Below, one piece after another: positions 1 through 58,457 of a stretch of DNA of 58,457 bases. The first letter of the stretch is position 1. Every line of letters begins with the position of its first letter. Location of the stretch: the NCBI GenBank assembly GCA_000934665.2, contig JYFJ02000112.1, positions 124,001 through 182,457 of the forward strand, in the 5' to 3' direction. Origin of the DNA: Catajapyx aquilonaris. Taxonomy: Eukaryota. The notes under the pieces were generated by a model. It did no database searches. It was not told the DNA's origin and saw only the letters and a list, made by a program, of their open reading frames with translations. The position numbers were made by a program, and so were the translations under genes.

Positions 1-686
1 CGATGGAAGGCACTATGAATATTTAATAACTCAACTTGCCTGGCAATGGCACATGAATCCCACTTTCTCGAGTGGCATACTGTTCTCGAAAAGTTAAATT
101 ACCGTAGGGTTGCTGTCCTGAGATTATACCAATAATATGTTCAACAGATGTCATCTATTGTCATTTAATTGTGGTCAACAATTCATAACATCCATTAGAC
201 CCTTGATTGATGATCTACCTTCAATGGTGCAGCCTGGCCTAATGGTGAGGTACACTGATTGCAAATACTCATTATTACACATTGATTCTCCACAAGAAAG
301 CATTATAGCCTACTTGTAACTATATGACCGAATGTGCACCTAATTTTGCACATGGCATATCCCATGATTGTTGCCAACAATGAATCCTTGGCCATAAAAT
401 CTACCATCAGCGTTGCAACCAGGGGTTCATGAACTGATGATTGAAGACCACTGGTTACACAGTGCAATACCACATTTAGAGGGACAGAGTTTGCAACCTG
501 TAGCTTGCTGCCTCCATCAAAATAAACTGAAGCAAAAGTGTGTACTCTCGACTTGTTACCTGTAAGTTGGCTTAAAAGGTATGCATTTGCTTATGATTAG
601 ACACAGGTAATTTAAATCCAAACAAATCCCAACCCCAGTGAAGGATTAAATATTTCAAAATGGACGCTATATGAAACTGTAATTAC

Positions 687-2403
687 TGGAGTCCGGATTT
701 GTAGGCAAATGCCTATTTAGTTCCTTAAGAGTTGGGATGGTTTTGCGAAGAGATTATCCATTTCATAAGTGCAGGATGTGGAAAATGTAGATTAGTACCT
801 AAAATTGCCTATTTTGTGGTTTTAGGAACTACTTGGCCTATTCTGGCTTTTCATGCCTATTTGGCCTTTTTTGCGATAGTTTTTTAACTTTTTGAAGCAT
901 TTTCGGTACTTTTTGGCCTCTTCCAGACCTCCTCCTTCAGAGGCATGTTAGGTTTTTCTGCAGAATATTTTTTGTGCTCCTGGAAGGTCCAAAATTGTTC
1001 AGAAGTAATACGAATCATGTTTCCGTAACACGTATGCCAAATATTTCTCTAAATTTTGGCAACATATTGGGCAAGTGGAAACTGGCCATAAGCGGTAATC
1101 GAGTCTAGAGCAAGTGATGCTTGCACTTCGTGTCTTTTGCCCAAGTTTCATGATTTCCTATGTGTTTGTCAGTTACTGTCAGTTTATTGTTGTTATTCGG
1201 GTGTTTGTTCTGGTTTGTGACCTTGGCCAGGGCTAAAGCACTCCCCCCCCTCCCCCCGGTCAAGATATGAATTTTATATTTTTATTTGGTACCACAGGGT
1301 TAATTTTTGGAAATAGAAACATGTGCAGCAAGGGTAGAAGGGCCTATCAAGACAGGACAACCAGGGTGGTCCGCAGGAAATAGTACAAAATAAAATGAGG
1401 AATACCAGAACTTATACAAGATTACACAAATTTTATTTGTGCCTATCGTATGTGCACATATTGCCATTTCTGGTACACAAAAAACCGTGTCTATTTCTTG
1501 AATATAGCATCACACAAATGTCCTCCACTGGCATCAATACATAGTCTGTGCATGGCAACGAGCCGATCGCTGAGGACTTTGCAGCAGGGCTGCACACACT
1601 CTTTGGACATTTTCAGGCATCCGGACCGTCTTTTTTGGGCCCTTGTGCTTCTTGTTGATGACAGACCCCGTTATTTGCCACTGCTTGGCCCAGACGATGA
1701 TGGCGGTCCTCTCCATGGCACAACTCACGTTGCACACCTGCAACACTCTTCTGGCGAGCATAGGTATCCACAGCCCGGAGACGTAACTCTACCGGCCAGT
1801 GACTCATGGTGAACTGAATGGCATACTGCCTGTCTTCGATTTGTCTCGATAGCTAGCTACACCATGCATTCCTAACCCCACGGTCGCCAATCTTAACTGT
1901 ACCATTTCCTGCGGGCCACCCTGTATTAAGACATTTTCGCCCTTTATGATGTCCTGTACAGGCGGGTAGGCAGAAAAATTTCGGAGGGGGGGCATTTCAT
2001 AAGCACAAGGTGAACAAGCCGTAAAGGGCGGGACATTTTTTGGGGGGTTGAAGGTCACATGAGCTTAGGTGAAAGTGGGCGATTTGAACAGGTGTGTATT
2101 ATTTTCGTACAATTCATAGCATTTTTTCCAAAAAAATCACGAATTAGTAATTTCTAATGCGATTTAAAACTGTCCTGTATATCATTGCAGTACGGACAAA
2201 ATTGCGTCGCGGTCTGAGAGGTCCAGATCAGGACCACGGTCCGCCATTTGAATAGCCCTGCTTTAGGTCTATAAAATATTATTCTGGCTTTTTATTTTGT
2301 GTAACATATCCGCCATACTCCTGGCAAAGTAAAAATTTTATGCCTATTTGAGGTTTTTTGTGCCTATTTCGGTGTTTTGTCTTGCCTAAAAATTCGGACT
2401 CTA
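687..2403. mobile_element. Non-autonomous hAT-like DNA transposon with TIRs and 8-bp TSD, carrying nested insertions
   Basis: Left end TGGAGTCCGGATTTGTAGGC (687-706) matches the reverse complement of the right end, TAGAGTCCGAATTTTTAGGC (2384-2403), at 17/20. Identical 8-bp flanks GTAATTAC at 679-686 and 2404-2411. Subterminal TGCCTATTT repeats near 710, 806, 855, 2341 and 2361. An 8-bp TSD is typical of hAT, but the flank is palindromic and could instead be part of the TIR. Confidence 0.75.
1362..1923 (-). mobile_element. Internally deleted Tc1/mariner-superfamily element (DUF4817-type HTH N-terminus)
   Basis: 26-bp TIRs CAGGGTGGTCCGCAGGAAATAGTACA (1362-1387) and 1898-1923, 2 mismatches, with TA at 1924-1925. 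The minus strand encodes a frameshifted N-terminus (MSHWPVELRLRAVDTY...IIVWAKQWQITGSV...KTVRMPENVQRV...SPQRSAR) followed directly by the C-terminal motif RLCIDASGGHLCDAIFKK* (stop 1491-1493). Confidence 0.8.
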
Positions 2404-2613
2404 GTAATTACTCATGTTGTGCAGTTATGTAAAAGATGCATCTTTATTTAATCACATCTATACAAAGGAACAACAAACAAAATCTCCTTAAAATTACGAG
2501 AACATAAGGAGCATGTCATAACACATCAACCCTTGTACTTCTTTTTTCGCTTGTTCGAGTGTGAAGGAGCCAAAACAACTGGTGACTAGAAGATGGAGCT
2601 AGAAACGAAGAGA

Positions 2614-2751
2614 CTCTTTGTCTGTCTCCTATCTAACAAAGATCTTTGCATCTTGGACGACCCTATCAGAAAATACTGCCGATATAGCCCTTGGGGTCAT
2701 CAGAGCAAGGAAGCCCCACCACCAAGGTAAGATGGTGATACCATCGAGGAG
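2614..2751 (-). mobile_element. RTE-clade LINE 5' UTR fragment or RTE-derived SINE relic
   Basis: Minus strand reads CACCATCTTACCTTGGTGGTGGGGCTTCCTTGCTCTGATGACCCCAAGGGCTATATCGG...AGGGTCGTCCAAGATG...CAGACAAAGAG. This resembles, from memory, the conserved 5' segment of BovB/RTE elements. No ORF. Confidence 0.5.
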
Positions 2752-4079
2752 CAAAACTTGTCTATACATAGTGTTGTAGTTATAGTTTGAACCCACACTC
2801 CTGCAGCCCTCTGAGTTGGTCAGAAAATTTTGTAGTACTGAAATTAATTATTGTCCCTTGGCCTACTGTTACAGAAACAGCGTAAAATGGAAGTCTTGCT
2901 TTTTAAATAACAGGTAACAAAATTGTTTGCATCTTTAAATTTCATTTTACTCATAGACATGCATCAATGTCATGGGTAAGGCAGCAACGAATTCAATGCC
3001 CTCCAAGTACTGTACTGGTTGTAATGAATTCATCACAGTCCACACAGTTATCAATTCAAGGCTGTTCTAGCTGGCCAACCATATTTCCCCATCCAATCAA
3101 TACTCCAAACAAGAAGCATCAGAACTGAAACCATCCATTGTGCCGTTTCTTCCCCATCAACTTCTCCAACCCTCCTACTGTGAACAGGGAGGGTGGCTTC
3201 GGGAGGGGCAAAATTTTTTGAGGAAAGCCTTTGGGGAGGTTAGAAGTTGGGAGGGAGAAGGGGAAAGGGGGCTGTCCAGACAAAGTATTGATCAATTGAA
3301 ACCCCAAAGAGTGGTGTTGCAGCTCAGCAAATGGGGAGGTGGGGGGATGTTCGGAGGGGTGGAGAGAGAGAGAGAGAGAGCAGGCAGAGGGGGTTAGAAA
3401 TCAATAAATGTGGGGAGCTGCTTGCACTGGGTGTAGCCCGCCCACGGCTTCATTCATGCTCGATACCCATAAATTCCTACTTTTTGCGCAAAACCAAATT
3501 ATACTGTCGCACTACACTTGGCCCACCATTCGGTACAATCTACCAGAATTTTAAAAACCACTACAGCAACACTGAAATACCAGGTCAGGTAGCAACAAAC
3601 TCCGCAACGACGCAAAATCTTCCCTACAAAGTGCAACAGTGTTTAATGCAGCTCATGGGACCACGCTCTCTGGCATTTGACGCAATTAGTATATCCAACA
3701 AGGAAAGAACGGCCAGGAAAAACAAATTAACTGCCGGCTTCACATAAAAGCGCCTAATATGGCCGAATAACTTGCAAATACCAGGAAAAATGGTGCCGCA
3801 TTCAATGTCATAGTTTCTCTCCAGGGGGGACCAGTTCTTTAAAAGAAATCTGCGTCAAAATTGCAGCATTTTAAGTTCATGTATTTCGAAAGTGTTGCGA
3901 CTTTTAATCAGCTGCAGCACTCTCTGTACTTTGGAAGTGGGTTATGAAGCCCTGTCATACACACATACCAACAAACTTTCTGTGCTTTTTTATCTGACAT
4001 AATACGTAATATACAGTATAAATCAGAAAGTTTGTTGGTACGTATGATTCTGTTGGCATTACTGTTCCAGTTCCTGTGT

Positions 4080-4944
4080 ACGGCACATGGGTATGACCTT
4101 TCGGCCGTATTGTCTCGACTGTTCGACCGTTTCGCGGGTACGTCTTTTGACACGTCTCCCCCCTTCCGAATGTCCGGTCAGTCGGTCCGTCAGCTCGGGT
4201 GTGAGGGACGGGAGGTTGGGTCGAGTCGACCGAGGGCGGGTATTCTATTTTGGAACGTGGAAAATCGTCGCGCGCTAGTCCCGGGCCTTAATACATCGGC
4301 GCGGGCCCAAGCGCGTTGGGGTCGAGGACTAGAAGACCGACTCCTACGGTGTCCCGCAACTGGTGAGCCTGCTCCGTAACAACAGGGGTGGGAAAAAGGG
4401 GAGAGTACGGCTGCGTACGCACCTGCGTGAAGAACACCCTGGTACTACACCCACTACACCGCTGCTGGCTTCAGTGCGGCGGAGGGTCGTCCGCACCCGA
4501 CCTCCTGGTGTATAAAGGAAGGGGGAACAGCACAGCGGCGGACAGGGGCCGGGGCAGCCCCAGGGCCGACCCGCACCCGCGTCCGGGACACATCGGATGG
4601 GCTTTGGAACGCGGAGAATACGGTACGTTCTGGGTGGGTGGGGGTGTTCGGTCGGGTGGTGGGAGGGGCGGCCATCTTAGAGTCTGCGCATAACTGACCT
4701 GGCTCCTCGGCCCGCCGTTTTATCCTGCGCCTGCGCTCCGTCGCCTCTGCGCGGCACCCGGGGACGCACTCGCCGTTCGCACTCGGGAAGGAGGGGGCCG
4801 CCCAGGGGCTGGCTCCGGGTGCTTACCTGGGGCAGAGAGAACCAGCGTCCGACCTAGGGGGAGCTTGGAGGTAGAGGCTACTCCGGGGTGGGCGGAGAGA
4901 GAGGCTTTTGCTTGTGGCGTCTGGGGGGAGACTCATTCCCCGAC
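4080..4944. repeat. GC/CpG-rich probable repeat insertion, possibly LTR-derived
   Basis: Abrupt GC- and CpG-rich block in AT-rich surroundings, with a TATA-like GTATAAAGG near 4510 and an end in CCCCGACA at 4944. No TSD found; boundaries are approximate. Confidence 0.3.
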
Positions 4945-5244
4945 ATCTACCGGCTGAAATTCAAACTTGGGGGAAAATTGCTACTAGAGAACTCTGGCGG
5001 CGGATTTGAAAAAATAAGTGTGCCTGGAACAAAAACTTTTTACTAAACATTTTTTATACATACTGAAGAATATACAAGATCAGTCACATTCAGTCTCATT
5101 TTTTGCCATCAGCATTTTCACCAAAAAAAATGGCGTGTTTGAACAAAGAAAATAAATTTGAGGGATCAAAAACGGCCAAGTCCACTTTTGGAGGGTGTAA
5201 CACAAATAGGGCCTACATGCAGCAATTATTTATTTTAATGACTA

Positions 5245-5466
5245 CATGGTAAACCGCAAAACATTAAAAGAGCATCACTGTTTAATGCTCTTCTAATGCT
5301 TTTTTTGTTGTTAAAAAGCATCACAAATGCATTAGAGGAGCATTAAAAATTGATGTTCCATGAGAGACTCACCAGTGATGCTCTTCTAATCCTTTTGAGA
5401 TGCTTTTTAGCAACAAAAGAGCATTAAACATAGTGATGCTCTTTTAATGTTTTGCGGATTACAGTG
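5245..5466. mobile_element. Foldback MITE, copy 1
   Basis: CATGGTAAACCGCAAAACATTAAAAGAGCATCAC pairs with GTGATGCTCTTTTAATGTTTTGCGGATTACAGTG. TA on both sides. Internal ATGCTCTT/AAGAGCAT subrepeats. Confidence 0.65.
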
Positions 5467-5494
5467 TATGAGTGCGATTTTCATCCCACTGCTG

Positions 5495-5668
5495 CGCTGT
5501 AAACCACAAAACCAGCATAAAACATTAAAAAAGCGTATCACTGGTGAGTCTCCCATGGAGCATCAATTTTAATGCTCTTCTAATGCTAAAACAAGAGCAT
5601 TAAAAATTGATGCTCCATGGAAGACTCACTAGTGATGCTCTTTTAATGTATTGTGGTTTACATCAGTG
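5495..5668. mobile_element. Foldback MITE, copy 2 (same family as copy 1)
   Basis: CGCTGTAAACCACAA pairs with TTGTGGTTTACATCAGTG. Long internal palindrome GTGAGTCTCCCATGGAGCATCAATTTTAATGCTCTT / AAGAGCATTAAAAATTGATGCTCCATGGAAGACTCAC. Confidence 0.6.
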
Positions 5669-6238
5669 TAGTTACCAAGGGGTAAATCACTTGTCAAGTC
5701 CGTTGTACAGTATCAGGCACCAAGTCTGCCGAGTGATTTACCCCATGGTAGTTACTGCTAATAGTAACTAGCAGTGGCACAAAGATTCCACCCATTGGGT
5801 ATTAATTGCACATTTCCATATGTAGCTGAACTATGGCACATAAAAAGATTGTACCAGTGAAAGTTAAGTAATCGTCAGTTTTATTGCTTATTTTACGAAC
5901 AGTTTTTTCCAAGTGCACTTGGCCGTTTTTGATCTCAGACCCTTCAATTGAACAAAAATATAAAATGCCAAACATCAACTGCCGTATTTTTTTTTGTGTG
6001 TCTTGAAATAATTAACATCCAATAATGTACAAGTACATACACTTCCTTGTGGCTAAACAGGCATTTTTAATAAAGGAGAAATTGTCGGCTAAAATATGCG
6101 ACCGCTTAATAGTTAATACTATACTATGACTCGCCTTAGACATGCATAGTTTGAATGGTGACGCTTTTTTGAAAGTGTCCCCAAAATTGATCACAGTGTA
6201 TTGTTTCCTGCTTCACACATTTTAAATGTCTAGTTCAC

Positions 6239-9200
6239 TCACTTCCCAAAAGTGCGGCCAACTGGTGCGTTACGCTTCAGACGCAGGTTCTCTACATTGG
6301 AAAGTAAATTTAAGTAATGTTGCTTTGGCTCAGATATTGAAATACTCACTTCGATGGCATCTCCTTCCATACCATCCTGGGTCACACTCGCACTTGTTCG
6401 TCCCTATGCAGTAGCCATGACGGCAGGGTTTCTTGCAGAGGTGCCTTTGCAGGATCCGGTTGACAGAGGCTATCTCGCAGTGGTCACCGTGGTAGCCAGA
6501 GGGGCAGCGGCACTTGTTTACACCTTTGCACCGCCCACCATTTAGACAGGGGATCACGCACTTGCCTGGAAATGTTACTTGCGTTATTTACAATCTGTTG
6601 CCAAAAATACTCTCTTGCTCCCTATAGTTAACTCACTGAATTCACATCTTTGGCCATAGAAGCCCTTGGGGCAGTCGCAAGTGTCCTTTTGAATGCATTT
6701 TCCTCCATTCAAGCATTTCTCACCACAGATTCCTGCCGAGAAGTAAAAGAGAGGGTTACATGATGCTGCAAATCCAGCGCCGCTTCTTATCCCGGTCTGC
6801 CCAGGCCATAGACCGGATTATCAGGGTGGACCACGCAGGAGAAGTCGGAGCTAACAGGATCTACGCAGGGCAAATGGCCATCCTAGGTTTGTACCTGTTG
6901 CCTCAAACATTTAATATCTTCTGACTATTGAAACTGCGAAATGTTTGTAGGAAGAACTAGTACAGGTCCACTAATACAGCACATGTGGGACCAAGAAAAG
7001 GAACATCAGAGGCTTTTTGAGGGGCTCATCAGTCAACATAGGGTCCGACCCACGGCTATGCTTCCGATATGGAATGTGGCTGGATTTGTTTTGGGTGCAG
7101 GTAAATGATACTTAATAAAAGGAGGTTTTTTTCTTGGTCCTGAACCTGGTGTAAACCTCTCTCATAAATTCCAGGCACAGCTTTGCTTGGTAAGGAAGCA
7201 GCCATGGCTTGCACTGTTGCAGTGGAAAGTGTGATAACTGACCACTACAACAACCAGATCCGAGAGCTAGTCAAGTCTGACCCGGAAGACAACAAGGAAC
7301 TGCTGGAAGTCATCAGCAAGTGTCGGGATGATGAGATGGAGCACCACGACACTGGGCTGGAGCATGATGCCGAACAGGCTCCATTTTATAAGTTGCTCAG
7401 TGAAACCATAAAGACTGGGTGTAGGGGTGCCATATGGATATCAGAAAGAATTTGAGAGGCTGTTGCATTGAAATCTGTGTGACATGACATTAGGTCATCC
7501 TGATAGTTTTAATTCAGCAACTGGTTTTGTACTTTGGTAATGTCCAACCTGACACTGTACATTGATCAGTGTGCATCAGTAAACCTTGATTTACTGCATA
7601 AATAAGACTGATGGGGGTTTCCAGGTAAGATATATTATTTTTGTAGAAGTTAGTGATATGAAATGGTTGACTTAACATTGCACAAATATGACTATTCCTA
7701 TGTCTCATCTGCCAATCAGGCAGTTATTAAAAGTTGAGCCATCCTACAAGTACAGTTGCCAACTATCATTTACTTTTGAGGAAAAGTCCTGGATTTCATC
7801 CGGTTACATGTCTACTCTTATAATATTCTGTAAGACAATGAATTATGTTGGTCACCAGTTGCCCTATTATTTTCCTATTTCAATATTCATCAAGCATCCC
7901 AAACATCGCCTAAATTAAAAATTTGCTGCACACTTCTGCTGATAAGAATTAATTGCCTGTGGAAGTGAACTGCTATGATTTCTTATTCTTTCGAAAAATT
8001 GTGACTGCTCAAACTGGTGATTGCAAGTATTCATGAAAATAGGCCTTTTAATTTAGGCCTATGGACTATTTGTGATGAAGAAGCACACACTGTGTACATT
8101 TTCTATAGAATGACTTGATGGATGTTTCTCTGTCCCAAAAAAGGACATTAATTGAAAAACAGCATTGAGATAATGTGTGTGAAGTGCAGGGTAGTGATTG
8201 TTGGCGACTCATTGTGCTGAGGATCATGTCACTTCTTCTGCATAACAGGTGGCTGAAACAGCAACATTTATGCCAAAGAAACAGGCTTTACTCACCTCCT
8301 TCACAGTGCCTTCCCTGGTACCCATGCAGGCAGCTGCAAACCCCGGGTGCTGTGCAAATCCCTCCGTTCATACACTGGGGATAGCACAGGGCGGTCCGGC
8401 AGTGCTGGCCCATGTAGCCTTCTGGACACTGGCAGATTTTCTCGTGGTTGCACCAGCCACCATTTGCACATTTCTTGTCACACTCTGGGTCAGGACCTGA
8501 GGACAGTGGGGCTTCATTATTGGCTACCAGCATTGGTCTTTTTTTATAGTGTGTGTAATGTGAATGCAATTAGGGATTACTGGGGTTTAACTGCTGACCT
8601 CGTGGGGCACATTCCTTGCGCAGGCGCAGGCGAAGGGGGGTGCCGGGGAGAGGCTTCCCCTTACGGCTCTCAATGAGAAGGCCAATCCCAAATGATGCGA
8701 TGCCACTGACATTTCCAGAGCAGGGAAGGAACACGCTGAACACTGAGGAGGATTGAAGTTGGAAGGTGCAAATTAGTAGGCCTACTCTTTGGGAACTAGT
8801 TTTGTATTATACACTGTTATTAAATGAAAGTTGACACTTGACAGAAAGGCTGTGAATTTTTGTTAAACGTCCAGTTATTTTCAGGACTACGGAATATGAA
8901 ACTATCGAATTTATTATCAGTGCAGTATTTCACAGATCCCTACAGTAATACTGGGGGAAAGGTATTGAAAGAATTGGTGCTTCTTTGGGAATATAATATA
9001 GTCCTGTCTGTTTGACTGTAAATTCAGGAATGGTACTTGAACATAGTTAACACCTTGTCAATGCCACAGTTTACTTTTTCAAGTGAAGGCCCATGTAAGA
9101 GTGGTAAAGAAATGGACAGGTGCAGGCGTTACTGATAAAGTGTATAAACACCATGGCCCTTAAATCACAGTTCTAGGAAAAACATCCAAGGACTGCATTT

Positions 9201-11655
9201 TCAGTTTTGATACTAACAAGTGGGCTATACTATCATTTCCCTCCCCCAAAAAAACAAGGTAGGTGTGGTTGCATTACTGGTTGCAACATGCAATTTGATC
9301 AACAACAATGTAATAAATTGTGGCTTGCATGCTGATAAAACCAGGAATGATGACTGTTGGACAAAAAGTGTACAGTTACACGCTGTGCATGATGAACAGC
9401 CTTTAAAAAAAATCCTTCTCAGCAGCACTTTGATCATTGAACTCCCATAAAGCATAGTAAAATCCCTTTTATCCCCCTTGTCCCTGCTGTGTTTGAGAAG
9501 AAGTCTCTCAACCCTTCCCCCCGACATGTAGACGAAGAAGAGACCCTAGGGGCGTCCCAGGGGTCGCTTGGGAAAGTACACTTTGCACCCCCTCAGAAAA
9601 AGAAAACCGGTATGACGACTCCAGCTTCGTTTGTTTAGCAAACAGCCCCTCTTTTTATTTGCCTTTCGCCTTCTCCCGATTATGATAACCTCTTCAACGA
9701 GGTGCTAGGGACCGCCCAAATTACATGGTGAGATGAGGAGCACCCCTCCTTCCTTCCTCTCCTCCTTTCTATCAGAAATGTGAAATTGGACAGCCCATAC
9801 AAAAAAAAAAACAGACTTCAGCGTTGATTAACATGTTCTCCAGACGCCTGATACGGACACTGATTTATAATGTATTTTTATACGACCTTCGTGGAGATTT
9901 CCGATTCTGATTTGTTCTTTTTTTTTGTGTACAATGTGTATACGTCTTTTCTTTTCGCGAGTGAATTGCCCTGGCACTTTTTGATACTGGTTTTAAGGGT
10001 CGTGATGGTTTGCCTGTAGGGGTTTTGGATCAGCCAAAAGACCGATGCCCTCTTTATATTCGGATAAGGAAACAGGTAGCCGAAATTGTTACCCTTGGGC
10101 TTGCGTGGGACCCGGCCTTTGGTTTCGACCGAGATGACTGGAGGCTCCAGGATATCTTCGTTGAAAGACTGCAGTCGATCGAAGTTGTAATAATACTTCT
10201 TGTCGCCTGATTTCCAAGTGAAGTTCACGTACCCAACCTGTAAGAAATAATAACACTCCTCAATAATAATTTTTCCCCACACATTTCTTCAATAATTTAT
10301 TATAAGAGTCGGTGGTTGCTGGAGTGAACAATCCGTACCCCTTACCTCTGATGGAATGATGGGCAAATGCTTGTCGAAGTTCGGATCCAGCAAGTACGGC
10401 AGCACATGGCCGTCCACAATGGCGAATATTTCCATGGGAAATCCTGAAATATTGTTGCAAAAATAAGTGAGCTGCGGTTTCAGTCACTCTCTGCGCAAGC
10501 ACCAAAATTGGGCAAAGTCAATAAACACACCAGAAATAGACATCCTGCCACAACCAGACAGACATACTTCTTGAGGTTACCACATTGCAACAATACGCAC
10601 GTATAATGCCCCATCTCATTATAAGTCTGTTCGCGGCTGTCATAATCACAATTATCAGGTGAGCCAAGTTGACAGCTTGCAGAATGCGTCCGTCATAAAT
10701 AATTAATGTGACGAGGTATGAAGTTGGGCAAGACGACCTTTAGATCTTTCAAGCACAACTTTTTTTTTTCTTTCTTTCTTTTTAGCTCGTTGTTCACCCC
10801 CCTTCATCCTCCTCACTGCTGCGGTCAAAGCCTCATCAGCCTTGGCAATCAAGCAACCACAAATAAAACGTTTGCATTCGCGCCACGTCACGTCTGCGAG
10901 GATTGCATACGGCCAATTGCACACACACAAAAAAAGGGTCACTCTCGTAAAGTCCCGTAGGCTCCAATTACAATCCCCCGTCATTACTTGTTGCAACCAT
11001 GTACATAGGATGGCTGCAGATGTCTTGATTTACTGCTGCAGCCCCTCCCCTTCTGGCCACCATAACCCTTTCATTAAATGCAAGCACGTTCCACTTGCAG
11101 CCAACCCCTTCGCACACATTTGTCTAATTTTACAGCTTGGCAGCCGACCACAAAATTGTCGGTTTTTCCGGGCTGTAAAATCCACTGAGACATTGATGTC
11201 TTCATTTGTCGACGTCGTTTGTCGATGTGGAGGAATTCTGGAGGGCTGTCACGTGCGGTGTATATACAGTGCTGGAAATTAATGGATATCCACAAGTATC
11301 GCCGTCTGGCGGAGCTTTTCCTTTACAAGTTTACATGAAGCAGCTTCGTGTGAAGAAAAAGCTCCGCCAGGCGGCGATACTTGTGGATATATATTAATTT
11401 CCAGCACTTGTACGTGCTGCACTTACCACTGAACATCTTGACCTGTTGCTCGTCGATCCAGAGCGATAGGTCTTCGGGTCGGTGCTGACGTCGACCCCTG
11501 TCCCTGTCCCTGGGTCGATGACGGCGCTGCTGCTGTCCTTCTGGTTCCTTCCGTCTTCTGGCTGGATGGTTGTCGGCGGTGATGGCGCAAGGTGCGGACA
11601 GCAGTACCAGCAGCAGCGCCAGGGACAGCAGCAACGCCAGCTGCAGCTGCTCCAT
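6239..11655 (-). CDS. shf: Protein shifted / Wnt inhibitory factor 1 homolog (signal peptide, WIF domain, 5 EGF-like repeats), about 393 aa
   Basis: Coding exons 11655-11427, 10443-10346, 10237-10093, 8742-8599, 8496-8296, 6732-6637, 6565-6350, 6291-6239; all introns GT-AG and phase-consistent (1182 nt). Signal peptide MEQLQLALLLSLALLLVLLSAPC. WIF motifs LSLWIDEQQVKMFSG, LLDPNFDKHLPIIPSEVGYVNFTWKSG and FSVFLPCSGNVSG...GTPLRLRLRKEC. EGF repeats CDKKCANGGWC, CYPQCMNGG, CGEKCLNGG, CVIPCLNGG, CKKPCRHG. The last small exon is less certain. Confidence 0.95.
6760..7455 (+). CDS. COQ7: 5-demethoxyubiquinone hydroxylase COQ7/CLK-1 (mitochondrial di-iron protein), about 185 aa
   Basis: Exons 6760-6886, 6951-7100, 7175-7455; GT-AG and in phase (558 nt). 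Motifs IIRVDHAGEVGANRIYAGQ, HMWDQEKEH, VRPT, AMACTVAVESVITDHYNNQ, RDDEMEHHDTG, GCRGAIWISERI*. The basic N-terminus MMLQIQRRFLS resembles a short mitochondrial presequence. Confidence 0.96.
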
Positions 11656-14150
11656 GACCACTTAGCTCAGCTGCCTTCTACCTCCTCCTCCGCCTCTTCT
11701 TCTTCCTGCTCTGGTCACCGCATGGTCGACGCAGATACTCAACCTCCACCACCCTGGAAACAGAACGTCGCAACATAACACATGTCGGCAGCACCCACGC
11801 ACCCACACAACAGACATTGCCCATATCCCACCGGGTCAATTTACGTAACTCGTGGAGGTCGTGCCTCGGAGGTGTGTGTTTCATACTCTTCGTGATAAGA
11901 CAGCTCGTGACTCTAATCCCCGACTAAGACAATAACCCTCCGAAAAGTCCTGTCCAGACCCCCAACTGGTTTCTTCAGGATCACCGACCCGGACAAGTGT
12001 CCAGCGGATTACACGGATCAGAATCGCCCTACATCGCCCCCCCCCCTTTTTTTTTTGAATAGGACCTGTATTTTCTAAACCTCTTAGTACAGGTGCTGGG
12101 GCTCCTCAATCAAAAGACAGCTCCCCTCTTGTCCCAACCCGCTGAAAAGGGAAGAAAATCCCTCAGCACCCGGGGTGTAATTTGTAGCCTGTGTCCCAGC
12201 AGGACGTCCCAATGGTCAGCCCATGGATAATAAAAAAAAGAAAGAAAAAGGTCACTTCAACTCAGTTAACATTCAGTTGGTCACGGCTCGGACTCTGAAA
12301 CCACCAGTCTTTTGCTTCTGCTGTCTGCTTGGTTTGTCCCTCCTTCGGTTTCCCCCAAAACCAAGGACGCCTGACGTCAAAGAATAAGTGGGAAATTATA
12401 CGTTAGACCTCTCTGGGAAACAGGAGGGCAGCCCCGTTTCTCCACCTTCAAAAACCACCATATAATGAAGGTCCCTCAGTGGCAAGATGCAGACCACGTG
12501 TGGGAGAGAGAAGAAGAAAAAAAAGAGAAGCTAATAAAGAAATCTTCATTTACTTCCCTGCTGTCATGACCTAACCTTGCAGAAAAGTTTTACTTGGATT
12601 TACCTATACGAACCTGTACCTGGCGGCATACCAGAACTTTTAAAAATAGCGGCTACTTGATTAAGGTCGGGACCCGAGTGAAGTGGTCTGGTTTATTGCA
12701 TACCCGACCCTTTTCAAAGTGGTGACAAACCGTGACAGACTCGAGGGTTGGCTAGCGGCACGGGTCTTCTTTCCACACTTTTGAACTACAAAGATTGATA
12801 GATTGCTTCGACACGCCTCCTTCTTTTCAACCCCTGATTTTTTTTTTCAGGTGCGTAAATACAAGCACATACTTTGTAAAAAAAATGCCCTTCGTTACCA
12901 TGTCAAACTGACAAGTGGTGAAAGGCCTCACTATGCAAGGAGGGGAAAAAAACGTGGAAAAAAAAATATTGCTCCCGACCCTTCTCCCCAAATTGAGATG
13001 TTTCCCATCGGGCCAAAGCCTCCTCGGAAAAAAAAATATCTCCGCCCCTTAAGAGGCCGATGGAACGGATAGATTTGCACAAGACAGTCCTCCTGGGAAT
13101 AATTGGAAGAGGATTCTGGACTAAACCCCCCTGAAGCACCTGAGGGTGTACACGGGGGTATTAAGAAAAACCTTCCTTTAAAAGAAGATATAGAGTCGAG
13201 GGGGGGTGGGTGAGACCCTTACTCCACTTCGTTTCTCGTTTTTCAAGTTCGTGAAAGAGTTTTTTTTCTTTTCTTTACACACCCCACCTCCAGTCCCCAC
13301 CCCATGCCTGCCAAGTGGGAGATCAGGGGGGATGTTATAAACTTGCACCTATAACACCCGCTTAATTTGTTAACTCGATGCTGCACTTTGGGGTGTACCA
13401 GATGGAAATTCGGTTGCACTTAAATAGTTAATGTTTATAGAGCTTTTTCACGCACCTGCCACTCACTTGTCACTTGCTTATTAACTCGCATGTCAGTCTG
13501 GCTTTTGAGGGGAATAATCAAGTGCCTCGCGCGAGAATTTTTATCATTGCCCAACTTTGTTGATGACCGTGTTACACCTTGTCATGCACGTCACAACCGG
13601 GGGGCACGTGCACAGAAATCTCAAGAAGGCACACCAAAAGAAGAAGAATAGTTTGACTCACGGCGAAGAAGAGGTCAGAAGCTGCCGAAGAATGCAATCA
13701 TCCTCATTCCAGCAGCCGACCATCACTGCATATCCTCCTGCTGCTCACCAACCCAACCAACCCCTTTTTTTCTTGAACCCTCCACCAACCACCACCACTG
13801 GTGGACCTCCAGCTCCTGGGTCTCTTCCAGACCCACTGAAGCAAGAGACCTTCCTTTTGCCCAGCTGCACAGCACCCCCTGCACAGACTTGCGCCCTCTG
13901 CACCACACAAAACACGGCCTCGTTTTTTTCTTCTTCTTCTACCCACTTCTTCTTTCTCCTTTTTAAAACATGTGGTTGGTGTGCAGTTGTTGGAGAGACG
14001 CCTCTTTTACATTCGCAAAATCAGAAGACCACCAACGGCATGATTGCAACCAATATGCACAGGTCACACATAAGAAAACGTTTTCTTATGGATTCATTTA
14101 TTTCATGCAAGTGGGCTGAGTCAGCAATGTTATGAATTATTATTATTATC

Positions 14151-14380
14151 AATTATTAACAATTGTTATTGTCGACTATAAATTATTAACAATTGTTATT
14201 GTCGACTATAAATTATTAACAATTGTTATTGTCGACTATAAATTATTAACAATTGTTATTATCGATTATCAATTATTAACAATTGTTATTATCGATTATA
14301 TATTATCAACAATTGTTATGATCGATTATAAATTTTTAACAATTGTTATTATCAATAATTATGAATTATTAACAATTGTT
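14151..14380. repeat. 30-bp tandem repeat (minisatellite), about 7.5 copies
   Basis: Unit AATTATTAACAATTGTTATTGTCGACTATA starts at 14151, 14181, 14211, 14241, 14271, 14301 and 14331, with a partial copy at 14364. Confidence 0.95.
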
Positions 14381-15387
14381 TTAGCAGTACACAAATGCAG
14401 TACAGTATTCTTATTATCTCTCCTACTTGCAGAGGTTTCTGTTACTGGTTGTCTGAGGCAATAGTGGCTTAAAAAAACTGTTATTAAATATTCTTCCAAC
14501 GTGCTACTCCGATGTTGATATGTCAAATTTGATGTCACCATTGTTATTGTGGATTGCTGCTAAGTAAAATGCTATTTGGACATTAAATGGAGAATAATGC
14601 TGATTAAATATTGAAGGATGATTGCAGTCACATATTAGGCCAATAAGGCATGGATACAGGTCTACTCATTCCCCTATGAAAAAAAGGTAATGAGCACAAC
14701 ACTCCAATTAAGGTCCAGATGATGTCACATTAGCATTATTCCAAATTAACAATAGTGACTTCAATAAATAGTATGATGATTAAATATTGCAAAATGGAAT
14801 GTAATGTTTTTAGTCAATATTGTCACAACGACCAGTAAGCAAGCATATCGTATACCAGGAAGAAATAGCATGCTATTGTATATAATTTCTATCTACATAA
14901 TTAGAATTTTAATCATATTTATTTCTGCATTCAAATGGCGTGTTACAATGGGCAAAAAAGTTTGGCCGAATATTAATATGATCGAATCAACCAATTACCT
15001 GGATATTTTTCACTCAAACATAATACTTATTATTGCAAATGAGCACTTGTGGTTCAACTCTAAAAATGTACCGGTAATAGTCATGAGAAATATGTGAAAG
15101 GAAGTGCCAAAGAAGTTCCGAGGCTCTCCTGACAAACATGCAACAACTTGTGGGATGATAATGGTAACAGTGGTAACCTATCTCCTTTAGGTTTGCTTAC
15201 TTACCAATAGGAACCAATCTGCAAATATACTCGTATCACTCTTTATCTTCTCGCATACATTTATTACTTCACTTGGACACAAGCAATCTGCACTCATGTT
15301 AACAAATAGAGACCTTTAAAATGTCATCACAGCATGATTTTATTGCAACAAAATGGTAGTAACAAAATGATTCCAATTTGCATCGTC

Positions 15388-17505
15388 TCAATTGGCATCT
15401 GGCAGGTGCCATTGCCAGGGGACTTCACCAGAAGGAGACATAAAGTACTCCGAGAACCACTCTCTCACAGCGCGGGCATGGTGACTATAGTTGTTTGCAT
15501 TTGTTGGCAAAAGGCCTTGTAGTCCTGACGTTGCTCTCATCGCCTCCTGCTTGCGCCATGTCCCTTTATGCCTTTGTCCAGTTTCATCAATGTAGTCAGC
15601 ATACCCTGAAGGACAGTAGTAATTGGACCTCTCCTCGTGGTAAGTTTCTTCAACCATCAAGAAGTTGTGTAACACAACACATGCCTGTGTCACCAGGTTA
15701 ATGTGGTCCAGCCCCAGAGTGATTTCTGACTTGAAAATCCGCCATCTCTGTGACAATATGCCAAAGGCATTTTCGCTGCATCGCCTGTCAAGAACATACA
15801 TTTCACAATTAATACATACGTAACAAGCAATTAAAAGCAATAGCTGATTTTTGCCATGCACTGCAGCTCTTTAGATTAAATACATACCTTGCACGACTAA
15901 GGCGATAATTGAAGATTCTTTTATGGGAGGTTAGCTTCTCGCTTGAATATGGTCGCATGAAATCAGGCCGTAGCTGGATGGTAGTACCTCCTACCAAAAC
16001 ATAGGGTGCTACCCTGCTAGATCGAGGGAGATTGGCAGCCCTGGGCAGCGTAACCACTCCATCTTCCAGACTTCTCCCCAAGGAAGATTCTTTAAATATG
16101 ACTGCGCGAGAGAATAAGCCAAAATTCCTCACATCCATGCTGATGAATTTGAACTGTGCATCCACCGCAGCCATGAGAACAACTGAATCCGTTTTCTGTA
16201 ATGATTGAAATTGTGTACAAACTATTAATTGTCGGAGGGTTGATCATATTGTGTGTTGAACAAGTACTGTTTGTGGACAATGCTGTTTATTTCGATTCCA
16301 CTTTCTCATCGATATTGTATCATTTATGATTTTAATTCAGATTCTACTGACATCTTTCCTATTCTCAAACCTTCTGCAATAAATAAATACAAACACTAAT
16401 ACCACATGTAATTGACATCAGCTGACATCGGTACTGGTAAAGACTTTGCAGACTGTTCCCTTATCAACATGAAACTTAGAATCTGCATTGCAGCAAATAG
16501 CATAATTTCTCCCAGTGTTAGCTGACTATGTTACTTATATTCACCTTGGCGTTTTGTTCGGTCACTATCTGTTTGGCATCGACAGCACCACAGCAATGGG
16601 GAAAATCCCATTTCTCATCAAATTCTTCTGCGATTCTTGACCAGTCAACAACTGTGAGATCCTACAATAAAAAATAATTTTGCAATAGTTATGTTCATTT
16701 TTGTCAATTACGGTACTAAAATTTTTAATATCATACAGCCCTTTAAGCGAAAGAAGGATCTGATGTCACACCAGCCGTGTTATCCGAGCATGCGCAGTAT
16801 TATGCTTGCAGAGTGATTCAGGGACATGATGAGAGGAAAGAGCTGGGTGGAGGCAGGGCTGAACGTGACGTCAGATCATTCTTTGGTTTAGCGGACTTTA
16901 CCTGGAGGTACGTAGGTTGCAACATATCCCAAATCACGGTGCATATCTCCCGGACAACATTACGCACAGTTGAAATGCGAATGCTAAATTCCATCGCAAT
17001 AGTGAAGAAACTTGCGCCCGTGGCCAAATACCTGCGGAATTAAAGTAGTTATTCTCATGTATTGGAATCACTGAAGACTGTCACATCTACCTCAAAGTGA
17101 TGGCCAACTTGTGACTTGGCGAGAGCATCTCTCGTGACAGTGTGTCTTGTGTAAGTCTGTCACGAATGAGATACTCCAGATGCTCAAACGTCTGAGGCGA
17201 CATGCGCATGTACCTCTTGTAATATGCAGGGTGTCCCTTCTCCAGCATCTGAATCTGAAATAATATTGAAGGGTAGTACAGACAGATCAATGTTTGTACT
17301 TTGTGACACTTACTGGATTGTGGCAATGCCCAAGAAGTGTCGTGCGTTGCTGGCACATCTGCTGGACCAAGTGAGGCCGCGGCTTCTCCCTTCTCTGAAC
17401 CAGCCTTTTCTTCCGGATAATCAGCCATTTCTTCAGCAGCAAGACCTTTTTCCTCAATAAAAGCTGTCTTCTAAACCAGTACTGGTAATCACTAGAAGCT
17501 GCCAT
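15388..17505 (-). CDS. PIF/Harbinger transposase-derived protein (HARBI1/ALP1-like, DDE_Tnp_4 family), intact, probably nuclease-dead, about 435 aa
   Basis: Exons 17505-17314, 17254-17091, 17031-16902, 16661-16545, 16195-15888, 15784-15388; GT-AG, in phase, no internal stops (1308 nt). Family motifs [98 protein letters not shown] on the minus strand at 15339-15344. The start codon is inferred. Confidence 0.88.
16736..16898. mobile_element. TA-targeting MITE (Tc1/mariner/pogo-like ends) in intron 3 of the Harbinger-derived gene
   Basis: 34-bp inverted ends 16736-16769 (CAGCCCTTTAAGCGAAAGAAGGATCTGATGTCAC) and 16865-16898 (reverse complement AAGTCCGCTAAACCAAAGAATGATCTGACGTCAC), 26/34 identical. 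TA at 16734-16735 and 16899-16900. Confidence 0.7.
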
Positions 17506-17755
17506 CTTGCCTATTCCCGCTCTCAAATAGTTTGCAAGAATTCTGCTCAGTGGCAGCATGTGCTTCATTGAAAAGGTAAGTGCTGCCATCAACATGGGGC
17601 CAAGATATTACTCTAATTATTACATGCCCTTAAGTGTCAAAAAAAATTGATGGAAGGAAAAAAAATAACGAAAATAAGGATTCTCATTAAAATGGAACGA
17701 TTTATTTCCCACTTTTCTAATACTATATATTTTTTTTGTCATATTAGAAAGCCAG

Positions 17756-17884
17756 GGGGTGGATTCATCAACCGTCACAAGTCTTTCTGTCGTAACCAGT
17801 CATAACCATAGTTAATTATTAGTAACTATGGTTACTACCAGTTACGATCAAAATATGACTTACGACATTTGATGAATCCACCCC
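17756..17884. mobile_element. Foldback MITE of about 129 bp with GGGG termini (PIF/Harbinger-like ends)
   Basis: GGGGTGGATTCATCAA pairs with TTGATGAATCCACCCC as a perfect 16-bp TIR. Inner stem TAACCATAGTTA/TAACTATGGTTA. Flanks are CAG and GAG. Confidence 0.75.
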
Positions 17885-18356
17885 GAGATGCATAATTTTT
17901 TTTGGTGCATACTTCGCTCGTCAGTCACTCGCTCAAATAATTTAAAACATATCATCAATTAATACTGTACACTACAGCTTGTGACACACATACCATACTT
18001 AATTCCTTGCATAATCTTCCAAAAAAGGTGCTCTTATCGTGGCCTACTTATTTTTTTTCAGCATTTGTACATTTGAAGCGACTTAAGTCTCGAGGCCTTC
18101 CTGACTTTGCATAGACAATGCCCTCCGCTCAAACATATTCTCACATAATTAATGAGTTTTTTTTTCCTTTCTTTTTTTTTTGCAAAATAAATACAATGCC
18201 TACACATGGAAGCTCATCCCCCCCTTCCCCTTGACAAAAATATATAAACCCGGCCCTTTATTTTTCCTGGACGTAAAACATAAATACTCTGATAAATAAA
18301 AAGCACCGTAACGAACATGTGATAATAATTTATGCCAATATTATCTAAGCGTGTCA

Positions 18357-21300
18357 TCAATGTCTTCCGAGACTGAGTTGCGGGCTGTTTCCAAACTGCT
18401 GTTGCCTGTCAGACAAGTCATGGAGCACAGTGGATTCATTGGTTGGATCAACCACACTTGTAATTTGGGCTTTGCAGAAAAAGCAATCGGTGTGGTTCAT
18501 TAGATGGTGGGCAATGCAGCTGCGGCAGGAGTGATGCTTGCAGGGCCTGAATTCTGCGGATATGGGATAGGCGTAGCAAATGGTGCACAGGTCATCTTCC
18601 GAGAGGGACAGACGCATGTGGGACATCACTTTCTGGTACTTCTCCAGGTGGGCAATAGTTGATTCTAGGAGGGACAGTTCTTCTTCAGACACATCAGACA
18701 GATCTAGAGAGGGGCAAAAATTCTGTAAAATTCCACACAGTGTACAAGTTTGCTGAATAAGGGCCAGTTGCACCAACCTCAGTATATCTTAGAACCTCGG
18801 GTATATCAAGAATTGCCATAGCAATCATTGTTGGTCAACAATGATATACTGAGGTCGGTGCAACTGGCCCTAAAAGACTGAAGGAAATCTCACAGCAGCG
18901 CAAAGAGAAGGCTTTTCCCTTGCTCCCAGCAGGTGCTGCGGATGCGCACATTGCTTCATCTCCCAACAGAAAATGCAGGGAAGCTAACTGGAAGCTTGGT
19001 TCACTCAGCAGTGCCTTGGTGGCCACAGGAACACCTCCATCGTCCTGGATCTGCACTTCACCCCCTATGTCACGGCACACTTCTGGCTCAATCAGTGCTG
19101 TTAAGATCCCTGCTGCTGCTGTCAGAACAGGGTAATGGCCGACAGTCTCTAAGCCAGGAATATCCAAGCCAATGACATGGTCGAAGCATCCAGACCTAGC
19201 AGGAGCAAAAGTCACAGTTGAATTAAATTCATGGGATCTCTCAGAAGCGCTGAGCACTACAATTTAGTATAACTATTCATGTAGCATTTGCATTTACACA
19301 CTAACCTGGAGCTAACCCGATTGAGCACCTGGCAGAGTAGCTGACAAAGACGGGACAGAAGCGGGTCTGATGTTGGTCTCCCTGGATCAATGAAGATGTC
19401 CAGAGCAACTTTCACAACCATCTCAAGAACCCTGAGCAGAGCCAAAGCCAGATCAAAGCAAGTGGCACAGATTTTCAACTGGCGGGACTCGATGAATATG
19501 CGCTCAGGGCGATTTGATGCATTCTGAATCTCCTGAAGCATCCCGATAAATTCAGAGAAAGCCCAATTGAGCTGATTCAGGAGGGAGTTCAAGAAGGCAG
19601 GGGCAAGGCGTTCATCCTCCAGGAGGAGACGCCCAACCAGGGCCTGGAACTCTGGGGACGGACATGGTTCTGAAAGTGCAGATTCAATTAGAAACAAAGA
19701 CCATACCTGTTAAAAAATAGGGAATATGACCGCACACTTACTGAGTGTTTGTGTGAAAGCAGCCGAGTCTCCTTGCATTTGCGCTTTCCCACCTGGCCCA
19801 TTCCCACTGCCAGACCCATTCCCACCTCCAGCAAGGTGAGGTGACTTTGTGTACCTGAAGCCATATCCGTTCCCCTGCCACATTCGCACTAAGATCCAGT
19901 TGCTCTGTGCCCAGGGCCTATTCTCGTAAGGTCTGAGCAGTGCCCTTGTCATGGCCTCCTTTCCATCTGGCTTCATCCTCTCCAGTGCTCTCAGGGTGGG
20001 CTCATGGCAGGCAAAGCTGGACAGGGCCTGGATCAAACTGTCTTTAGATTCAGCATGTACAACTCGGGGGTCTGCAAAGTGGGTGGATAAAAAGGAGGCC
20101 ACTCTCGTTAGGAGACTCTCGTGGTCTGGCACACGGGTCATAGGAGTCACTGGGTTGAAGTAAGTTCGGAGGGCATTGCACGACTCGATGGCAGCCTCCA
20201 GGTAAAAGCCTGGGACAAAACTGAAGAGGACACCTTCTTGTGATGCGGTTGTCAAGGTTGCAAGGACGCTTCTGAGCAGCCACGCCACCTTGAAATTCCA
20301 TTGCAAATTTCATAATGTTATGGTAAATCTACAAGGTGAAGTTTACAGATCAAAATGGCTCACAGTACACACCTGCTTCTGTTTCTCAGCAGAGTAGACC
20401 ACAGCAATGACCCAGGCCATATGCCTCGATTGTTCCGCCAGTTTCTCTCCAAACACAGCCCTGGAACGCACAAGCTGCTTCCGCACTTCCTGTTCCTCCT
20501 CTTCGCTCCCCTGCTTTGATCTTTCACCTGCACTCTCCAGCATGGCAGCCATTTTTCTCTCAGTCTCATCCAGTGCTTCCACATACTCCGCCATGTTCTC
20601 TCGTAGGGTGCTCACCTTTGCCAGCTGCTTATGGGCAGCAGCATGGTAAAGCATCACTATACCATCAAGAAGCTCTGTCAGAGATCGCTCAGAATCCATC
20701 TGCTGACATTCCTTGTCTGGAGCTGACGTTGCCAGTGATACCTCGCTCAGAACCTTTACGGAAGAAGTTGCCACATTAATACGTAAATCTTTGTGCCTGT
20801 GACAAACATCAGACTTTACATGTCCAAGTATCAGCAATTCCCAACAAAAAGCGAATGAAAGTGTGTGAAGTGTACCGCAGAAGCTGCTGAGTTCCTTCCT
20901 GCAACTCCTGCCTCCACCACATCTAGCAGCTGTTGCACATCAGCCATGACAGATATGACAAGAGAGCTTCCAGATCCTCCCACTCCACTTATGGCGTTGG
21001 AGACGGACATGAAGCTGGTACTGGAGGGTGGCTCGGGCGCCTCCTCTTCCTGCGGTGGGAGCTGTCCCCCTAAAGCTGTGGTTACCTCCTCCCTCAGTGC
21101 CTTCCTAAGGTGAGAGAGAACCCCACCTAGACGATCCACACCATGGTAGTTGATGGTCCCATCATAGAATGAGCGACAAGGGATATGAACTCTCTCAGGA
21201 TGGCCCACTTCCTCTGCCCACAGGGACCAAAAAGCAGCCAACAACCGATGGAAGCAGCACAAAGTTACTGGGAGTGGGGTCTGAAGCACAGAAGCACTCT

Positions 21301-23819
21301 AAAAAGAAACAGAACAGAGCCATTAAAATTGTACCAGAAACTCGCAGCTTGCAGATAATTGTTCCAATGAGTTGTAATGTGGGTGAACAATAATTATTGC
21401 TCTCTGGGTGGAAATAACCTTGGAAAAGTTATTTCTATTTTCGTTAGGAATGTCACATCTTAGCTACATTTCGAAGTCTCTGTGACCCTGAGATTACTCA
21501 CTCGAGTACTGCCACCAAGGAAGAGTCGGAACTTGCGAAGAAAGATGGACCTTGATGAGGGGTCCTTGTCATTACCGTCAGTGTTGACCAACAGTATGCG
21601 GAGCAGACGGACTTGCATAGACTCTATCTCTGCAAGATTATGGAAAAATGCATTTTGCGCACATACGGGACATGCATCTGGGTAGTGAGCAGTTTTGTAC
21701 AACATTTGGATTAAAACAAGTGCTAACAAAAACTGCAGACTTACCATCAACAGCGTCCTTAATTCTTCTGCAAGCATCATGGTATGCTTCCTCATCTCCT
21801 TTCGGTATGTGAAACCTGTGGCACTCCCACCACACCTTGGGAATAGCCTCACAGAGGCCTCTCTCATCCAGGGGCTTGACATGTACAAAACTGGGGAATC
21901 TGATCTTGTCAAAGAGGACATTCCTTAGCAAGTGCTTCCTGGTCTGAGTGTGCTCCAGGAGGGCAAGCAGACATGACAGACTCTGCTTCTGGTGAGGGAA
22001 GTCCAGGGAGGACGGTGCATGGCGATAGGAAGTCAACAAGCATATCACCACCCCTTCCAGGCAGCGCTTCAGCTCGAACTCCTGGCAAAGTTCATTAAAC
22101 GACGAAGAAGGTGGAATAGCCATGAACGTCATTCAGAAGGGGTTTATATAAACGGAATCAATTTATATAAAACGATGAAATGTCACCTCACCTCCAGGAA
22201 GGTCCAGAGCATGTCAAGGAGTGCCATGAGCCCCGGGTGTGGTCCAACTAGTATGTTATGCCTGGCACACGATTGTTGTAGAAGGGGCACCAGGCATGCT
22301 TCTGTGATGTATGGGGAAGAAAGTAGGGGAGCCAGGTGGTGGAAGATCTGCGCAGAGATGGCCAGGAAGATGGCTCGGGAGGACGGAGGGGGAGACATGT
22401 CCGTGGAGGAGGTGGGAGGAGTCACAACAGTCAGTGGCGTCAGCGGGTGCCTCAGGGCAGCGCAGTACAGGGGCAAGTACCTCTCCAGCCAGCGGCAAAG
22501 GAGTGAAGCCCTGCACAAGTCTAACTCAGGAGGGTCTTGGAGAGGCCTGAACCCACGGACGGGGTACTTGAACGGGGTGGAACCAAAGTTGGCCACTAGG
22601 TTCTCCGTATATGCCAAGCTCACCGCTGGGAAGTAAGCCAGGCCTGGACCAGTGCGAATGTGATCAAATGCAACACCCATGGAGCGGCCATTCCTTTGAA
22701 ATAAATGTGGAGATTATTAGTATTTGCACCAGTAATAATTTAACGAAGCTCTTTACTTTTCTGTCTTGCTATTGCAACAATATTCACATGCTGACTATTT
22801 TAATAATAATCTATGTGAGCAACTTATTCTGATATTTGGATTATAAATGTATTGTTATGTGACTTACCTAAAGAATTCAACCTCGCCCCGATCAAGATCA
22901 ACAGTGCAACTGATGATGTCCCCGCTGAGCCATGCCTCTCCATACTTGTATGTTGACATGTTCCACTTACGAAGTCGATTTCCATCATACGCATACGAAT
23001 CAGCTGTGTCGCCTGCAAAAAAGTCACGTTGAATACTTATTTTCATTACTTGACAACTTCAGTCTCCACCAGCAAAATTCCTTTAAAATACGCAAATGCA
23101 TAAAAATTATACAAAATTCAGAATTCTAACAAAATATATGAACACCTGGTCCAATGTAGAAATTACCTTGGTTCAATTTTGATAATTTTTAGAATTCAGC
23201 ATTTTCAGATTGACTTCTAAATCGGATGTGATAAAATTATCACGTGATAAGTGATCAATATAACATAACGATTTAAGCTACAGTACGACCAGACTTACCG
23301 ACCCCCTTTTCCTGTGAGAACTTGCAGTCAATGGTAGCCCACCCAATCTGCATGACTCCCTTGGAGCCCAGCTGCAACTCATACTGCCATTTCCCCTGGC
23401 ACACGCACACGTTGGCCCGCATGGAACTGAAATTGCTCTGCGAGTTCAGGCTGAGCCGGTCGTTCCCAATAATGAACGTCCCCACATGCGATCCCACATC
23501 AAACCTGACCCTCGCTGGACCAATCCTTCCCGGTGGGGGTGTCGCCTGGATGGAACCTGGGCATGATCTGTCCAGCGCAGCCGATATGCTTGCCTTCAAC
23601 TTCTCCAGACTAGACACAGTTCTGAAATGCAACGGTACGGCTTAGTGTGTTCTGCCCAAAAGGACACTGCATATGTTCCGCTTCCTTATTATCCGGAGTA
23701 TATGTTTCTTACATTGCGTGGTTCCCTGATCCGACTGTCTTGTCCTGCAGGAGCAGTCCAGCCTCAGGGAAGACAAACTGGCGGCCAAACACATGCGATA
23801 TGATCCGATCCACCTCCAT
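18357..23819 (-). CDS. RNF123: E3 ubiquitin-protein ligase RNF123 (KPC1): N-terminal SPRY domain, C-terminal RING, about 1301 aa
   Basis: Exons 23819-23713, 23621-23299, 23012-22868, 22693-22192, 22081-21745, 21629-21502, 21298-20876, 20753-20373, 20288-19742, 19669-19306, 19195-18894, 18703-18357; in phase (3906 nt). SPRY motifs [33 protein letters not shown] and [15 protein letters not shown]. Conserved [17 protein letters not shown] and [61 protein letters not shown]. The acceptor at 20753 and the start codon are less certain. Confidence 0.95.
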
Positions 23820-24045
23820 TCCCAAAGCACCAAATGTTCCTTTTTTTTTTTCCTCCTCCCCAATCCTCTTCTTCTTCTTCTTGTTCCAGTAACCGTCTGC
23901 TATCAGCCCCAATGCAGTGCGGCCCTCTGGCGGAACAAGGAAGTGTCAATTATTATCATAATTATTGGCTAAATTGCACACATTAAATTTAGATAAAAAT
24001 TAATTTCGCATACCTTAAATCTGTAAAATATTTACAGAGCCAACT

Positions 24046-24366
24046 GCAGTGTTGCCAGATTCACATTCATCTGCAAGGTCTTTTCCTGGTTGGATTTTTT
24101 TTTTCTTCAGTTCGGATATGTGGTGTCGCGAATTAATTGTGGATGCAAGTGTTCCATTTTGTGCTGAAATTATTTCATGCAAGTAATTGCAATGCTATTT
24201 GCACGCAGAATCGATCAGCTCTTAATTTCAGTATTGTTTGTTTATAAACATATACTAGTTGTAAACAAGCTGTATTTTTTAAATAAATGTGTAATTAACG
24301 GCTACAAGTGTTAAATAAACGTATTTAGAAACTAAGCAGTGTTGCCAGAGTACCCGCCGCCATTTT
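24046..24366 (-). promoter_or_regulatory. Putative RNF123 promoter region
   Basis: GCAGTGTTGCCAGA occurs at 24046-24059 and 24336-24349. A YY1/Pho-like GCCGCCATTTT lies at 24356-24366. A candidate 5' UTR donor (AAG|GTATGC, minus strand) is near 24012. Confidence 0.4.
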
Positions 24367-27300
24367 TGTTCCATCCTCCAACAGGGTACGCTGCATCGAC
24401 ATATCCCATTGGAGCCCACAATCCATCCGATTTTAAATAAATACAGGCTAAAACAAATCCCGGCTTTAATTACAACCCGTGTCCAGCCTCATTAACATGT
24501 TATGTGCTTAACGTTCACTAGTTGGTAGGCACATGTAGTCCACCCTGATTCCCCCCTCCCCCCCTCCCTCCATTCCCTCCACAGCCTCTGCCACCCTCCC
24601 TACCCCACACCTTTTCCGCGGTTGGGTGTGGACGGGTCGCGGATCCGTTTTTGGGCCCCCGAAGCTTCTCCGGTGTTGTGATGTGGAAGCAGCTCAGGAA
24701 GGGAATAGAACGACGGGAAGGTGAGTTAGACAGTGTCTGGTTTTTGGAGGGGTGCACAACAGAACAGGGTGGGTTGATATCGCTAGANCACCCTCCCTAC
24801 CCCACACCTTTTCCGCGGTTGGGTGTGGACGGGTCGCGGATCCGTTTTTGGGCCCCCGAAGCTTCTCCGGTGTTGTGATGTGGAAGCAGCTCAGGAAGGG
24901 AATAGAACGACGGGAAGGTGAGTTAGACAGTGTCTGGTTTTTTGGGGGGCACAACAGAACAGGATGGGTTGATATCGCTAAAGGAAAAGGGGGGGAGCGT
25001 CCGTCGGGCAGGTAAGCGTAAGGTGGGGTTCTGATATAGAACAAAAAGAACAAAAATGGAAGAGAGGAAGGTGGGAAGCCATGCCACTTGTTACCTCGAT
25101 GTTGACAGGAGGATAGGTTGGCATGGAAAAGGACTGTTGGCATGTCACTACTGAGTAGCAACATGTTGACATGTCACTGGCAACATGTTGGAATGTATCA
25201 GAGATAGGTTAGGTTATAGCAGGTTTATGGACACAAAAAACCATACCACAACCAACTGAACATGTAAGCCGGTGCCTGCTGGGGTGTCACTCGGGCCAAC
25301 CTATACAATCAGAGAGTAACAATCAGGACGATAAGTAGTCTAGCAGTGGGTTAGATAGCTTATACATACAAACATATGGACAAACCTTCAGATTTATATG
25401 TAGAGTGTTGAGGGCAAAAATGTAAGGCTTGTTGCAATAGGATGAGTTAGCATGACATCATAGTACGGATGACATTTTGCCCCCATTCGCATGTTGACCG
25501 TATGGGTCATCGGTGTTGTAAGCAAGTCTGATGTTTGTTGATTCAGGTCAGCTATGAATGTCTATGAATTTTAAACGTGTACATTTTATATTAAAAATGA
25601 ACACTAATCTGGTCATAAGGAGTCAATGGCCTGGAGGTCATTTGCAGGTTATCAACTGTTTGGCTCCGAGGTCATCCTATCAGTGTCTGCTTTCATGTGG
25701 GACAGTTACTGAAATTCCAGTCGGTTTTACCTGCCAAAAGTGGCTTTATTTTCTCATAATGTAGGGTCTGTGTCGACATGACCAGTAGTTACATGGTAAT
25801 TAGGCAGCCAGGAGACCTGACTGATGGGCATTGTTGATGCCATGTTTGTAAAATGTCTGTTATGAAAAGAGGGGGGGAGTTTTTGCACTAATCACATGAG
25901 AGTGGGGATAGAGCAAGACAGCGGCTTATAAACGGTCTGGGAAATAGATCAATAGAGTTGGTGAGGCATTGACAGCTCTGGAAACAACCGCCTTCCACTT
26001 TGCAGGCTGCTCCATTTAGATGAGTTGCTTTGAGGGCCATCAATGTTTCAAATGGATTTCCCTTGTTTCCACCATGGGTTGGGTGGAAAGGGGGCATTTG
26101 CAGCATGCATTTCAAACATGGGTAAATCCAGCTGGCAAGTGCGCCACCGGTTCCCACTTGTGTGCAGGCAGGCCGAATCTTGTCAAGGAAAGGGCTCAGT
26201 GTGGGTCGCATTTTGTGGAGTTGCCACAAGTGCATAACCTCGCCCACGCCAAGCTCCGGAACTTCGGTCAAGAAGCTCAGAAATTTCTGGCGAGTGAGTC
26301 ATAGAGAGCACGGACTCGAGTGTGGAAAGATCGGGTTGCACAATCCAGTGGACCATCGGAGAGTGCTGTTGTATGATGAGGCTCTGAAGGACTGGCAGCG
26401 TGCCAGTCTGCCAGATGGTGTCACCTCACAGTAGCTGGAAAACCATGGTTATAACCTGACTCGACGTGTCATCTAATTGCATCTAATGAATCACCTGGCT
26501 CCACATGAAATATTAAATTAATAAACAAACAGTTTATTTGACCATCACTAATTCTGAAAAATGCCAAAACTGTACGATTATTTGTCTGTGTTTGTTTATT
26601 ATTTGGCTTCTTATGCTGCAATATTTCATGGAGTCTGTTGGAGTCCTTTAGGCAAGCCCTTTAGGAGTGGCTGTCAATTAAGCGTGCAATATATAAACCT
26701 CCCTTAATTTTCTCCCCTTTTCTCATACTGGTGATGTGGGACGCTTGCGGGTAACCATCCAGCTGCCAACCACCCCTTTTGCAAGGGGAGGGCTTGAAAA
26801 TCAGATGTGTTTGAAATGAGAAGAACAAACTTTTGAATGGCCCCCACACTTTAGCAATATTTGAACAACAGCACAATAATAATCTGTGCCTCACAACAAA
26901 CGGAAAGTAATGAACTCTGGGGAACGTCACTCTCTTATAAAAGGTTATTTGGCCCTAGGGAATAAAGCAGGTAACTGATAATTTTCAGCAGATCGATTGC
27001 AGGGGGGGCCCTCTGCACAAAATTGGATTCATCTCTCGGGTCCTCCCCATCCACAACTTTTCAGCACGTTTATCACTGTGACACGTGCACATGCAGGACA
27101 TAGATGGGATAAATTTTCCACACCCCCTTGCAATTTACACCCTGCTGATAATTAATTGTATTATCCTGTTTATTAGAGTGTTTGTGCCGTTTGTATCTGG
27201 ATGACATGTGGAGACATATTGCTGCAAAAATTATCACACCTTTTTGAAATCCCCCTTCTAAATAGGTTTTCGGATATTCTGGACCCGCATTTGCAAGGAA

Positions 27301-27877
27301 ATAGGCTGTTTCTGGAGCTAGGGAAGATGGCGCATAGTTGATTGCCATCCTCGTCACGTGTCTTCTTCGTCGACGTGCAGAAGTAGGGAAGGAACGCGAC
27401 TCATCTCTCTTCTCTCTCCCCCCCGCCATTTCTACGGGCCTCCTTATTTTCCCCAGTTTCTTTTGAAATCTAGAGGAAATTGTGGGAAAGGCCCTAATTT
27501 GGAATTCCAGCAAGTTTCGATGCAGCAGTTGGGGGATGTGGAGCCAATTGCAGCATGGATGCCCATCCGATTTTCAATAATAATAAAGCACGCGACCAGA
27601 ATTTACTGGGGGAGAGAAGGAGATGTAATGGCCAAAATTGTTAATGAGTTTAGGAATTCCTGGCGCCTGCTTGTTAATGACTCCTCCATCCATGGGGGGG
27701 AAGCCTATATGTCAAAAACATCCTGATTATGATGGGTCATAATTGTATTACGGGGCTAGTGGCAGAGGATATATGACAATTGTCAACAGTTTACTATAGT
27801 GAACCCGTTGCAAAAAATAGGCAAAACCGATAATAATCAATATGACAGTGACAATTAAACAACTTTAATGAGATCAT

Positions 27878-28004
27878 GTAGTACTATTCTTCACTCATAG
27901 ATCGTGCATTCTCCCTCTGCACACACCTGTCACTCTCAGGTCGTGCGAGAGATGGCAACACTATCAGGTCAGACAAACATCCGACGGAGAGAATAAGCCT
28001 ATTA
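27878..28004 (+). repeat. Dispersed MITE-like repeat of about 127 bp, copy A
   Basis: Aligns end to end with the reverse complement of 38936-39065, e.g. CCCTCTGCACAC.CCTG.CAC.CTCAGGTCGT.CGAGAGAT and ACTATCAGGTC.GACAAACATC.GACGGAGAGAATA. Confidence 0.8.
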
Positions 28005-31000
28005 CGTGACGAATTTAGCTGCGGCGCCAGGCGTTTTAATTAGAGTACCATGGGGGATGACCTGCTGGCTCCATATTATTATGACCACGCATGTTTTTGG
28101 GTTATCAGCTAACTAATCTTCCCTGGCATGCACTGCTGGACCACAGAGGGTTTAAGAATTGGGGTCACAGCCAGTCCCCTTATACATTGAGGTCGATTCG
28201 AATTGACAGGATGGGCTCAGTTAGGACACTGCTTTTTTGGGGCTGACATCAGTGGAAAATTTGGGTGTGGTGTATGAATCCGGAGGACTGCGGGGGTGGG
28301 TTCCAATGACGTCATCTCATGGTGGGTTTTTTTCGGGAGAGGGGGGGGCGCCACTGTGTCTGGGTTTCTGAGGGGTGCCTGCCTATTGCAGTTCTTGTCC
28401 AGCTGGCGACTTGGAAAGGGGGGACTTGCTTGTCTCTCTGGAGGTTTTGGGGGGTGTTGGGTTTCGTGGGGGGGACATCTATTTTTTTTTTGGTCAGTGG
28501 ATCGATCAATGTGAAAATGGTGGAACAGGGGCCAAGGGTCGGTAGTGTTTGTGTCCGGGAGTGAGTGTACAGACACACACACAAGTGTGGGAGCAGCTTG
28601 TGCCAAGGTGAGATGTGTCCCGATTTTTTGGGGCGCGAAAAAGCGGGATGGAAATCGATAGTACCGCATTTTATAGTCTTATGAATGGATATACACCCTT
28701 CAGGAGGGGTCTACAAATTGATCAATATTCTGCATGCGGCCTAATTTAACAATAATTTAAAAAAGAACAATCTATGAGTACACCTATACGACACTTGATT
28801 TTCACAAGGGTTCATTGGCATGGAAGAAAAATGAAAGGGGAAAAAATTGGCTGGCCTCTAACACCATTGGGTGCCCCCCATAATTTTAACCAAGCAGCAC
28901 GGAACAGATGCTGCCAACGTCTTTTTAGGCGGACATATATTAATAAAATAGCAGGTGCTGGTTGTCACTGTGCGACCCCCTGGTGATTTATGCCCAAAAA
29001 CATGTCATAGATTTTTTGCCTAATTGATGACCTCTCCTCCCATACTCCCCTCCCCCGAACATTTTAGAACCGACAGTTATTGCCAATACCTTTTTAGGTG
29101 ATGATGTATACCGTAGGGCGCAGCACCTTAAAAGCGGTGTGCCCGCAGATTAATTTACACCATTAAAATTAAAACGGGGAGAGTCAGACGCGTTGCTGAT
29201 TAATATCAAACGAAGGACCGGTTGCAGCCAATACCAGCGGAATTAATTTGGGGGCTTCAGGCAATTAGCCTGCCATTGACTATCCAATTGTAGTTGATCA
29301 GAGGCCACTTGGGGCCAATGGAGCGACAGTTTTTTTCCTTGGGTGTGTACGTGTAATGAAAAGGAAGGCCATAAGATGCGATGTCAGGCACATGGGATGT
29401 GCGTATGTGTAAGCAATGAAGGGGGGTTGCTTGTCAATTGTGCAAGCAAAAAGACCGTTGATGCCAGATTGGTCGTGTGGATTTTTGCTGTATCTAAATG
29501 GGGGCTTAACGTGTGAAGAACCCATTTTCAAGGTAGACCGGGGTTGGATGGATTTTTCCGGTGTCGTGAGCATAAATTTTTTGAGATCCGGGACTGTGAA
29601 ACGAGTTATCGTTAAAGTTTCATGGGGAGAACAGGATTATACGATTCAATTGGAGTTTGAGGGGTCTGGGGATAACTGAATTATGCTGGTAATGAGAGCT
29701 GATTTTTTAATAAAATGCAGCTAAACCTACTTCATATCTGGGTGCAGGATCGGCTGGGAGAAGAGGAGAGATACTGTAATTTCAGGAGTTTTGCTCTGTA
29801 ATGTGTCCACGGGGATAACTTTTTCAAAATTTCAGCCCTGCGGGTTAGTTAGCAGGCGTTATTATAGTTTGCCCGAAATGACACTACCGTAATTATGATA
29901 ACGGTTGTGACCTTTTGCCCCAGTTATGTTCGCAAATGAAGTATAATACCACAAACTCATTTCAAATCTTTTGATGCAATTTAATAACCAGCCCCGTGCG
30001 TTTATGTTATTACATCCCTACCACTTCGCTGTCCGCGGTATGCAGATTTATATGTACACAATGTGCATTTGGATGGCTCCCAAAGGTTAACTCAATGAAG
30101 CTCCAAGTATTCATATAATCAATGCGGCTATCCGTTTATTAAATGCATTCCCTTCCTGACAGAGCAGGAGAGCAGGGAAGTAAATACTCTTATTCGCTTA
30201 TACCCTTGTCTAGTGAAGGTCGATATTTTTCTTCGATTGTTCATGACTAACTTATGAATTGCGCTGCCATTGGTAGGCAGTGTAGTTACCCTTCGGATAA
30301 GCAAAAAAGTCTTGTGTATGGGGAGCAAGCTAGAAATAACACTGCAGCATCTGTCCATTAGCATTAGTTTTGCTGTGATTGGACGGTTTTATAGATGGCG
30401 TCTACGACACAAAATTGGTCAGAGATGACGCCATGTGTTATCAACTGGCACTGATCCTGGAATAGCTGATTTTTTAAATTGACAATTGTTTCCATGTAAG
30501 GCATGCGCGAAATATTTACGACTAATAGAGCACATAATTGAATATTTTTCTCCTTAATTTGTATTCATACAACTGGCCATATGTTCGTAACGTCCCACCA
30601 TAATTTGCGGTTGCTACTCCTATTCATCACTGACCAAGTCACTGCCTATCTCGTAATTTATAAGGAAAAACCGCGATATCTATATGCATGATCTAGGGAA
30701 TAAAAATAGCTGCTGCCAAAGTCAAGTCCCCAGAATAGAGAGTGCGTGTGAGCAAAAGGGGAAACCAAGTGCCCTCCAGACAACGACGACAACAATTCAT
30801 GGTCACAACACCGTGCTTCCGGTAAATATTGTCCTCCCTTCCTCCCTCCCCTGCAGGTTTTCACGCAGGAGGAAGCCAAGGGAAAAAGACAGACCCCCTC
30901 GGAATGACTTCCCCTTGGAAACATCATCATCGTGCCAGGGTGTACTGACCTAATGGGTGCCATTAGGCAGTGCTTACCTGAGCAGGGTTGGTTGGGGGAG

Positions 31001-34000
31001 AGAAAATGTTGGTTGAGAGGGCGGGCCCTCCCTTGCTGCAGGGTAAAACAAGCAATGTGACCTTTGTTGTTAGGGAGACGAGGGTGGAGTTGTCGCGATG
31101 CCAACATGTCAAATTGGTGAATGAAAACTAGGCCGGGTTGTGTGGTGCGAGATGGGAATTAAATTGGAGCAGACCCGCCTCCGTTGCACACATTTTCAGG
31201 AGCGATATGTACTGTTCCGGGGTGCTGGAGAATTAAATCGAGAAATATTTTTCACGCTGCAATGGTCATGTAGGTCATCTCGTATAAGTGAGGCGTTTCA
31301 ACCCCCCAAATGGAATTGTCTGGTTTTGTGGTGCAATACCTGAATTATTCATCTCCTGTGGTTAATTGATGGGTGATGCGGTGTTTTCAGCTGTGGTGTC
31401 ATGTTGCAGTTAGATGCATGACTAAAAATAATGGTTGCGTTGCATAAGAGGCTTACTCTTATGCTAGTAGTTGCTTAATCCAATCAGCATAAGGATATGA
31501 TGTAAAAGGGCGACGTGTCCACGCACGTTTTAGACGCGTTATGTAGGATGTGTTCATCGTTGGGTAGTTGCCTGCTCTGATTTTTTATGTGACGACGTGA
31601 AGTTATAGCATGTGCCTTCGTGCTTTTACTATCGATTGCCAGACCAGGACGGCATGCAATTTTTTGTAATGTCAACAGCAATTTCCTGTCTGATTTTGAA
31701 TCCAAGCAGTACTTTCAACTGTGCAGCACGTTGCATTCAATGTCTAAAACTGAGAGGTCAAAGTCCTGTAGCCCCATACAGGCATGTGTAATGTAAGTTA
31801 CTGTGACAATGCGCGGGTCGTTAAATTCAATGAATGGTGAGAAAAGGAAGGGAAAAAAGGGCTGTTATCGCACATGCAAAAAGTAAAGCTTTAACGAGGC
31901 AGCCTCAAAACCACATTTTATGGGGAAACTAATAGCTCTGGCAGTCTATTTAAAGAAATGGGCAATGAGGGAGTAGTTTTGAAGTTGTTTTTTTTCACCG
32001 CGTTAATTATAACTCTGACCTCTTTGGCTTTTTTCACTCCCCCTGTGGCTTGCCATTGTGATTTGCCAACCAATATCCCGTATGCCCCGTAGCGATAACG
32101 GCAGCCCTGGTTTTTTCCATCCGAGGTATGGGAACTTATATGATGCACTTGACAATATTAGCATAGTAGGAAGCCATGTTGAATATAGGGGAATCCCCTT
32201 CCCCCTCTTTTGCCGGTAATCCTATAATGAAGGTTCGGTTATTCTGTCATTTGCCACTTGTTCGAGGGAAGGTTCGTCAAAGACTTCCCTCCCCGGACAG
32301 GTCGTATTCCGGGGAAACCTATGAATCTGAAAGCACCGGTTAATTATGAATTTCATTAACGTGAGGATTGTTACCAGGAGGCAAAAAGGGGAGATCAGAC
32401 GAACATCTAAGGATAGGAGAGGTTAATTAGTCAGGGCGTTTCAACTTCTTGTTACAGGGATGGAGCATGGAGATTAATCCGGAGGGGTCTTCCGGTGCAA
32501 AGTGGTCATTTAGGGGGACATTTTTGCGGGTCTCCGGAGTGGATTGAACGCTGGTGTTGAACTTACTAGGGAGGGAAAGTGCTTAGTTCTGGATGTCGTA
32601 ACCTGAACAGGCAGGTATTAAGCTGGTTGTCATTAGGGAAGGGAATGGCTCCGGTGATACTTTGTAGCTGGGGCCTGAAGTATAGGGAAGTTTGGCTCGA
32701 ATTAGTGTGAACAAGGCGTCATTCACACAGCATGGGCTGAATTTATAGGCCTCCAGGATGTTGATTGGCTTAGCTGCATTCCAGCTGGTCCTCATGTTGT
32801 TACATGACAAGAACTTCTCAAATCCTGTTAGTCGCATTCAATTTCAATCAACCAGCCGTACAAGGATGAATGTGGTTACCTTGCAAGAAACAGCCTTACA
32901 TCTGGAACATTAAAAAAAATCTTTTTGAGACTACAGCATCATGCCAGTAGCATTATTCATTATGACGGTGCATGTTAATGTCGTGGTTGACCTCGAAATG
33001 ATAATTTGCAGTCCCAAGAGAAGAGCCTGCAGGTCATGTACTAATCGGATAATACATTGGAGTAAGAGCTGCATAAACTTGTAACTAGATGGGCGTTACT
33101 TTTGTGTACTATACCTGGCAAATGCTTTAAGCGTGAGTAATAGCACCATTGTTCCCTGCGCTTTTGATACTCCTCAGGGTTACTCACAATATGCATTACA
33201 GTGATTACACTAACCGAGCAAGTTTTTTTTTCTGGGCCGTTGCTTCTGGCGATTAATCAAAATACACCCGCATTATGGCTCCCAAAGTGAACATTACATA
33301 CAGGAAGTGTAAACAGGAGTTTAGTTGAAGGAGGGCGATTTGATCATGGCCAAGGTTATATGAATTCTGACGGCCTTGGCAAGTGCCGGCGGAATATTTT
33401 TGGTGCCCTTGTTGTGCCAAGTTTTGCGGGTACCGTATACACACAGACGGGTTACGTAAGCTGGGTTCATTCCAGGGTAAATTCGGAGACGCACATTATT
33501 TTGGGACCCTTTCGGGAACAGGTTTTTCGGTCGCGCTTGTTTTCAGTCAACGGGAACAATCCCCTGGAGCTTCGGATATCATTAGGGTTCCGGTTGGCCG
33601 ATCAAAACCGTTTTAGATCTGTTATTTAGGCACGTTTGAAGTGGGTTGCATTTGTGACCTACATTTCAATTGTTAGGCCAGGTGCAAATTATTCACTGCG
33701 CAATGACATCTGCAAAAAAGTTCTGCGGGTTTCCAGCAGTACAGCTCATAGACCAATTATTTTGATTTAATCCAACTATAGTGGGAAATAGAGGTAGATT
33801 AGATCCCCGGCCGGGGCCACTTTCATACGACTGCCCCTCTCCAGAAGTGCGTACCTTAAGCGGAACAATCGCATCGGAACGACCGAATCATGTAAAAACC
33901 CTCCCGAACTTATGAAATGCACCCTCCATTCATGCGGGACCTCTCTCGAGAATTTTTTTTTCTTCTCCCTGGGCTGACCCGAAATACTTATGTCGATTGC

Positions 34001-37000
34001 AGCTTTTTCCACCACTTTTATGGGCTCCACAAGCACCAATCCGGAGGAGCTTTTCCGGGCGTTTAGGCTTAGCATTTACTCAAGTGCTGAGGTGTCCCAT
34101 AATAGTGCTGCTTGGAAATTCAAACCACTTTTTTCTTTTGGTTCCACTTCCTTTTCGTCACTTTCTTGATATGGGCTGCCATGCCAATTTGACGGCGTCT
34201 CTCGAATGAAAGGGTCTGGCTGGCTCCACCCCCTCCAGCAGCCAGAGTTAACTTTGTCAACGCGATGCAGCAGCAACCCCCAGTGGCAATTGGCTTCATT
34301 GTCAAGGCTGTCCTAGAGGAAGATGAAGTGGGATGAGGAGGCGCAAATGACGACTGGGAGTATCCACTGGGGGTTGGCCTGGGAGGATGAGACTGTATGA
34401 GATGCGTTGGGTTCATTTTGGGTGGCCCTATATCTAGCAGTGGTTTATGAGGGCTTGGGAGGGTCGCAAATTAAGCAGGTGGCGTACTCGGGAGGACGGG
34501 GATTAAAGGCAGGGTGTGCAGAATTACCTAAGTCGGTGGGAAATCTGGGGGTACCGAGCCGTTGCACAAAGTTGTGCAGGTAGGGATGGGGATTTGTATA
34601 GTTATGTGATATAATGTGAAACTTGTGGTGTTGTGTTCTGTTGCTCGTACCATCTAGTGAAAGGGCTGCTTTCGTGGAAAGTGAAAATAATAGCGCCGGT
34701 GGTGTTGCTTAGGGGGATTCGGAGAGTTAGATATGTGCGGACTGGAGGTAGATAATGTGTGTAGAAATAAGATTACCGTATTGTTTCGAGGATGCGTATC
34801 TACATAGAGGCGGCCAAGTTCTATGTATATGCTGCGTGCTTTCCGAGGATCATAACTTTTGTCTTTGTTTTGCACTATAGGAAAAGTATTGTGGGGGAGA
34901 AGTGTGTGCATTGTGTCGCAATGCCATACAATATGGGTTTCTGAAGTTCTCTGAAGGTATGCCTCCACGTCATCTGCACTTACGCGTCTCCTGATTACTT
35001 GGCGACTAAGATAGATCTGGGATGACATAATTGAGATAGCAAGATATATCGAACAAGAGCTAGTTCTTCGTAAAGTCCACCTGACGTGCATAAGGAGGGG
35101 ATAATTTCAGAATGAGATTTGGGAATTCCTTACTAAGAAATTATTGTACGACGACGAAGACATGATGAATGTAAGCCATGTTAGTCATCTGGATCTTAAT
35201 CGGACGAGGAATTTAATCTGAAGAGGAACACGTATTCAGATGATAATCTAGATACGACTACACAGTCAGTGGCTCAGTGGTAGACATAGATAGTCAACCT
35301 ACTACTAGTAGTGGATTGAGCATTTTTGTGCATGTTACCAGGGCATGGTCTAGGTGAGAATCCACGTAAGCAGCAACTATTAAGAAATGTGTATTTATTT
35401 TTACGAAACAGGGTGTCAAATGGAAATGTCCCTAGTGCTGTGGTTAGACGTTATCGATTTTTTATATTAAGCTGCTTCTTTAAGGAGTTACTTTTGTTAA
35501 TTACTGTTAGTGGTTATCGAAAGTATTACCTGGTAATATTATACCTAATTGAACCATCTCTTCCAGCGGTGCTAAGTCAGGCATTTATACTGTAGCTACA
35601 CCTCGCAAAACTTAATTACAGATATTAAAGGTCGCACAGATGCAGGATTTAAGCAAACCTACTCTATGATCACTTGATTAGCTAGCTCCAAGTATAAGTA
35701 GGCCTACTTAAAACTAAACAACAACTGTAACGCAAGTGTAGAGGCAGCAGAGCAGAGGATTATGCGTTGCTCTCCCTTATTAAGGGCTCCTGAGTAAACC
35801 AAGGTAACGTAAGAGCGTAACTCATTTTCGATGATAATCAGGGAGTTGAGTCTCAGCCTTAATTGTTTTAATTATCGGGCGGCGCAAGTCGGGCTGTTGT
35901 TTGCTCCGCGACCTATACTGCAGTACACAATGTCCAGTTGTGGATGCTACGTTTCAACTTTATATAAGAAGGGCAACGAACCCCTCTTTTACAGATCGAT
36001 AATCTGTTTTGTTCGGAGTCGTCTCCTGCTGGATTCGTGGCGAGGATTTTGAGATACCCCGACCATGACATCATGCGACTTCTAAAGGGTGGGGATTGGG
36101 GTATAGAAATGACCCGCCCACCTGTCGTGTGCGATGCCTCCGAGTCATGTTTCCTCTGCAGAAATGGGCGAGATATGTTTGCCATACCGTCCAACTCACC
36201 CCAACTGAAATTGGGTGCCATAAGAGTGAACGAAATTCCTCGTATATATCGGCAGAGGGCTGTAAAATTAATGTCTGTGGATCCATAAATGGGGTTGAGA
36301 GACTATAAGTGCGAAGACAGGGTGTTGTAAAACTCTCCTCTCAGGTTTATAAGCTGATTATTACAGTCTAATGACATTCAGCAAGGCCTGCCACACTTTG
36401 CATCTTACTTTGGCGCGGTGTCCTAAAATGATAAGTTAGAAGACTAATTTGCAGGGGAGGATTGTGGCTGGAAAAATGAAGTTCTGCATCACCTTGTACT
36501 GTTTCATTATCCCATCGTGGGTGCAATTATTGTGGGTTGAGTGTGTATGGGATGGGTCGTATGTCACATGCCTTTTATTCGAAGCGCGTATCGGAACCCT
36601 TTATGCGAAAATATTGCTGTGGGGGAGCGGTTTATTAATATTTGCAGGAAACGACTGCACACAGAGGAAGGTCATACTCGTTAATTACGGAACAAAACAC
36701 AGCAATGTCATAAAGGGAAGTAGCGGTGTAAATTTTTTGGAGGGGTGATTTTCATATCTATATAGCTAGCAACCCTTTTTGGGACAATCCCTGTTGAGAT
36801 TATTGGCGAATAAATTGGGAGTCCCCTGGAGGTGTGTTGGCTTGACAATCAGTGCGGGGGAAAAAACCTCTTTACCTCGTATTTCATGTGATGGATTGCG
36901 TCGTTATCCGTCGCAGCGCATTTGGCATAATGACGAAGGAAATGGAGCTGGAAAAAAAAAAGAATCACATCTGTCGTTTGCATGAAAAGAGACGCTGTGC

Positions 37001-38254
37001 AGCGGAAATTAAGGAAATGAACTAGTGGAAGGCCGGTGACTGTGCTTAGAAGACCATTATCGTTTCGTGTGCATTGTGCTATGCGAATTGAGCGATTACC
37101 CTCCTTTTGTTCTGGTTGTTTCCGGATATTTTGAACTTGGGCCTCAAAAAGGGATTGCTGGAATGTTTTTGTGGGATGAGGGATGAAATTTGCTATCATT
37201 GTCACGTGCGACAGGACTCTAATAAGTTTCAGGCTCATTACGTCCGAGTACTGTAACAGGGAATGACCACTGATGTGTAGTGCAGGATGGGTGCATTCCG
37301 TGAGAAAGAATATGTGCACGTACACATTATACTTCTGGAAATGTGGATGGATTTGACCCTGTCAGGAATGTGAACCGTTACTGTAGCTGTAGTTCATCTA
37401 AGAGGTGGTATGATAATGCCTTCAACTTTGGTGAAATATTGAAACAAGGTGATTTTAAAGCACTGTGGAATTGCAGCTCACCAGAGAATCAGCGTTCGTG
37501 TAAAAATAAACATGTACGAACGTATGTAGCAGTTATTTTTGTGTTGTCAGAACTTGAGTGCTCGTGCACATCGTAACTTCTTGTGAAATACATAGGTTAT
37601 TGTTAGTTTGCTTATGGCCCTCGTCGTGTAGTAAACCTGGACCCGTTCATATCGTGTTACAGATAATTATATCCTCGACTGACGCCTAATGGCAACCTTG
37701 ACAGCCCTTGAAAATAGCAATGCATCATACTGTCATCTACAAGAATTTATTACCCAGTGTCACTTGACATGAGAAACTGCGAAAATCTTTATGTTCAGAA
37801 GACTGATCAGATGGCTGATTGAGCTCCATGGTACCGTAGTTTCCAAGCCAGCAAACTAGGCAGCCTTGGCGCTGTTGCCAAGTGGAACAAGACAATACAC
37901 ATGATTGCACGCACGATACACTTTCGTCTGCATTGTTATGGCGACTTGTATACAACCCCGCAGCTAATACAGACGTCAGATGAAGCTGCGCCGTATCTGT
38001 CCTGGCAATTGACCTAAAAGGGCTGTTTATGGCAACCTTGAAGCATACGGAGCAAAATGGGACGGTGGAAGTCTGCAGAAATCCGGAGAGAGTGGGCTTG
38101 ATTTCCCTCCGGGGCTTGGCAGACCTTTTGAGAAGAGAAGCGGTGCCTGGGGAAACTTGGAAGCATGATATTCAAAGCAGAAGTTGCGGATTCTGCCACC
38201 GAAAAGTTGGCCCGACCCAGTTTGCACAATGAAGTTGGCCCAGAATAAATGAGC

Positions 38255-38284
38255 GAGAGAGAGAGAGAGAGTGAGAGAGAGAGA
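38255..38284. repeat. (GA)n microsatellite, imperfect
   Basis: GAGAGAGAGAGAGAGAGTGAGAGAGAGAGA read directly. Confidence 0.85.
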
Positions 38285-38935
38285 ATTTTGGCGTTATTTG
38301 TCATACACAGTTGGCGTCCGTGGAGGTGTGAGCTTACATGTAATCGGCTCCAAGCGGTTAGGGATTGATGACCTGTGCTTAATGCATCTATGCAATCCGG
38401 GGCATGAATAGTTCATCAGGAGGAATCCACAATTCGGGCTTCCCCGATCCGTTTAGATAATGGCGACCCAACACTGCCAGACTCAAATCCCCGGTGGTCA
38501 GGTTTCCATTTATGCTTTTCTCTTGTTGCTCAGCGTTTGGATCAAAAATGAGCAAAAACGTGGTGCTCTCCCTCTCTCGCCCAAGCTTTTTCCTAATTTT
38601 GTGTCCCCAGCATCCCCAGGCTCGTACATCGGAGACTCGTTACCATTTCTCGGTTCATTACGAATGATGGTTTTGGGAAGAGGGTGGCGCGCTTCGTGTG
38701 ATGAATGGATATCGACTAGGAAGGGAAACAATTCGAGACAATGTAGCTGCGGTTTTCCGCTGCCGGGACATTGATAAGTTTATCGAGACCACAATTTGGG
38801 CTGCTGTGGAGGGTGTTGGCCTGGAAAAGATTGGAAGTGGGGGAGAAATGACATTTCACTAACTGGCTTTAACCGTTTTACAGTCTCTATAGGGCGAAAT
38901 TTGCAACCTTTGTCGCCTCAGAAGAATCTTTCTAC

Positions 38936-39065
38936 TAATAGGCTTATATTCTCTCCGTCTGATGTTTGTCCGACCTGATAGTACAGCTATCTCTCGTACG
39001 ACCTGAGGGTGGCAGGAGTGTGCAGAGGGAAGGATGTGCCACCTATGCGTGAAAAATAGTACTAC
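38936..39065 (-). repeat. Dispersed MITE-like repeat of about 130 bp, copy B (inverted relative to copy A)
   Basis: Reverse complement aligns to 27878-28004. Confidence 0.8.
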
Positions 39066-42000
39066 GAGGAAAATCGGCGGGCCATCTCATTAAAATACTG
39101 TCATCCTGATTGTAGGTTTTCCCAAATTTTGAGAACGGGTAGTAATGGCAGGTTCCTTGTATGATCAGGGATTTGGAATCCCAGAACTCTTTTTTCCTCA
39201 ACACCTTGTGCAAAGTCTAGCCCATTGAAATCCGGGTGGGGGGTGTCTCCATCCGACACTGACCATTTGCGGATTTCATGCTCCCCTGATTCCATTTCAC
39301 GTCGTTACCCCCTCACGTTATCTCCCAATAGTCACAGGAATTCCCCGGGAAGCGCTCTCCACTTTTGCCCGGATAGGAGAGACGGCCGGCAGAGGCAAGC
39401 AGGGGGGAGGGGAAAAAAAAGGCAACTACGTCTTTCTCCCCGCAACTGCAAAATCCGGGTCGATCAGCGCCGCGCATTTCCCGGCATGCCACTCGAAAAA
39501 CCTACCCTCCCCGGAAAAGGCCTTTTCCTGGAGTGAGGATTGACCAATGGTCATGGATAGTTCGTTGAATGGGAGAGAAACCGCGTTTATCGTCGTGCCC
39601 GGACGAGCAGGGAGGCAAAAATCCGGGCGGGTTATTTCTGGCTCTGATTCTTGGCACCCTACCACACCCGAACCCGTTCAATGCCAATGCCAATCGCAAT
39701 GCCATTTTTCATGCGAATTGGCACAAGTTGGCCAGCCGAAAATTTCTGTGTGCTTTTGTGACCGGATGAAATAAAAGTTGCCGTATCAAGTGTGCAGCCA
39801 GCATTTGCGGGCTGTGTAAACAATGGGGGTTGGTAATGGAATTGGTACTGGTGCATGAACCGTGGCCGTTATAGAGTGCAACAAGTAAACTCCACCAGTC
39901 AGGCATTGTTCGTTATAGCTAGCCATTTTTGCCTTATATAGTCCCCAAAAAATGGGAGAGCAGAGCGAAATTCGCAGATTTATTTTTCTGAATGGAGTGA
40001 TTCATGACCGCCGGGATAAATCCAGGAAATGAGACACTTCCGCTTGGGTGAAGGAAAAAATGGTGATAAGATAATGCGGCCATTCGTCGTTTTTTTTTTA
40101 TGAATTGAGATTTTTAACGAATGCTTTGAAATCCTGAGGACGACAGTATCTATGACAGATATAAAGAAAGTCCGGATTGCTGTAATGCAAGATCCGCCAT
40201 ATCATTTTTGCTCTGATTGTACTTCAGCATGAAATTTCAAATTTACTGGTGCCATGTTGGGGGCTGCTGGGTTTCAAAATGTTGCTTGGACTCACCCTTT
40301 AAAATACACTGAATGGGAGCGTGTTTCAAACGATGTCACGTGGAGATGAATTGGTTTCGCCTCATATTCAAATGCTGTCATGGTGTGAGAAAAAAAGTGA
40401 AGTCTCTGAGCGAGTGATGTGGAGTGTAGCTAAAAAGATTTATAATATTCATAATGTATGTTCACAACCGTGACGCCTTGAGGCTGTATCGCATTTTGAC
40501 AGACGGAACGAAACTGAATCAACTGCAAAAGGGCCAGTCATAATCGCTGGATCGGGAACAAAAGAACCAAGGAGTAGAGGGGGGGGAAAAAAACTGGACA
40601 TCTTGCATCGATTGAATGCAACTGTTGTTTTTTTCCTCTCACCTGACCGGTTCTCCCAGAATTCAGCCCTGTAAGACCTACGCTTGGAATCAACCGTTTC
40701 CGAATGAATGTTGGAAAAAGACTCGACGTTGGCGGTCTGTCTCCCGGCTCCTAGATAAAAGGACCTGTAGGCGAAGGCTTTTGTTAGTCTCTAGGGTTGA
40801 AAAGTTCACATCTCCCTGCACGTCTGAATAATTTCTAATGCCGAGGGCATGCTGTACGAAAATTCCCAGGGAAGGTAGAGTCGCTGGGTGTTATTTTTTT
40901 TTGGTCTCTCGTTTTTTTTGTTCAGAGGGTAGGAAATGGGGATTCCGAGACAGGAAATGGATGCCGAGGGAAAATGTGGTGTCCCATCTGTAGTGTTTGT
41001 TGTACGGGGATCCCTCTTGTGACGAAAGGGTTCTTAAAGAGGAGTTATGGGAGGTAGGGCTGCTTTGAGGGAGACAATTAAAGCGGGGGGAATTGAATTA
41101 CTTTCGGATGCAAGAATCCGTGCAGGGACGTTGTTTCATGTGAAATAGTGGGTTCACGTTTCGGTGGCCATGTCCTACTTTTTGGGGGTGGTTTAGATCA
41201 ATAAAATGTTTAGCTGCAGATGGGTTCTGGGGGTAAAAGTTTTTTTTCTTCTTCCAGTTTACAGCATTTACTGAGATAACTCCGATTCACGATGTAGTGT
41301 TACAGGTTATAGTGCTCAGCATGAAACATTCAGTTTTAAGGGCAGTACAAACATGGGAGGGGAAACTTTTCTGGTAGCAATTATGCTAAAAGCGGAGTCA
41401 GGCAATGACTTTGATCACGTGCTGTCCCCAGAGTCCAGTTGAAAGACTACACAAGCTCATACAACTTGCAATACTGTGATTGTGTACTGTTACCTAACCG
41501 AAATAAAAGTTAGAGCTTGTACATCCGGCTTGTAATTCGGTCCTGTCATGACAAGTCTGCCAGGCATACAACCATCAGCATTATTTTTTTCAATTGCATT
41601 TATCCTGTAGGAGTATTCGTACAGCTCCTGGATACGTCATATTTTTCGACAGATATTACAGGTATTCCAGCAGAATTTTTTGTAGGTCTCAAAGTAGAGC
41701 TCGAGCTGACGAACCACAAGATTCGCAATGAGACTGTCTTCGCCATCTTGATCAGATCAGGGGCTTAACCGCATCAGCGTTGAAATGGCTCTTGTCTCCT
41801 GGATACGCGTCGCTAGTTTCCAACTTTTTTCTCTCTCTTCTTCTTCTTCGGGTTTCCAGGACGGTAATGTTTCCCTGGCAGCCAGTGAACCCGGAGTGCC
41901 TCTCAGGACAGGGGGCCATCAGCTTCAATTCCGCAGATGAGCAAACTTAGAGTGCCCGATCTCTCCCTAAAAAGGTAGAATCGGCGTGGCTTTACAGGGG

Positions 42001-45000
42001 CTTCCATTTTCCTGAAGAGTTTGATCCCAGCAGACCATCGTGGCAAAAAGTTTCTTTTTTTGGGGTGTGCCCCCCCTTTTTTTTAAGTCGATGAGGGAAG
42101 ATGAAGAGAAGTGGAGCTTAATGAGAACTCAGTCTGAGGTTCCCTGTTTTTGGGAGATTGAGGAAGACCAACTGCTGCAGCTCCATTGTCGTCAGCCGGC
42201 AGCACAATCTTTTTAATTACTTACGGGCCAGGAATTAGAGCTGGAGATGTCTGAACACAGGAGATTTAGCAGCCCTGTTGCAGTAACTTATCTGGATGTG
42301 TAAAAACATACTTGATTTTAAAGCCTTGTTGGGAGGGGTTGGAAGTGCAATAATGTTCTAAGTTAGATTAGTAGCGATTCTACCTTATTTACAGCCGCTA
42401 TCTGATGAGGAAGGCAGTAAAACGGAATTGTTTATGGCTCTGCGAATGTGCGTCTGAAGTCTCAGTGTAACGAGAATTGTGGCATTGATATCGGAGACAC
42501 TCGCTCTTCCATCTTCTCAACCGACCAGCGTTGGAGGTTATGTCATTGTCATCGTCAGTTTCAATAATAGAGCAGTTACCTAATGGGAAGCGGTCGTTCA
42601 CATATGGCATCATCTCTGACAAATGGGCGGAATTATGGCTGATGCAAGGAGGGAGAGACATGGGAATGAATCCCTATTGCGACAAGGAGATTACAAGCCG
42701 CAGTACGTAGAAATAAAACGTGCATTTGTAATACAGTGTCACATGATGCTTAATAGCTACATGAAATTGATTTTATTCCCTAATGACTGGTGTCATGAGA
42801 GTGGACTGCATTGTGCTGAAATAATATCAAATAATGTGCAATGAGTGTATAAGTAACTTGGATGCAAATGTAGCAGATTGCAAAACGATACATCGTGTTA
42901 CTGTGATTGAAAGTTGTCGAATGACCCACCTGTTATTCGCTTATTTCTGATCGATTGTTGTTGGTTTTAGGCTATACCACTGGACTCTTGGAAAAACACT
43001 GGTTTCTGCTGCAGTTGGTGGATTGAACTTGGCAGCATTGGAAATTGAAAGTCCAGACATGCAATTTAATCAGTGAATAGACGTACATTGGGGTGATGTG
43101 GGACAAACCAGGATTTATTGCCACTGTTTGGGAGCCTAAGGGGATTCGAAACTCTATCGAAGATCGTGTTACGATTACGTAAAAAAAAACATTGGCTAGG
43201 GTGAGAATCAAAGGCGCTTTCCAGGATTATTGTTTCCGCCCAGAGACAAATCCCACACGACAACAACTTGATCGCAATCCCCCGTAACGTGTGTCGTTGC
43301 CCAAGAAGAAAATCCATCAGGTCGCTCTTCCAGTAATGAACCACAAAAAGTTCCGGTCTTTTCCCTCGAGTTGCATTGAGCCGAAGAGGGGAGGAAGACA
43401 CGTCATTTCCTATCCGGTCCCTTCGATTGGCACTGACGCCTTACTCAATTATTGTCACAGGTAATTACGTGGGGAGGGTAACCGTACACTGGGTTGGGGG
43501 AGAAAAGAAAAGAATGTCCTTTCTGTGCGTCCAGTATGGCGTCTAGTATCGGATGTCTCGGAGCCATGTGCGTGGTAAATTGAAAGCGTTTTTGTTACGG
43601 TGCTGTTGTAGGCAGGTGATGCCCAAATATTGGATTTAACAGTTGGAGATCAGTACAGGACAATTTCGTTGTTGCAGCCATATGATCTGTTGGGCAGATG
43701 TAACCATTGTGGGTACGTGATGGTCGAAAAGGTTACGTGTTGCCCTGACCTTCTCGAGCTCCCCTTTCACGGGCCTTCTGTTTTCACCCCCTCTTCAGCA
43801 GTTGCTGATTGGCGCTTCTGGAGGACCCCGGGTCGTGTGTGCTTTTTGGTCCTGGGCACGTGCCACGCGGCAGATGTTGTTGAGAGATGCTGCTGCGGGG
43901 AAAAAAGTTTTTCGGCTTTGAAATGCTGCTCCGACGTTTTATATATGTATTTTCTTTTTCTCTCGACTTGGTCCAGTCTGGGTAACAGATTGGAAATGGC
44001 GTTTTCCCTTCAGTACGTTCCCCCATCCATCATTCATCGGAGCGAATTCGATTATTCCGCCGGGATTCACATCGCCTTAAAATCCCATTATTCGCGGATT
44101 TCTGGCGGAAGGATTTTGTCCAGGAAATGGACGCTGGACAAGGGAAAATCGATCCCAGGGTTTTCGCGAAGGTGGTTGACACTCGGGTGCAAGTGACATA
44201 ATATTATTACTCGTAAAGTACTCGCTGACTTGACCCTGGCTACCTTCCAGCGTTCTGTACAGCAGCGGAATAGCCACTTTGGGAAACCGCCAGCCGCCAT
44301 GTTGAGGTTGTGGAGAAAGTGGTTACTTTTTTTTCTTTCTTTCTGGGGGAAGCTGTATGAATAGGAGGGGGTGTCCACACAGCAGACAACGGGAAGCCCC
44401 CTCGACATTTCCATATGAGGATGTTGTATTGACTGAATGACCTTTCTTCATGGGTGCTGATATCAGTGCATGGAGAGGAAGTTCTGAGTCAGCTGGAGGC
44501 AATAGACGTGGGCGAAAACCCCCGGCGTTTAGTCGCCATCTGTTCACTCCGTCGAGGAAACTGATAACGGGCTATACAGGGGGGAAACTTTTCCTTTGTG
44601 TGTGAGGGGGAGTGGGGGTCACAAGCACCTCATTTGTCTAGGATGTTTTGGTAACGCGGCCATTGTTGCGGTCCCGTAGAGGGACATTCCCCTGTTGCGG
44701 GAGATTGTCCGGAGTACGTGTTTATCGCGAGGTTTCTTCCCAGAATGAAGTCTTGACTGTGGTTCGGGGGTGAGGGTGGATATATCTTTAGGAGGCACGT
44801 CAAGAGAGCGTGGCTAGGGGGGAAGGGGAACGTTGTGGCCGGCAACGACATTGACAGGGATTTAAACTGGCCATTGGGCAAATAGAAAGGGATGTTTTCC
44901 GGGGGGGTTGCCAGGACTGCATGGCGAAGGAAGGCGCCAGTTGCCAACAACAGACACTGTATTTGAACAGGGGGCATGGACTCCAGGGAGTGGGAATCCA

Positions 45001-45143
45001 GCTCTGAGAAATGCAATAGTGTTGCTAATATCAATGAAACCATAGTAACGCGCATTGACGGACAAAGTGACACAATCCGTGACTCCACCCCATCACCTAG
45101 GTAGTAGGTAGTAGGTATACCATACCTTTCACTTTCCCCGTTC

Positions 45144-45146
<3 letters not shown>

Positions 45147-45215
<69 letters not shown>
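45147..45215. repeat. (TA)n microsatellite, about 34 units
   Basis: Uninterrupted TA run read directly. Confidence 0.97.
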
Positions 45216-45218
<3 letters not shown>

Positions 45219-48200
45219 GACATAGTAGTGTAGCGCCCTGGTGGGCTTTGTCCGCACAATGTCTCATCACCAACGTGCATGTTGTAGTACTTTCTCCCTG
45301 AGAGTGGCAGAGGTGCTGTGCAGATGGAGAGCCTATGCGCCGACTGGTAGTGGCCTATCGCACTACGTCCAAGTTGGGGGGTGGGCCAAGCAGTTGGTTC
45401 GATACTAGTTTCACAGAGTTGCACGTGCCTGCATTTATTGTACATGTGAGTCAATTATCAGGTTACAACAGTGATGTCATTTAAAACAAAAAAATTAGGG
45501 CATTTAAACGATTTGTACTATTTTGAAATTGACGAAATTCAAGGCCGACCTTCATTCAGAGCCACGTGAAATCTGTTGGGAAAATGAGTGTAATTTTCGC
45601 TTCAACTATTTTTAGAGTAGCAAGCTGCCTATTTGAGACATGACACGTTTTGCTTGATCAGCCCTGCGGGGACTCCACGGCTGGTTTTATGGCAATCTCC
45701 TGCCTAAAGCGCGTGCAGGCCGTTGGGTGACCAGGGTATAAAGCGAGGGAGGATCGAGAGGAATCCCATCATGGGGGTTCCGATGTAATCCGGATCAAGA
45801 GACAGTTCGTGAAGTTAATCTAAGTCTGTTCCAATTCCTTTCCAGACAGCTGATCCATTAGGAAGGGACCCAACGAAAAGCAGCCTCTCCGCTTTTCTAT
45901 ATGTGGTAAGTGTGGGAAAAGGTTCCACCCCTCCCTCTTCATCTCTTCTTCTTCTTCTTAAAGCGGATGAAGGGCACGGATGCGAGAGAAGCTTGCCGGG
46001 TCGGGAAATTTTAGACTCCCAGATTCCAATAGGGAATGCGGTATATCTTTGTTGCATTACTGAAAAGCAGATAAAAAAAAGCGAAGAAGAAAAAGGGCCG
46101 ATGAAAAGGGATCCCTCCCTTCTGCCGGAAATAGGGGAAGAAATCGGGCGAGCAAGAATATTGTTTGCTCCAGTGGTTGTCTGATGTCTTAGCTGAAACT
46201 CTCCAGATGATTGAGAAGAAAAAAGGCATGGTCGTATGTAATTATTGGATACGACAGTTATCCTGCTTTTTGAGAGGAAACGACATAACTTTCTATTTTT
46301 GTGACGTTTATTGAATGCGAAGGCTCTCGAATTTACGCCATATCGAATTGTATTTGAATGTGTGTCGAAACCTGTCACTATTTACACGATATTCAGATGT
46401 CAGCTATAGGCGTAATTTTCGTCATATTGGGCAGTAAATTATGCTGCAGAACTGACAGCTAAACTGCAAAAGCATACGGCAACAATATTGTGGCAATAGA
46501 TTTGTGCAAGAGGCAGTCGGATTGACGGCCTGACATAACCTGTAACAAACGCAGCGGGTTGTGCCATTATAGTTTACATTATGCGACATATAATCTAGAC
46601 GAACTAGTGCCCGTCACATAATTTGTTAACGAGTGAATGCACTTTGTGAGCGTAGTAGGAATATTTGAATGCAAAGGGCACTAAATCATATAACGGAACT
46701 TCTTTATTTAATACCGCTTCGGCTCATTAAAACGCTCACAATTAATGCGCGCATGAAGGATGCTTTTTATGTCTTTGTTTATCCCTCGTTTGTACCCATC
46801 CGCAAACTTCAGCACAAAGGGCGTGTGTGGAGCTCAGCAAAAATCTAGGTCAACGAGTAGAGCTAGATGCACTTTTTTTTTTTGTTATCCCAGGGAATTC
46901 ACACAACGCCTCTTGACCCGCAGCAAAAAGGGAGCAAAAAGCCGCATCGATTTGGTGTAAAAAGAGGCGAGGATGGCCTATTTCCACGTCTCGCCTAATC
47001 CGAAAGCCGCTGTCTCAGCTTCTATATAAGGTGTAGGGTTGAAGGAAGTTGAATCAAAATTATAAAAAAAAAGACAAAAAGAGGATGGGAAGTTCCATCA
47101 AAATAGCGTTGTTTGTGGCACTGTAATCCACCCGTCGGCTGTACTTTGGCAGCAAATATTTGGAGGGTAATAACGAGGATCGCGTAATTAGCCGTGTTAT
47201 TAGGGAGGGATCTGGGGGGTTGCAATGACAGTTTTTAGCGAATAAAATTTCCCGCAGGTTCTCACGCCAATTGCTCCCATGATTGTCTTCAAAAACTTTT
47301 TGTTGACCTGGTTTTTGGCTGGCTGTAAAGTGCGAAACTTTTTTTATTATTAACTCGTGTTGCACAATCTGATGTAACCTTAGAGTTCCTATCGTCTGAA
47401 AAGCCATTTTCATAAATCCTGATATCCGGTTCCCCAATTCCAGGAGTAATAAAAACAGTTCTCTTCCAGCGACCTGGTTCTTTGGCTGGCGGCCAGATCC
47501 AGCGTCACAATATCTGTTTTCATACCCTGCCTCAATTTGAGAAATGCTGTGCATTTCATGTGGCTTAGTACATTGTTCAAAAAAAAAAAATCACAGAAAA
47601 TTTTGCAAAATTGGCTTCTGGTGCACATGTGAAATATTTTCAGTGCAGTCCGGATTAAACTACAATGTGTAATATTATTAGTGGTTTTGTTTTTGCGTCA
47701 AATGCAGATGCGGTTTAGGACCATGCAGCAAAACGATTAATTATGCGAAAAAGAAGAGGGAGGGGGAAGGGGGGGGGGGATGTTTTCAGTGGTTGGCTAG
47801 AATTTGCAGTGCCAGTGTTGTCGCAGTGGGATAGGGCGAAACGTACCTGTTTGCACTATTTATTTTGCCGAGCGTGCATGCCATTGTACACAGCACTGTG
47901 CGTATTTACTTTTGTTTACCGCCGTGAGAACATGGGCCTTTTTTCCCCTCCCGGCTTGTTCTCTGGCTCATACAAATGGCATTGCATTTGACATGGCTAC
48001 TCGTCAGCGGAGTTAATATCGTTATAGCTGTTAAATCCAGTATACTGTAATAGCCTCTGTTTATCATTTAGAGCCACCTTACTATTTTGGTATGGCACAA
48101 AGAATTCATTCAGCCCGTCTGTGCCAGACAAGGCGTGTTCATTGTTTTATCGGATATCGCGTCGGTAGCGTGCTCTTTTTCTATTATTAATAGGCAAAAA

Positions 48201-51200
48201 GAACGGCGCTTTTTCCGCCGTTAAAGTAGAGCAGCAGACTGGGCAGTTGCAAACCGCGGTGCACGCACGTGATATGGGGCCAGCGTCTCGTAATTCAAGG
48301 CGAAAAGACATGCAGTATTGACCTTCGTGGGAGGCCACAAAGTATAGGCCAGTTAGTTAGTAGCCTTGGATCCGCATTGCAGGCAGCGCTTGCTTGCCTA
48401 GCTCTCCCCATCCACCATATATTTAACATAAAATATCAGCGTAACTCATATACCCCGGGGCATGCAAATGCACAGCGGGATGAAACCCCCCCTACCAATC
48501 CTTTATTGCCTTTCCCCCGCCAGGCGCCTGATAAAGGCGAAGAAAAGAGGAGGACTCTCCAGAAAACTGGGACATTGTCCTTTTGTGCCTGGGAATTTCT
48601 GGAGCTGTGTTGAACAGACGGCCCCCGCGATATTATATTCGGGTTAGTCCCCATGCGACGCCTTTGGATGTCAAAAGTGTGGCCATGCGGCAACAGCCTC
48701 TCGTCCAATCACACGCGCTGTTGGGTTTTGTACCAAGCAAGCTATTAGGCGCGCGCATCACGTGGTTACCATTTTTTTGCATTATTTTCGCGGCAATAAT
48801 GGAGCGTAAACAGCGTTTAAGTACTTAAAGTCGGTGGAGGCTGAACAAATTTTTCTTCATCCAAAAATTAGTTTTGCAAATGAGCTTCTTAGAGCTTGTT
48901 AAAATGATTCTGAGGCAATGTAAGCGAAGTACTTCCACCATCCCACTTAAAATTACTGTAATTACCTGCAGCCTGCAACGTAAGCGGGCGAAGACGGGCA
49001 TAATTAGAGCTCCATTTACATGGCTGTTCGAGATTTGAAGCATATCTCGTTGGAGATGTGACAGCTGCGCAGATGAACCTTTTGCCCAATCACGTGCGGT
49101 TTTTATTCTGCACCGAGCGCTTGGATTGGTCCGAGTAGTTGCGCGCGCATGGCCTTGTTGCCACATCGCTCTAAATAATGTGGCGCCATCTTGTGACTTT
49201 TGGAGACAACAGGTATACCGCGGCGTCACGGGCAGAGGGAGTCATCCCGAATTTATTGCTAAGACGTGCGATTTTGAGTTTTAGTAGAGGTGAGGTGAGG
49301 GAGAGGGGGTTATTGATCATGGCGTCGCTTAGGACGCGGTCGACGCCCGCCTGCGATGCCTTTACCCTGCGCTATACCCCCGAACTTTTTACAGTAATGG
49401 AACCCATCTGGGAGTATAAGGTGGGAGGATTTTGTAGGGGGGGTCACAAACCCCGCCCCCGCTTTTCGGAATTTTGGAAGTCTGAGCTGTACGTTTTCGC
49501 CTCCCAGGCTCCCCAAGTTCCAGAGATGCCACCGCCAACGTGCCTTTTACATATTGATTCCTTATGCTTATGGCGTTATGTGATCTTGTACGTTCGCTTT
49601 CCAAATTAGGTTTGCTATTCGGCGCGTTCCTAGGTCTTGATGCAGGTCTCGTGAGGTCAATCCAAATAACTGCGGGTAGACAAAAAAAAAAAGAAGGGGG
49701 CGGTTATTGCGTTTTTCCCTCCCTGAAAGCCTGAAGCACGGATAAACAATTTTGAAAAGGAGCTGTTTTTTTCTGTTTGAAGTTGACATTCCTTTCGCTG
49801 CAGTAATAAAGAGCTGGCGGGATTTTCGCGAGGGGTTTGTGTGTGTGTGTGTGGGAGGGGGGGGGGCGGTATGGATTATTTCGCCATTTTCTCCCACCCC
49901 AACTTTGCAAAGCTCGAGGAATGGGATATTAACCCATGCTGCTTCCTCTCAGCGCAGTTCGAAGTTTCGAAACTTGGTGGCTAATTAACATTTGGCGCGA
50001 TGTTATATGTTCTTTTGTTGTTTTTTTTTAAAAGCTGGAGGCGTTTAATCCGACACGCCCTGCCAGCAGATATACCTTAACAGAATATAATATTCAAATA
50101 ACTTCGAGCGAGAAGGACCCTCTTCTCTCATGTCACGTCGTTGAAGACAGGACCTATAAGGACACGTTAGTGGCTTCCAGAATGGGATTGGATGCTGATG
50201 CTGCTTTTATTGTAATAAACCGTGGTCTGAGAGTATCCCCTTCAGATGATGGAAGGGGCTTGCAGCTTCTGTTGCAATATTACGAGCTGGGGAGTGGCAC
50301 TTAAGGTCGTCACTGTCACTGAAATCCGAGTTCTAGTGGCTTGAAACGGGGAGACGAAAATTGCACGGAGTCACACTGACACCGTTGAAGGTCGCAAACC
50401 ACACAGCCACCTTGATTCGACCGTGCATATCGCTCAGACATTGATATGGTATGTTTGAACTGAGAGGAAGTGAGTCAGTGGAGATTTACAGTTTGTAAGA
50501 TTAGTACAGGGCGGAATTAGTCACCTGTTCAAATGAAAAGTTATTTCCGTGCCATCACACTGTGCAGCGTGACTGTTGGCTGCAATGCAGGGAGTGTCCA
50601 TCATTTTAAATCGGTGTTTTTGAATGCATCCATGGCCGCGAGCAATTGATGCTCGAAACCGGTGCTATACGTAGTGATGATTGGACGGTCTAATTCAGCA
50701 GGACGCGATGATTTAAGTAGCATATATGCCCCGGCTTTATCAGTTGACATGTATACCTTCCAAGCCCCCAGCCAGGGGAAAAGGGTTGGATGGAAATGGG
50801 AGGCTGGGGAGCCCCTTTTCTTCCGTCTAAAATCCCAGCGAATTGACCGCGAAGCAGGAATTATTGGCGTCGTTGCAACGAAAGGTTTTTCAGCAGCTGT
50901 ACACACCCCCAGCATTTTGTGTAGAAACCGAGGAGTTATTATAGATGCGGGTGCCCCACCAGGCCACCATGACAAATGGAAACCCAGCTAAATGAACATC
51001 TGATTCAGTTGGAAACCATCCTGCGCCGCATCGACCCTCCCAAGCAAGATGCCCCTGCAGGAAGAAAATAAAGTTACATTTATCGCGTAATTTGTATTCC
51101 TCCGTAGCACCGATATGGAGCTGGAATAATTCATTATGTATTGCAAAGGCGTCTGCAATTCTCACGCAAATGGAGCACGCGAGAGTTACGTCTCCCAAGC

Positions 51201-54200
51201 CACTTTGATTCCCAAAAGTGATTCAAATAAAGGCCCGGCCATGAGAGTGGAAAACACATGCATCCTTCTTCCAAGACAGAAAATATAGGATTCCTCCAGT
51301 CGGAACCCAAGACAAAAAAAACAGAAGACGAGGGCTCGCTCTCTGTCTACCTCACCTTGAACAGAATGGTCCAAGAAAGAGACAAATGTCGGATCCGACC
51401 ATCCATTTTATTACCCGCTGCTTTTTCGTCATTGGGACGGCCTCTAATCTAGGGGACTGCTTGTAAGGAAGGTGAATCAGAAAGGGGTCCTAGGGGAGCC
51501 GCCTTTTTTCTCTTATCGCCCGAGTGATTGGCTTGATCAGATGCACATTGATTGATGAACTCGTCCCCCCGTCCAACTTGTCTCCTTCTTGAGGGGGACA
51601 CTGGTCCGGAATAAGCCACTCTTTTGAATCGAGGGCACCCTTCCGATCATTAACGACCCCCCATCACTTGCCTCTCTTTTTTGTCTGTTAAACACCCCTC
51701 TTCTTCCGGGACAAAAGAGAATAGATTGTGGCGAGGATGAGGCCAGGCCACTAATTTCGGGGAGGGCCAAAAAGTTGAAGAGGGGACTACCGAGTTGTGG
51801 GGGTCATTTTACGCCCAACTGAGCACGACGCAGGGCATAGGAAGCCACTGTTTCGCCGTATAGGAACCGGTGATGAATTATTAAGCGATGTAACATCAAG
51901 CGGGACGTTTGACCCGTTCGCCAACATGGTTCTGCGTTAATATTCAGACGACATTGCGATACATGATAATTGTATCAAGGCTGGGGGTACACGAGATGAC
52001 CCCGCCCCNCCCCCCCCCCCCCGATGTACGTGCCGAGCCTTGAAACTTGCAGGATTGCTCTCCCAGTGAGCAGTGTGGTTGACTTCCTGGCATGTAATTT
52101 GCCAAGAGATGGCGGAACCAAATCTGGTCCTATTCATATTGTATAAGTGCCCTAATTCTCCCTGCAGGTGAAAAGTTGATGAGAAAAAGTCGCAGGTGTG
52201 AGACTTATCCTGTAAGTTAGATAGACTGCGTGGCATCCAGGCGAATCATGTCGTCTACCTACAGGCGCAAGTATACATCAGGAGAGGACGAATGAGCCCA
52301 TAGCATGATTAGGCCTAATTGTTAAAGCAAAATTGTGTACTTCAGCTTTACAGGGAGAAGAGGTGTGCAATGAATATGATAGCTGAAATTGCACGCTACA
52401 CTACATCACGTATACGTATATTGATTATGGTCATTCTCACGTTTATGTCTGGAGCGGTCATGAACCCTCCAAACGTACCGAGGAAAAGCAATGGCAGGAC
52501 ATAGAAGGGAAAACCTTTGCATATACTTAACACGGACCGACTCCGGAACATTTAATCCAGGAATGTCGGGGGGTGGCTGGCTCTGCTTTCAGATGCAATG
52601 GCTTGTTTCAACTGTAAGCAAAGCCTGCCTATCACGCACAGCTCGTTGGTTTTCACGCCTTTCCAGGAAGGATAGCATGTACGCTGTGCGCGGGGTAATT
52701 TATATTGGATGGGACTTGAAGGGTGGGGAGAGTCAATCCCCTGTCTTTCCGAGCGACTGAAGCACGTCAGACCGATATTCAGATGCCCGTTTGCTTAGGA
52801 AAAAAGTGAGAAATTTCAGGGAAAAACCGTAATGCAGAGGCGGTGGTTATGCCGCGCGTTTTAGATGCTAATCCTCCATAATGATGTCGCTGGATAGTGA
52901 GGGGCCAGCTTTACATGTCCATAGGACCCGCAATGCAAACTAGGTGAATTAATGAGGTTAGTGCCATAGGTTGCAGGAAGGGTGATTAGCAACGGCGTGT
53001 AATCCGGCTGCCATTAACTTGATAATGGCGTCGTAATGTAAATAAACGCGGTCATTGTTGCAAAGTGAGCGGGCATCCCCTCAACTCCCTTTCTCCTCCT
53101 AAAGCAAGAGTCTTCTCACTATTCATGGAAAAGGTGTTCGATAGGCCTTGGGCACACCGTCTACGCCCCAGAATCGATCCGAGCAAGGGGAGATCTGGAA
53201 AGGAAAAGCAGCCTCCCAAATCTCTTATACGTGGACACGATGAGAACCCTACACCTTCTGCATATGCAGCACTAATTTTATCTGAATAAATCTGATGAGA
53301 ATTAATGTCAGACCTTTACCTGGAGGGATTGATTAAGATGACGATTAATGAGTCATAAGCTAATTAGGATCCGGTTGGCAGGGACGGGGTGTGTGTGTGT
53401 GTCTCTGAACGGGTATTATCGACTCGCAAGCCTCCCGGTTTTGCAGCAGTTGTGTGCAAAGGGGGGGACCAGGACCGTGAATTATGCAGACCCAATTTCG
53501 GGTGGAATGCCGCCTGACTGTACTTGGCGTGCAACAATTGGCCTGCTTGAAAAATAATACCATAATTACAGCTAATAAAGCTGGGGGGATGTAAAAGAAT
53601 GCTCGCTGGCACATATATGCAACAGAAGTCTGAAAATAACATTATTTTAAACTGTGCAATCGCCATAAATCACCGGATGTCGGTGTTTATGTCGTTACAT
53701 CCCCCTTTTTTCCTTAATATGTGGGTGTTTCTTGTGGCCAAGGTGGAGTCATGCTATAGTTAAAAGGGGGGCTCTTCAAGTGGGTTATTGAGCCATGATT
53801 TATGGCGGGATGTGAGGGTGGACGGGTCAACAGTATGTCCCCACAGTGCTGTGTGAACTGCAGTGAAACCCGGAAAGTAGCTCAAAATATTAAGCAGTAA
53901 AATATTCGATTGGTTGTGGTGTGGGTGAAGTTTTAAACGCGTATCATGTTTAGAAGTCAACGATGCATTCATCACACGAAGCATCAGGGTGAGAATGACG
54001 TTGAAGTGTATACACACACAGCGAGAGGTACTTAAGCCGAATTAGAACCTGCCGGTATATTTAGCCCACAGCTTGGATGCGGTTTTGAGAACCCGAGTTT
54101 GCAGTGGGCGTGAATACGGCTCGTTATATTCGTCGCCCAATTTCACTCAAGGATGAGAAGAAGCCTCTCGTCGTCTGCCTGACGTTTTCTTGAGGCGATT

Positions 54201-57200
54201 GTGCAGATGGCGCGCCTAATGCATGCGCCGAGCTAGTCTATCACACAGGAAAAGAGAGGCCTATCGCGTATAATGAGGGGGGATATTTTCAACAAATTGC
54301 TTCGGGGGAATCGAGGTCGCGGAATCAAAATGTATATAACGCTGGGAGGGATTTTATAGAGAGAATTATGCGGCCCGGCTAGAAAATAATTTAAATTCAA
54401 ACAGCCCCTACTCTTCTGGCGAGATGGGTTTGTAATGGTATGGCGATTTAAAAATTACCTCATTATCATGCTTGGAAGTTGAGCACCAGGCTATATCATC
54501 TATGCGGAATATTCCAACAAGGGGGCATCCAAATGTGATATGATTACAGCTGCTGCTCTTCCAAGTCCCATCATTGTCAAAGAGCACCGGAATGTGCGTG
54601 AAAGCAGGTGTGTAATTTACATATAATGACGAATATGGGCCGCGTAGTTGTTTTATGGTCAGTAAATCCTGCATTACACAACCACTATACACACAATTCC
54701 AATGACTCAATTTAGGCTAAAATGTGAGTGATCTTTCAATGTGTATATGTTCAAAGTTACAGGCGGCTTATATTCCTCTGCATTCACTGTAGAGCACATC
54801 GCAGAGGATTTTTTTTTTTTTTTTTTTGCTTGTCGTAAGCCAAGTTGGGTATATAGTAAAAGGCATGCTTTGCAAACTTCAAACGCGATTATCTGATGAA
54901 AAAGCTATCTACGGAGTCAAGAAGATCTTCAGAATTTTTGCTTTAGTCGTTGCAATGCACTGCACTGAAGCAAGGGTTGCTCACAGTGGCATTTCCTTGA
55001 TCCTAAATTATTCGTGGCGTAACCTACGAATAGAAGTATATAACATAATGAAGTACTTTCGTCCTATACAATACACTGCGGGGCTATAGAGCTTAACACC
55101 ATGTCCTTTTTTTCCCGGTTGAATCACCTTGTGACCTGTTGAGTGTTTGCAGGCGGATCAGCTTTGATGGAGCCTCCGACTCGTAAAGAATCAGTTTGTC
55201 AAGTCAACCCTATCTTGACCCCCATCGCCTGCTTCCACCTTTCGACTTTTCTGAGCCTCCCAGTCGATGTTTGTCTGTCTCCCCATCCATCAGAAGGGGG
55301 CAAACAACGACCCCTTGCTTCTAATCCGTGTCTTGCAGGATCGGGGGTGAAAATGGCCGACACGTGCTGGATGCGTCGTGTCGCCTGATATGAAATATGC
55401 CTTCTAGTTATCCCCCTTGTCGGACCCCACCGACTTAAAATCCTTCTTTTGCCACTGTTCCCCCGCTTATATGAAGAACTTTTGAGAAGAAAAAATATTT
55501 AGGAAGGAGGCGTGGGGGTTAAATCGGGTGAGAAATTGGTCCAGGATGGTTGAGGTGACAAGGGTTGGAAGGAATCGAAAGATGAAGGAGGGGACCAACG
55601 ACATTCCTAAGAGGGGGGGGGGGGGGNGGGATCTGGAAATTTATTAGGCAGGAAACTTGCAGAGATGAGATACTTTTATTGTGGGCGAGAGGAAGTGAGG
55701 GGTATGTTTATGGGCAGGATGGCATATTCGGAGCACTGAAAAAGAATTCCGGGTATAGCGATCGCGTAATCCGTTGCAGTTACGTGTGCGCTGTTTCTTG
55801 CGACGTCTTTTCATGAGTAATTTGCAAGCGCGTGCTTTGTCATCATCCCTGGACTTGTTACGAAAGAAATTACACATCTCCAGCCTCCCCCTGTTGTCAA
55901 GCAAAGAGAGAGAGAAAAATTCCGGCTGCAGTTTTAACTGCTTCCGTTTTTTCCCCCTCCGTCCTTCCTTGAACTTAGAGCGTTGACACAAATTGGCGAA
56001 GTAAAAGACAATCTTGACTTTCCCTAATTTTTGTTCCGGTAACCGGATGGAAACGATAAGCTGAAGAATTTTAATAAGTTTCTGGCAATAAGAAATAAGG
56101 CAGGGGAGACTGCTCGAGCAAATTAAACTTGAACAGGGCCAGTTTTCTGAAATTTACATAAAACCACGTGATGTGTGGAATTACTGCGGATTTTTTTAAA
56201 ATTTGACAGTGCCTGTGAATAATTTAGTCGTGTTGGTATCAGTGCTATATATAGTTAAAGGGAATTAGATTATATATATTTTAAAGTTCTGCTGCACATA
56301 TTCATATTTTGCATGCTGTTTGTTCGCGCACCCCCTCCCCCTTTTTGTGATGGCCTGGTGGTGGTGTTGGTGGGGGGGGGGGGGNGGGGGTTGCTTGTTA
56401 ATTCTACGAAGACTAGCGGATTTGAGCCTTTGATATTCCTCGTTTATTTTCGGTAGGCTTCCAGTGCAATGGATTTGTATTCGGGCCGGATAATTCATAT
56501 ACGCACACACACAGGCCTTTGAAAGTGTCCAAACTAGCTAATCAATTTAACTTCTAATTATTGGAGGCCTTTTCCTGCATTGTATTGTACTATATAGGCA
56601 GGCTAGACATTTTGTATGTGCGGTGTTGTTCGCGACTTAATGTAAAGGCGGTGTATTTAATCATTAAGCAGTCTATGAATCATATGAATTTCCGGACAGC
56701 ATGTTTGGGTGCGAATTTATTGGATGTCCCATTGCTGTGACAGACTCTTTCTGCCGATTTTTGGACGGGATTAGAAGTGTGTGTTGTAAGCTCGAATGGC
56801 ATAGTATAATGCAATGTTCGGGAGGTTTTTTTTTTGAGAGATCGGTGTCGAGGCAGCATCACCGGCGCATGCATGGTGCTGATTAATCCTGGCGGAATAG
56901 AGTGCGATTGAGCAGGGTGGGACAAAACCCGATCTGCCGTGATATTGGTGGTGTCCGACATTACATTACAAGACCGCACATGGACCCCATGGTCCAGATT
57001 TCTGCTTTGGGAAATCGACGCTCGTGCATTACTGGACCTGGGGATAAAAATGGGGAATGCTCCGGGTATGGGGTAACATAAAGCAGCCAGCTGGATGCTG
57101 CCAGTGCGATTTTTTTTTGCGAGTGAATTCCACCGTTTTGAGGTAGACATGTGTTGCAGATGGGCGAATCCTAAAAATTCGGAGCCCGTGTTTCCAGGCT

Positions 57201-58457
57201 GATGTATAGGTAACAAAGGGGTTTATTCCGGAGTTTTTGCAGGAATTGAAGGTTGTGATTTATGAGTCGCCTTATTATGGAGGAAAGAAGTATGATTGTT
57301 GAACTGGAAGTATATTTTGATGGGAGCGGAAAGTTTCAAATATGCGGCCCCTCATTTTTGCCTTTTAATTCTGTTGCTGACAAGCCCCTTCCCTGTTGAA
57401 TTGGATTTGTGCAACGAATGTGAGACACCGGGAAATTTCCCCATGGAACCCGCGCTTTTTATATGCTTCATCACTTGCTGGGAAGCCTGATGGCAAGAGA
57501 AAATTTTTGCTCCCTCTCGTTTTAACTGAATTTCTGAAGGACTTTGAATTAGTAATAATTTTTTCCTCCACTGAATACCGTACCATTTGAACTGTATTTT
57601 TTCTCCCATTGTACACTGCTTTAGAGAAAAAAAGGTGGACCCCCCTGTTACACTCATTAAGTATTCTCATAGTTTTAATTCTGGAGGGATTAAGCTATGG
57701 GAATGAATCAGAATTTCATTGTTTTCCTGTAACGAGTCCTGCCCTGCCCTACTTTTTGCTGTATGACATTTTTTGCTGGGAAATTAAATACTGATATCTA
57801 TAGTAGGAAGGAAGCAATGGTGTACTAATTGGACTGTGATAGGAACAGTATCAAGTAAAAAAAAAAACATCCAACTTCCTGTTATATTCGCAATGGAATG
57901 GCTTTATCCTATAGCCATTCTGACTATTCCAAACGGTTCCTGTTTTAGATCAGAAGCTGGAATGTCCACATGGTTTAGATTATTAGGCTCTCACACATCA
58001 CACCTGAAACTGGTTTTTTCCTCTCCCTTTCAGAATATTGAGTCCACCGGAAATCTCGCGGTTCATTTCGTGAGTGTTCTGGGTAAGGTTTCAAGACTCT
58101 GAACAAGAAGGGAGGAAAATGTTTTTTTTTTTCCCTTATCCCAACCCCCCCACTTCCCTCGGGATTGAATTGGTGTTTGGCTAGAGATGAAATCTTGTGC
58201 TCAGAAGAAGAAGAAGAAAAAAAGTGAAGTGAAAATTCTGAGGCGCGTGTGACGACGAAAGCTTCAAAAAATGGCGGTTCGGGGCCAAGACCGATTTTCT
58301 GGGTCATCAAAAGCCGGTTGGGGGAAAAAAAGAGTTCAGTGTTGGTTGTTACCTGGCGTATAGCGTCACCTTGACGACTATACAGCAGGCGGCGGTGATC
58401 TCACCGAGACTTATAGATCGTGTTGTCAGACCCCCCTTTTGTGCACTTTTTTTGCTG

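Follow-up and report, generated by a model that had tools for sequence, protein, structure and literature searches.

Vertebrates (HARBI1), insects (DPLG, APLG, LPLG, and BPLG), and plants (ALP1 and HDP1) carry host genes domesticated from PIF/Harbinger transposases, and HARBI1 keeps its catalytic residues. According to published accounts, HARBI1 interacts with the Myb-derived protein NAIF1 and the DDE triad is changed to DGA in ALP1 (PMC4671723), while ALP1 works through the Myb-derived partner ALP2 and is associated with PRC2 (PMC7282668). A study of the insect PIF-derived genes backs them by microsynteny across species and dN/dS values of 0.04-0.33, gives two exons for BPLG1 and BPLG2, and describes some genes as lacking an adjacent MADF gene; the criteria for PIF domestication set out there are orthologs or synteny, dN/dS, loss of transposon hallmarks, and an expressed intact frame (PMC9710019). 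The Spy group is single-ORF (PMC4122938).

Here, we analysed a 58,457-nucleotide stretch of DNA from Catajapyx aquilonaris (the window) encoding a protein, termed WIN, of 435 codons plus TGA (1308 nt over six exons, minus strand, 17505..15388). The gene lies in the interval between RNF123 and a WIF-domain gene, and approximately 0.85 kb separates it from RNF123, which is upstream and shares its strand. WIN is probably a domesticated, non-catalytic transposase-derived host gene that is single copy, expressed, and kept. As such, it would be one more instance of a well-described domestication process.

Like WIN, ALP1 is derived from a Harbinger transposase, has exchanged the second catalytic Asp for Gly, is no longer part of an element, and has kept the rest of the protein. 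It differs in being a plant gene of independent origin that has also lost the Glu, whereas WIN keeps it (D-G-E). In addition, ALP1 has orthologs across land plants, a proven ALP2 partner, and a PRC2 association. The insect PIF-derived genes DPLG1-7, APLG1/2, LPLG1/2, and BPLG1/2 are, like WIN, animal genes without TIRs or TSDs, and they are single-copy with no related copies, as WIN appears to be among contigs at >=80% likeness; however, WIN has six exons, the named members of its clade come from a scorpion and ticks, and its tree was built without the insect PIF genes. HARBI1 resembles the reading proposed for WIN in being a host gene from a Harbinger transposase, with the Myb-derived NAIF1 as its partner. 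Two proteins automatically named 'nuclease HARBI1' (P0212 and P0257) fell outside the 14-row clade of WIN in a comparison that included no true HARBI1 sequence, and the 'ALP1-like' names on animal relatives are likewise automatic database labels. The tick and scorpion transposases P0186, P0185, P0187, P0188, P0192, and P0039 are 40-43% identical to WIN over approximately 340-380 residues and share with it the layout of HTH plus DDE_Tnp_4 and the motifs of the C-terminus; one intron position, at least, is also common to both. Unlike WIN, they keep GA[VI]DGKH, the SGS..Y.NYK loop, SDGG, and GDEAF, and several of them represent clusters of many sequences.

The original prediction described six exons, an open reading frame of about 435 aa, and a nearby AATAAA, and this gene model was borne out. 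All five introns are GT..AG, with lengths of 59, 59, 240, 349, and 103 nt (introns 1 to 5). The features are listed below in the order of transcription, together with contigs from the DNA runs X1, X3, and X4 and from X5, a second sample (S2, another study) of the same organism whose kind is not on record.

17505-17314, minus strand: exon 1, residues 1-64, with the ATG at 17505; an X5 contig joins 17314 to 17254.
17254-17091, minus strand: exon 2, residues 65-119, first half of the helical/HTH region (...KLAITLR); an X5 contig lies over 17141-17254.
17031-16902, minus strand: exon 3, residues 119-162, second half of the HTH region (YLATG...STV...); an X5 contig over 16901-17033 joins 16660/16661.
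16734..16900, strand not applicable: MITE inside intron 3, with TIRs of approximately 36 nt, high-copy (44-73 contigs per DNA run).
16661-16545, minus strand: exon 4, residues 163-201, GAVDAKQ with D190 (codon 16580-16578).
16195-15888, minus strand: exon 5, residues 202-304, SRAV (R231) and GGTTI (G271, codon GGT at 15988-15986), with NYRLSRA kept.
15784-15388, minus strand: exon 6, residues 304-435 and TGA at 15390-15388, SENAFG with E308 (15774-15772); an X5 contig joins 15784 to 15888.
15344-15339, minus strand: AATAAA polyadenylation-type signal, lying 46 nt beyond the stop codon's first base.

X5 contigs skipped 15785-15887, 16662-16901, and 17255-17313 with GT..AG ends, and these stretches are introns 5, 3, and 1. 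The DNA runs X1, X3, and X4 gave 0 spliced contigs, and their contigs run through the introns. The predicted splice junctions were therefore seen in part: introns 1, 3, and 5 are removed exactly in X5, whereas introns 2 (17032-17090) and 4 (16196-16544) were bridged by none of the X5 contigs listed, the bins 16242-16509 being without cover, and the junctions of these two introns are predicted from the sequence alone. The X5 contig over 15887-16183, which includes the G271 codon of exon 5, was letter-identical to the window. A processed retrocopy would yield the same spliced contigs. Transcription and splicing are also seen for transposase genes whose elements are active or have died only recently. 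An intact coding region with expression, one of the criteria for domesticated genes, was found here as the 435-aa frame together with the X5 contigs, a sample of unrecorded kind. The sole coding SNP, at 16638 in exon 4, is synonymous and carries no statistical weight. Low polymorphism in the gene was considered as evidence and dropped, as the 3 differences listed over approximately 2.5 kb are not coding-specific; a contrast region at 15094-15302 (209 nt) showed 7 substitutions and 13 gap letters.

The profile search and the large searches were run exon by exon, not with the whole spliced protein, and P0063 served as a stand-in for the fold. Pfam DDE_Tnp_4 (PF13359) matched the exon-5 frame with 25.5 bits (E 1.1e-5, cut-off 24.8) and the exon-6 frame with 22.4 bits (E 9.9e-5), and exon 5 alone as query retrieved 2448 library proteins at E<=0.001. 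By profile match, WIN is a transposase-derived protein of the PIF/Harbinger superfamily. Pfam HTH_Tnp_4 was not detected on the WIN exon frames, where the motif is interrupted by intron 2, and in P0183 it reached only 18.8 bits, under the cut-off. Sequence search of the solved structures returned no relative of WIN (best E 0.18, an unrelated chain). The predicted fold of P0063, which shares the change of the second catalytic Asp to Gly and has a shortened loop, was confident (pLDDT 87.4, pTM 0.80) and comprised an HTH region and a transposase/integrase-like core. With this model, Foldseek found 0 PDB matches at E<=0.001; the structures subsequently returned by VIA-align were DDE transposases and integrases, among them piggyBac (Z 9.3, rmsd 4.9 over 236 residues) and Tn5 (Z 8.1).

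Alignment with 150 relatives indicated that the catalytic pattern of WIN is D190-G271-E308 and that a complete DDE triad is absent. The second catalytic position is Asp in 141 of the 150 relatives and G271 in WIN, in which the next four residues are also altered (GGTTI). At the site reading SDGG in 79/150 relatives, WIN reads SRAV and has lost the Asp. GAVDAKQ contains the substitutions G191A and H193Q and keeps the first catalytic D190. A 9-residue gap stands where relatives have the P..SGS..Y(F) loop; it lies within exon 4, between residues 198 and 199, and the exon-final NAK aligns with NYK. The original prediction had given these same readings, with a loop about 9 aa shorter and with the first D and the E of ENAFG retained; the alignment confirmed all of them, and the opposing outcome, an intact DDE triad, was not seen. 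A tblastn search of intron 4 with 37 relatives detected no credible micro-exon for the missing loop, and the sole match (17 aa, E=3) was rejected.

The changes in WIN were compared over 87 conserved columns, defined at >=80% among 53 reference relatives. WIN was altered in 6/25 N-terminal columns, 12/29 columns of the D1-D2 core, and 0/33 columns of the C-terminal block, which extends from NYRLSRA at the end of exon 5 on through exon 6; the reference means of altered columns were 2.2, 1.9, and 2.1, respectively. The core differed from the C-terminus with Fisher p=2.4e-5, in agreement with the selective loss at the catalytic core that had been claimed for this gene. The contrast between the two blocks stands as a proxy for purifying selection, as distinct from a dN/dS estimate, and points to constraint on the C-terminal sequence. 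Most family-conserved residues of the HTH region are kept, and the N-terminal W-rich motif of the relatives is eroded. Exon 1 encodes a basic and leucine-rich N-terminus (LLL-RKK-LLL type) common to P0183, P0063, and P0169, and exon 6 carries, after SENAFG, a motif of 11 residues (letters not shown) and VPWQW. In total, WIN retains only 70 of the 87 columns, against a median share of 0.91, and its end branch in the tree is 1.03, against a median of 0.72; these two values would also fit relaxed constraint.

The copy search covered contigs of the sequencing runs at >=80% likeness. Within this scope, one contig only was found on the WIN exons in X1, X3, and X4, with single-contig depths of 35.1, 40.6, and 22.4 in the exon bins; in X1, the depths of two neighbouring allelic contigs add up to 34.7, near 35.1. 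Two MITEs drew 44-73 contigs per DNA run. The one in intron 3 showed loose contig ends at 16731-16734 and 16897-16900, and its end lies directly against the 5' splice site (G at 16901). The outcome on copy number applies to contigs at this likeness. Among 33 inverted pairs in 14000-19000, none was convincing as an enclosing TIR pair with a 3-bp TSD, and the only enclosing pairs were 20-nt AT-rich matches to a tandem array. No Myb, MADF, SANT, or THAP match was obtained among 68 flanking ORFs (10400-15380 and 17600-28700; 22 scanned at E<=0.01 and 46 at E<=0.1), although fast-evolving MADF genes may escape Pfam. The original prediction had stated both that no TIR/TSD pair surrounds the gene and that no Myb/MADF ORF adjoins it, and both statements held. 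A 205-aa frame at 13518-14135 is of low complexity and matched no family, and tblastn with 37 relatives detected no other Harbinger-like piece in the window. Loss of transposon hallmarks, another of the domestication criteria, was hence observed for WIN as the lack of TIRs, TSDs, and related copies at >=80%.

P0183, P0063, and P0169, each a whole ORF and 36-42% identical to WIN, were the full-length proteins closest to it. The best identity to any searched protein was 48-54% on single exons and 42% at full length, with no protein above 54%, and no ortholog was identified among the proteins searched. An exon-6 pattern scan of metagenome contigs gave 83 pattern matches, 0 of which were confirmed. 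Core columns were altered in P0183 (9/29), P0063 (10/29), and P0169 (13/29); in place of the second catalytic Asp, P0063 has G and P0169 has N. WIN, these three proteins, and one intact scorpion protein formed a clade (95/88*) beside tick elements; monophyly of WIN, P0063, and P0169 without P0183 was neither rejected nor established (AU p=0.085). In P0001, where GDEAF and SDGG are both kept, the frame continues through an insert exactly at the intron-5 site, and the ORFs of 18/150 relatives end <=12 aa after the end of exon 5, while 27/150 start <=12 aa before its start. These alignments indicate that at least intron 5, a part of the exon structure, was inherited from the transposon lineage. 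Intron-richness, which had been offered as a hint of domestication, was not borne out and was discarded as such a sign, since the intron-5 site is common to relatives with a catalytic site.

Several other explanations of the locus were weighed. WIN might be a solitary, immobilised Harbinger-like copy in decay, still transcribed from its own or its neighbour's promoter, with a frame left open by too little time; we regard this as possible but doubtful. The intergenic gap right behind RNF123 is a typical landing place, ticks have many apparent elements of the family (up to 26 member sequences per cluster), and the long end branch, the low Pfam score, the absence of an ortholog from the proteins searched, and the inheritance of intron 5, at least, from the element lineage all agree with such a copy. 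However, uniform decay would not produce the uneven loss of 12/29 core and 0/33 C-terminal columns. Four separate events in the active-site region (the pair G191A and H193Q, an in-frame loss of 9 aa, the change of SDGG into SRAV, and that of GDEAF into GGTTI) indicate that much time has passed since catalysis was lost, yet none of the 435 codons or 10 splice sites has been disrupted; simulating substitutions only, in 20000 runs, left the frame open in a fraction of 0.0046 at K=0.1 and of 0.0002 at K=0.19. The lack of TIRs and of copies at >=80% likeness also argues against an element in decay.

That the WIN exons are read-through or alternative 3' exons of RNF123, with a frame not independently translated, is improbable. 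RNF123 lies on the same strand, the frame of its RING finger stops at 18357, an X5 contig extends to 17810 from a point past 18500, and same-strand polyA-type signals occur at 18262 and 17706, with the ATG at 17505 approximately 200 nt further on. No contig links an RNF123 exon to exon 1, however, and the X5 contig of exon 1 begins at 17510, immediately ahead of the ATG; moreover, the frame comes with an ATG, a stop, and an AATAAA of its own, and P0183, P0063, and P0169 have N-termini that match that of WIN. We consider it highly improbable that WIN is a still active nuclease or transposase in which another acidic residue replaces the lost Asp: D190, E308, and the motifs ENAFG and NYRLSRARR are intact, but Gly and four further altered residues occupy the position of the Asp found in 141/150 relatives, the loop and the SDGG Asp are missing, and neither TIRs as substrates nor copies at >=80% likeness were found.

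For the domesticated host gene that we favour, the following course is proposed. A PIF/Harbinger transposase would have been fixed as a single copy behind RNF123, DNA cutting by its protein would have been lost, and the gene would persist as an expressed, exapted coding gene. Erosion of the active site would follow release from selection for transposition, and the HTH and RNase-H-like fold would be kept as a scaffold without catalysis. WIN would most likely be a DNA- or chromatin-associated adaptor whose Myb/MADF-type partner is encoded elsewhere, as for ALP1/ALP2 and HARBI1/NAIF1; we infer such a chromatin or regulatory role only by analogy with ALP1 and HARBI1. A survey of the literature by title and abstract yielded no Harbinger-derived gene beside RNF123 and no Harbinger domestication in arachnids.

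WIN gave up catalysis yet its C-terminal third is untouched, and its full-length relatives represent different stages of the same erosion. This suggests which part of the fold carries a non-catalytic function and provides a natural test series. Tentatively, and with low confidence, WIN, P0063, P0169, and P0183 could form one old family, not described before, of host genes derived from Harbinger in invertebrates other than insects, a family that goes back to a single domestication, after which the site eroded in each lineage while the C-terminal module stayed constant for a non-catalytic function. In this speculative family, the erosion might have run separately in each lineage, the second catalytic Asp becoming G, G, or N or being kept, and the loop being deleted, shortened, or rewritten. 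The constant C-terminal module would comprise a stretch of 25 residues (letters not shown) and VPWQW, and the whole course might, no less tentatively, parallel the history of ALP1 in angiosperms.

The position, length and neighbours of the Harbinger-derived gene agreed with the original prediction: its six exons join into a frame of 1308 nt (435 codons and TGA) followed by AATAAA, between an RNF123-like gene and a WIF-domain exon.

Features of the gene and its neighbours.
17505-17314, minus strand, exon 1 of the spliced frame
17254-17091, minus strand, exon 2 of the spliced frame
17031-16902, minus strand, exon 3 of the spliced frame
16661-16545, minus strand, exon 4 of the spliced frame
16195-15888, minus strand, exon 5 of the spliced frame
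15784-15388, minus strand, exon 6 of the spliced frame
15344-15339, minus strand, AATAAA of the gene
18357-18788, minus strand, RING finger of the RNF123-like gene
18835-19709, minus strand, TPR_RNF123 of the RNF123-like gene
9878-10288, WIF-domain exon, beyond the gene

All five introns are GT..AG (59, 59, 240, 349, and 103 nt for introns 1-5). Pfam DDE_Tnp_4 reached 25.5 bits (cut-off 24.8; E 1.1e-5) in the exon-5 frame and 22.4 bits (E 9.9e-5) in that of exon 6. About 0.85 kb separates the Harbinger-derived gene from the RNF123-like gene upstream of it on the same strand.

Exon 5 alone, used as a HMMER query against 1.84 billion cluster representatives, yielded 2448 proteins at E ≤ 0.001 (top identities 52-54%) and none at E ≤ 1e-30. 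The second catalytic position was Asp in 141 of the best 150 of these relatives, Gly in 5, Glu in 2, and Asn in 1, with 1 unaligned. In the predicted protein it is Gly (G271, codon GGT), GGTTI standing where 61 of the 150 have GDEAF and SRAV where 79 have SDGG. In a 58-row alignment, the first Asp (D190, within GAVDAKQ) and the Glu (E308, within SENAFG) are retained, and the P..SGS..Y loop is nine residues short. D190, position 271, and E308 correspond to the DDE triad of the family; the three are conserved at ≥80%, in agreement with this assignment. The aligned protein reads D-G-E in place of an intact triad, and all motif changes claimed from the DNA alone (GAVDAKQ, a loop about 9 aa shorter, SRAV, and GGTTI), together with the surviving first D and the E of ENAFG, were recovered. 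The loop gap falls within exon 4 by alignment, the exon-4 end NAK pairing with NYK, and a search of intron 4 for a hidden exon encoding the loop found none. Run X5, from a second sample of the organism, is letter-identical to the window over 15887-16183, including the G271 codon; hence G271 is not an assembly error.

The distribution of changes was examined over 87 alignment columns with at least 80% agreement in 53 reference relatives, leaving out the protein's own five-row clade.

Conserved columns changed in the predicted protein.
N-terminal/HTH part: 6 of 25 (reference mean 2.2, maximum 9)
Core, first to second catalytic position: 12 of 29 (reference mean 1.9, maximum 11)
C-terminal part, including VPWQW: 0 of 33 (reference mean 2.1, maximum 9)

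The core differed from the C-terminus (Fisher's exact test, p=2.4e-5) and from the rest of the protein (p=0.0015), bearing out the proposed selective loss; uniform decay would not yield such counts. At least four separate changes lie in the active-site region: G191A with H193Q, an in-frame 27-nt deletion, SDGG to SRAV, and GDEAF to GGTTI. Free drift to about one third of columns changed corresponds, by a rough conversion, to neutral divergence near K=0.19. The frame was still open in 0.0002 of 20000 simulations at K=0.19 and in 0.0046 of 20000 at K=0.1, counting substitutions only and leaving out indels and the ten splice sites. The many active-site changes, set against how rarely the frame stays open in simulation, form the chief argument that selection has acted on the rest of the protein after the loss of catalysis, an argument drawn from a single sequence and distinct from a dN/dS test.

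No solved structure was found as a sequence relative. The relative P0063 was modelled as a stand-in from a 62-row alignment (mean pLDDT 87.4, pTM 0.80). Foldseek against the PDB returned nothing at E ≤ 0.001. With VIA-align, residues ~209-410 matched DDE transposases and integrases (27 chains at Z ≥ 5), including piggyBac (Z 9.3, rmsd 4.9, 236 aligned), Tn5 (Z 8.1), and Tn4430 TnpA (Z 8.1), and residues 127-203 weakly matched small HTH DNA-binding domains (Z 4.1-4.7). The shortened loop of P0063 occupies model residues 241-251, between the first two core strands. Structure prediction indicated a transposase/integrase-like core in P0063, the stand-in for the predicted protein.

As originally claimed, no credible inverted-repeat pair encloses the gene, and none of 68 flanking ORFs matched the Myb, SANT, MADF, or THAP families. 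tblastn with 37 relatives over the window gave no match beyond 15400-17100. Five public runs contain the stretch, and contigs of four were compared at ≥80% likeness; three of these are DNA runs from a single sample, possibly the one that the window came from. Each DNA run had one contig on the exons, with flat exon depth bins (35.1, 40.6, and 22.4) except for a slight excess in 15706-15839; contig depth is not copy number. On two short repeats, 16734-16900 and ~17756-17884, each DNA run instead had 44-73 contigs. In DNA run X1, a pair of allelic contigs over 15094-15302 had depths of 15.0 and 19.7, which together come close to the depth of the exon contig. The copy-number check revealed no second contig in the DNA runs within its scope of ≥80% likeness, and nothing suggests collapsed copies.

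X5 belongs to another study, and its kind of run is unrecorded. Its contigs lack precisely 15785-15887, 16662-16901, and 17255-17313, each bounded by GT..AG and corresponding to introns 5, 3, and 1; the shorter sides of the joints measure 255, 22, and 114 letters, respectively. No joined form occurred in the DNA runs. The exact removal of these three introns is most simply read as spliced RNA; a processed retrocopy in the X5 sample would look the same.

Intron-richness itself, originally taken as a sign of domestication, did not hold up as one. The relative P0001, 48% identical on exon 6 and retaining GDEAF and SDGG, reads through a 29-residue insert placed exactly between RLSRAR and RCSENAFG, at the intron-5 site, and a scorpion protein has an insert directly past NYK, at the intron-4 site. 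The ORFs of 18 of the 150 best exon-5 relatives stop within 12 residues past the exon-5 end, and those of 27 begin within 12 residues ahead of its start. Thus some of the exon structure, if not all, is older than the loss of catalysis and carries no information on domestication. The P0001 insert starts R-Y-N-L-K-S, and intron 5 read through gives R-Y-V-F-N-L-K-S; the intron-5 start may be conserved in sequence across relatives only ~45% identical as proteins.

Word-based searches with exon 6 found no protein above 48% identity. Of 8000 proteins scored with a profile of P0063, P0169, and five exon frames of the gene, 254 matched at E ≤ 1e-10. The best full-length matches were whole ORFs on 2-12 kb contigs.

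Best full-length relatives.
P0183: 434 aa, 42% identical, second catalytic Asp kept, SDGG to SNGE, loop rewritten, core changed 9 of 29
P0063: 483 aa, 41% identical, second catalytic position G, loop shortened, core changed 10 of 29
P0169: 416 aa, 36% identical, second catalytic position N, loop gone, core changed 13 of 29

In a 27-row tree, these three, the predicted protein, and an intact scorpion protein (Centruroides sculpturatus, named 'ALP1-like') formed a clade (95/88), beside a nine-row clade (100/99) containing eight named tick proteins. The end branch of the predicted protein was 1.03 (median 0.72). The four eroded rows fell on one side of a branch whose support (76/85) is not decisive; thus the eroded cores reflect either one old domestication with lineage-specific erosion or several parallel domestications.

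On balance, the most likely reading is a gene of Harbinger descent that was domesticated and no longer acts catalytically. A lone dead copy with persisting transcription is the main rival and appears less likely. One study infers PIF domestication from distant-species synteny, from dN/dS below 1, and from the absence of TIRs, TSDs, and related copies (PMC9710019); the present gene appears to share these losses, related copies being judged at ≥80% likeness, and, beyond the signs named there, its frame is open and the second sample contains an intron-less form. Invertebrates carry single-ORF Harbinger-like 'Spy' elements (PMC4122938), so the missing Myb gene may be a lineage trait and not a consequence of domestication. 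In plant ALP1 the DDE triad reads DGA (PMC4671723), and ALP1 binds Myb-derived ALP2, its connection to PRC2 (PMC7282668). The D-G-E pattern and the eroded relatives recall the history of ALP1. Purely by analogy, the protein could serve as an adaptor associated with DNA or chromatin and pair with a Myb-type protein.

The repeat at 16734-16900, inside intron 3, is a high-copy MITE of ~167 bp with TIRs of ~36 nt beginning TA-CAG / TA-AAG; each DNA run has 44-73 contigs on it at ≥80% likeness. Its end adjoins the 5' splice site, whose GT has its G at 16901, and the sequence fits insertion into a TA at intron +2/+3, the duplicated TA rebuilding the donor (GTATGA to GTAAAG). The enlarged intron is still removed, since an X5 contig joins 16902 to 16661. 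Between the RNF123 end and the ATG lies a palindromic MITE (17756-17884; 28-nt TIRs, 86% complementary, GGGGTGGATTCATCAA...) that encloses a further inverted repeat of 25 nt (17790-17847) and draws ~39-65 contigs in each DNA run. In X5, the contig covering the 3' region of RNF123 reaches 17810, beyond the AATAAA at 18262, and breaks there at the MITE edge. The next same-strand AATAAA is at 17706, ~200 nt ahead of the ATG (17505); the two genes are thus nearly back to back, and read-through from RNF123 is conceivable. A near-perfect 29-nt inverted repeat (18760-18871; arms 97% complementary, 54 nt apart) between the RING-finger and TPR_RNF123 frames is likely to be a hairpin within an intron or else a small MITE.

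At 14137-14380, an AT-rich unit of 30 nt is repeated in tandem (8.1 copies, 89% matches). Just downstream of the gene, haplotypes are strongly diverged over 14845-15302, compared with only 3 differences among those listed in the gene itself: the allelic contigs over 15094-15302 are 7 substitutions and 13 gap letters apart, a 20-nt deletion occurs at 14845 in one run, and one contig in each DNA run skips 132 nt (14900-15031).
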